Part shown: positions 1 to 64,000 of the stretch, in pieces
Layout: each line of letters starts with the position of its first letter
Position numbering within the stretch: the stretch's first letter is position 1
Source: Selaginella moellendorffii
Lineage: Eukaryota; Plantae; Lycopodiophyta
DNA length: 64,000 bases
Direction of reading: 5' to 3'
Assembly (NCBI RefSeq): GCF_000143415.4
Contig: NW_003314311.1
Span: 938,769-1,002,768 of the forward strand
The notes under the pieces: generated by a model
Told to the model about the DNA's origin: nothing
Seen by the model: the letters and a program-made list of their open reading frames with translations, nothing else
Databases searched by the model: none
Program-made: the position numbers and the translations under genes

Positions 1-115
1 GAGCCATGTCTTCCCGACTTGCTACTCCTCAAGGATAGGCCCACTCCTCAGACCTTCTGATGCCAACACTAGTGGTGATATACTTGAGCACCAATAAAAG
101 TCGGACTAAGGAACA

Positions 116-127
116 GCTCCGATACCA
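116..127 (-). other. Primer binding site (tRNA-iMet type) of a minus-strand Ty3 element
   Basis: Minus strand reads ...CTTACA-ATT-TGGTATCGGAGC, i.e. an LTR end followed by a near-canonical TGGTATCAGAGC PBS. Confidence 0.85.
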
Positions 128-130
128 AAT

Positions 131-1202
131 TGTAAGGGACTAAATTTTCCATTCTACTTTAGTCACTTAACCACACCTCTAACCACTTGGAGGAGTCTCA
201 TTCACAACCTCCATAAGTCCAATCCAGGACTTGGGACTTGCTAGCCCCGAGAATGGCATCCATGCCACTCAACATTTGCACTTGGTCCAAGTGCTCCACG
301 TGTCTGATCCCATGACCGACACTCAAAGGTACCACCGACATAGCAGCCCATTACGCTAAGGCCATGCCCAATCACCTTTGCCACACTGGTAGTCCAATAC
401 CACTTGCATCACCGTCTTGGCTCTCCCAGACTAGGCAAACTATCCGTGAGTGGTCATCTCAGATCCACTCCTTAGCATCCTTAGGATGCCCACCGACAAG
501 GGGAATAGCCTTCCCCAATATCCCTCTGTCAGTCCCCACTAAGTCCCTTTCTGCCCCTGGCCGTGTTTGCCAACACTGCCACTGGATTGAGACCCACAGG
601 CCCGACCACTAAGTCCCACGGTCCTCTGGGACTTCCTCACCACACGACTGTGTCCTTGGTCACTACCCCAGAGGACTGCTCCTCTTCCTTTCCACAGTCT
701 GGGCCTTTGGGACAACATCTCGGAACACCGTGGCTTTACGCGAGCCACCTGGGTACTCTCCTCGCCTTCTGCCCTTGGGTGCTCTAGCCATGGGCTTAGA
801 GCGGGTTCCATTGAGCCACACCAGGTATCCAAGTAGGTAGTGCCACCCACACTTGGACTGGGAGCATCGGCCAGTCGATCTCCCGGGGGAACTAGAGCCG
901 GCTCTTGAACACTTCACCAAGCTACCCCGCTTGTCGGTCTGTGTTCACTCTAGTCTTGGACTTCCCAGTGGGCAGCTCATCACCCAACACTGGGTCCGGC
1001 CTTCCTGGGCCAAACTGGCCTTTCCTGGCCAAACTGGCTCCACTGCAGTCCTCCCCCTACTATACTTTTGGAGCTCACCAAACCCCCCAGGGTCTGGGAG
1101 ACGAACGCTTTGGGCTTTCACCCTCTCAGGCTCCGGACTTGGATTTGGACTCGGACTCGGGCTCGGGCTCGGTCTCGGCCTCGGCCTCGGTCTCGGTCCC
1201 GA

Positions 1203-1234
<32 letters not shown>

Positions 1235-1920
1235 CCGGTCTCGGTCTCGACTTCGGACTCCATCTCGGACTCCATCTCGGGTCCATCTCGGGTCCATCTC
1301 GGACTCCATCTCGGACTCCATCTCGGGTTCCATCTCGGGTCCATCTCGGACTCCATCTCGGACTCCATTTCGGGTCCATCTCGGGTCCACCTCGGACTCC
1401 ATCTCAGACTCCATCTCGGACTCCATCTCGGACTCCATCTCGGGTCCATCTCGGACTCCACTTCGGACTCCAACTCGGGTCCATCTCGGGTCCACCTCGG
1501 ACTCCACTTCGGACTCCATCTTGGGCTCCATCTCGGGTCCATCTCGGACTCCACTTCGGACTCCAACTCGGGTCCATCTCGGACTCCACTTCGGACTCCA
1601 ACTCGGGTCCATCTCGGACTCCACTTCGGACTCCAACTCGGGTCCATCTCGGACTCCACTTCAGACTCCAACTCGAGTCCATCTCGGACACTCCCACGTG
1701 TCATGTGTTTGTCCTTTTGGGTCCCTTTTTGGAGCCTCGCCTTTTGCTCGCTTCGTGCTCGTTCCTCGAGCACTTCGTTGGGAGTTCCACTCCCGCTCTT
1801 GACTTTTCAAGTCGGAGCTTTTGGTCCAAACGTGTTACGCTCGTTTGGCTCTCGCTTCGGCCACTACCATGTGGCGCCCTTCCGGCTCCACTTTGGGGCC
1901 TAGGGATTTTGTGTCTCACA
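131..1920 (-). mobile_element. 5' LTR (~1.8 kb) of a Ty3/gypsy element; the body continues left of the window
   Basis: TG...CA termini (tgtaag at 131, tcaca at 1920), adjacent PBS, and colinear similarity to 1921-3305. Confidence 0.85.
1130..1690. repeat. LTR-internal minisatellite (6/12-nt units CTCGGT, CTCCATCTCGGA/GGT)
   Basis: Directly visible tandem units; these produce the repetitive RS/RD/LG ORFs in all frames. Confidence 0.95.
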
Positions 1921-4210
1921 CAGTAGTCCAAGACTACCTGCATCATAATCCTGTCTCTCAAAGACTAGGCCATCCATCCATGCATGGTCATCCTAAACCA
2001 CACCTTAGCATCCTTAGGATGCCCAGAGATAGGGGGAACACCATTCCCCAATGTCCTTTCTTTAGTCTCTACCAAGTCCCTCTCCATCCATAGCCGCGCT
2101 TGCCAACACTGCCACTGGATTAAGATCTGAAGGTCTGACCACTAAATCCCATTAACCTCTAAGACTTCCTCACCATGTGACTGTATTTTTGGTCACACTA
2201 CACAAGAGGATAACTCCTCTTCCTTTCCACAGTTTGGGACTTTATAACAACATTTTGAAACACCGTGGCCCTATGTGGGTACTCTCCCCACCTTCTGCCT
2301 TTGGGTGCCTTAGCCATATGGCTAGAGTGAGGTTCTGATGAGCCACACTAGGTATCTAAGTAAGTAGTGCCACCAACATTTGGATTAGGAGCATCAGCCA
2401 TTCGATCTCCCAGAGGAGCTAGAGCCAACTCTTGAACACTTCACCAAGTTACCTCACTTGTCTATTCATGTTCACTCTAGCCTTGGACTCCTCAGTGGTT
2501 ATATCATCACCCACCATGTGGGTATAACCTTCCTTGGTCATATTGGCCTTTCTTAGCCAAACTAGCTCCAATGGAGTCTTCCCTTTACTATACTTTTCAA
2601 ACTTGACAAACCCCTTAGGGTCTAGGAGATGATCACTTTGGGCTTTCACCCTCAAACTTGCACTTCAACTTGGACTTAGACTCAGACTTGGACTCAGACT
2701 CGGACTTGGACTCGGACTCAGACTTAGTCTCAGTCTCGGCCTCATTATCGACCTTGAACTCCATCTCATACCCCACCTCAGGTCCATCTCGGACTTGATC
2801 TCAGACTCTCCATCTTGGGTCCATCTTGGACTCCATATCAAGTCCATCTCAGACTTCATCTCCAATCCATCTCAGACTCCATCTTCAGTCCATCTCGGAC
2901 TCTATCTCAGGTCCATTATGGATCCATCTCGGACTCCATTTTGGACTCGATCTCGGGTCCATTGCAAGTCCATCTTAGGTCTGTATTGGACTCCATCTTG
3001 AACTCCATCTCGAATTCCTTCTCCGACTCCATCTCGGACTCTTTTTCAGAGTTGTTCCTAACACTTCCATGTGTCATAACACTTGCTATGCATCAATCAT
3101 TCTTGTGTCCCTTTTTAGAGACTCATTCATTGAATGCTTCGTGCTCATTCTTCGAACACTTTATTTAGAGTTTTATTCCCACTCTCAACTTTCCAAGTCA
3201 AAGCCTTTAGTTCAAACATGTTATACTTGTTGAACTTTTATTTAGACTATTATCATGTGGCACCCTTTTTGCTCCACTTTGGGGATTAGGGATTTGTGTC
3301 TCACAACTCCACTACCCATAAAAAAAATTCGATATCCTTATCAAATGCTAAACCATTTTATAAAGTAACCCTATTATGGATTACCATTTTTATCAAGCCA
3401 ATATTTATCAATAATTTGACATCAAAGGCTCACCATGCCTTGCCCATCCTTTACACCTTCTTTATTTCAATTTTACTACTCATTTAGGAGTAATCTTAAC
3501 CTCTACCAACATGACTATCACATTCTAGAACTTTAATATTCATCCTCTTTTTTATTTTGTCCTACTCTTGGCACTAAATTCTAATTATCCATAATTCATA
3601 CTAGGGTTATTTATGGCCCTATTATTTTGCTACTTTGCCACTCCATCTCTTAAAGCCTTCACCTTTGCCAAATTTGAATATTTAAGAATCCATTTTTAGA
3701 AATATATTTCCTTTCCCACAATCTATTTGCATCCAACATATGACTATTTTTTGCCTAACTTTGTCATTTGGATTCCTTCTAATGATTTTCATAACCCTTT
3801 TTTAGCCACTAGTCTTTTGTTCGTATCCTTTGATTGTTGCACCAAGCAACATAGGATCACTACCTAGGATCCATAGAATCTTTTTGGTTCTATAGCAAAG
3901 GCCTACTTCACTAAGTTTAGGGGGTGTTCAAGTCTCTCCAACATTATCTACTGTAGGTTCCATCTATGGCCTAACTTTGTAACCCACACATGAGTTTTTC
4001 CTTAGAGATTATTTTCTTGGATTCATAACACTATTGCATTGCCATAATTCATTTCCCTTATGTATCCTTTCCACTTGGTCACCTTAACTAAGTTATACTT
4101 CTAGACATTTAAGTTGTTAACTAAGGGCATCCCCCACACTTGGCAATGCACCCAAACCAGCCCTTCTAGCCAAGAGTCTATGGCAACTAAGATTGGGTGT
4201 CCCCATTTCA
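1921..4210 (-). mobile_element. Older, degenerate copy of the same Ty3 family: partial 3' LTR (1921-3305), PPT (3306-3319) and decayed 3' internal region
   Basis: 1921-3305 parallels ~385-1920 with many C>T changes. On the minus strand ATGGGTAGTGGAGT precedes TGTGAGA. 4100-4210 resembles the reverse complement of the chromovirus 3' UTR at 33660-33775. Confidence 0.75.
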
Positions 4211-5149
4211 TTCACCATATCTTTAGTGCCACTTGCATTAAAGTTGTTCAAGTTAAATATGCTAAACTTTCACATTAAGCAATCTAACTATGCATCACAA
4301 CTTCGAAGCATCCCTCACTTATGATGTGTCTAAACTAGTCTCCTTATTAAGAGTTCATGACCAAGATTGGTTCTGACCTTTTGAACGGCAATTGGCCAAC
4401 CAACTGACCGTGATTATCGGCCGGCCGTGAAAGTGCCAAACGGCCAAATAGTTCACAAATTTCTTTTGATAAAAGAAAAATGTTTTTAGTAAAACCAAAC
4501 TAATAAAAGTAAGAAAACCAAAGCATTAGACTAAACCAAACCAAAGTATTAGACCAAACCAAACCAACTATTACTCATCTTCTTCAACATCTTTGGCAAT
4601 TTCCTTGACATCTCTGGCATCTTCCTCAACAATCACATCTTCATTTAGAAGATCTTCTTCAATTAAAAAAGTATTAAAATATAATATTCTAAAAATTATT
4701 AAATTTTTATTCTTTTATTGTTTATTTGAAGTAGTTCTATCTAAAAATATTTATCCACAAGATTGTCTCCAATCGAAAAATTTAAAATTTTAATTTGTTA
4801 ATTTATAAATTACAACAAGTAAGGAGGTTTGATGAAGATTGATTTCTCAACTCTAAAATCTATTAAACCCACTATGATCAGTTGAGACAGGAAAAGAAAT
4901 GAGTGTTTTTAGTGTTCAAGGCAATTGCTCATATCTTCATGCACCTCATAAACATCCACTTATCATTTTGTTGCTCCTACTCATCTATAGTTTCCAGTTT
5001 TTGAAGTCGCAGCATCTTCTTGCTTTTCCACATGCAATTTATCTATTTCATAAAGGACTTATGGTTGTTTTACCAAACCATTAACAATTATCATTATCAA
5101 CATCAATTTCTTCAAGATGCAAAGAATCTGCATTCAGGTGCTTTTCAAC

Positions 5150-5460
5150 TTTGACAATCCTGCCCACTCAGACTTCTATCAAGACCCTCACTTAGAGTGC
5201 TTCTCAAGTTGTGTCTCTGCTGTACACAATCCTTATGCCCTTAAACCATGATACAATGCATGCACAAAGGTGGTCTTGTCAGGATGGCTACTGTGGTACA
5301 CAAGGCTTGGTTTGGCAAACCATTTAGATTCCAGGCCAAGAGCATTCACAAAGTCCTCTCAGTTTTTTTGGAAGTAGACCTCTAAACACGTTGCATATAG
5401 CATGACCAATTTCCAAGGATAGTGGAGGTTGCAAAACCAGCTCTATGCCTCATTTCAAGT
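5150..5460 (-). pseudogene. Possible highly decayed PPR fragment
   Basis: Manual minus-strand translation gives GFATSTILGN, LAWNLNGLPNQAL and HPDKTTFVHAL pieces with frameshifts. Confidence 0.3.
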
Positions 5461-6013
5461 GGCAGTGGCCTTGATGATAGAGCCACGTAAGATCCAGTTT
5501 ATGGATTACATGGTTTAGGCATCCATCACACGAAGAACATTATTTTGGTTCAAAGTCCAAGACTGGACTGGCAATCTCTTCAACTCTTTAGAGGTCTCCC
5601 ACTTTCCCAATCTGGTCTTCCACTGGGAACTTTATGTCCAGTCTGCTCCCGGTGGAATTGGGCAATTTGTTCCAAGCACACCGTCTTATGAACTTAAATG
5701 AAACTATCCACTGTTGCAAAACATATGATAGAGAAAAGCTCAAGATCAAAGTAGTTGGTGTTGTTCATAGAAAGATAGGGATATTTTCCTGCATGTCTCC
5801 CTGCAGCAGAGAGCATTTTTGAGCCTTGGCATATCCTCCCAGATGGCATGACCTTGGTGCTCTACGACATGGTGCTCAAATTATCCTTGCTTGGATCTAT
5901 AGCCACTACAGCGTCGCCTGGATCTGGGATTGAGCATTGCTGATCTCAATCATTTTGCTTATGCAAAGAAATGAGCCAAGATAGGAGAAGGATGTAAGCC
6001 AGTCTTCTGTTCT

Positions 6014-7009
6014 GCCTCAAATTTCTATCCGCTGCCACAAGCCAAGGTCACGCTTTTGCTAATTACTCTCAAGAAAGCTCCTTCCTTGGCAGAGAGCCCT
6101 TTGGTTCCACCAGAGGCATCTGATAAAATTAGAATTATTTTTCTCACGTCCACACCGCTTTCTTGGCACGCAAACACAAAGAGCCATTAACTCAAAACTA
6201 AAAATCACCTCTTTACCATTAACTCAAAACCACTCCATTCCCATAAAGAATACAGTTCGCTCAGTCACCTTTCCTAACCTTGAAGATCACCCTGTCTGAT
6301 ATAGCTGCACTGCTACATAACTTCATCGGCAGTCTTGAAGCAATACTGCAGATCTCAAGGTAGAGCGCAATACATCCTGATCCAATACCCTTGACCTCTA
6401 CAGCCACCAGTGATATGCAAGGAAAAAGAGCAGCAAAAAAAAGGACATGTACCTGTAGAGATTGATAATTGTATTGGTAGATAATGTTTCTATAGCAGAT
6501 AGTCTCAAAAACGTAGCGTCAGAAATAGGATAAATGAAACCATAGCATCTAGATATCAATCTGCAAAGCATGCTTGAGCAAAGCATTCCCTCCCAATCGA
6601 TGGAGCGGTTGCAAACCTAAAATTGAAGCGGTACCTCCCATTTTGGATTTTTATCTGCTGGTTTGCCTCAAATTTCCATCTGCAGCCACAAGCCAAGGAC
6701 ACACTCTTGCTAATTACTCTCACGAAAGCTCCTTCCTTGGCAGAGAGCCCTTTGGTTCCACCAGAGGCATCTGATAAAATTAAAATTATTTTTCTCACGT
6801 CCACAGCGCTTCCTTGGCAACGCAAACACAAAGAGCCATTAACTCAAAACTCAAAACCACCTCTTTACCATTAACTCAAAACCAGTTCATTCCCATAAAG
6901 AAATACAGTTTTCTCAGTCACCTTTCCTAAGCTTAAAGATCGCCCTGTCTGATATAGCTGCACTGCTACATAACTTCATCGGCATTCTCATACTGCAGAT
7001 CTCAGGGTA
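6014..7009. repeat. Direct repeat of ~345 bp (6014-6361 and 6664-7009), probably duplicated exons of an unidentified gene
   Basis: Near-identical text ccacaagccaagg...gaaagctccttccttggcagagagccc...ctgcagatctca in both copies. Confidence 0.85.
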
Positions 7010-7576
7010 ATTCATCTATCATTATCTCGCACTAATTTATTTCATTCATGATATATAACGTATTCATAATGTCTTTGTAAACAAGCTTATGTGTATATGT
7101 GTTAATATGTGGTTAAGCTTATGTCAAATAAACATACGTACAAATATGTAACGTATTCATATATGATTCGTATATCATATCATGCTCATGTTTTTATACT
7201 TGATAATTATATTGATAACAGGTCTCAGGGTACTTACATAATTGGAATCTTATCATTGAAAGTCCATAAGATCCACAACTAAACTGTTCACATTGTCTAT
7301 CAAGCTCCTCCTCATTCCACTCACAGCATTCCGTGTTGAAGAGAGCATTGAGACTGCTTGCTCCTTGGGTATTAACGCAGCACCAACTTAGTATTCTAAC
7401 AAAATCCCACAGTCAAGAGTTCTCCAAACTTTCAAAACACCACAACACTTACAAAGAATGGAATTTCATTTGTGTCGCTGTTACAAACACTATTAGAAAT
7501 CCTCGATAAAACCTGCTCTTTGGTATAGCAAAAAAGAGAGAAGAAAAGAGAAAAAAGTCTAAGTGAAACCAACCAA

Positions 7577-9110
7577 CCTCCGAGATTTCATTTGCATCAC
7601 TGTATGGAGCAATAAGCATCGATGCTAAATCTTGCTCCTCATCATCCAAACGCCACCAGGTATTGATTCTCTTCACCACCGGCTTTTGATGGTTTGGATC
7701 TCTTCTAAAACGTATCATAAAAATCCTTGCCACGTCTTGCTCTTGGTTCTGCCTCAGCCTGCAAGTCTCATGGATGGGTTCAGAAGGGAGGCAGTAATAG
7801 CAAAATTTCTGCACAAAAACGAGGATTAATTAACCAGCGAGCTATATAAGTATCCACCTTTTGCATTTCACCGTCAAGCCATGATAGGCTCAAACGCTTG
7901 TCTTTGTATGCAGTGACAGCAGCAAAATTGTGGCTATCAATGTCCTTGCTTACGAGCTCATCTTGCACGATTCTCATCATCTAATATGAGAAACTCGTCA
8001 GCTAGAAACAACAAGAAAGAAAAATCTTACACTGCAGAGTTGATCAAGCTGAAAACCAGGCCTTCCAGCAGCCACAACGCAGTACCATGTTGCTACATCT
8101 TTTCCAGCTGTGGAGAAGTCCGTGGGATTACATCAGAGTTTGGAAGCCGTGATGCTAAGTACTACGTAGGCTCTTCCTCCTTTTGCTATCTTTTGAATTG
8201 CAATTTGATGTGCATGCTTTTAGTTCTTCCTCAGCTGCGAACCATGAACTTTATGTTCTTCCACAGTTTCCATGAAGGAGTCACGGGTCAATTTACCCAC
8301 AAAGTGAAAGAAATCATCTCAAAGCTGCCAAAAAGAAGATGCTTATCATAAACAATTATGGGCTGGACACCTGGATCTTTGATGAAAACTACAGCCGGTG
8401 CCAACTCTAATCCAAGCCTGCTCCACACTCAAAAGCATGAATCAATTCACATGATTATCACTAAAACTACCGGCTTTTCCAAATCGAAGCTTCCTCTTGC
8501 CTCCACAAAACACATCTGAAAGACATCAACTCAGAGAACTTCTTGGCCGCTTCTCTTACAAATGGAAGTGCACGCTCTCTTGTGTCAAAAAAAAGAACAA
8601 CTTTCACCTAAAAAGAAGTGCAAAAGAGAGAGATTTTGATTAGCATCGTAATTTTTTTTATGGCGCTATACCAGCACCTTATGCGGTCCAGTTTTTTTAA
8701 TGAACTCGGTATCTGCGTGACTTTAGTCAGTGCTTGTTTTATATATTAGTGAAAATTGTGGCTACCAAGTTCTGAGAAGAATAATAACCAATGCGAGGAA
8801 GATCAAGAAGCAGCGTTGCTGTCTATAGAATCCTAGCTGAGGCCTTTGGTGTACCCACAGGAATAGCGGAACAAGGCTTCATGAGTTTACCAGATCAGGT
8901 GTTTTGATTCCCTACACCCCAGCTAGACTTAAAATGGAGTCTGAGATAGACCTAAGAGATGGAATTCCTGAAGAAAAAAATTTTAAAAAATGAAAGAAAA
9001 GAGGAGGTTTACGTGTTTATGGCATCTGATCCGCCTCTTTCCTGCCAAGAGCTTTGCGAGTTGAACTTCTCCTAGCTCGACTCTCAAAATATTAACTTGG
9101 CCTTCGAGAA
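7577..9110 (-). pseudogene. Multi-exon fragment of a DnaJ/thioredoxin-like ER protein (DNAJC16-like, At1g18700-type); no J-domain seen
   Basis: Exon peptides VELGEVQLAKLLA, KVVLFFDTRERALPFVREAAK, YKDKRLSLSWLDGEMQK and DVARIFMIRFRRDP, separated by short GT-AG introns. The 5' part is not recognisable. Confidence 0.6.
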
Positions 9111-10160
9111 CTTCCACTGGAATCACAAACAACATGGTTGGAAAAAACACCAACACACAAAGCATTACCCAGTCTTTCCCACACTAGTGAGATCCCAATC
9201 TTGCCCAGTTTTCCGTTCATCTGCCACCTCTCATCTTTTACTGGATTTAATTGAAGTTGCCAAACCATACCAATGCTGTCAATTTTGCCTTCATCGCTGT
9301 CATTTCCCTTTCATCAGTGTCACTGTCGACCTCATCCAAAAATGACAGATAGGAATGGCCTTTTGCTTGTCTCTTTTTCTTCTTCTGGAGCTGACATTCC
9401 TTTTCCCTGCAACATTCTTGGTGTGCAAGTTGTCACTCTGCAGCAGCACAGAAATGAAACAAAGTGATGAACAGCTCAGCTACCTTTTCCACTAACTACT
9501 CCCTGGAAGTCCAACAGTCTCTTGCGCTCTCCAGAATCTGTGGCATCGAGCTCCAGTAATGAGGAACAGATAGCAAACAAAAATAACCTCTGATGTCCCA
9601 TTCTTCTTGAGGTCTTGGATGTGTAGTATACTGGACAGGACAGTTCTAATTCTCATTTGGTGCGCTTCTTCTCCCACAATAAAATTTTAGCATCCAATAT
9701 GACAGCCATATTAACCGTTTCTTAGACCTAAAACCAAGCTCTTTGCGACCATGTAACAATCCTCACCATTGCTTTGGAGTGTCACAGATCTGGATCGTTG
9801 AATTGAGAGCATCTACCATAAGTAAAAATGAATATTCTAAAAATGGAATATGTGACGCCAGATGCCATATGCCAATAGCACTTTTAAATAAGGGAGTACT
9901 AGCAAAAAAGTCCCAGCTACTCTGGGGGCATCGTGTTTATTCTTGATGTTTTAGTAACTTCAAAGAGTTGTAATTGTAATTATAATTTTTAACATAATCA
10001 TAATAATAACATACATAGTTATACATCATATAATATTTATATTAAAAGTCCCTTCTACAATTTACTCTATCATAACATTATATCACAATTAAAACTCTGA
10101 TTGTTGAGTGAATTCTTGGATCTTCTATAAATGGAATTGCTCATTGTGGGATCAATGTAG

Positions 10161-10236
10161 TATTGAATCAATCAAATACTCTTTGTTCTATAGAATGAAA
10201 CATTTATAGAACAAAGAGTATTTGATTGATTCAATA
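10161..10236. repeat. Perfect 32-bp inverted repeat with a 12-nt spacer
   Basis: tattgaatcaatcaaatactctttgttctata (10161-10192) is the exact reverse complement of 10205-10236. Confidence 0.95.
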
Positions 10237-11079
10237 ATATATTATTAAAATTAAACATAATTTTGCTGTACAAAGATGGTATATAGTAGATATATTCATC
10301 AATGAATATAACAAAATTATTTTTATTTAGGGTTTAGGGTTTAAAATCATTTGAACCTGGTGCATTATATCATCTTGGATCAGATATCTAATTGCTTTTT
10401 ATATATATTACAATATCACTTAAACCTCCTTGAATTTTTGTTGAATTTAACACTTTATTCTCTATTTTCCACAATATTGTGAATGCATTAGCATAGGTAT
10501 TTATCTCTTTTAATTATTTATCAAGATCAACCATTAGATGCCCATTGCATTTAGAATTGTGTTTGTTTTTCATTCTTATTTCTGTTCCTCGAGAGATATC
10601 TAAAATATATAATTGTGAATATTTTTTATTATTTGGTTTGAAACTTCCAATATTATGTTAAATTTTTTCATTTATCTTAAAATAATTAGGGCCACCTACT
10701 GCAATTTCTTTGATGTTTGCACCCATTGATGTTGCACTACTATAATTTTCTATTAAATCTTTAAAATTAATAGTCTTTGGAGAAAGCATGGAAAAGGATG
10801 TGATTTTTCAATTGATTCTCCCATCACAATTACAATTGAAAACATTTTCCATCATAAAAAAAAGGCCTTACAAAGTATGCATTGTTTTTCCATCTTACCA
10901 AGAATGTTGCTCATATTTACCATTTTCATTCTCTGACATTAAACCTATTTTTTGTTTGTTTTGTTTTTTTGTTTTTTTACTCTCACTGCCCTACTAACAG
11001 TAGTTACAAGAACACAAGAAATCATGACAGGAATTGCCAGTAATAGACAGACTATCACCAATTTCACATAGAACAACTT

Positions 11080-11210
11080 ATGAGGAGCTTAATAACAACT
11101 TATGGCAAACTCACGCTCGCCAGGTACCAAAACAGGCTTTTGGCTGTCGATTATGCACTGGCACTTGAGAGAGATGTCTTCATGTTCACGCATGATGGAA
11201 ACATGGCTTC
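11080..11210 (+). pseudogene. O-fucosyltransferase family (GT106) C-terminal fragment
   Basis: [28 protein letters not shown] matches the family motif (A/L)LDYxVxxxSDVFxxTxDGNMA. Confidence 0.7.
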
Positions 11211-12194
11211 ATGCTATGTTTATAGTTTCTCCAATTCTCTAACTTTCGTTCCACTCTCCTCCAGGCAATAGCTATGGAGCTGGGAATATTTCTTGGGATG
11301 AATTTACGTTTCAAGTGAAAATGCTGCACGAACTGAGGACTGCAGGTCCAGTGCTAAGAGTTCCTGCTCCCGTCCCAATGCACGAAAACTTTTTCTTTGC
11401 CAACCCGTTTCCTGGTTGCATATGTGAAAACAACAGCAGCGCCAGGAAAATGTAGAGCGCTCTTTAATATGAACAAAATCCAGGAAAGTTTTTTCATGGC
11501 ACGGTATGTAGATTCAACATGATTGAAATTTTCCAAGCACAGCACCACCTATTGTCTCTCAAGTCAAGAACTTTGAGGTTGGATCCACCAGTGATGGCCG
11601 AAGCCAGTGCCACCCAACTCTAGTTGACGAGAAGAGAAAGTTCTCGAGCTGGACAACCTTCTCGACAAGCCTGGTGAGAGATCTGGCTCCTTGATCACCG
11701 GTCATGTTGTTGTGGAAGTGGAAGAGCTTGAGAGAGCTGGCGGTGGTGACAATCTTGCATACAGCACGATGGAGATCCCACTGTTCATGAAAGAGAGCTC
11801 CTTGAGCAATTCCTGGAACTTTAGCAGCGGCATGAAGGCTCTCACACCCTTCTCATTGTCCAAGAGGTTTAAAACGCCTGTACAAGCGTATGCATTGCCT
11901 CCAGTGCCTCCTCCTCTGGCCGCCCAGCAACAATGTCTGAGAAATGTCCAGGAGTGAGGATTTCACCTTCGAGAGAAATCCGTCAAAGCTTTTGTTACTG
12001 AAGAAAATATTGGAGTAGCACGACATTCCCAGCGGCAGAGGAAAGCTCTCTGCCTGCCTGAAATTGTTCATCTTTCCAATTCAGATTCCCCCAGCGCTTC
12101 TAGCATCATCTGGCTCGTCTCTCGAGCATAGATCTTCACCACTACCATGGGATCACCGCCAGCGAAGCCTGGAAAGCGGCCTGGATCCCACAGC

Positions 12195-12255
12195 AGTGAC
12201 GAATGGTTACCTTTTAGTGACTGCTAATGGGGGGCTCAATCAAATGTGCATGGTA
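12195..12255 (+). pseudogene. O-fucosyltransferase family N-terminal exon fragment
   Basis: TNGYLLVTANGGLNQM matches the family signature NGYLxxxxNGGLNQ. Confidence 0.7.
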
Positions 12256-12704
12256 TATGCTTCCGAGACTCATTTTTTTCAAAGAAACTGTTGAAGGCCA
12301 GAGGTTTTTCTGCTTGATGTAGTTTTGCGACATGGTTGCTGTATGAATGCGACCCTTGTCGTTCCTCTCCTTATATGCTCTCCAATTGTTGAGGCATTTT
12401 AAGCAAGGACTTGCAAAAAACCTTGACAAAACACATATTAGTTTGAAGAAGTAAGGAAAATAGATTTAAAATCTACTTTTTAACTAGAAATCAGTGGTGT
12501 TGGCATCCCATGTTCATCTTCCACTATTAAAGTACAGTTCTGCCATGGAAATATTGGACAAGATATAAACCCCACAGTCATGGGAATTTATTTCCAGTTC
12601 AAACCATCCTCCTACCTTGAAGTCTAATCTTCGTGTTATAACCCACACAGAACAAAGATATATATCAATGATGAATTGTGTAATATATTGTGTACTTTCT
12701 GTAT

Positions 12705-14246
12705 TGTGTGCTTCTGAGTTTCGACTTCCTAGGAAGTCACACAATCCAATACTAAGGACGCTTAACCCCAAATATCCCAAAACCCTTAACCAAGTTATTC
12801 AAACCCAAGGACGTTTAACCCCAAATATCCCAAGACCCTTAACAAATTAGGGGAGGGGGTGCACTCTTGTTTATGAGTGTAACTTTCGGACGTTTAACCC
12901 CAAATATCCTACGACCCTTAACCAATTAAGGGAGGGGGTACATTCTTGTTCATGGGCCCTTTCCCTTTATATTTGAACCTTATGGATCGTCTCTCAAGTT
13001 GTTCTTTTTTGTTGCTTACAATCCACTACGCTTTCCTTTCCTTCTATATTTGAACCCCATGAATTGTCTCTTAAGTTGTTCTTTTTGGTTGCTTACAATC
13101 CACTATGCTTCTCTGTAAGTTCATGCCTTCGTGAACGGAAGCTGAAAGCCGTAGCTCTCGGACGCTTAACCCCAAATATCCCAAGACCTTTAACCAATTA
13201 GGGGAGGGGGTGCACTCTTGTTCATGAGCCCTTTCCCTCTATATTTGAACCCTATAGATCGTCTCTCAAGTTGTTCTTTTTGGTTGTTTATAATCCATTA
13301 TACTTCCCTATATGTTCTTTTTGGTTGCTTATAATCCACCATACTTCCCTATAAGTTCACACCCTCATGAACGGAAGCTGAAAGCCGCAGCTCTCTTGAA
13401 AGCCCTACTCTCTTGACACTTTACAATCCACCACGCTTCCTTGTAAATTCACGCCCTCGTGAACGGAAGCTGAAAGCTGCAGCTCTCTCAAAAGCCCCAC
13501 TCTCTTGACACCCTACCCCTTGGGTCATGCTTCTCTGTAAGTTCATGCCCTCGTGAACGGAAGCTGAAAACTATAGCTCTCAGACATTTAACCCCAAATA
13601 TCCCAAGACCTTTAACCAATTAGGGGAGGGGGTGCACTCTTGTTCATGAGCCCTTTCCCTCTATATTTGAACCCCATAGATTGTCTCTCAAGTTGTTCTT
13701 TTTGGTTACTTATAATCTATCATACTTCCCTGTATGTTCTTTTTGGTTGCTTATAATCCACCATACTTCCCTATAAGTTCATGCCCTCATGAACGGAAGC
13801 TGAAAGCAAATTGGACCTGCCAAATGTTAATCAACATGTGGTGTGATTCCTCTAGCCAGAGTTAGACTCGAGACCTCTTTGATACCAAATGTAAACTTCT
13901 GAGTTTAGACGGATTATAAGCAACCATACTTCCCTATAAGTTCATGCCCTCATGAACGGAAGCTGAAAGCAAATTGGACCTGCCAAATGTTAATCAACAT
14001 GTGGTGTGATTCCTCTAGCCAGAGTTAGACTCGAGACCTCTTTGATACCAAATGTAAACTTCTGAGTTTAGACTTCCCGACAGGTCACCTAGCCCAGTAC
14101 TATTCAAACCCAAGGATGCTTAACCCCAAATATCCCAAGACCCTTAACCAATTAAAAAAGGGGGTGCACTCTTGTTCATGGGCCCTTTCCTTCTATATTT
14201 GAACCCCATGGATCGTCTCTTAAGTTGTTCTCTTTGGTTGCTTACA
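12705..14246 (-). mobile_element. Cassandra-like TRIM in a tandem array, with 5S-rRNA-derived LTR
   Basis: 194-bp LTR 14053-14246 with TG...CA ends. PBS TGGTATCAAAGAG at ~14038-14050 and ~13875-13887. PPT-like AGCGTAGTGGAT beside LTR copies. Several partial LTR/internal repeats, no coding capacity, and a 5S-like segment at 14071-14124. Confidence 0.8.
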
Positions 14247-15087
14247 AAGACCTACATAATCACACAATGTTTTTTCAGTATCAAATAAGAAGTAATTACC
14301 TCTGATTGTCCTATCCAGCTCACTTTGCATCCCTATATTCTACATGTCAAAAGAAAGATACTAAGAAAGTAGTGCCTCCAATCTTCAAGAACTTACCTTG
14401 ATTTACTGCTATTATCTTAGTGTTCTTGTAAATTTTGTGTTCTTTCGTGATTGTTCTCAACTCACAGCCAATGATGAGAGGTGCCTGAGGCAAGGCACTC
14501 TAGTCTAGGTTAATGAGAAACGAGCATCAAACCTTCATGATAGACCAAATGCTGAAATGTGAACAATATTCAACCAAGGACATTCAACCATTCCCCACTT
14601 CGGGATCTGAAAGATAGAACTTGAGAAATTTATGATTCCAGCCTCTGGGACGAGCATGAGATGCCCACAAATTGTTGTCATCCGCTATGCAAGCGAAACT
14701 GGTCAAGAAAGGGAAAAAGAAGAAGAACTTTACTGTGGCCATCTGTCTTTCACGTCAAATGATGTCTGCCAGCTATTCACATACTTCCCAGCCCACACAG
14801 CTGGATGATATTCTCCCCTATGCACAGAAACATAAGCTCTTATATCACATGAGATAGCAAGAAGAAAAAAATTACCATTCACACATTGCATGGATGCTTG
14901 CTTTTTTTAGTATCTCACTCATCACAGGATTCCTTAGATGAAAATGTTGTTGGCATACTGAGCATGAGAAGGCTGATTTTTCCTGTGAAAGCAATTGTCA
15001 TACTTGAGGAGATTTGCGTGGTATGATGTCGATTTCTATTTTTCTCTTGGCTCCTTTTTATATTTTAATTTTGTTTTTCCTCTGTAG

Positions 15088-15573
15088 ATGCTGTCCCGGG
15101 ACCACATTTGGCACGACCCTGGTTTCATACACATTGCACGAATCCAAAATCTTAGGCCTGATACAAGATATTTGTACCGGTATGGAAGGTAAGGAAGGTT
15201 TTCTTTCATCTTCTGTGCTGACTCTAAAGTCTGATTATTTGCAGTGATAATTCTGGCTGATCCAACTTGAAAACGTTCACTACTCCTCCGGCTGGAGGAG
15301 CTTACAGTATGAAGTTTTTAATCTTTGGAGACATGGGAAAGGCTGAACGAGATGACAGCTTGGAGCATTACATCCAATTAAGTTAAATCTCAGAAACTCT
15401 TACATCTTGCCAACTTCACGCTCCTGAACTATTTATGTTTGCAGCCAGGTGCACTGCAAGTTACTGATGCCATGGCAAAAGAGGTCGTAGATGTAATTTT
15501 CCACATTGGAGACTTAAGCTATGTTACTGGCTTCCTTGCTGAATGGGACCATTTCCTGGAGATGATCAAGCTG
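15088..15573 (+). pseudogene. Purple acid phosphatase / nucleotide pyrophosphatase (PAP1/24/27 type), 5'/middle portion
   Basis: WHDPGFIH..L.PDTRYLYRYG, FLIFGDMGKAERD and FHIGDLSYVTGFLAEWDHF; an in-frame stop; sequence ends abruptly. Confidence 0.8.
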
Positions 15574-15726
15574 TGAGAAGAAATAACTCAAGTGACACTT
15601 TGAAACGGAACAAAAGTGGCATGTTTACTGTACCCACGTTCATGCATCTCGAAACTTGTGCCCCTTGGCATTTGCAAGTCATTCTCCTGGAAAATGTCTG
15701 CAAATGATAAGCTGTTCATTAGGAGG

Positions 15727-15761
<35 letters not shown>

Positions 15762-15931
15762 TACCTTCCAACAAGGTTCGCCAGATCATCACCTGTACTT
15801 TTGAGATCCCACATCCAGGGGAACAACAATGAGAACTTTTGACTTTAATACCACTGCCGATCTCTGTATAGACAAAAAAAATGTCTTCTATTCTACGTCT
15901 TCTTCCACAATTCTACAACTGATCTCTTCCA

Positions 15932-17062
15932 GAATAAGACGTGAAGCCAGCTTAAGCTTGCCATGCATCTATCTCTGGACTCTCCCACTCTTCCATTTCA
16001 ATGGGTGGTACTTTCCTTGGGCAGTCGCAGCTCTGGCCGGGACCAACATATGTCTTCACCAGGTTTGCTTTTCCTCATCTCTTCATTTAAGCTCGTATAG
16101 CAGTAAAGTTCCTCGTTTCCACAAGTGACGGCCAAAGGAATCTTTGCTGCCATAGCCGAGCACAATGTGACCAACTTTGGCGCTGCTCCCATGGTGCTCA
16201 ACATGATCATAAGTGCGGCAACGGGCTCAACGTTCTCGCGGCTCCAACACAGGCAAGTCAGGATAATGACCACGGGTGCGGCTCCTCTGGCAGCAGTCCT
16301 GGCTAAAATCGAAGCTCTCAGGTTTCATGTGATGCACGTCTACGGGCTCACGGAAACATATGGTCCATGCACTGTGTGCGAGTGGAATCCCGAATGGGAC
16401 AGCCTTTCGCCCAATGAGCAGGCCAGGCTCAAGGCTTGGCAGGGTGTGAAATACGTTTTCCTCGATGGCTTACAGGTGCTCAACTCTGAAACTCTGGAAC
16501 CTGTTGCCAAGGACGGTGTCACCATTGGCTAAGTTTGCATGCATGGGAACATGGCATTCAAGGGGCACTTGAACAATCCACAGGCGACGCTGGAGAGCTT
16601 TAGAGGAGGATGGTTCCACTCCGGGGACTTGGCAGTTTGGCATCCCAATGGATATATCGAGATCAAGGATATTATCATTTCTGGAGGGGAGAACATTGGC
16701 AGCCTGGAAGTGGAGAGCATCTTGTACAGGTAAAAGGAGAGTTTTTTCTTCTTTGTTTCTCGTTAAAGTTTGCTTCTTTTTCTTCCAGGCATCCAGCAGT
16801 GTTGGAAGCTGCTGTGGTGGCGGGGCCAGACGAGAAGTGGGGCGAGTCTCCATGCGCGTTTGTGTCCCTCAAGCACAGCGTGAGAAGAAACGAGGAGGAG
16901 ATACTCTTGTTCTGTCGTCAGCATTTGCCAAAGTTCATGGTGCCAAAGAGCGTCATCATTCTCGCGGCCTTGGACAAAACTGCGACTGGCAAGATCCAAA
17001 AACAGGTGCTGCGCAGCAAAGCAAGAGCTCTTGGCAGCATCAAGCAAATCAGCAAGCTCTAA
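15932..17062 (+). pseudogene. Acyl-activating enzyme (AMP-binding, AAE1/AAE7-like), 5'-truncated
   Basis: YLWTLPLFHxNGW, HVYGLTETYGP, GWFHSGDL, KDIIISGGENI and KTATGKIQK. TAA at 16530 where GEV is expected; N-terminus missing. Confidence 0.85.
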
Positions 17063-17089
17063 CAGCCAACTATTGAACTTGTAAATCTT

Positions 17090-18445
17090 AAAATCGTTCA
17101 TGGCCTGGAAAATCCCCATGGCAATTTTAAACCGGTCAACTACTGTTCCGTCCGTTGTAATGTACTGGAATGAAAAATAAATAAATAATATACAAGAACC
17201 AAGAACGCAATTCATCTACCTCAAACAATAGCTTTGTCTTATCGGCTGTCACTCTTGCATATCCAAATGCAGACCTTCGAATCAAGCTCCATGAACTAAA
17301 CTGTCAGAAAAAAAAAATAGAATAATGCTTTATTTCGTTAAAGTGGAATTTTTCATTATCCCACTTATGGTGTGTGGCCACATGCCATTTTTATAACAAC
17401 AATAAAAAATTGAAGTTTTAGCTTTATAATTTATAAATTAAAAACTTTTTATATGATTTTGTGTTATAATATTGTGAAATATAAAAAATAAATTAAAAAA
17501 CTGATAGAAATATTAATAAATATTAATTAAGTACTAGGAAATGGCATGTGGACACATGCTAATTAATGTCCCACTTTACTGAATAAGTTCCACTTTAACG
17601 AAATAAAACATAATATCAATACCATATAAAGAGCTTGAATATAGGAAACAAAGCTGCAAGCTTACATTACGAGGGAAGTCATCCAGGCTGAACCTGATCA
17701 TGCCAACCACAGCGTGAACTGGAGCCGAGTAAATTGTAATGTCAAGGAAATTGACACCCACTAAATCCTTGATCGGGTGCTGCAGGCAGCGGCCCTGAAA
17801 CACAGCACAAGTTTGCTTGTAGTTGTGAACATGCCCCCACACTGCTAAATCAACCTGTGCAAAGACAATTTCATTCTAGTTTTCCCTTTGAAGAGCTCGT
17901 GTTTTACCTTGTTTTCTCAAGAGCAATGGTTCCACAGCTGCTACAAATTTCAGATCCACATATGGTAGAAGTTTAGAAATACTTCCCAGCAGTTGAGTGG
18001 AGTACTACGTAGATGACTGAAAGAAAAATAGCACACATGAGTTTACAGAATGAAAATGTGGATAAAAACAGTTACCCTGTGAAAACTATCCATGGTATAC
18101 TGAATCTGTCGACAGATTCAAGGTCAGATTTCATCCAAGTGTACTGTAGAAGGTTTCCTTGAAGTAAACATGAAAAGAATAAGAATGCATACTTGTTCGC
18201 TGGTCAAGCTCCAGTCGTGTTCTGTAGAGATGACTGTGAAATGCATGGGGCTGATGTCAGGCATTTGGAAATAAGTTCAATATGGGACTCCACATTTGCC
18301 ATCTAAGTGTGTTATACAAAGATCATGAATCTGGATAATCTCTGAAAACCACACAGATCAGTCTACAAGTTTTCATAAGACTTTGTGAGTACGTCTCCTG
18401 GTTTCCAATGGCTGCCATGTACGCAATCTTGGATGCTACTGGAAC
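17090..18445 (-). pseudogene. Purple acid phosphatase 3' half, in inverted orientation
   Basis: Minus-strand exons PVASKIAYMAAIGNQE, STEHDWSLTSEQ, YTWMKSDLESVDRFSIPWIVFTG, VDLAVWGHVHNY and SWSLIRRSAFGYARV. Confidence 0.8.
17327..17609. mobile_element. MITE in a PAP intron
   Basis: TIR tttatttcgttaaagtggaa (17329) / ttccactttaacgaaataaa (ends 17607), a second internal IR (ccacatgccattt / aaatggcatgtgg), an AT-rich core, and ATAAT on both flanks. Confidence 0.7.
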
Positions 18446-18970
18446 AGTGACGGAGAAATGCCACAATTAAAAAAATTCTGATTTGCAAAGTTATTACCTT
18501 TTGTAATTATATCTCAGCCGTTAGATCTTGGCATATACCCAAAATAAGTGTCCCCAGTATATGCTATTATTATACTAGCTCTTTCATTTAAATATATGAG
18601 TATGATGATGATGATCTTGAATTTTAGAAACTATATATAATAATATTTTAAGAATAAAATCATAACATTAAATATTGATTACAAAGAGCCTAAGAAAAAT
18701 AAAATTAGAATTAGATAAAAAATTAAAAAATAAAATCACAAGATTGAAGAATAAAGCATTTTCTGTGATATGAGTGTTTAATAAAAATTCTCCTCTGAAA
18801 TTTTCTCTTTCCACAAGCTCAAATGTTCCCGGCTCAAATCCCTAGACCTAGAAAAAATTTAACTGACAGGATTAGTAATAAATGAAACACACGTCCTAAA
18901 GCATCTTTATAAAAGCTTCAGCAACCGAATTCCCTTGTAGAAAAAATCTCGCAGTCCTGGGTCCGTTACG

Positions 18971-20112
18971 ATGATGATCACAAGAGCTCCTCCTAAAGTT
19001 ATGGATCGAGCATTCTTCCTCGTTTTGATCCTGGCAGTGATTGATTGGAGCCTGGAAGAGCACCTCACTCCGGATTTCTACCAGGATTCCTGTCCCAATC
19101 TCGAGACCACAGTGCGAGAGACCGTAAATAAGTTCGTCCAGGACGAGCCAGGGATCGCAGCTTCACTCCTTCGCCTACATTTTCACGACTGCTTTGTCAC
19201 GGTAAAGTTCGAAGGCAAATCTCACTAGTACCTTGAGTTGATCGAAAAGACGGAGCGTAACTTCTTTTGCAGGGCTGCGATGCTTCAATCCTCCTGGACG
19301 ACGTTCCTCCCAGGCTGGGCGAGAAGAGCGCTCCTCCAAACTCAAACTTTTTTCGAGCTTACGAAGTCATCGACGACGTGAAGTTCCAACTGGAGCAAAT
19401 CTGCGACGGCGTGGTTTCCTGCGCCGATCTCTTGGCTCTAGCTGCAAGAGAAGCCGTCATAGCGGTGAGCGAAAGGAAAATGCCGAGATCAAATCTCTCA
19501 CCACCATCTTTTCTTCTGTGATAGTCACACGGCCCTCACTGGAAAGTCCACTATGGCCGAAGAGACACCACGGTGGCGAGCTTGGCGGCCGCTGCGCAGG
19601 ACATACCTTTCGCCAACGCCACCACCCAAGAGCTCATCACAAGGTTTGAGAACAAAGGCCTGTCCGTGGACGAAATGGTAGCTCTCTCGGGAGCTCACAC
19701 AATCGGCCAGACACGCTGCGCGGTCGTCAAGGATCGCCTCTACGACTTCATGGGAACCGGACAGCCGGATCCAGCGCTGGACAAGGATTTGCTCCAATCC
19801 CTCCGTGAATCCTGCCCTGACACGCCCTCGAGCGATGAGAATTTCTCCCCTCTCGACTCCCAGACCCCTCTCCGATTCGACAATGCCTACTTCACGGACC
19901 TGAGGAGCGGCCGCGGCGTCCTCCGCTCGGATCAAGTGCTCTACTCCACGCCTGGCGCCACCAAGAGCGCCGTCCATATCTACAGCGGCGATTCAAGCCA
20001 GTTCTTCGAGGATTTCGGGAGAGCGATGATCAAGCTAGGCGGATTGACGCCGCTAACAGGGAAGGAGGGCGAAATCCGCCGCTCCTGTCGATTCCCAAAC
20101 CGGTGGATCTGA
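18971..20112 (+). CDS. Class III secretory peroxidase (exons 18971-19201, 19273-19464, 19525-20112)
   Basis: LLRLHFHDCFV, GCDASILLD, VSCADLLALAAR, VALSGAHTIG and FDNAYF motifs; GT-AG introns; signal peptide; TATAAAA at ~18908. Confidence 0.95.
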
Positions 20113-20237
20113 AGCTCATAGAACCCTAAATTTAACTAAATTACAAATCCTTTCAAACCTTAAAGCTAGAACCTTAAATTTAGAAAATTAGCCCTGTTGG
20201 ATAGTTTTAAGCTACAAATCTATGACATTCTCCCCTT

Positions 20238-21160
20238 TCAGACCCATTTCACACTTGATATTTGACCATTGCTATCCCAATGTACTCTACTCTTCGAAAC
20301 CAAAGCTCCTTGAGAATCGTATGCATGTAGCTGATTATCTCCAACCACAACCAATTCACTTACTCTCCCTCCTTCCAGCTTTCCATCCAAAAACTCCCAC
20401 TCTGATTTGTCTTCGTTCCAAAAGTAGAGCCAGTTTGCGTTGCTGTCTTGGAACCACTTCATCATCACCAAGACAACCTTGTTCAAAGTTGCCATGGCTG
20501 GCATCACACCATCCTCAATAATATCCTCTGCAAAGGGTTGTCTCCACCCTTTCTTGTTAACGCCCTTGTAGTCCAAATCCAGAAACCTCCACTCTAGCAC
20601 CAATTTTTGGATCCCGCTGTATGGAAAGCTCTCACGCTTGAAAACCCCAACAATCCCATCTTGCAACACAAGCAATCTCTCCAAATTGCAACCCAAAGGA
20701 AACCTCTGTTGCACACTCCACTTGTCCAAGCGCAGATTGTACTTTTGGATCCTGAAATCAGCTGCAACGTAGATGTTATCTTTGAAAAACACCATCTGTG
20801 GATTGCTCGAAATGTTGGTCATCCAAGTGATTGGATGATCAGTCCCTTTGCAAAGGTCGAACAAGTGGGATTTTCCAAGCTTTCTGCAATACATGAGCAC
20901 AAAGCCTTCCCTGCAACACATAACTCCCCACTCATCACTCGGGTCTCCAGTAGGACATGGAAGTGTTAAATGCCCTTGTATCTCGTAAGGCAGCTTTACC
21001 ATCCTTTGCGAAGATTGGCCCTGCGACTGATCATCTTCTAGTTCTAGCCTAGTAGCCCCCTCTTCATTTGCACTTGACTGTTCAGTTTCATTGGAAGAAG
21101 CTCCATTGTCGAGGCTGACCCTTGAAAGAATTTCCAATATTACGTCACATGGCCCATCAC
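20238..21160 (-). CDS. Divergent F-box-like protein (possibly kelch-like C-terminus); start codon unclear, may be a pseudogene
   Basis: ~300-codon open frame beginning PCDVILEILSRV (F-box-like), followed by beta-rich sequence (IYVAA..YN..DKW). Confidence 0.45.
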
Positions 21161-22355
21161 CCTAAACCCTAAATCTGTAAAGCTGCCCTGATTTATTTAT
21201 ATAGAAGCAAACCTCATGAATAGCTTCTTTTATCAGTCAACGAAAGGTGAGTGACCGTGTATTTTTTCTCATGCTAATGCAGGGCCTCTTCTTGATCCAA
21301 ATGCTCTTCAGTATTAACACTGCCTTGCAAGACCAAAAGTGAGAGAGGTGTCTTGCTCCTCTGTGGGTATGTTCTATTGCTTGGCATAAAGTTTTAGTGA
21401 CTTGGATATGCATTGCAGAGCACATGAGCATAGACATATGAGTTCATATTCAATGTGCTTCTTTTACTAGTTAAGGAGGAGTCTAGCTCATGGGTTTGGT
21501 CGGCCATTGCTTAATGCTTTTGCAGTTTGCTAACATTGCCTTCCGTTCACAAAGGAGGAGCCATTCTGGACCTTCCTTCTGGGGATTTTGTGGTATATTA
21601 GTCACGGATTGTGAACGCAGGCAAACAATTAATTTCCGAAAGTATCGAAATGGTTATCGTTACAGCTAGTGTGCTTTGAACTCCAGCACCATGAGTATGA
21701 CTCGCAATTTTTTGTACCGTTTGAGCTTTCATGCGTTCCGTGTTTCAGTTAATGAGCGAAATGACTTTGTGCGGAATGTGACTCTAAACGCCTTTGCGCT
21801 TGATTCTATGATGGAGTGGCTCTAGCCTCTGTAAATAAGGTATAAAAACTGTTGATTTTCTCATCTCTTGTTCTTGTCAGTGTGTCATTTTCGCAGCTTG
21901 AAAAATTTTCTACCATCTATCCTAACGGAAAAGTGCCTTTCTTTTCCGTCAGTATCAACAACCGTCTCAACTTTGAGGTATCACGTGAAAGATTGATTTC
22001 ATAGTACTTCCTGATGATGCTGTACAAGCATAGCGAGATAAAAATGGAATCAGACGTTCTACGTGGAGATCTTGAGAAGCTCCAATGAAGTTAACTATAA
22101 TGATTTTGATTCTATTACTGTGCTCGGAGAGGCAGCATCACGCAAGGTACAACACCTGGCGTGGTATGGACATTTTTCTTTATTCATTCATTTATTTTCT
22201 GCCCAGTACATCGCCATCACAAGAAGCACCAGGAGCAACGCTTTCGAGATGGGAGTTCTTATCCACGGAAGCTATTTCATCGAGGTTCGAAAGCCGCAGT
22301 CGAAATCACTTGCTCAGGCCGTAGTTTTCCTTGTTGTGGCGTAGAGCTCTTCTCA

Positions 22356-23420
22356 ATGGCGGCTATCACGTCGACTCTTATCCTCGTCCTCGTCTCTGCT
22401 ATATCTTGCACTGCTCAGTCCCAGCCAAGGCTCTCTCTGCCCTTTGAAACCAGGCAAGTGAACAACGGTAGAAAGACAAGGTATGTCTCCAGGGTGACTC
22501 TCAATGATGCTGGCTCCACGAGCAGCGGCACCAGCTATACCAAAGCCTTCACGATCGATACAAGCTCCAACCAAGTCTCCGTGTCAAGCTGTAGCAACAA
22601 CCGTGCCAGTTTCGAGCTCTTGGTCGCGACGAGCAGCTTCTTCACGACAAAGGCCAGTTTTCCCGTCGACATCGACATTGTTTGCAGCAGCAGCCAGGGA
22701 AACGTGATTGGCCTCGCGGCATCAGGTAGCTCCAGCTTACCACTCCAAGTCTCTCGATCGGCTAAACTCGCTCACAGGTTCACGTACTGCCTGGCTTCCA
22801 GCTCTGGCCGCGGTTTGGGCGAGCTCTACATCGGGCAGCAGGGTCCTTACAGGGTCTTCCACAACACGGACATCCTCAACTCTACGTCCCTGCCAATGCT
22901 CTATTTCCCACTCACGGTCTCGTCCTCGGGTTCTTACCACCTTAAGCTCGACAGCGTCTCTCTTGGATCCAAGACCACCGTCACTATTACCATGGTGGAG
23001 ATTGGAACGAGCTTCCGCTACACTCGGCTCCCTCAGGCCGCGTACCAGATGCTCCGAGATGGATTTCTTCGCGAGGTCGGGGAGAAGAAGCTGGGCAGGG
23101 ACTCGTCATCGTTTGGAGAGCTGGACTTGTGCTACAAGATGAGCGTGGAGCAGCGAACTACTTTTTCAAACGTGACGATGGTGGTGAGCGGGATCCCGTG
23201 GATGGTCTCCGGGGATAACTATCTGGTGACCAAGCCGGGGATAAGAAATGTGGCGTGCTTCGCGTTTGTGAGCGCTGGGAAGGATGGACGCAGCGTAATT
23301 GGAACTGCCCAGCAAGAGAACAACTTTGTGGAGTTTGATGTTGATGCCAAGAAGTTGGGTGTGAGTGGCTCGTTGTTTGCTGCCTTTGGGCTTGCCTGTG
23401 AGGACACCTCTGGTTCGTGA
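22356..23420 (+). CDS. Secreted pepsin-fold A1 family protein, TAXI/XEGIP-like and probably non-catalytic
   Basis: Signal peptide MAAITSTLILVLVSA; RFTYCL, LDLCY and VIGTAQQENNFVEFD motifs; catalytic motifs altered to DTSS and EIGT; intronless. Confidence 0.85.
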   Translation: MAAITSTLILVLVSAISCTAQSQPRLSLPFETRQVNNGRKTRYVSRVTLNDAGSTSSGTSYTKAFTIDTSSNQVSVSSCSNNRASFELLVATSSFFTTKASFPVDIDIVCSSSQGNVIGLAASGSSSLPLQVSRSAKLAHRFTYCLASSSGRGLGELYIGQQGPYRVFHNTDILNSTSLPMLYFPLTVSSSGSYHLKLDSVSLGSKTTVTITMVEIGTSFRYTRLPQAAYQMLRDGFLREVGEKKLGRDSSSFGELDLCYKMSVEQRTTFSNVTMVVSGIPWMVSGDNYLVTKPGIRNVACFAFVSAGKDGRSVIGTAQQENNFVEFDVDAKKLGVSGSLFAAFGLACEDTSGS

Positions 23421-24573
23421 TTTATTATTATTTCAGATATTTTATCTGAAGGAAAGTTCTGTCTATTAAGCTCGGGAACTTCCGACTTGGACGCAATGAC
23501 AAATTCTTCCTCCACCTGATTGTCTTGTGTTGCTGCTGTCGCCAATGCAAACATATCTCCACAGGGACATGAAGCCTCGTCCCATTCTGGCAGCTAACGA
23601 AGCCCTCCCAAAGTTCCTAACAAACTTACTTACGCCAGGCACAGGGTCCTCTCGATGATCCACCGAAACTCGAAACTCGACTCTCGAAGGGATTCGTTGC
23701 TCTCGCTGTTGGTACCGGATCGGCCCGCTGCTACAGACCAAAGCATCAAACTCGAGGACCGAGACCCCGACCCCCAGCTGGACCCCGGACGCCGTGAACG
23801 AGTGGATATCACTAGCCCAGTCTCGCTCTTGCCACCATATCCTATCCTTCTTCTGAGAAAAGGACCAAGCAGTAGTAGTACTCGCTGCTCTAAGCTTCCT
23901 CCAGTGGGACGTCGCTAGCGTTCCCCGTGATCTTCTTGTGAGAGTGCGCGTGCTCTCTCCACGGAGTCACCCACGGTGATGCTGCTCTTTGCCATTGATG
24001 ACGCTCCTCTGGAACCTCTCGCCAGCAACGGACAGGCGGGGGGATATTTCCTGGGAGCGTGGAGAGACGAGTCGAGCTCGACCTCGGTCCAGTTACTGTC
24101 CCGGTGCTCCAATCCGGGTGCCTCGTCCGGCACGAGAAAGATAAGTTCGGCAGGACGTTATTGATGTTCTTGAGTTCTCTAGCATTCCAGCCACCTTGAC
24201 TCCGCTTGTCGTCGTGGAGATCAACCACTAGGATACGTTTGTCCATACTGTCCCTCTGAAAAGCCAAAGAAAAAAAGATAAAATAAGATAGTAATTACCA
24301 AGTTCGCAAGATCTCTCGCAACATGCACGGCCATAGGAATTCAGTCCCTTCTTTGCTCTAGTCTGTCCACAAATCTCATACAAAACGTGTCAGTCGAAGG
24401 AAAGTAAGAGAAAGAAAGAAAGAAAAACAACAAAACCGATCGCTTTTGTTTCGCTACCGATGCTTCGCTGCCAGCGCGCTTGCTTTCCCGTGGACGATCC
24501 GATCATCATGGCCAGAGCTGCAAGGCGAGAGAAACTATGAGTGCTAGATCTCGCATTTTCGCTTACCGTCACA

Positions 24574-24777
24574 CTATGGAATCAACCCGATCGGGTGGAA
24601 AGAGACTTCGCAGCCATTCTTCTTGAACGAGCCGATCGTGTCAATGCCGCGTTCCAAAGAGGCCAATCCGCGATCGAACGATCCCTGGAAGGATTTCGTA
24701 TAAGAATCCAGCGATTCGGACAGTGACTTCGCAGCATCCGTGAGGGACTGGCCGAGGTAGAATGCGGCTGCTGCCAC
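24574..24777 (-). CDS. Possible small amphipathic-helix protein (67 aa)
   Basis: ATG in a good context (GCAATGGCA) and a helical pattern; no family recognised. Confidence 0.25.
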   Translation of the reverse strand: MAAAAFYLGQSLTDAAKSLSESLDSYTKSFQGSFDRGLASLERGIDTIGSFKKNGCEVSFHPIGLIP

Positions 24778-27700
24778 TGCTGCTCCGAGGATTGCCGCGG
24801 CTGATACCCTCTCCTTACTCCACGATTTAGCGCTCGTGTTAATAGTGCTCTACAGCACAAGGCGGCTTACTTGATGGGAATTCGTTCTGCAACTACACAT
24901 TCTCAAGCCTTGATGCCTTAAAAAAAATGGCTTGCTAAATGTCCAAGCCGGGACAAGTTTCGTGGATTTCGAGTTCCAGAAAGAAAGTAAGTTTCAAAAT
25001 CTGTGGGTGACATGTTTGCAGGTTAAAACTGGAAGCTAACTTCTGGTGTATGACTTCATAAAAACTGCATATATCAATCACATTTCTCACAAGTTTGCTG
25101 AATTATACATGTGTTGCATTGGCTGTGGTAGTTCCTCGAGTTCAGGCTTGCAGAAGAGAAACATCCAACAAGTGATAGATTGAAGGGCAAACATCCAATA
25201 GTGATTTATTGAAGTTTTGTTTCAAATAAACTTTCCCACAACTGGACGAGCTTCTCAAATGGCTCAACTTTATAACTTGAGGTTGATTCCTAGGTGAGAT
25301 GGCATCCTTTGGAGGCACCTGACTTGTTAGAGGAAACTCAAAGGTACAAAAGCTAGCATGGTCCATGTGCTCATGAGCTGGTTTATATCTTGAAATTCAA
25401 TGGATCCCAAGCTGCATCCGAAAGGTGACAAGTTTGTCAGGTCCCAAAGGCTTTGTCAGCACATCTGCAAACATCTTCCCAGTCCGCAAGTAGTCAACAC
25501 ACATGATGCCAACTTCAACTTGACATAGGGAAACTGCACAAGGATGTGCTTGCTGTGCCCATAGAAAACAAGATTGCGAGTCATGGCAATGCTGCTCTGA
25601 TTATCACACCATCTGATGGTTGGACCTAGCTGCTCAGCCCCAGGGTCCTTCAATAGCTGTCTCAGCCACACAAATTCCTTGCATGCTGTGGTTAGAGTGA
25701 TATACTCAACTTCTATAGAGGAAAGTGCAATAACACTCTGTTTTCGACTTGTCCAACTAATTGCTGCCCCATAGAGCATCAGACAAAAGCCTGTGGTGGA
25801 CCTGCACCCCTTGTTCATGGCCCAGTTAGCATCAGTAAAACACTTGAGCTGGCTATTGCTGTTAGAGTAATATAAGCCTTTGTCCATAGTTCCTTTCAAG
25901 TATTGTAGGATGTGTTTAGCAGCTTTCTAGTGAGCAGTGCATGGGTGGCCACTAAATTGGCTCAAGATTAGCATATGTTAGGCCAGGTTGACAATGCTAA
26001 ATATATGAGGCAGCCAATCAAGCTTCTAAAGGGGACATTTTCGTCCAAAGGCTCCCGTGCATCTTGAGGGGAGGACAAGTTGACTGCGCCAACCAGCATA
26101 GGTGTGCGCACTGGATGGTAGTTCTCCATCCCAAACTGTTTCAAGAGCAATTCCATATAGTGCCTTTGATGCAACTTCAAGGTTTGCTCCTTCATGCATC
26201 ATTTCAGTTGGATTCCCAAAAATGTCTTGACTTCCCCGAGGTCTTTCATCTAGAAATGTTTAGCCAAAGATCCCTTTAGTACCGAGATGGCATTATCATT
26301 GCCCCTAATGATGAGGTCATTGACATATAATGCAATGACTATTATGGCATCACTATACATCCATTTGATGAACTTTCCACCTCTAAGCATTTGCTATTGC
26401 AAGGATTGTCTGCACATTAGCCATTTTAACAACTAGTGAGAAAGTTTTATTATAGTCTATACCTCATATTTGTGTGAAACCTTTTGCAACCAAGTGTGCT
26501 TTGTAGTGGGGAGCACCACCATTAGCATCATATGTCTTTTTGAAGACCCATTTATGGTCAACAAGCCTCTGGCCACATTCTATAAATGTGTTGTTCTTGA
26601 CCGAGGCATCCATTTTATTGTTGATGCCCTTTGTCCATAAGTGAGACTTTAAACCACAGCTTCATCATAGGTTGAAGGGACATTCCCATCAACAAAAATG
26701 CAAAGCTCAACTTCATCTTAGTCAAGCAAAGATATGGCATTTTTCAAGATTTTTAAGGAGGGCTTGCTTGTGCATGGATCCTCAACTACAAGTGCAAAGT
26801 ATAACATTCCTCACTGATGGTGGGAACATGGAGCATTTTGTTGCTCATCAACAGGGTCAGAGACCAAAGTTGGCTTTAGCCAAGTATCATCTAGTGGATC
26901 ATATTCGAAGGTAACAGTCCTCACATCATCAATAATTGGTGCATTCTTCTCAAAGACAGGAGGGAATATAGAACTTAGGAGATCTTTGTTGATAAAGCCA
27001 ATGGATAGTGGCTCACCTTGGCTTTGCTGGGAGAATCATCTTTAATGAAGATCACATCTATATTGATAATTGTCTTTTTGGTTGCCAAATCCTAAAGCTT
27101 GTATGCTTTACAACTGTATTCTTCATCTTGTGTATAACTAACAAAGATAAGCTTTTGACTCTTTGGATTTAGTTTCTTGCAAAGCTAGTCAGGAACATGT
27201 GTGAAGATGGCACAACCAAAAACATAGAGGTGAGATACATTTGACTTCTTCCTTGTCCACATCTTTTTAGAGGTCTTCTATAAGGAACCAACTCCCCGAT
27301 GTGTCATAAGCTAAAGGATCCCCGAAAGCATGACCAAAATGACAAAGAGTTCATCAGATGGGACCGAGTCTAAGATTGAGTCCAAAACCGATTCTAAAAC
27401 CGAGTTCGAGATAGAGTCCGGGATCGAGTCTGAGGCCGACTCAGAGACCAAGTTCGAGGCCGAGTTCGAGACCAAGTTTGAGACAGAGTCCGAGATCCGA
27501 GATCAGGTCTGAGACCGAGTCCGAGGTCGAGTCCGAAGTTGAGTCCGAGATTGGGTCCGAGATTGGGTCCAAGATCGAGTCTGAGACCAAGTCCGAAGTC
27601 AGATCCGAGATCGAGTCTGAGACCGAGTCCGAGTACTAATACAGGTCATGGGGTGAAAGCCCAAAGTGTGCATCTCCTGGGGGGGGGGGGCGGCTGCAGG

Positions 27701-28574
27701 GGGTTCCAAAAGTATAGTAGGGATAGTGAGAGTGAGGTCCAGGAACCAGTCTTGAAGGAACTCTCTAGTGGTGCTTCCAAACTGACTTGAGGTTGAGACT
27801 GGGGCCGAAGGGCCTTGGGTGGGAGCAAGCATGGACTTGGGTGGTGCCAAAGGGGCCACCCAAGGAAGTGCTCAAGAGCAACTCCCACTCCTGAAAGGGA
27901 AATCGACTACAGTGCTCCCGGCTCATGTGGAGTGGTGCCCCACTTGAGTACCTTGTGGCTCATTGGTCCTCGCCCTTCCTAAGGGCTTGGGCTTTCCCTT
28001 CGAGATGGAAGTTGGGGGGTAGAGGTACTTATACCGAGCCATTAGGCCACGGTGTTTCGCACTGGTATCCCAAAGCAAATGTTGCACCCAAGGCTTGGGA
28101 TTTAGAGGGTCCTATGATCAAGTCTTATTGTACCAAGGGATGTTAAGAACCTGGAGGCTTGGTGTGTTTGGCTGCTTGTGACTGCAGGGAGTGTAGCCGA
28201 ACCTTAAGTCTAGTCTAACCTGGGGAGTGGGATTGGGAGAGATTTAGGGATCCGTGGAAGGACGGCTAACGCTCCATTGCTCGTGCAGTGAGTAACTGAA
28301 ACCAAATAGGACCAAGTAGGAGCTGGTACAATAGATGGGAACCTTGGTATGGGAACTTAGCAAAAGCCAAAGCAGTGTTGGTCGGATAGACAAGGTAAGC
28401 TGGCAAATTGGACAGGAAAAATTTGTGGCTTACAATTTGGTATTAGAGCCTTTTCCTAAGTTCTAGCAAAGGATAGAGGCGGATTGCTGGGAGATGGCAA
28501 AAACAAGGCATAAATGAACCAAGGCGGAGACGGAACCTCCTCTAGAGCTGGAGCCTCCGATCGAACAAGAGGCT

Positions 28575-29700
28575 ATGGATGAGGAATCCTTGCATGAGGA
28601 GGACTCCAGTGAGGAAACTTCCAAACAAGAGTCCGGTGGTCAGGTTCGGTCATCCAAGGCTCGATTGGACGTTCTAGAAGGACAATTGGCACAGACCAAT
28701 GCCCTGCTAGAGACTCTTGTACGCAAGCTAAAGTGTGACAAGAAGTGGAAGAAAAGGCAAAAGATTGTGGATGCTGGCAGTGCAGAAGGTATGGACCCTT
28801 TGGTAGGGATTGAGGCAAAACCAAACAAGGTTGAACAAACCAAAGTGGAATCAGTCCCTCAGGCAGTTCCCAAGTACAAACCAAAGCTCCCACCAGTCTT
28901 TAAGGGAATGAACGACTATAAGGTGGTGGAGGATTGGTTTTATGATATGGAGAACTACTTCCGAGCGTTGCGGTTATCGAGCTCGGAGAAGATCCCATGT
29001 GCAAAACCATACTTGGCAGATAATGCTAGACTTGTTCTAAACTCGTGCCTCATCGCAAGACTTGCAAAGGGCAAGTCTTGGTGGAGAACAACAGAGGCTA
29101 ATGAAGTACCGGTGGCCACTTGGGAAATGATGAAAGCAAGGATTCATGTGACTTACGTTCCTTCGAATACTACTCTGCATCTAAGAGACAAGCTGAGTAG
29201 GCTAAAACAGACCGGAACCATTCAGGAGTATGTGAATGGTTTTATGGCAAAGAGGATACTTGTCACGGACATGGGGGATATGGATGCATTCCATGCCTTC
29301 ATATCAGGCTTGCAAACCTAGGCTTGTGGTGAGGTGATGCGTTAGAACCTGACCAACTACAAGGAAGTGTTGGATGTGGCCATCAAAGTGCATTTCAACA
29401 ATAACTTGCGAAAGGGGAACACAACGGGGTCGGGATCCACATTTAACAAAGGGGCTAAACCAAGGGGAACATATAGCAAAGGGAAATTCAAGAAGAGTTT
29501 CTCTAAGAATGAGTCATCGGGGTTTCGAAAAGGCAAATTTGGTGGCCAGCGAGCAAGTACATAAGGGAATCAAGCAAAAAGAGACAAACCCACAAATAAA
29601 AAGGTTAAATCAGTTAGTAGTGTGGGAAACAACATATGCTACAACTGTAGTGAAGCATGAAGTGGGACACTTTTCGAGGGAATGTCCCTACCTGAAGAAG
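28575..29700 (+). pseudogene. Chromovirus gag (capsid plus decayed zinc knuckle)
   Basis: LRDKLSRLKQTGTIQEYVNGF and GHFSRECP, with stops and frameshifts. Confidence 0.85.
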
Positions 29701-29819
29701 GCCAAAGCCAATATAGCCATTAAATCGGGTGAAATTCAAATTGAGGTATGTGATCTAGTCCCTAGCTCAAAGTTGCTTATTACACGAGCAATTTTGGTAA
29801 AGAGTTGTTCACGACATTT

Positions 29820-32800
29820 ACTAGCCCTCCAAGGGAAGCTCAGAGGTAACTTTGTTAAAATCTTTATTGACATGGGTGCTTCGGATAATTTTGTAGTCCA
29901 GCAAGCCAGACTAATGGTGTAGCGGCTGGGCGAACCAAGGACTATAAATTTTGTTCAAGGTAGCCAAAGCACCGATGAGGTACTTCGACAAGCAAAAGTC
30001 GAAGTAGGGACATGGAAAGTAGACATGAATTTCACCGTGTTAGACATAGCAGGATTTGATGTGATCTTTGGGATGGATTGGGTCAATTGGTTCGTGGTAG
30101 CCCTACATGGACAAGATAGAAACCTTGTGGTACTAGCAAATGCCCAAGGAAAAAGATCCGGGGTGAAGGCCCAGGATCTAAAGGTAGGGCAATGCAAGGC
30201 CAAAGATTCCTACTTAAACCTGGTGTCCATGAGAGGACAACTCACTAAAGGGACCAAGGCAGCATTTTTGTGCTTACTCTCGATGAAGAGTGGCAAAAAG
30301 ACGGGAACAAAAGAAGTATCTTTAGTGATCCAGCGGGTGTTAGACTAATTCCAGGATACCATGCCGAAGGAGCTACCAACGGGGTTGCCCCCCGCACGAC
30401 CAATAGAACATAAGATTGAGTTGGTCGAGGGTGCTGAGGCGGTGGTTTGTCCCCCCTATCGTTTGAACAAAAAAGAACTCGAGGAGCTCAAGCGCCAACT
30501 AAGGAGTTGGTGGACAAAGGGTATGTTAGGTTGAGCAAGTCGCCGTATAGGGCGTCGGTGTTATTTGTGAAAAAGAAAGATGGATCTATGGGCATGTGCA
30601 TAGACTACCGGTTGCTCAACAAGTATACAAAGAAGAACAAGTACCTTTTGCCAAGGATTGAGGACCTGTTTGATAGGTTGGAAAAGGCAAAATACTTCTC
30701 GAGGATTGACCTAACATCAGGATACTACCAGATCAGGGTAGCAGAGGAAGATGTCGAGAAGACAATCTACCGAACAAGGTATGGGAGCTTTGAGTTTTTG
30801 GAAGGAGAACAAGAAGAAGAAGAAAGAGGCTGAAGCAGCTAAACAAACTAAGCCTAAGCAACCGGACTCCTCTTAGAGTTCTGAGGACGATGAAGTTTTG
30901 CAGCTGCCCCCGGTTGCACAAGTTTCAAAGTTCAAGGCCCTTCGGGCTATGCAATGCACCGGCAATATTTTCAGCGTTGATGAACCACATCTTTGTACCC
31001 AATTTGGATCACTTTGTGGTCATCTATATTGACAATATCCTTATCTATAGCGAAACACTAGAGGAGCATGCCGAACACTTGACAAAGGTGTTTGAGAAAC
31101 TAAGGGAACACCAGCTATATACTAAAGAGAGCAAATATGACTTTGCTCAACAAGAGGTAAAATTTCTCGGGCATGTGGTGGGCAAGGACGGGCTCAAAGT
31201 GGACCCTAAAAAGGTCCAAGTGATCCAAGATTAGGAGCAAATATTGAATGTACATGAGTTAAGAGCATTCTTGGGGCTATGCAACTACTACCGAAAGTTT
31301 ATCAAACACTATTCGAAAGTAGCCCTACCTTTAACGGACCAAACGGGAAAAGGGAAGATGGTATGGACAGTAAAATGTGAGGTGGCATTTGTCCACCTCA
31401 AAGGGAAGTTGAGGAAGGCTCCCGTGTTGAAGTTACCAAACTTTAGTAAGGACTTTGAGGTAGAAATGGATGCTTCAGACTTTGCATTGGGTACAATTTT
31501 GAAGCAAAACAACCACCCAGTAACGTTCTTCTCAAAGAAGTTGGACAAGGCTCAACAGAAGTGGCCTGCCCACGAGAAGGATTTGTTTGCGGTGGTCAAG
31601 ACGCTTAAGGAGTGGCGACACTGCCTTGGGAGACACTTCAAAGTTTACATAGACAATGTGGCAATGAAACACTTCTTGTCACAGCCCGACCTGAGAGGGA
31701 AACAAGGTCGGTAGGCCAATGCTTTGGCCGAGTTTGATTGCGAGATTCTATACAAGCTTGGGAAGAGTAACATTGTGGTGGATGCACTAAGTCGAAAAGC
31801 GAGCTTGAAGTTGGTGATATTCAACGCGACAGCAACATTTTGGGATGATGTGCGTACAGCATATGAGAATGATGGTCTAGCACAAGAAGTGTTGCTAAGG
31901 AATCTAGAGGCACAGGAAGCTCACCAGAGAAGTGAGCTGCCAACGGAAGAAAAAATAGGCTATGCGAAACGTAATGGACTCATTTATTACAAGCAAACGA
32001 GGGTGTATGTTCCAGAAGGGGAACTAAGGAAGGTAGCCTTAGAAGAGTGTCATGATGGATCTCTTGTAGGACACGGCAGAGTGCCCAAGACGATGGGCTT
32101 ACTCAAAAGGAAATACCATTGGCCAGATATGGCTAAGGACGTTCAAGACTATATAAAGACATGTTCAACATGTCAGCAGGTCAAAGCCATGACTAAGGCT
32201 AATGGGGGTTTGTTACAAAGCATCCCAATTCTAGATCGTCCATGGAAATGTCTTACGATGGACTTCATCACGGGACTCCCCCCAAGTGAGGGGTTTGATG
32301 TAATATTCGTGGTGGTGGACCGATTTTCGAAGATGGTACATTTCATACCCACCATAACGGAAGTGGATGCGGAAGGTGTGGTGAAGATGTTTTTTGAACA
32401 AGTGGTTCGAGTGTGGGGAAGGCTAAAGGAGATCATCTCAGATCAAGATAAGATCTTCACCAGCAGGTTTTGGAGAACTCTCCTGGAACAGTATCGCACC
32501 AAGTTGAAATTCAGCACAACCTATCACCCACAGACAGGTATTGAGTATTAAGTCAAGTTGGATGGCACTAACACTTCTTGACAAATGGACAAACGGAAAG
32601 GGTTAATAGGCAGTTGGAGGATTATTTGTGATGCTATGTCTCCGGAGACCAGATTGATTGGGTAAGTCATCTGGGACTTGTGAAAATGTGCTATAACAAC
32701 TCACCACACTCAAGTATCAGGGTGAGTCCATGGGAAATTATCAATGGGTGAGCTGTTAAAGGTCCTGTGGAACTTGGTGTGGCGGAGTATCATGGAAAGT

Positions 32801-33434
32801 TACCTGCGGTGGAGGCATTCACGGCGGAAAGACTCAACATTTGGAATTTAGTGAGGGATTCCTTGGAATGGGCTCAACAAAGGCAAACCAAGTATGTGAA
32901 TCAGAAACGTCGGGACGTAGAACTCCAACCTGGGAGAAGGTGTGGCTGAACACCAAGAACCTAAGGCTACCAAGTGGGATCAGCCAGAAGTTGACCCAAA
33001 GGTAAGATGCATGTATTCATGGAAGTGAACTGATCTTGAGTTCCTTAAGCAGGTTCGCAAGGCCTTACAAGATTGAGGCATGAATCGGTAAAGTGGCTTA
33101 CCGCCTCTGACTTCCTCGAGAGATGGAAAAGATGCACCTAATGTTCCATGTGAACCTACTCAAACCGTGTTTTGAGGATCCCCTTCGCAAGGACCAAGTG
33201 AGACTTTTACTTAAGGTTATCCAAGGGGAAGAGGAATATGAAGTGGAGGTCATCCTCAATGTGTGCAAGAGCAAGCGACAAGGACACGAGGTGAGAGAGT
33301 TCCATGTGAAGTGGAAAGGATTTCCACACTACGAAGCAACATGGGAACTAGAGGAGAACCTAGTGACCGCGCAAAATCTAGTGGAGGAATTTCTGCAAGG
33401 CAGAACCCTATGTACTTATGCAACGTTCAATTAA
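29820..33434 (+). pseudogene. Chromovirus pol (protease, RT, RNase H, integrase, chromodomain)
   Basis: [39 protein letters not shown](D)GQTERVN and YEVEVIL...VKWKGF..EATWE. Confidence 0.9.
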
Positions 33435-36400
33435 AAGCATCCATTTGTGAAGTTGAGCAATGGCATATGTTGGGACCCGAAGGCGTAAGCTAATTAACAT
33501 GGGTTAGCTAGGTCGACCAAGTGTAAAGAACTACACACGACTCCCCATGGGGATGTTGAATCCATAGACGTATTCTATGGAGGTTGGGTTCGAGTCCCAA
33601 CCCCCTAGTAAAGCAAAGCTAAGTCCCAACCCCATACTAGGGCGTGGTGGGGTGAGGGGTATAGGGACACCTATATTTCGTTGTCATAGGCTCTTGGCCA
33701 GGGAGGCTAATTTAGGCACATCGCTAAGTGGGGGGATGCCCCCGGAGACATGGTCAACAAGTCGTAGAATAAAAAGAGACGTTTGATGAGGGCATTGAAC
33801 TTCTTCTATGGGTGGTGGAGTTGTAAGGAACCAACTCCCCGAGGTGTCATAGGCTAAAGGATCTCTAAAAGCATGATTGAAATGACAAAGAGTTCATCGG
33901 ATGGGACCGAGTCTAAGATCGAGTCTAAAACTGACTCTAAGACCGAGTTCAAGATAGAGTCTGGGATCGAGTTCGAGGCCAACTCGGAGACCGAGTTCGA
34001 GGCCGAGTTTGAGATGGAGTTCGAGACAGAGTCCGAGATCAGGTCTGAGATTGGGTCCGAGATCGGGTCCGAGACCGAGTCCGAGGTCGAGTCTGAAGTC
34101 AGGTCCAAGATCAAGTCCGAGATTGAGTCTAAGACCAAGTCCGAAGTCGGGTCCGAGATCTAGTCCGAGAACGAGTCTGAGATCGAGTTTGAGTACTAAT
34201 ACAGGTTAAGGGGTGAAAGCCCAAAGCATGCGTCTCCCAGGGGGTTCCAAAAGTATAGTAGGGATAATAAGGTCTAGGAACCAGTCTTGAAGGAACTCTC
34301 CAGTGGTGCTTCCAAACTGACTTGAGGTTGAGACTGGGGCCGAGGGGCCTTGGGTGGGAGAGAGCATGGACTTAGGTGGTGCCAGAGGAGCCACCCAAGG
34401 AAGTGCTCAAGAGCAACTCCCACTCCCAAAAAGGAAACTGACTGTGGTGCTCCTGGCTCATGTGGAGTGGTGCCCCATTTGAGTACCTTGTGGCTCATTG
34501 GTCCTCGCCCTTCCTAGGGGCTTGGGCCTTCCCTTCGGGATGGAAGTCAGGAGGTAGAGGTACCTATACTGGGTCATTAGGCCACGGTGTTTTGCCTCGG
34601 CGTCCCGAAGCAAGTGTTGCACCCAAGGTTTGGGATTTATAGGGTCCTATGATCAAGTCTTGTTGTACCAAGGGATGTTAAGAACCTGGAGGTTTGGTGT
34701 GCTTGGCTGCTTGTGCCTGTGGGGAGTGTAGCCGAACCTTTAGTCTAGTCTAACCCGGGGAGGGGGATTGGGAGAGATTTAGGGATCCGTGGAAGGATGG
34801 CTAATGCTCCGTTGCTCGTGCAGTGAGTAGCTGAAACCAAATAGGACCAAGTAGGAGCTGATACCTTGGCGTGGGAACTTAGCAAAAGCCAAGGCAATGT
34901 TAGTCAGATAGACGAGGTAAGCTAGTGAATTGGACGGGAAAAATTTATAGCTTATATCTTCCCACTCAAGGCAATTGTTGGCAACCAATTTTAGTTATAT
35001 GATATTATGGCAATGGCTTCTTGCCAGAAGCTTTTATCTGACTTGGCTCCCACCAAGAGGCTATGGGTAGCATTCAGAAGTGTGTGGTTCTTGTGCTCAA
35101 CATGAGAAGTGTAACAAGTGGTAACTTGGTGGGAAATTCTAATAGTAAAACAAATATGTTGAAAAACATTATTGAAGTGTTCTTTGACTCCATCAATTTA
35201 TATAGCCTTTAGTCTGCTTTCAAGCTTTGTCTCAATATGGGATTTATAAAATTTAAAAGCTTCAGCAGCTTCACTCTTGTCTTGAAAGAAAAAGATGCAC
35301 ATCTTCTTGCTGTAATCATCAACAAACGTGATGAAGTGTCTTGCTCCAAAATGGCTTGGGATCTCCATTGGTCCACATAAATCAGAATGGATAAGCACAA
35401 GTGGTAATTTCTATAATGGTGCTTTTCAAGCATACATTGACTCATAAAAAAGGCATCAACAAACTCCCCTTTCAAATCAAGTCCTGTGACCATGCCTTTT
35501 ATATATATTTTCTACATAGCTCTATAGTTGGCATGCCTAAAGTGGCAATGTTATAAAAAGGCATTATTGTTTTTTGCTCTAGTCAAAGGAAGATGCTCAA
35601 TATTTACCACATACTATCTTCCAAAAGAAATCTTGTATAAGTTTCCTTGATGCTCCCCATGCAAAAGCTTCGTTCCAGAGGCAATCACAAGCCCAATGAC
35701 CATGCTCCCAACACAGTTTGAATTGGTCACAATCAATGCATCTAGATTCACCTACAACTTGAATGATTACTCCCTCATAAGCTCTTAGCAGCTCCACAAC
35801 CTTGAAAGCCTTCAATTGCTCCATCTCAAGAGTTTTCCTCATCTCACCCAGCATATCTATTATAACTGCTTTCAGTTCTTGGCATGTCTCCTAATTACAC
35901 ATTGCAACCATGCTCAGCACGTGATATGTTTGCCACATTTAGTTAGTTGCATTTTGCATATATAGCTTGATGAACCTCATGGCTTTGTGCTCTCTCCTTA
36001 CATAGCAACAAGGTGTTTATCAATCTGGTGACTGCATTATTGAAGGTGAGATTTAGCTCCCTCATCAACTCTTCTACACACCCTTCTTATTCTTGTGGCA
36101 AAGCTTTATAGAGCCTTACTTTCTACATTGATTCAGGAACCTTATACTCCTTACCTTTTGTAGCCAAATTCGCAAATAGTCAACTTAAACACTCAATGTG
36201 TTTAACATATCACCCTTGTCCTAGAAAACATATGCATCTAGAAATGAATGGATCCTCATGACCTCCATATCACTCTTCTTGCTGTAGGTGTGATTTAGCC
36301 ATTTCCAGACATGGGCTCCTCCTTTTTCCATATCCAGATCCTATGACTCAAGTAGGCAGCCAACAGCCCATTGATTCTTGGTCCTCTAGTCCCTCAAACT

Positions 36401-39003
36401 CTTTAAGCCTCCAATCCATGATTGAAAATTGGCTCTAGATCAGAGAAATCCACAATGCCATACACTCCCTAGAACTGAACCCATGCTTCCGTGAGCTTCA
36501 TCTAGAGACCAAAATCCTTTCCACTAAAAACAAACAGCTTCAGGCCTTTATCATGCCATGCTGTTTACAGACCCTTCTGAGCAATAGCATGGCTGAGAGT
36601 AAAGGAGTGGAGCTCTAATACCATGTTAGAAAAAACTCAAAGGTACAATAGCATGGTCCACATGCCCACTTGAGTTCCAATTTATATCTCAACATGACTC
36701 TTCACAGCAAGCTTGGTGAGGCCATGGACAGGGTGCATTGAGCTCATTGAAACTGAGCTTGTGCACGAACCTCTAGAGCTTCATACACAGATCACGAATA
36801 ATATCCAATGTTAATTGTTTCTTGCTCTCTTTCAAGCAAGGAATGATTTAGCTAGAAATGCTTGAATAAGATCACATTAGCATGGAGAAACACCACTTTG
36901 CTATTGTTTGTTACCTTTACCAGCCTCTTAATGGATCGCCAACTAGGCTCATCCAAGATGTTAAGTCTATTCGTTTTGGCTCACTGCTTCACTTACATTT
37001 TTTCTGTTGTGTTCTACAATGCCGAATATACCATTATTATTACTGCAAATCATGATTAAGCTGCCTCAATAATTAGTAGCAGCTCCCACAATGCCACACA
37101 ACTTGCCATCTGAGAATTCAACCATAGTATCTCTTCCATTACTTTCTCTCTCAAATTTTGTGTGCAGAAGAAGCATTAGTTTGTGATTTCATGATGCCAG
37201 GGAAGGATCTCTTTTGTGCTTGAGTCTCAACAATGGTGGTTTATGTTTTTTGAAATGATAGCTCTAAAATTTCTCATGCACAATCGCATCACTGGCCTTC
37301 CAGTTATAGCTTGTAGTTCAGACTATAGCTCATGGTTCTATCTTGGGTAAGCCAAAGCTCCAACATTTTTCACCATCATATTTATTTTTGCATTCCTTGC
37401 TTTCCTTACAAATTTCTTAATTTCAGTAAATAAGACGTCAAGTAGCACTATTCTCCCAGGAATTCAACTAAGATCTCCTGGTTCAATTTGGATCTAACGG
37501 TGTTGCTTGGCACTAGATGCTAAAGGCTTCTTGTTGTGGATGAATCTGGAAAGTAATATAGACTTGCTCAATTTTTATATAAACTTCCCAAGTTGGTTTG
37601 ATCATGAGATTGAGATCTGAGCAACTTTAATTCAAATGTGCTGTTGAGAAGTATTCATCTAATTTGGGTTTCTTGACTGATCACTTTCCTTGATAGCTGC
37701 AAGCAAGGAAACACATTCTTTGGGTGAATGCATAACAAGTTGAAATAACCCTAAAATTACTGATTTTTAATTTTTTACTAAAAAATTAGTTGACTTTAAT
37801 AAAATTTTAAAAAATTTTGATCACTTTTTTGTACTACTATATTATGCATTCACCCCTTTTTTGTTTCTATTCATACTACTCATCACATTTCTTTATTATT
37901 TACCATGCACTTTCTTAAAAGCTAAATGACAAAGTTGAAAAGTTGTTTTACTTTCTAGAAGTCCTAATAATATATATTACTTTGTATAGATCCAATAATG
38001 TTGCAACCCATTATATATACTATTGTAGTCTAGATGTTTAATCACCACATTAATGTTCTAAATAAGATAGTCAATATAAACTTACTAGGCATAATTAAGA
38101 ATAAAGTATTAACTATTTGCTGTGTACTTCAAGTTTATGTCCTTTACAATGACTAAGGTAGGTGTATTACTTGGATTTGGGCTAATAAAATCTATGTTGC
38201 TTTAGTGGTTACATGATGTTTATGACATTGATAATTTCTTTAGATCTTAGCCAAAATCTCCATATAAAAACTAATTTTCTGATTTAGTGAAAAGGTTGTG
38301 CATGAAAATAATGAAATACCTTATTATATGCTAGTAAAGTTTTTTTTACTAGGGGATAGATGCTATATAATGGATTTGCTTCCTCAATATATAATATTTA
38401 AGGATGCAGTGGTTGATAATCATAATTATGCAAAGTTTTATTAGAGATAGCATTTTGATTTGGGTGGCTAATTATATTACTAAATTTTAGTAACCTCTAA
38501 ATTATTTAGTTTAAATATCATAATTATTTAAAATTATATGAAAATATTTATGTCATTTCTTAGTGTATTTAATAGAAAATGTAATTTTATAAAAAAATTA
38601 AAATAATAATTCATATAATAGCATATATTTATGATATGAAAGTTGTATACTTAATAGTAATATTTATGTTGCTTAAAGAAATAAATAAATTTATTACTCA
38701 TATTATTAATTTTAAAAAGTTACTAAAACACATATTTTATCAATACTACAATTCTACAACAATGCAAATTAATTAAATTTCTTTCCAAATGAAAAATCTA
38801 ATTTCTACCAGAAGTATAACTACCATTGTTAATTGCAAAGATATATTTAATCATGTTATCTGCGGCTCCTCGCCCCAGCATGACATGAAGTTTTGTCCTT
38901 GATGCAAAAGAATTGTCGCTAAGGCACACAATTATATTGTAACTCCAGGTTCAAATGTATTATTATTAAATTTAATCTTTAGTTTTTCTAAATTCAACGT
39001 CAA

Positions 39004-39077
39004 GGCTTATTAGCTCAGTTGGTCAGAGCGTGGTCCTAATAAGGCCAAGGTCGCAGGTTCGAGACCTGCATGGGCCA
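39004..39077 (+). tRNA. tRNA-Ile (anticodon AAT)
   Basis: Acceptor stem GGCTTAT/ATGGGCC, D-arm TAGCTCAGTTGG, anticodon arm TGGTC-CTAATAA-GGCCA, T-arm GCAGG-TTCGAGA-CCTGC; upstream CAA motif. Confidence 0.93.
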
Positions 39078-39326
39078 TATTGTTTACTGAAAACTCCTTG
39101 AAATCTCTGGACTGGGAGGAAACGTCCACACGAGATCTAAAACTAAAACTAAAACTACACTACGAGATGAGTGCACTTACCTGGTTGTGCCAAAGCTCAC
39201 GTCAAGGTTAGGAATACAGTCCTAACCTTGAACCTCTCAAGTTTACTTTCCTAAGCTTGAATCCTTGAGCTTGTCTTTTTCTCCCTTCTCCACTCTCCCA
39301 CGACTGCCTTGTGTTGCGTCCCGCAG

Positions 39327-41789
39327 TCACTGCTCCATTGCTGCATCGTGGGTAGCTGCTCCCTCATGTGGCTCCTCCTCCTCTTCCTCCTCTTCATAAG
39401 TCTGAGCTGCTTCCTCAAAGTCTTGTGATCTGAATTTGACCAGCTTCTTCCCGAGATCAGTTGCACAAATGCCTCTTCTCGAAACTTTAAACATCCGGCT
39501 TGAAACAGCCACAACTTCTCCTTTCAGTTTTGCTGCTTTACTACTTACTTCCTCTACTCCTACAGAGCTACAAAGAATGAAACCAGCTTGCCTCTGTCCC
39601 ACCAGAACCTGAGAAACACACTTCCTCGTCTCTTCATCAACTTCACACCAGCCACCTTCAAGTTTAAACTTTGGCACTGAATTTTTCTTCTGCTCCGTCT
39701 GCTCACAAAACTTCGGAAGCACCACCTCAAGTTCCTGCGTCTGAAACTCCTTTATCCACTGCAGGTCTTCGTCTTCTTCTGCTGGTTGCTCAATCTGATC
39801 AGGCTGTTCATCTTCCACTAGGTTTTGCTTCAACCTTGCTTCAGCTTGCTTTTCCACATGAAACTTTTCTTTCTGCTGAACAGGTGCCAGCTCCTCTTGG
39901 GTAAAACTTCTTGTTTCTTGATTGTTTGATTGTTTGTCGTGTTCTTTGATTGTTTCTGGATCTTGTGCTTGCAATTCAGCTTGAATTGCTTTAAGTATTT
40001 TCTTGCTTTTCTTCCATTCGGTTTCTGGGATAATTTCCAGTTCATCATCGTGATCTTGTTCTTCCAAATTATCTGGTTGTTGATACTTGTATTGTTGTCT
40101 CGTGATTACTCGTATTGCTGGTTCTTCATAAGTTTGTGAGTCTTCGACTTCGACCTCAACATTCCATGCTGCAGGTGGTCTTGCTCTTGGAGCTTGATTG
40201 TTTACGACTTGGTTATTTTCACGATTTGCATTTTGGTAAGGTTGCCGAGGTCGATTATCTTGTTGTGGTGCAAGTCGCTGGTTGTAATTGTAACCTTGAG
40301 CTTGAGGTGGTCTTTGATTATAGTTGCGATATGGTTCTTGATCATAATTGTAATTTCGTGGGGGAGGACATTGGTAGTTGTCACGAGGTCCATCACGTTG
40401 CTGATATGCATTGTAGTTTCTTCCATAGTTTCCAGAATAGTTGTTTAGTCTTTGATCTTGAGGGGGTATTCTATTGTAGTTGCGATTGTTCTGACGGTAA
40501 AAGTTTCCTCTTTGATTGTACAAATTATCATCATGTTGATAATAATTGTTATATCTTGGAGGTTCATTGCGTGGTGGTCGTGCATTTTGATTCCAGTTGC
40601 CTTGATATTGTGGATTGGGCTCTTGTCGAGGAACATTCTCGATTCTTGAAACTTCCATTGTATTCCTGTATCGGCATTTCTTGGCTGTATGGCCTTCTCT
40701 TTCACAAATTTGACACTTTGGAAGCTGTAATTTGCATTCCAAATATGTATGTCCCTCATTTTTACACTTTGTACACCACACTCCTGCTTTGAGTTCGGTT
40801 TGTGAGATTTTCCTGATTATATCCTTCAAGTCTTGGTCTTTTGGTGTTTTCTTCTTTGTCTTAATGCGTATTTCTTCCTCTTCTTCATCATCTGAACCGT
40901 CATCAGTTTGTGAAGGTATAGCTTTTGTGAATTGCTTGAATCGCTTTTCCAATGTGAGGATTTCTTTGGAGAGTGTATCAACACTTTCATCATCTGGATT
41001 CTCTGTTGCAGCAGCAATTGCTACCATGTTTCTATAAATTTCTTTTAGTCCTTGGATATAGGATAAGCTCTTTCCTTTATCTGTTATCAAATCCTTGCAG
41101 CGCTTTGCATGAAACTTAAATCTTCGAGTATAATCTTGAATTCCTTCACGTGATTTTTGCTTGAAGTTTTTGATGATCTCATAGTGTTCTTCTGGAGTTC
41201 CACCGGTCTGGAATTGTTCCTTGAATTGTGTGACTTTTTCATCATGGGTCAAAGCATCATCGAGTGTATTATGCCAATCGAGTGCTTTTCCTTTAAGTGT
41301 GTATGGGAAAAGTATTTCTCGATGCATTTCCTGTTTGTTCATCTTTACAATTTGATCAAATTGTTTAAGATGCTGGTTTGCATCTTCGGTTTTTCCACCA
41401 GTAAAAATGGGATAGGAAATCATGTTCCCTATGGCTGTCGCTGGGTTGATGATTGCCATTTGAAATTGTAGACTTTGTTGGTGAGGTTGTTGTTCTGGTG
41501 AGTCTGGATTGGAGTAAAACTTTGGTGCTATGTATTCGGCTTCTTCAAATGCCTCAAACTTTGGGGCGTCTTCACTATTTAGTTCTTTGTTATCTTTGGC
41601 TGAGTTGCTCGACTCGGCAACTTGAATTTCTTTATCCTCCTTGTCGTACTTCTCTAATATTGTTTCTAAAATTTGTTGCTATTGTTGTTCTAGTTTCTCT
41701 TTTTCTATCTCTTCCTTTTTCACTTCTCGATTCTTTTGTTGAAGATCTCTTTCCCGGATCTTGATTGGGTCTGGTTTGTGTTTGTACAT
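39327..41789 (-). CDS. Gag-like polyprotein; open from 41459, with an in-frame upstream extension from ATG 41789 broken by one TAG
   Basis: Capsid-like segment FPYTLKGKALDWH...FKQKSREGIQDYTRRF; two CCHC knuckles (CTKCKNEGHTYLEC, CQICEREGHTAKKC); N/Q/Y/R-rich low-complexity tract. Confidence 0.85.
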
Positions 41790-41888
41790 TCAGTTTGCTG
41801 AGTCTTCTCAACTTGAATGTTGAGGTAAGTTTCCTGAATTTATGTTTTGCCTAAGTTGTCTGGAGTCAAATGTTGTTCTTCATAGATT

Positions 41889-42035
41889 GCAAAGTCAAGC
41901 TCTTATGTCTTGAGTCTTCTGCAAGTTTGTTTTTGGTGTATAAATGCGAAGTCAAGCTCTTGTGTCTTGAGTCTTCTGCAAGTTTGGTTTTGTAGTAGAA
42001 ATGCGAAGTCAAGCTCTTGTGTCTTGAGTCTTCAA
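41889..42035. repeat. ~57-bp tandem repeat (about 2.5 copies) in the element leader
   Basis: aagtcaagctctt(a/g)tgtcttgagtcttc occurs three times. Confidence 0.85.
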
Positions 42036-42961
42036 TCGAGTTTTTCTTTCTCGATTCTTCCCGAGTTTCTTCTCAAGGTCACTTTCCTGAGTCTAGCTTA
42101 GGAAAGGTCTTGTATTTGAAAAATCTGGTGGTGTAAGTAAGTACAATTTTGTTTGTGGAAGGAGGTTGGTTGTGTCATATATTGATCGATGTAGCTGTTC
42201 GCTAGTGATATTTGGTGCTGCTCTCCAAGTTTGGGATCGAGCAGGTATGCAAACGATTGCAACTCTCTTTAGGAGTCCAATCTTATCTAAATTCTTGAAC
42301 AATTGTTTTGGTCTCTTACAATATGTTGGTCGTACTGGAATGCGAGCTCTCACTATGAACGTTTGTGTTTCCCAGTCGTTGGTAGTATTTGAAAATGCTG
42401 AATACAGCAATAGTTGTATTTTAATGTCCTAATTCTTGTATGTTTCTAGTCTCTAATGACGTCCACACGTCACAGTATAGTTTCCAACAGATTCTTGTTG
42501 CCTTTAGCCTATGTGTGCGCGGGTTTATCCAGCGCAATTTTCTCTATGGTCGATTGCGTGATGGTGCATTTCCTTGATGCTGTTCTTGCCGGTGGTGTTC
42601 TACTTCCCTCTGTCGTATAGCACGTTCTCTTTCACGATCAGAGTCGATCGCTTCACGAACTTCCCAAGGGATAGTCTCAATTAATACTCTTGCATTATAA
42701 GTTTGAATCCTTGACGCAGGATCTCCTAAAATACTCCTTAAAATGTTGTGACTGCTTGGACGCACTCTTCCTTGTTGGTTGCGAGTGATATGTAGCTCTA
42801 GGCTGGGGGTTTCGATGTTGGACCTCAGTGTCAAAGTTGAAGTTTGTTACTGTATTTAATCTTGGCCTATTGTGATTTTGTCTTAAATTTCTCCTCCTTC
42901 GACTTGTTATCCTCGAGTTTACAAGTCGTTCCCTTGAACTTGATGCAAGTTCAGGTTCCCG

Positions 42962-43402
42962 TCAGTTTCTTAAACTCGAATTCCAAATTGGAATTTGTTG
43001 ATGGCCTTGTCCTTGATTTCTTAATTCTCCAGCTATTCTCGTCCGTCCTAAACGGTGCCAATATGCTATAGCATATAATTCGAGAAGAGTGCTTGTTGGT
43101 AGCGTTACACGGAGAGGACTTTGAAGAAGTCGGTAAAGTAATTCCACGTTCTCTTCAAAATCTCTAAATCTAAGAGTGTCCACAAACCAACGAACTTGTG
43201 GTTCAAAAATTCCACACTCTGTTGCTGCTATGACTCTCGTCAAATCAGTGTTGAAAGCAAGCGTTAATGGTTGAAAAGTTTCATGTTTGTGTATGCCTAG
43301 GAATTCAACAATCGTTTGTTGAAAGAGGTGTCCGCGATACACCCAAGTCAGGGTTCTTCGAGTTGCAAAGAAATCGAAGTAAACATATTTTTCTTTCAAC
43401 AT
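42962..43402 (-). CDS. Accessory ORF of the LTR element (146 aa, unknown function)
   Basis: ATG-initiated, globular-looking composition, same strand as gag, 21 nt downstream of the preceding ORF. Confidence 0.45.
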   Translation of the reverse strand: MLKEKYVYFDFFATRRTLTWVYRGHLFQQTIVEFLGIHKHETFQPLTLAFNTDLTRVIAATECGIFEPQVRWFVDTLRFRDFEENVELLYRLLQSPLRVTLPTSTLLELYAIAYWHRLGRTRIAGELRNQGQGHQQIPIWNSSLRN

Positions 43403-43423
43403 TTCCTCATTTTTGCATCCCTC

Positions 43424-43753
43424 CTATTTGCTAGACAATTTGTAGAAGAGTCGTAGAATCGTTTCTTGAAGTTTTTGTAAACAGCTAAAGCTTTGTTTCG
43501 CAGCTTGTTCTAAACTATCGTCTCTCTTTTTGGTGTCATTTTCTTGGGCTATTTCTTTTCGTTTCCTACTCTCCTCCGCTGCGGCAATGTCATCCCTGAT
43601 TCGCAGTCTTGCTTTTGCTTGTTTGCAAGTGTCGCATCGCCATTTTGGATAGCATTGCTTGTACGGTTTTGCACAATTTCTGAAACCACACAAAAGACAG
43701 TCTTCGTATTTTGTACAGCTTGTGTCTCCAAATGGGCAATCGTGCTTTTTCAT
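43424..43753 (-). CDS. Cys-rich accessory ORF of the LTR element (109 aa)
   Basis: Nine Cys in the first ~45 aa, including two CxxC pairs, followed by a charged coiled-coil-like tail. Confidence 0.45.
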   Translation of the reverse strand: MKKHDCPFGDTSCTKYEDCLLCGFRNCAKPYKQCYPKWRCDTCKQAKARLRIRDDIAAAEESRKRKEIAQENDTKKRDDSLEQAAKQSFSCLQKLQETILRLFYKLSSK

Positions 43754-44568
43754 TCTTCCTCCATCTCCAGCCGCTAGAATTTTCCCTTGGTCGTTTCCTT
43801 ATCGCAGATCCTTGGAATATTCGCTTTCTTCAACCTCTCGCCAAAAACAGTTACGCGTACGCTCCAAGTTTTCCACGACTTGGGTGGCTTCAATTTTCAA
43901 GTGTTCTTCATCTTTTGGTCTTACGCTCCATTTTTTTTTCTTCATGCCTTCATGCTCTTCCACCGTTTTTGTTTTACGGTCTTGTTTTTCTTGATTTTTG
44001 GGGCTTTTTCTTCCTATGCCATTTTCTTGTGCGTCTTTGGTCCGTTTTCCTTGAAGTTTTGGGGAAAATGAGCGTCTTGGTCTGCTCTATTCCATGAGCT
44101 CTTCACGCCTCTCTCATCCCACCGTGGTCGCCAGTGAAAACTCCTGGAATCTCTGGACTGGGAGGAAACGTCCACACGAGATCTTCCTAGGAGATTCAAA
44201 TCTAATCTAGTCCCTAAAACTAAAACTACACTACGAGATGAGTGCACTTACCTGCTTGTGCCAAGCCAAGTTGAGACTGTGAACATGTGCTTGAAGGTGC
44301 TAGTCCCACGCCTTTGATCCCTTGAAGGCGGTGGGTAAGTAAGACATTGCTATTGCCATGAAAAGCCAAAGAGATAGGCAGAATGACGATGTATTGCAAT
44401 GTATTTTGTATTAGGGATAAGTCTAAAAACATTCTAAGTCCTACTTTTATAGTCGCTAATGCTCACGTCAAGGTTAAGAATACAGTCCTAACCTTGAACT
44501 TCTCAAGTTTACTTTCCTAAGCTTGAATCCTCGAGCTTGTCTTTTTCTCCCTTCTCCATTTACTGTTT

Positions 44569-46707
44569 TTATGTTTTTTTACTTGGTATAACACATTGTT
44601 GTGGAAGATCAAGTTTGATCTGCCTCTCAATGGAGAAGAGATTTGCGAGCAGCGCAAACGTCCCTCCACTGTCTGGAGGATTCAAGTCAACCACAAACCT
44701 GGCAACGCGGCTGCCTTGCTCCACATCGCTGTAACTCTTGCAAGCTGCGAGCAGGCACGTCCAGTCGAAATTATCTGGAACAAATGGCATCACCGTGACG
44801 AGCTCCGTCGCTTCTCTTAGGTATCCAGCCCTCGCGAGAACATCCACAATGCAGGTGTAGTGCTGTTTGCTTGGCTCCATGCCGAAGTCTACGATCATGG
44901 ACGAAAAATTGGCCATCGCCAAGTAAACCTGGCCTTTGTGGCTGCACGCGATAAGCACCGATATGAAACAAGCATCGGTGGGAATCTCCACCATTTTCAT
45001 CATGTCAAAAGTTTGAAACGCATCTACTGAGTTTTTGGCTCCTGTATACGCCGTCACCATGATCGTCCAGGAGAACACACACGGGCTGGGCATTGTCTCT
45101 AAGAACTTTCTCGCTCGGGCTGTTTGCCCGTTTTGAGCGTACGCATATAGCATCGTATTCCAGCAGTGGATGTCCTTGTGTGGAATCTCAAAGAACACGT
45201 AAAAGGCCTTGTGAACCTGTCCATCGAGAGAAAACGCCGCCACCATCGACGTGAGAGTGTACAGGTCTCTCTCGGGCATTGCATTAAAAAGACCCAAAGT
45301 TTCTGGCAAGTAGCCTCGTTGGGCGTTTGCTGCGAGCATAGCATTCCAAGTAATCAAATCCCGAAACTCCAGACATTCGAAAAGCTGTTTCGCCTCTTCA
45401 AGATGGCCATTCTGTGCAAGACCAGAAACCATAGAATTAAAAGATACCATATCGGGATATGGAATCTTCTCAAAGATGAGCTTCGCCTCCTTCATATGCT
45501 CGTTCTGGGCATAGGCTGAGAGCATCGCATTTGACGAGAATAAGTCATGGCTGGGCATACTTTCAAAAACAGCGACAGAATCTTTCAGATATCCAGCTTG
45601 TCCGTACAATGCCACCATGGCAGTGGCCGACACCATGTCCCGCTGCGGCATAGAGTCGTACAGCACCCTAGCCCTGTCCATATGCCCATTGTGGGCATAT
45701 GCCTCAATCATGGCCGTCCACGAAATGAGGTCGTGCTGTGGCATTGAACTGTAAACTCGAGTAGCCTGAGTTAAATGACCAGCTTCAGTGTATGCTCCAA
45801 GAAGGGCATTCCACGAGATAAGATCCCTCTGTAGCATTGAATCAAAAAACTTCTTTGATTCTTCTTGATGCCCGACCTGGGCATATGCCGCAACCATAGC
45901 ATTGCAGGAGATCAAACACAACTCTGGAACTCGTGCAAGAAAAAATTCTGCGCGCTCCAAATTTCCGCCCTGGGCAAGTGACGACAGCATGGAATTAAAA
46001 GAGACTAGGTCCAAGAGAGGCAGCGATTCAAAGATCCGACTAGCTCGGTCAATTTGCCGGGTCTGGGCAAACCCAGTCGCAAGTGCATTCCACGAGATTA
46101 AATCTTTTGCTGGCATTTTGGAGAAAAATATTTCAGCCTCATGCATTCGGGAATTCAGTGTGTATGAGCTTAGCATTGCGTTCATAGCGACTAGATCGTG
46201 GAAAGGCATTGAGTCAAATAAAATCTTCGTCTGAAAAACATCCCCTGATTGGGCATGTGCTGCCAGAATAGTCGTCCAAGAAACCACATCCTTTCTTGGC
46301 ATTGAATCGAAGAATTTCTTTGCACTCTCAAGATTTCCACTATGTAAGTAAGCAGCAAGCATGGAGTTGTGAGCAACAGTGTTGAGATCTGGCATGGAAT
46401 CAAACACGGACTTGGCAAGATCCAGATTCCCAGAACGGGCATATGCCGAGAGCATCGAGACCCAAGAGTAGGAATCTCTAGCGGGCATGGAATCAAAGAC
46501 CGCCCTGGCATGGGCGATCCCGCCAGCACATTTGCCATACATGTCCACGAGCTTGTTGCTGATGAACACGTCAGTGGCATCTCTGGGGATGCGGCTGTGG
46601 ATGCCGAGAGCTCTTGTTAAGCTCCTGCACGATTCAATGGCGCGAATGGTGTCGTGGCGATTCCATTGCTCGCAGCTTGCCACCACGTCCACTGCCAGCA
46701 TAATCAA
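44569..46707 (-). CDS. PLS-type pentatricopeptide repeat protein with an E-like domain and no DYW
   Basis: Many ~31-aa repeats (FDSMPxRDxVSWxxMLxAYA) and HYTCIVDVLARAG..WTCLLAAC; intronless. Confidence 0.9.
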   Translation of the reverse strand: MIMLAVDVVASCEQWNRHDTIRAIESCRSLTRALGIHSRIPRDATDVFISNKLVDMYGKCAGGIAHARAVFDSMPARDSYSWVSMLSAYARSGNLDLAKSVFDSMPDLNTVAHNSMLAAYLHSGNLESAKKFFDSMPRKDVVSWTTILAAHAQSGDVFQTKILFDSMPFHDLVAMNAMLSSYTLNSRMHEAEIFFSKMPAKDLISWNALATGFAQTRQIDRASRIFESLPLLDLVSFNSMLSSLAQGGNLERAEFFLARVPELCLISCNAMVAAYAQVGHQEESKKFFDSMLQRDLISWNALLGAYTEAGHLTQATRVYSSMPQHDLISWTAMIEAYAHNGHMDRARVLYDSMPQRDMVSATAMVALYGQAGYLKDSVAVFESMPSHDLFSSNAMLSAYAQNEHMKEAKLIFEKIPYPDMVSFNSMVSGLAQNGHLEEAKQLFECLEFRDLITWNAMLAANAQRGYLPETLGLFNAMPERDLYTLTSMVAAFSLDGQVHKAFYVFFEIPHKDIHCWNTMLYAYAQNGQTARARKFLETMPSPCVFSWTIMVTAYTGAKNSVDAFQTFDMMKMVEIPTDACFISVLIACSHKGQVYLAMANFSSMIVDFGMEPSKQHYTCIVDVLARAGYLREATELVTVMPFVPDNFDWTCLLAACKSYSDVEQGSRVARFVVDLNPPDSGGTFALLANLFSIERQIKLDLPQQCVIPSKKT

Positions 46708-49137
46708 TCAACCCATTTTTTCTTCAGGAGTTGACTTTTAGAATTTGACTTTTAGTCCAAGGAGTTGACTTGTCTGACTGTCACAAAATCATCTTTTAGA
46801 ATGTCACAAAATCATTTTAAAAGAATTTCTAATATCATATTTTTTGTGTTTTGGATCACCGCCACACCACCGTCTCGTCATTTGGAAAGTGTTTTTCTCC
46901 ACCTTTTTCGATAATAATACATGATTTTGAGGCCCACCAAGTGAGATGACTGGGTTTTGACAATAAAATATTACCTAGTGTCTAGTTCCTTGTCATGAAA
47001 ACACAATGATAGAGTTATATTTGATGAAGCAACAGATATAGTTTTTTCATTGACTTTGATAAGCCAACAATTCTGGAATGGTTGTGTACACCTTCGAAAG
47101 ATCTCGCTGCACTTTTTGTTATAGTTGGATTCCAGCTGCAGCCTTTGGCATACTTTGGTGGATGGATCCCCAAACTAACGACTCGTGTCCCGAACTATAG
47201 CCACCGATATCAATATCAGGGTTTCCAGAGAAATCCTTCGGGCAAGAGCTGTTGCTTTCATAAATATGCAAGAAAAAGCCATGTGACTTCCTGCATAAAG
47301 ATGCACACAACAAACAGACACAAAACGACATATACATGTTATTTTGCTTTTTTTCACCCTTTTTTTGAGGTGACCGCCGAATCCGAAATAAAATTGTAAA
47401 TGGAGCAGCTTTTACCCATATATAGTTAGTAAACGTCAATGTATGGAACCATGTATGCTCTAAATTCAGACTTGTGGAAAATAAGAAGCTGCAAGGTGGT
47501 AGGGGGAATCAACATGAAGGCTCCATTCAATTTGGTTGGAAGGCCCACGACACACGTAGAGGTCCTCTCGTTGCCTGTTTCTCTGGCTTTGTATATTTGT
47601 TCTCTCTTTTTCCAAAATATTATGTTCTAGCATGACATGTGGTCTTTATTCTTGCTTTCCAGGCGGACTGGACTGAATCCCAAAGGGCCCCCTGATGCAC
47701 AAACCATTGCTGCTGCTACTGCCATGCTCTTGCTACACCACTACTGGGTTTAACATGGAAATATTAAATATTTAAAAGTTGGTACTTTAAATATTCGAGC
47801 AGGGCCTTCCAAATATATTAATTATTACATGATTTTGAACTTACATGAGATCACACTATTGGAAAAGAAAGCGTTGGAACAAGTAGAAATCATGGTGGTT
47901 TGACAAGAGTGTGCCTAGATATATTCCAAGCCATGATATTATCTGTCCGAAGTGATTGAAATTGATGAGTGACTCATGGTTGCACTTCGGAGGGCGTGAA
48001 ATGAAATCCAGTGATGCCTGGTGGAGGAATCAAATTAAATTGTGTGCCAAGTGTTGAGCCGCGAGAAAAAGAAACATCAAAAGACTTAGGCTCCTGTTTG
48101 TTAAGAGCCTGTCTACGGTCCGAACAAATGAAATACGATGATGCCAAAGAGTGGCAGAGATCAGAGATTTTTCCTTACATCACCTTATTCCTCTGAAAGA
48201 GAATAAATGTGAAATTTCTTGCTCATGGTTGTTCGATTCAATGATTGGCTGCCCGGCTAGCAAGTTGAAAAAAGAGAGAAATCCTTAAAACACTTTTCTA
48301 AGGGTTTGTTTGCTTTGGTTTTACAGTTGCACCATCTCACTCAATCCTCTCCATTGCCCGAACCTAAGATCTTAAACATTGTATTATGGCGATGATCATT
48401 GCAAAAGGTGGCGCGTTGTTTTGCACGTGTTTACGTAAAATAATCGGCGTTTTTTTGTTTGAGCTTGGATTTCTTACAACTGGCCACAGACGAGAGTTCG
48501 AACACTTCTAAACACCGACACATACGACACAACCTTTAACTTAGCTTAGCCATAAGTCAGCATGGCCTTTTCTCTAGCAATTCTTGGCCCTGACATCAAC
48601 ACAGTGACAAACTAATGTATGCATTTTCAAAAGCTTTAAAGAAAAGAAAAAACCCCTCACTTCACTACTACTGCGAGGAGTTGGACAATTCCGCGTTGTG
48701 GATTCAGTGTTATAGTGATTGATGATATAAGAGAGTTTTTCTTCCTTGCTTCTTTCTTCAGCTAGATTCCCAGTGCATTTACTGGTGTAGAGCCTCCATT
48801 TGTTTGGTAGCAAGTTATGCTAAAATAACAATTCCACAAAGCTCTGGGCCTTGCGTATATAGGGAATGCTTCTAAAGTTCTCCACAAGAAAAGAGTGTGT
48901 GACAAGGAGAGGAGAGAGGCAAAGAGGGAAAGAGAGAGATCACTCTTGCTCATATTTTCTCTATCCATTTAAAAGATTCCTTGAGAACTTGCTCATCTTC
49001 TTCTCCAATTCTCCCTTTTTGTTTGTTTTTTTTTTTTTTGTCAATCAAGGCAGGCACATACTTCACTTATACTTTTCTTGGCAAATCCAGCTGCATTCTT
49101 CGCTGCTGGGAATTTCCTTGAAGCTGGTCACACAGGG

Positions 49138-51540
49138 ATGGTGTCAATCACACCCAGCAATTCATCGATTCTAGACTTCCAGAGAATGAGTCACAATTTG
49201 CCTGCATTTTACCAGGGAATCTCCCTCAAGCTCTCAATGCTCCTCCTTGCCGCGCCAATGCTCGTTTTCCTCGCCTCTTTGCTCGTGATCCTGGTGTGGA
49301 GCGCGTCCGTGGCCTTCAGATATGTCCACCTGAGAAAGAATCTCCTCGAGCAAGGCCTGGATGGCCCCCCTCCAAAGTTCCTGATTGGAAACATGCACCA
49401 AGTATCCAAGATGAGAGAACTGGCAACATCCAAGGACATGCGAGTTGGCGACCATGATCTTCTTCCCAGGATATGCCCCCACTTTACATACTGGTCCGCC
49501 ATCTACGGTATATAGCTCGAATTTCCCTCCTCCATATCCACACTTCTAGCACACATTCCTCTGTTTCTCTGCCAAGCTTCTCCAAAGAGTTGTAAACTAA
49601 CTAATGTGTGTGTGTGACAGGGAAGAGGTTTCTCTTCTGGTGGGGAATGGAGCCGAGGATCACGGTTGTGGAGCCCGAGATGATCAAGGAGATCTTGTCC
49701 ACCAAGGCCGAGCACTTTGGAAAGTCGCTGCTACTAAAAAAGGGTGGTGTGCTGCTGCTTGGGAATGGAATGGTGTATGCCAACGGAGAGAGCTGGGCTC
49801 ACCGGAGACGCATCGTTGGGCCGGCGTTCCATGCCGAGATGCTCAAGGTAAGGTCTCTCTTTCCCTCCCAAAGACATATACTTCTTTGGATTTGAAGAAG
49901 TTAATTCTTCTTTACTTTCTATCTTTCTATATGATATGAATTCATGAGGCATAATTATTGGCAGAAAATGGTACCCGAGATGGTGGCGAGCACGTCTCAA
50001 ATGCTGGGCCAGTGGAGCCAAATCATTGACAACAAGAGCTCGAGGAGGAGCGGCGATGGATCATCCGCGGAGATCGACATCAACTATTACTTATCCATGG
50101 CCACGGCCGATGTAATTGCTCGTACCGCGTTTAGCAGCACCAGCAGTCACGAAAAAGGCAAGAGGGTGTTCCAGCTCCTGACGTGCCTCCAGAAAGTTTT
50201 CGCTCAGTCCAATCGTTTTCTCTGGCTTCCATGCAACAGGTATGATATCACGAAGATCAGAAAAATCCTCTCTCGCACTCCAGTCTCTCAAGGTTCCTCC
50301 ACTCCCTCTATTTGTCTTATCTCATATCTTTGTGTCTCCATCGCCATCAACCTTTGCGTGGAACAAAACATGCATGATTTCCAATGATTCCTCCATATAT
50401 ATACCTTGTATATCAAAGTCCCGCCTGGCTCCATCAGCTTCTGGTTCTTTCACCACCTTATTCAATTGTTATATTTCTATCTGCTCTTTATAACTGTACT
50501 AAAGTAAAGATCATTTAGGATGCTCCCCACGGCTGCCAATAGAAGAGCTTCCCGGATCAAAAGGGACATGGAGCGAGCGCTGCGAGAGCTTGTACTGGAG
50601 CGCCGTGCGGGACGACAAAAGCACGGGTATGGAAGCGACTTCTTGGGACTGATGCTGTCCGAGAGCGAGCGAGACAAGTCCGAAGCAGCAGCAGCTGCAC
50701 AGCAGTTTGACACGCCGGAGCTTGTGGAGGAGTGCAAAACCATCTTCTTCACGGGGCACGAGACCACATCGGCGCTGCTCACCTGGACTCTGATGCTTCT
50801 GGCCTTGAATCCAGAGTGGCAGCAGCGCGGCCGTGCCGAAGTGATGGAGCATCTTCCGTCCAAGTCCTCCGTTCCGGATGCCGATGTCCTTCCCAAGCTA
50901 AAGATTGTAAGTTGTTTTACAGTATACTTTGCACGCCAACTAGTCCACCTCCTGTCCTAGGCCAAAGTCATAACTCCACGTAGCTGCCTTTGAGTGTCTT
51001 GGAAGAAATTCTCTCTCTCTCTCTCTCTGCGTACACTAATCTTTCGCCACCTTTTTCTTTTCTTTCTTGCAGCTGGGAATGATTCTCAACGAGGCACTCC
51101 GCTTATATCCTCCGGCGCCGGCACTGGTGAGGGAATCTTTGGTGGACTTGAGCATCCAGGACGTGAAATATCCGCGGGGGACTACGTTTTGGATACCCAT
51201 TGTGGCACTCCACCACAGCAAAGACGTGTGGGGGGACGACGCCCTCCACTTTAACCCGGCCCGATTCGCCGATGGAGTGGCGGGGGCTTGCAAGCTTCAG
51301 CACCAAAAGCTGTGGAGTTTCATGCCATTTTCGCTGGGGCCGCGAGCTTGCCTCGGGCAGAGCTTTGCGATGATGGAGGCCAAAGTGGTCCTGGCAATGA
51401 TCCTCCAGAGATTCGAGCTCAAGATCTCTCCCAATTACAGGCACGCTCCGGTCACTGCCATCACGCTCAAGCCCAAGTATGGAATGCAGCTTATGCTTGC
51501 GCACTACAGCATAGAGGACGGAGAAAAATCGCCAGGATGA
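49138..51540 (+). CDS. Cytochrome P450, CYP72 clan (CYP735/CYP715-like); exons 49138-49507, 49621-49847, 49965-50239, 50519-50906, 51073-51540
   Basis: TM anchor plus GPPP, ECKTIFFTGHETT, EALRLYPP, FNPARF and heme motif PFSLGPRACLG; five-exon layout typical of the clan. An alternative ATG lies at 49186. Confidence 0.93.
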
Positions 51541-52022
51541 TCATCTATCTTATGATCCAAACACGAGGTTGCCACCACAGCCACTGTACACTTACAATTT
51601 TTGTAGAGCTCATACATATAACTATGACATTCTAAAGCAAAGTGCCCAGCCTTCTGAGTTGAGAACTTTTTTATTCTCGAAATGCTTTGGAGATGCCCGG
51701 ATGGATAGCTGGCTTTGTCTGTCCGCGACTTTAGTTCCCCAGCACGAATGTGTGCTTCCAGAAGTGCTTTCCCATACAAATTTCGTGGTCCATTTTTTTT
51801 AAGAAAAGGAGTTACGAAAAAGGAGGTCACAGAAGTCGTACGAATCCAATCCCGTGGAGATTCTACAATCCAACAATGGGATTTCTCCATGATTCCGGCC
51901 GCTTTCTCCTTCTCCTCGTATCAATCTATCTTGTTCGATCGTCATTGTCATCATCACATCGGGTACGCAACCTTCACATTTCTTTTGCTTTCACAAAAGC
52001 CCTTTTTCTTTTCTAGATCAAG

Positions 52023-53084
52023 ATGACGAAGCAGCTCTTGTTGGTCGGTGGCTACAGCGATGAAATCCACCTCTTAGCGCTGGACAAGCACCATCTCCAC
52101 TCCATCGCCTCGTTTCCATCAGGTACCAATCCCACCTTTCTGGCCACGCTGGGCAACGTTCTCTATGCCGTAAACGAAGTGGAGAGTGGCGCTCTCGAGG
52201 CATTCTCCTTCTCTCCACACCACACCTCTCTCACTCGTCTCGGCCACCCCGCCTCCACTTGCGGCGCGGACCCGGCTGCCATTAGCGTCCACTCCAGCGG
52301 CAAGTGGGTCTTGTTCGCGAACTACAACGGTGGCAGCTATGGCGTTCTCCAAGTCGACCATAGTCGCCACCAGGGTGTGCACCAGCAACCGGTTTCGCTG
52401 ATCAAGGTTCCAGGCCTGACGGAGCCGAGCAACAATCCCCGGCAGGAGGCTCCTCATCCCCACCAGATCATCACGGACTCCTCGGGAAAGTTTGTCTTCG
52501 TTTGTGATCTCGGCACTGACAAGATCCACACCCGAGTCCTCAACGTCTCGACTGGGAAGCTCGACGAGGCCGCTGCTCCGGAGGTTTCACTCGAGCCTGG
52601 GTCGGGTCCTCGGCATTTGATCTTCTCCCGCGACGAGCGATTCGCGTACGTGATCAACGAGCTCGCAAACAGCGTGAGCCAGCTTTCGTATGATCCGGGG
52701 AATGGAGCACTGCGTTTGATCCAGAGCTGGTCCACTCTGGATGATAGCGTAGCGAACAAGAGCGCGTGCACGGCGGCGGAGGTGGCTCTCTCGCCGGATG
52801 GGAGGTATTTGTATGCGTCCAACCGTGGTAACGCCGAGGATACCATCGCGGTGTTTGGAGTGGACGCTGAAGGTGACGGTGGCCTGACCTTTCTTGGGCT
52901 GGATCGAGTCGGGGGTTCTGGGCCTCGGCATTTTGCGTTTGATCGGTCCGGGGAGATGGTCGTGGTTGGGCTCCAAAACTCGAACAAGTTGAACGTTCTT
53001 TCCAGGAATGTAGAAACGGGGAGGCTGAGTGTGGTTTTTAGCTTGGATGGTGTACAAGCTCCTTCTTTCATCCAGTTTATGTAA
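52023..53084 (+). CDS. Seven-bladed beta-propeller lactonase (6-phosphogluconolactonase Pgl/YbhE / muconate cycloisomerase family)
   Basis: ANYNGG, RQEAPHPHQ, DLGTDKI, PGSGPRH, YVINEL, SPDGRYLYASNRG and PRHF motifs; intronless, 353 aa. Confidence 0.9.
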   Translation: MTKQLLLVGGYSDEIHLLALDKHHLHSIASFPSGTNPTFLATLGNVLYAVNEVESGALEAFSFSPHHTSLTRLGHPASTCGADPAAISVHSSGKWVLFANYNGGSYGVLQVDHSRHQGVHQQPVSLIKVPGLTEPSNNPRQEAPHPHQIITDSSGKFVFVCDLGTDKIHTRVLNVSTGKLDEAAAPEVSLEPGSGPRHLIFSRDERFAYVINELANSVSQLSYDPGNGALRLIQSWSTLDDSVANKSACTAAEVALSPDGRYLYASNRGNAEDTIAVFGVDAEGDGGLTFLGLDRVGGSGPRHFAFDRSGEMVVVGLQNSNKLNVLSRNVETGRLSVVFSLDGVQAPSFIQFM

Positions 53085-53230
53085 TGTATGTCTATGGAGA
53101 GTATAGAACTTGCAAGGATAATCTTATGTTGATGGTATTCATGTTTCTCTTGTGATTTCATGCTGTTCGTCTAGCTTTGGATCATTGATTGAAACTTGCA
53201 AGCTACAAACTTGGAAAGAAAATACAAAAC

Positions 53231-55096
53231 TCAGGATTTGTTTGCGTGTAACATGTTGGCCAGTAGTAAATACCCAGCTGATTCTTGTGAGTTCATGCCA
53301 ACCAAGGATTTTGCAACACAGAATCCCTGCTTGACATTGTTCTGAGATTTGGAAGCTCCAAGCAGGGACGTCCAATCCACAGCATCAGGCACAAACGGCA
53401 TGGTTTCCAAGAGAAGCTCGGCAACTTCCAGATGCCCTGCCTTGGCAATGAGGTCCACCATGCACGCGTAGTGTTGCTTCGTAGGCTTTAACGCGAAGTC
53501 CCCTTGCAACGACACGAAGCAATTTCTTGCGGCGTCGAGTCCACCAACATGTCCCAGGGAAATCAAAATGGGGGCAAAGCAGGATTCACCAGCTGCTTCA
53601 ATGAAATTCATGGTTTGGAAAAGGTGGCGGGCTTCAAAAGAGTGGCCCGTGTAGGCATACGCAGCCAGCATGGCGCTCCACACGGTGAGATCTCTCTCTA
53701 GCATAAAATCGAACACTTTCTTGGCTTCTAAAACATGCCCATTCACGGCATATGCGATGAGCATGACGGTCCGAGATACTACGTCATGCTCCGGCATGGA
53801 AATGAAAACACGTTTTGCGTCGTTAATATGACCAACTTGGGCATACGAAATGAGCATATTAGTACAAGAAACAAGGTCTTGTTGTGGCATGGAGTCAAAC
53901 AAAAATCGAGCTTCTTCAAGGTACCCTTTTGAGGCATACGCCGCTAGCATTGCGTTTCGTGAAACTAAATCCTTGCATGGCAAAGATTCATAGACCACCC
54001 TAGCATCGACTATGGCACCATACGTAGAGAGAAATGTGAGCATAACCGTACATGATACTGTATCCTGCATTGGCATTGTGTCGTATGTACGTTTGGCTCG
54101 ATCAATATGCCCTTCTTGGATATATGCGTTTAAAAGTGATGTCCAGGAAAGCATATCCCACTGTGGCATGGTATCAAATAAGGCTTTGGAATCTTTCCCA
54201 GTACTGTGCTGGGAAAATGCCGAGAGCATTACGTTATATGCCACTATATCTCTCTGTGGCATCGCATCGAAGAGGGCCTTACACTCACAAAGATGCCCAA
54301 TGCGGGCATATGCTGTTAAGACGATAGTCCAAGAGACAAAATTGGCTTCCGGAAGAGCGTCGAAAAATCTTCGCAATTCCAAAACGTAGTCCTCTTGGTC
54401 AAACCCAGTCAACATTGCGTTGAAAGAAGCCACGTCCCATTGGGGCATCTTGCCAAACAAAAGCTTCGCAATGCTAGTGTCTCCCTTCGCGGCATACGCA
54501 GAGACCATCGCGTTCCACGAGACTATAGTTTTTTCGGGCATACAATCGAAAAATCTCTGCGCGGCTGCCAGGTCTCCGTGCTGGATGTGCGCGGACAGCA
54601 TCGAATTCCACGATACCACATCCCACTGCGGCATCCCGTCGAAGATCCGGCGCGCCCCGCGAAAATCCCCGCTCTGCGAGAGCGCCGACAGCAAAATGTT
54701 GAAGGAAAACACGCTGGGCTGCGGGATTTGATCGAAAATTCGCCATGCCTCGTCGATCGACCCGCCCTGGGTGTAGGCCAGCAGCATGTAGTCCCAGCTC
54801 AGACGATCCTTCACGGGAATTAGATCGAAAATCTCTCGAGCCTTGGCGGCATTTCCCAATCGCCCGTGCATCCTGATCAAATCGTTCGCATTATGGACGC
54901 CTAGAGGAAGAAGAAGCATCAAACTGGCATATTCTTCAAAGAATCTACAAAGTATATGCTTTAAGTACTTGGACCACCGTGGCATTGATCCAACCATAGC
55001 TTGCCAGGCGCAACTCGTTTTCACCAGCCAGTGACAGCTAATTGACGGGAAAAATGCGCTATTATAGTTTGTAGATCTTCTAGTTCTTTCAGCCAT
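53231..55096 (-). CDS. PLS-type PPR protein with an E-like domain
   Basis: Tandem short PPR motifs and HYACMVDLIAKAG..WTSLLGA. Confidence 0.9.
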   Translation of the reverse strand: MAERTRRSTNYNSAFFPSISCHWLVKTSCAWQAMVGSMPRWSKYLKHILCRFFEEYASLMLLLPLGVHNANDLIRMHGRLGNAAKAREIFDLIPVKDRLSWDYMLLAYTQGGSIDEAWRIFDQIPQPSVFSFNILLSALSQSGDFRGARRIFDGMPQWDVVSWNSMLSAHIQHGDLAAAQRFFDCMPEKTIVSWNAMVSAYAAKGDTSIAKLLFGKMPQWDVASFNAMLTGFDQEDYVLELRRFFDALPEANFVSWTIVLTAYARIGHLCECKALFDAMPQRDIVAYNVMLSAFSQHSTGKDSKALFDTMPQWDMLSWTSLLNAYIQEGHIDRAKRTYDTMPMQDTVSCTVMLTFLSTYGAIVDARVVYESLPCKDLVSRNAMLAAYASKGYLEEARFLFDSMPQQDLVSCTNMLISYAQVGHINDAKRVFISMPEHDVVSRTVMLIAYAVNGHVLEAKKVFDFMLERDLTVWSAMLAAYAYTGHSFEARHLFQTMNFIEAAGESCFAPILISLGHVGGLDAARNCFVSLQGDFALKPTKQHYACMVDLIAKAGHLEVAELLLETMPFVPDAVDWTSLLGASKSQNNVKQGFCVAKSLVGMNSQESAGYLLLANMLHANKS

Positions 55097-55269
55097 CTGG
55101 AAAACTCATAATCTACGCTTGTAAGTAAATTCGGAAAGATAGGCTCATTTACTTGTCAATAAACTCAAGAACAAAAATTAAAAAAATTAAAAAAATTTCC
55201 TGCCCTGCAAAGGAGGTGGAAGAGAAAACTGGATCAACTCTCAAGCAAAAGGAAGAGTAATAAAATCAG

Positions 55270-55668
55270 AGATGGAGGAACCAACCAGCGCGAGAACTTC
55301 AAAGGGTGCCCTGCCAATTAGGACTCAAATGTGAGAAAATTCTTTCTCGCTATCTGAAATGTTAACAGCGTTGACAAGTTTCCTGTAGAAAGTAAAGAAT
55401 GGAGTCTCTACGTTCCTCCCGCCGCGTGAAGAAATCGCTCCCAGGTTTGCTGAGGGAAGACGCCGTGTGTGGCGTAAGCACTCACTTTCGTGGCTCCATC
55501 CGCTTGTAGTACATTCTGAAAGACACTGGCTAAGAAACGATGAAGAAATCTTACTACACGAACCTGGCATTCCTTGAGAGTGCCTCCAGATCGTCCACAA
55601 TGACGACGTGCCTTCCAGCGGCCTCGCCTTCCTCCAAGCGAACAATCCTTTTGTTTCCATCTCGAACT
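55270..55668 (-). pseudogene. Class II ribose-phosphate pyrophosphokinase (PRS3/4-like), 3' half, inverted
   Basis: Minus-strand [51 protein letters not shown] and PFEVL. Confidence 0.8.
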
Positions 55669-56335
55669 AATCTCCTCGACATATTGCAGCGAGTACGAGG
55701 ATGTGGCACGGAGGGTCGCTGCCGAGACAGTTTCCATCGAGCTCAGATGGATGTAAGTGGGTTTGAGCAATCGATCTCTTTTTTCTTTCACCACATTCGA
55801 GGATGGATTTCCAAACTTGTTCGCGCTGGGATCCGTGGCCAGCACGTTGCATTCCTTGCGCCTTTCAGCTCTCCCGCCGTGATCTTTGAGAGCTCTTGGT
55901 GATCTACGCTCTTCCCAGGATGTTCATCGCTTCCTTCACGGTCGTGGGGCCGTTCTTCCCGACTGGAACGTTGGAGCGCATGGAAGACGAGGGTGACATC
56001 GGCCTTCACTCTCCAACATTCCAATCTCCAGGGGTGGTCCGACGAGTCTCGTCATCTTTGACATCCACGCTCTCCAGGTTTTCTTGTTTCTCTTTTCTTT
56101 TCGATCTCTTCGCTCACCCGGACTTGCAAAGCAGGAGAGGTTTTACTTTGGTGACAGCGTTCTTCCCTGCTTCGACAGTGGCATCCCGCTGCTCAAGCTT
56201 CCGGATTCCAAAAATGTGAGACTCAGTTGAGAGCTTGCAAGCGATGTCCTAAAAATCTCCTGCAGGTGACTATAGCTTTCCCCGACGAGGGAGCTTAGAA
56301 GCGCTTGCACAAGCAATTCGAGCACTTCCCCACGG
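55664..56335 (+). pseudogene. Class II ribose-phosphate pyrophosphokinase, 5' half
   Basis: [48 protein letters not shown] and FPDEGA*KR, with frameshifts and a stop. Confidence 0.85.
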
Positions 56336-56653
56336 TTAAGTCCGTGACTTCTTCTCTCTAACTGTATTTCGCTGGTGGATCATACGTTACACGCCAGCTG
56401 CGCCGCTGGGCCAGAGCGGCCGCGCTCGAATCTCTCTAGCCTGCGAATCATCATTGTGTGAAGAAGAAGCATCACACTGGCATATTCGTTCGACCGCTGA
56501 ACTGGCCACGTGGAAAAAAAAAATAGTGCTAGACGAGACCCTTGTTCTATTGCAACTCCAGACTCCTGTAAGACTCACATATCTAGACTATTTTGATGAA
56601 CTTGACTTGGGAGCGCTTGGTTAAGATAAGGCCGACAAGGTCCGCTATCTAGA

Positions 56654-58147
56654 ATGGCCGACATCGTTTTGGTTACCGTTCAAGGCGGTGGTCACTTCAA
56701 CACAGGTATGCTCTTTGCAAAGAAGCTCGCTTCTCAGGGCTGCCGTGTTACGGTGCTACTGCCGTGGCTGAACCCATCTGGAATGACCACGGACATAGCA
56801 AACATTGAAATGCGCGCTCTCATGGAGTCCATTCCTTCCCCTCGACCGGCTTTCATTTTCCCTGGAGTTCGCAAGTCTCGTCCCGACCTTTTGCCATCAT
56901 CCCCTTTTCCCGCCCTGCCTGACTCGCTCCGGAAACACCTCGATGTGCTGCGCCCCAAAGCGGTGGTTCTCGATCGAATGGTGATGTTCTGGGCAAGTCA
57001 AACTGTTGAGGAGAGAGGCATCCCAAAGTATATCCTCTACACAGGTGCTTCGGCGCATCTCGCTGTCATGCTCTCCTTCCACGGCCCCAGCCGAAGCGGG
57101 AATGTGGACCAAGACATGCAGAGCGTAGTTCATGTTCCCGGACTTCCACCTCTTCGATGGGCTGAGCTACCTTTGGACGTTGTCATCAAATCCCATGGGT
57201 ATCATTCTTTCTATGTTTCTGTTTGTTTCCGTGATCTTTGTTTACAGATTCTACTTGGGTAAAGAAGGCGTAGCCAAGCATTTTGTCCACTCCAACGGGA
57301 TACTACTGAATACTTCCGAAGAGCTTGAAGGACCAGTAAGACGGGCATTTAGTGGGGGGTGATTTCTCACGTGTCCGTGCAGATATTGGATGCTTTACAT
57401 TGCGAGTACCCCGAGATACGGTGCATTCCCGTAGGACCTCTGTATCCATCTTCCTACCTCCAGGACGATCGACCCTCTCAAGAAGACATTCGAGGAACAG
57501 CGGTCTCAATCGGCAAGAACAGCGAGGATTCCACGGCGCTTGTCTCATGGCTGGACAAGCAACCCACGGCGTCGCTGGTCCTCATATGCTTCGGCAGCTT
57601 TATAGTCTTGGGCGATGAGATGATTCGAGAGCTGGCACACGGACTCGAATCGTCCGGCTTTAGATTCCTCTGGTCGCTTCCAAGTCCCAGGAACGAGGAG
57701 CCGACCGCCTACCTGAACCGCGTGCTACCTCCAAACTTTGCGGAGCGAACCTCCGGTAGGGGGAAAATCCTCACAGGTTGGGTGCCTCAGCAGCTGGTTC
57801 TCTCTCATCCGGCCATTGGTGCACTAGTTTCACACTGCGGGTGGAGTTCCGTGGTGGAGTGTATTCTGCTGGCTGGTGTTCCCATTCTGGCCTGGCCGTT
57901 CTTAGGTGACCAGCTCCCAACCTGCAGGCACCTTGTGGACGAGTACAAAATTGCGGTGGATATTGGGGTGGATGGTGTGCCGTCCGCAGATGACGTCGAG
58001 CGAGGCTTGCGTGCTGTAATGGAGGACCAAGAGCTCAGGAACCGTGCCAAGCAAAGGAGGAAGCTGGTCCGACAGGCTGCACTCTCCACCCAGCCGGGCA
58101 GCTCAGGGCATAACTTGGCAGAGTTCATCAGCTCGTTGGCTGGGTAA
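56654..58147 (+). CDS. Family 1 UDP-glycosyltransferase (exons 56654-57198, 57248-57335, 57383-58147)
   Basis: N-terminal GH catalytic His; PSPG box WVPQQLVLSHPAIGALVSHCGWSSVVE...WPFLGDQ; GT-AG introns restore the frame. Confidence 0.9.
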
Positions 58148-58747
58148 TAGCGTCTCCTCCACATCTGTCAGGACTCCGGAGAAAAAGATGGCAGCGTCTT
58201 GCGGATATCGACCCAGAAAGACATAGTAGTAACAAGAGATTACTGAACTCTATGTGGTTTGAGGTGGTGGTGTTTGTAAATCCGTGGCTTCAAAACGTGA
58301 AGTGTACAACGGTGGAAGCGCGATTGTTCACGCGAGTGGATCGGAGCTGCTACGCAGGACAAGCACTGCATCTTTGCAGAAAGGATTCCTTCCCATGCTG
58401 GGCAGTTTAGGAACCAAGAGAGAAGTCACAGCGTTTGCTTTTCTTTGATGCATTCGCTGTAATGATCTCGTTCCACCCGGAGAGAGACTGCAATATGAGT
58501 TTGCGTGATCATCTTCGGGTTGCCAGAAGTTGGCTTGGCGTAGGCTACGGACCCAAAAGCTTAGACGTGACAAAGACTTTGCTGGCTTGCTGCTTCACTG
58601 ACGAACTGGAACATCGCGTGACAAAGATTTGGATGGCAATCTCAAAGACGGTATCTTTTTTCAATGACCACTGTAATTATCACAGCCAGTGGCGCAATTA
58701 GCCAACAGAACTTAGTGACACCAAAATCTTCAAAGACAATTACCTAA

Positions 58748-60762
58748 TCACTCCCTTTCACTGCTCTCTTTCACCGGCAGCGTTTTAAGTTTACGCCATG
58801 TAATGACCAGTGTGATTATCACAGCCAGCACCGTAAGAACAGAAATAACGTAGAAGCTGGCCCACAAGGGTTTCACCTCGTACGTAGCTGTGGTGGTGAG
58901 CAACACCACGGTACCATCACTAAGGACCTGAGGTACTGTTTGCGCTTGCAAGATGTCCCGGTCCTTCTTTACACTTTGCACGCTACTATATGCTGTATAT
59001 GACAGTAAAACTGCACAAAATGTGAGCTTAGTGAATCAACTTGTGGCAAGAAGAGGTTCAAATTACCTGCAAAACCGAGTACGAGGAGTGTCCTATAAAG
59101 GAACTTAAACCAAAAGATGGGGTCCTGGCTTGAAAAAACTGATCCCTTGCTCGACTGAACAGCCTGGCCGTCGGTGTTGGTGTCCCCAACGGCGCCACCA
59201 CGGTGCCAGAATTTCTCAAAGGACTCTTCAATATCCTGCAACTTGGTACTCGTTGCCAATAAACATGTTCCCACGAAGGACACAATCGCTGACAAAATCC
59301 CGCCATAGACTTCGTGTCTGTTGTTTGATCCATCATTCCACAGCTTGTTCTGCTTGAACTTAACATCTCTGAGCTGTAACATGGATTCGACCATCAGTTT
59401 AATCTCTGTGCTGATAGCAGTGTCCAGCTTGGTCACACATAGCTTGTCCTTGAACTCGAGCTGTCCCATAGGCAGATCTCCGAAACAGGGTGTACTGATC
59501 TTGTTCTGGGGGGGAGTGGGAGCCCAGAGGAACCGTCTCATCTTGTTGAGATAGTACTCACTATCTTGAGTGCTTAATACCAGCTGATCAGTACTGCACC
59601 TGTTCTGAACCTCCACACTGGATGGCACCGGTATTTGCTGCATCAATGCTTCCACACAGACTGTTGTGTTCGCCATGGCCTGGAAGTCATTCGCTGTAAC
59701 CCCAGTGAGGGAGGACCCGAAAGAGGTATTCCCCTTAAAGGTTGCAACAAATGGTATAGGCTTGTCAGATGAGGTGTTGTGTACGGTAAGAACAAGCCAA
59801 GTGTTTCCACCGGTGTTCCAAGCCCAGTAAGACGTCAGCAAATCGCAGGAGGAACGATAGTCGAACAATCCCCAGCTGCTGGTGTCCATGTTCCTGGTGA
59901 CCACGACACATACCCTGGTGGAGGAATTGGAGCAGCCGCATTGGAGGCTGGGAAACCCGAGGTATGCTGTGGCGTCGTTGCTGTAGTAAGACGGTGCAAA
60001 CCGACACTTTGGTACATCCTTAGTGTTCGTAAGATAATAGTGGCTGGAGGTGTTGAGCTTCTGGTACTTGGTGAAGTCCGTCCTTGCACTGCTGGCGTAG
60101 TTGGAAAGGTAGAATCCTGATGTGCTACGCGGCATGTTGTTCAGATCTGGTTCAATGCTGGGTGCAGTTGCAGCCCTGTAAGGTACAGCAATAAAGAGCA
60201 GGCTGAGATCCGCTTCGCTTTCCTTCTGAAGGATGGGAGTAGTCCAGAGGCATGACCGATTGCTCTGGTCATTACCAGTGGATAGGCACATGCGGATGCT
60301 GATGCCCCAGTCCACTCGCATTCTCCATTGCCAGTTGTGCCGGTGCTGCTTCATGTGACCACCTGCAACGTGGGGCTCGGCCGAGGCATACAGCTTGTTG
60401 GCTCCCTCATCACTCGTCCAGTTGCTGATCACTCTCCATGCACTAGCTTGCTGGTAGGCGGAATTGGCGAGCTCAATGTCGATGCCACTTGTCGTGGACA
60501 GGACACTGGCAAGGGAAGAACGCAGAGACCATCTGTAGAACGGATCGAATTCGTTTACAAAGCTGTTTACTTCGGGGCATGCAAAACCTTCTCTGGACGG
60601 GAGGTCGAGGTAGAAATGCTCATCGTCGGATCCATGACAAGAATGCGCGAGAAGCAGGAGTAGTGTTGCTGTGGGCAGAAGCAGCGAGAAGAGAATACTT
60701 GTCAGAGAGGGGTGAAACCAATTGCAGAAGCTACTACTGCCTACATTCTCTGCCTGAGCCAT
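58748..60762 (-). CDS. Uncharacterised membrane protein (~650 aa; exons 60762-59067 and 59010-58748)
   Basis: Long ORF with an N-terminal hydrophobic segment and a Cys-containing S/T-rich ectodomain. A 56-nt GT-AG intron joins it in frame to the last ORF, giving three C-terminal TM-like helices. TATA-like motif ~40 nt upstream. Confidence 0.7.
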
Positions 60763-62377
60763 TATAGCTTATAATCCTATGATTCACAACTGCAGCCATA
60801 TATAAGGATATGAGGACATTCGTTTTACGTGCTTTTTTGTTTTCATACTACAAGTTGAAGGCGAAAGTGTTGTGGATGCTTCCTATTCCTTTAAAGATCC
60901 AATGGTTCCTTGTCTACAAACGAGCTTAAGAGCACGGATCTTCCATAAACCTCTTTCTTTATGAATGTTCACATGGCATCATAGAAAGAAAAGAATTCTT
61001 CCCAAAGTCTCCTCTGATATTCAGGAGAATTTGTCAATGGCTGGTGATGTTAACCTGTATGCAAGCATTAGTTATATTAAGAACATTGGACGCACGAAGT
61101 GACAAATTATATGCATACACGAGTTGACAAGTTTCGGTTATCATTATTAATCTTCTTTGTCAACCAACGCTAGCTGAGGCTGGGTAAGACCTTGAGTATA
61201 ATGCACGAGATTTGGACCGAGGATGAAAAAGATGCCGCCTTGGTAACAATTAGTCAATGTATGAGGCAACTATTTTTCCGCGAACTTTAACACGATCTAA
61301 AGATCTGAGCACGCACAACAGGTTTGCTGAACGCATGCCTACAGCTAAAACCCAGCGAATCTTTTTTGCAGCTTCCAACATTAGTGAAAATTTATTAGAG
61401 ATAAGTTTTTATCTGTTCGCAATAACTTACTAGAACGCCTGCTTGAACTGCATGATGCGAATCAGTAACAGCATCTGGATGAAAGAGAAGACAATGCGAG
61501 TTTGGAAATCAAATCAATCAAAACCAAGCTGCGAGACATACAATTTGTACGGTACAATTAATTATATAACTAGCGAGCATATGGCGTTGACCATCCACAA
61601 TCTGGTCAACCATATTACTTTGACCGGCCATGACCAGAAGATTCCTTTACGCCCACCGAAAAACTGGACAGAGCGTTTGCAGCCTTATCAACGTGGGTCG
61701 GCCAAAGAGGAAAAGCAATGCTCTTGCCAGATTGAACGGACGCACTCGTAGCCACGAGGTAGAGCGACGCCTGGCGTGGTACACAGCGAAACAAGGAAAG
61801 AGTGAATCTTTCGGGAAGTGCAGCTAAAAGCTTTCCAGCGATGGAAAAGTTCGTATAGCTTTTGCGCGATGACGCACAGGTCCGCTGCATTAAATCTGAA
61901 AGAGCGAATGAGTGGGTGCTGGCGAATAAGTTCAAAGAAAAACTAAAGAACCTGGATCGAATGTGAAGCTTTCAAAGAAAGGCTATAAACCCCGCAGTAT
62001 CTGCAAGTTCATGGCTCTTCTCTTCTCTGCGTTATTAAAAACCGAACCGAAAAAGAGCACAAAAGCCTGCTGTGCCGTTGTGCTGCTGTGCTGCCGCGGC
62101 ACGAACGAGACAGACAGGCCAAGAGATTGATTAGCGCTAATTGCGGATATCGGGAATCATAATTACCTTGAGCGATGGTGGGTGATCAAGTTTTCCTGGA
62201 CGAAAGCCGCGGCGAGAGGCTGCTCCCTGTCTGGTGCATTTAAAGTTGATCTATTCCCATTCGGCGTCACCACCATTCTCATTCATGGCCGCGTTCTCAG
62301 CTTGCAGATCGTAGTCGCGGCTCATTTGGTTGTTTTTGTCTTTCGCGCTTTTGCCAGGCCGTCTATTCCCTTTTGTC

Positions 62378-63590
62378 AGGGACATCCAATCTACAGCATC
62401 AGGCACAAACGGCATGGTTTCCAAGAGAAGCTCGGCAACTTCCAGATGCCCTGCCTTGGCAATGAGGTCTACCATGCACGCGTAGTGTTGCTTGGTAGGC
62501 TTTAACGCGAAGTCCCCTTGCAACGACACGAAGCACGGCGTCGAGTCCACCAACATGTCCCAGGGAAATCAAAATGGGGGCAAAGCAGGATTCACCAGCT
62601 GCTTCAATGAAATTTATGGTTTGGAAAAGGTGGCGGGCTTCAAAGGAGTGGCCGGTGTAGGCATAAGCAGCCAGCATAACGCTCCACACGGTGAGATCTC
62701 TCTCCAGCATCAAATCGAACACTTTCTTGGCTTCTAAAACATGCCCATTCAAGGCATATGCGATGAGCATGATGGTCCGAGATACTACGTCATGCTCCGG
62801 CATGGAAATGAAAACAAGTTTTGCGTCGTTAAGATGACCGACTTGGGCATACGAAATGAGCATGTTAGTACAAGAAACAAGGTCTTGTTGTGGCATGGAG
62901 TCAAACAAAAATCGAGCTTTTTCAAGGTACCCTTTTGAGGCATACGCCGCTAACATTGCGTTTTGTGAAACTAAATCCTTGCATGGCAAAGATTCATAGA
63001 CCACCCTAGCATCGACTATGGCACCATACGTAGAGAGAAACGTGAGCATAACAGTACATGATACTGTATCCTGCATTGGCATTGTGTCGTATGTACGTTT
63101 GGCTCGATCAATATTGCCTTCTTGGATATATGCGTTTAAAAGTGATGTCCAGGAAAGCATATCCCACTGTGGCATGGTATCAAATAAGGCTTTGGAATCT
63201 TTCCCAGTACTGTGCTGGGAAAATGCCGAGAGCATTACGTTATATGCCACTATATCTCTCTGTGGCATAGCATCGAAGAGGGCCTTACACTCAAAAAGAT
63301 ACCCAATGCGGGCATATGCTGTTAAGACGATAGTCCAAGAGACAAAATTGGCTTCCGGAAGAGCGTTGAAAAATCTTTGCAATTCCAAAACGTAGTCCTC
63401 TTGGTCAAACCCAGTCAACATTGCGTTGAAAGAAGCCACGTCCCATTGGGGCATCTTGCCAAACAAAAGCTTCGCAATGCTAGTGTCTCCCTTCGCGGCA
63501 TACGCAGAGACCATCGCGTTCCACGAGACTATAGTTTTTTCGGGCATACAATCGAAAAATCTCTGCGCGGCTGCGAGGTCTCCGTGCTGG
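62378..63590 (-). pseudogene. Truncated duplicate of the 53231-55096 PPR gene
   Basis: Near-identical to 53365-54583; a small deletion frameshifts it near 62535; both ends are missing. Confidence 0.9.
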
Positions 63591-64000
63591 AACTAATCTC
63601 GAACTAATCTCCTCGACATATTGCAACGAGTACGAGGATGTGGCACGGAGGGTCGCTGCCGAGACAGTTTCCATCGAGCTCAGATGGATGTAAGTGGGTT
63701 TGAGCAATCGATCTCTTTTTTCTTTCACCACATTCGAGGATGGATTTCCAAACTTGTTCGTGCTGGGATCCGTGGCCAGCACGTTGCATTCCTTGCGCCT
63801 TTCAGCTCTCCCGCCGTGATCTTTGAGAGCTCTTGGTGATCTACGCTCTTCCCAGGATGTTCATCGCTTCCTTCACGGTCGTGGTGCTGTTCTTCCCGAC
63901 TGGAACGTTGGAGCGCATGGAAGACGAGGGTGACATCGGCTTTCACTCTCCAACATTCCAATCTCCAGGGGTGGTCCGACGAGTCTCGTCATCTTTGACA
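63590..64000 (+). pseudogene. Duplicate of the PRS 5'-half pseudogene; runs off the window
   Basis: Near-identical to 55664-56063. Confidence 0.9.

Follow-up and report, generated by a model that had tools for sequence, protein, structure and literature searches.

The window analysed here, a stretch of 64,000 nt from Selaginella moellendorffii (contig NW_003314311.1, positions 938,769 to 1,002,768 of the forward strand), contains at 27279-34956 a decayed full-length chromovirus retrotransposon (Table 1). The element spans 7678 bp, or 7547 bp when the net 131 nt of an insert in the RT region are subtracted, and gag, protease, RT, RNase H, integrase and chromodomain follow each other along its length. 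Its two LTRs are 90% identical, with 98 transitions and 9 transversions between them, and each has one end that is a single transition away from the TG...CA form (TA...CA in the 5′ LTR, TG...TA in the 3′ LTR). The poly-G tract, 12 G long in the 5′ LTR, is deleted from the 3′ LTR. Stretches of both LTRs (27350-27640 and 33890-34200) consist of a degenerate array of repeats of about 12 nt, which is variable in length. The primer-binding site (TGGTATTAGAGC) is presumably of the Met type, a label which rests on the plant consensus and, in addition, on the family description in PMC3350952.

Table 1. Features of the retrotransposon and its predicted introns (positions in the window).
Feature	Position	Strand	Remarks
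Target-site duplication, left	27274..27278	+	TCTTC
5′ LTR	27279..28434	+	1156 bp, TA...CA, 12-G tract at 27679
Candidate leader intron	28395..28476	+	AG|GTAAG donor in LTR, TAG acceptors 28466 or 28476; spans primer-binding site
Primer-binding site	28438..28449	+	tRNA-Met type, TGGTATTAGAGC
Predicted exon 1	28494..32537	+	gag-protease-RT-RNase H-integrase, ends at HPQT; decayed here
RT insert	30800..30936	+	137 nt in place of 6 nt, no splice signals
Insert A, likely intron	32538..32584	+	47 nt, GT...CTAAC...AA, phase 1
Predicted exon 2	32585..33001	+	last part of integrase core, linker; this copy lacks 1 nt near 32931
Insert B, likely intron	33002..33052	+	51 nt (52 in some copies), GTAAG...CTGAT...CAG, phase 2, in AG|GT repeat
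Predicted exon 3	33053..33434	+	GPF-type region and chromodomain (PF00385, E 1.9e-14)
309-bp ORF inside exon 3	starts 33123	+	
Polypurine-tract-like stretch	33810..33820	+	
3′ LTR	33822..34956	+	1135 bp, TG...TA
Target-site duplication, right	34957..34961	+	TCTTC

The decay of this copy is apparent from scattered stops and from frameshifts near 29660 (inferred), 30501 and 32931. The RT insert sits between YGSFEFL and PFGLCNAPA; it resembles a piece of some other coding sequence (lysine-rich frame), and a search for a second match to it within the window yielded none. The initial annotation of this DNA had concentrated on two shorter inserts in the integrase, here called A and B, for which its coordinates were right, and had overlooked both the RT insert and the decay of the copy.

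The element is adjoined by a P450 that is 97% identical to S. moellendorffii XP_002967823.2 and, at 25456-25926 on the minus strand, by what we take from its motif to be a Copia-type RNase H remnant. At the left end of the window (1-3300, minus strand) two tandem LTR-like units of about 1.5 kb each are found, which are 74% alike and carry tandem repeats of 11-12 nt that are akin to the repeats in the element's LTR; they probably belong to a related family; a Met-type primer site near 110 is directed off the left window edge. A second LTR-like element (39089-44559, minus strand) contains a gag-like ORF of 783 codons (PF03732) and terminal direct repeats with a 30-nt near-palindrome. Three further regions (44569-46707, 53231-55105, and 62399-63592) presumably represent PPR-like genes with 93-nt (31-aa) repeats, and most of 53530-55958 is duplicated near 62536-63895 with 96-99% identity. 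None of five ORFs of the window is on record in protein collections.

Two short inserts in the integrase region

Both inserts had initially been described as splitting conserved integrase motifs exactly, and this description is borne out in each case. Insert A is located four codons upstream of the integrase's catalytic Glu. When A is read through, the frame ends in HPQTGIEY followed by a stop. With A excised, the sequence reads HPQTDGQTERVN, and the distance from the second Asp to the catalytic Glu amounts to exactly 35 residues (D-35-E), the integrase motif D,D(35)E being used as the spacing reference. In 157 of the 178 homologues that show this motif (out of 240 examined) it is uninterrupted at the position of A and canonical, the 21 others representing truncated, mutated or mis-picked motifs.

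As annotated, A starts with GTATTG, contains CTAAC with a run of pyrimidines after it, and ends with GACAA. Its donor context, AG|GTATTG, provides the 5′ GT of a U2-type intron; the 3′ end in this decayed copy is CAA and not YAG, the 40 differences listed (of 695) omit the last base of A, and no AG close to this end brings back the frame. Since A has no AG here and one register only, we can only infer the change from AG to AA that had been proposed for it. Methylation-type decay as the source of this change was not supported, with 10 of the 27 listed A>G/T>C differences, a biased sample, lying in CG or CHG compared to a background of 45%. An AG-ended pattern for A had no viral match and a single metagenome match, and the latter was rejected as a chance hit in unrelated, bacterial-looking DNA.

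For insert B, reading through leads to a frame that ends in KLTQR and a stop. B corresponds to a gap of exactly 17 residues in comparison to two of the four homologues tried (P0009 and P0014), while the alignments to the remaining two cover the part downstream of B only. Its donor (AG|GTAAG) and acceptor (CAG, preceded by AAG) are those of a U2-type intron and enclose the branch-like word CTGAT, the counterpart of CTAAC in A, so that B is, judged by its letters, a full look-alike of a GT-AG intron. An additional donor-like word, G|GTAAG at 32662 in predicted exon 2, could permit alternative splicing to the acceptor of B.

The host-like size claimed for the two inserts also held, with 47 nt for A and 51 nt for B compared to a median intron of 59 nt in S. 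moellendorffii (Table 3 of PMC3729371). Within the window, two peroxidase introns measure 71 and 60 nt (junctions placed by eye) and four P450 introns about 113-300 nt. The T content of A and B is 31-32% versus 22-24% in the flanking coding DNA, an excess of 8-9 points, which is smaller than the 15 points that PMC3735527 gives for plant introns. Folding was unremarkable at both junction regions (z 0.74 and -0.61), which argues against self-splicing or a hairpin-transposon origin, and no longer match to A or B was found elsewhere in the window.

Family membership and presence in other copies

Going by its published description, the element likely belongs to SM1-Galahad, a S. moellendorffii family of about 7.5 kb with hundreds of copies, LTRs of more than 1 kb (1076/1146) with a poly-G tract of 11-25 bp and TG...CA ends, and a Met primer site (PMC3350952; Novikova et al., 2012). 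Host, size of about 7.5 kb, LTRs above 1 kb, poly-G and Met primer site are all shared by the element. SM-Tcn1, which measures 5.7 kb and has LTRs of 440 bp but lacks a primer site, was ruled out as the family. The closest homologues, plant ones among them, are 36-45% identical; protein collections contained no family member, with best identities of 36-52% and, for the best 150 of 6488 matches, identities that do not exceed 46%, and a search for a viral relative of the locus yielded none.

In the part of PMC3350952 that deals with its consensus, SM1-Galahad consists of an ORF1 of 3885 bp without chromodomain, an ORF2 of 316 bp and an ORF3 of 309 bp with the chromodomain (listed as 113 aa, yet 309 bp equal 103), and no intact copy was found. 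In the copy analysed here, the corresponding ORFs comprise 3918 bp as far as the stop in A, once indels of 131 nt, 7 nt (inferred) and 1 nt are allowed for, 317-318 bp as far as the stop in B, and 309 bp, the predicted ORF1 thus exceeding the published one by 11 codons. This agreement in ORF sizes suggests that the SM1-Galahad consensus is broken where A and B lie. The main text of PMC3350952 contains neither "intron" nor "splic"; what it presents as three ORFs is read here as three exons, a reading that is new. In the open-access literature searched, no other paper names the family. Its section on the sister family SM2-Galahad (scaffold_24:1030224-1037576), which has the same domains and a group I chromodomain, describes an intact young copy (LTRs 99.7% identical) with one uninterrupted ORF of 4731 bp (PMC3350952). 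A single ORF implies that SM2-Galahad lacks frame-breaking inserts, and its 1577 aa compare to about 1568 codons here once A and B are excised.

Additional copies were surveyed by means of contigs from public runs aligned to 30300-33850. Runs X1-X3 represent a single sample, possibly the source of the window itself, and X6 stems from a second study with another organism label. The 29,251 contigs from X1 placed on this region indicate that the family is abundant. Among the 32 pieces listed (of 75,141), three bridge A with at least 31 letters on each side and all three carry it (82-84% identity), two more over A being left uncounted since their right side is too short; B is bridged in one piece by two, both from X6 and both carrying it (83-84% identity). 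These contigs diverge by 16-18% from the copy in the window. The donor GTAA of B is furthermore retained where contigs end loosely at B (27 and 40 contigs), and one X1 record, in which 70 different letters replace 32935-33025, retains the 3′ half of B. A variant of B that is 1 nt longer and starts with GTAAAA in place of GTAAG accounts for 4% of the X1 depth and for 94% of X6. The entire family region is present in X6 with this variant dominant, which might reflect a related species, a mislabel or contamination. A search for RNA runs containing the stretch listed none, which counts as evidence in neither direction; three RNA-seq runs (X21-X23) carry the same species label.

The RT insert is confined to this copy or to a small number of copies and served as a control for A and B. 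Its depth in X1 was 136 thousand, down from 693 thousand in the preceding bin, and 3 of the 15 joints listed bypass it with 6-8 other letters between, whereas over A and B the summed X1 depth stayed at the level of the flanking DNA (438-720 thousand). None of these 15 joints, out of 166, passes over A or B; contigs lose rare variants, and these joints provide no evidence on intron-less copies. As far as tested by sequence comparison, A and B represent a trait of the family and not damage private to this copy. The initial prediction that both are shared across the family thus holds for the diverged contigs and for the published ORF layout. A and B are present in a full-length element whose two LTRs and target-site duplication are in place, and both therefore went through reverse transcription.

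Splicing as a possible gate for the integrase

All in all, we consider it rather probable that A and B are host-type spliceosomal introns which gate the integrase, with the unspliced RNA serving as the genome. That both inserts look spliceable is hard to account for unless there was selection for splicing. Unspliced RNA would then give rise to Gag, protease, RT, RNase H and an integrase cut before the catalytic Glu (about 1300 aa in total), removal of A alone would yield an integrase without chromodomain, and removal of both inserts would create a single frame with the full integrase. Reverse transcription would take the unspliced RNA, A and B being retained in the copied RNA. Spliced RNA would have to be excluded from replication, since otherwise intron-less copies would dominate. 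Distinct pools of RNA, of which BARE1 is an example, might achieve this exclusion, or, more speculatively, a leader intron that deletes the primer-binding site; how spliced RNA escapes copying is the weak step of the proposal. Against it also stand the AA end of A in this copy, the negative result for methylation-type decay, the modest T excess, the GTAAAA start of B in some copies, the 11 additional codons of the predicted ORF1 and the integrase on offer from SM2-Galahad. The initial annotation had likewise assumed a family that must splice to make integrase and package unspliced RNA. The family-wide occurrence of the inserts and their passage through reverse transcription speak for this assumption, but it overlooked that SM2-Galahad could provide integrase in trans.

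The main alternative, possible if doubtful, builds on the latter point. SM1-Galahad may be a non-autonomous family in which there is no useful splicing of A and B (ancient introns, or insertions that were tolerated), with Gag, protease and RT made from the long ORF1 and the integrase borrowed from SM2-Galahad, similar to BARE2, which takes Gag from BARE1. BARE2 is a documented case of such parasitism in trans, and a suitable donor exists, as SM2-Galahad is closely related, intact and abundant (hundreds of copies), while no intact SM1-Galahad was found. Retention of the inserts would need no special RNA sorting, and the absence of an AG from A in this copy would be in line with it as well. Left unexplained, however, are the splice-like signals in both inserts and the open ORF2 and chromodomain ORF3 of the consensus, and 89% of the X1 depth has an Arg codon in place of the stop that this copy shows in exon 2, at 32629.

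It is very unlikely that A and B are ordinary filler or repair insertions, inherited within the family, whose likeness to introns is accidental. In 1,000,000 base shuffles, a GTA or GTG start, a YAG end and a branch-like word coincided at a frequency of 0.00018 for B, and such a start and a branch-like word at 0.0045 for A, the criteria having been picked post hoc, after the inserts were known. These frequencies speak against filler, as does the fact that A and B displace no coding base, unlike the RT insert with its 6 nt replaced. On the other hand, the presence of that unrelated insert in the same copy fits filler, as do the 4-nt AG|GT repeat around B, which allows five equivalent registers, the GACAG/GACAA near-repeat in which A lies, and the 12 loose donor-plus-YAG pairs 45-60 nt apart in the 4.9-kb coding part. 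That introns arose in one copy and spread by DNA-level duplication without an RNA step is hardly credible, given that a target-site duplication of its own and a pair of LTRs are found at this copy and that the carriers are 16-18% diverged in a family with hundreds of reported copies.

Splicing of LTR elements as such has precedents. Ogre, rightly named in the initial annotation as a known intron-bearing case, is a Ty3/gypsy element whose intron is spliced from a subset of transcripts to yield the whole polyprotein and is kept in the genome, as described in the part of PMC6317226 concerned. The element analysed here is similar in being Ty3/gypsy, in that splicing would allow the whole polyprotein, and in that the introns would be genomic; it differs from Ogre in that both of its inserts, each of about 50 nt, lie within the integrase (one of them in the catalytic core) and would gate the integrase alone. 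The precedent was nevertheless understated, as BARE1 and many Ty1/Copia elements are spliced too. On the RNA of BARE1, EVD and Ty1/Copia elements the host spliceosome acts, and their introns match host features (PMC3735527; PMC5580714); for BARE1, the packaged unspliced RNA pool is distinct from the translated one (PMC3735527). According to the same descriptions, splicing of these elements drops the Pol potential and favours Gag while unspliced RNA encodes all, so that the logic here would be the reverse.

Loss of introns on the way through RNA is the classic hallmark of retrotransposition, and a 2025 review recounts the Ty experiment and lists Ogre, EVD/Ty1-Copia and BARE1 as exceptions (PMC12786077). 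The known exceptions have one intron between domains or an intron that favours Gag, and none of them carries introns in its integrase. No prior report of introns in the integrase of an LTR element, or in SM1-Galahad, was found in the open-access literature searched, and the putative intron structure of this known family has likely not been recognised before. Introns in the integrase of a family with hundreds of copies would demand strict sorting of spliced and unspliced RNA, and, if they are spliced, the integrase dose would be set by splicing. The intron reading would also account for the missing intact SM1-Galahad copies, and ORF-based surveys may class such intron-bearing families as dead. 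Having a single-ORF sister, junctions with short direct repeats and a large number of copies that can be dated, the family offers a tractable case of intron gain.

One extension of the spliceosomal reading, which we regard as unlikely, is that SM1-Galahad gained genuine micro-introns of the host type in its integrase that were kept since splicing of the leader also removes the primer-binding site. Spliced RNA would then make integrase and not be copied, and unspliced RNA would be copied and make no integrase. If true, the leader intron would constitute a natural switch between message and genome that works in one direction only, and the family a dated intron gain in a retroelement. The candidate donor at 28395 lies 43 nt upstream of the primer site, and both candidate acceptors precede the gag ATG at 28494. 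The donor word is absent from the related LTR at the left end of the window. On the sense strand, AG|GTAAG occurs at two independent sites only, the donor of B and 28395, compared to a post hoc expectation of 0.88 per 6.5 kb and 0.008 per 60 nt, and the word at 28395 is also kept in the 3′ LTR at 34917.
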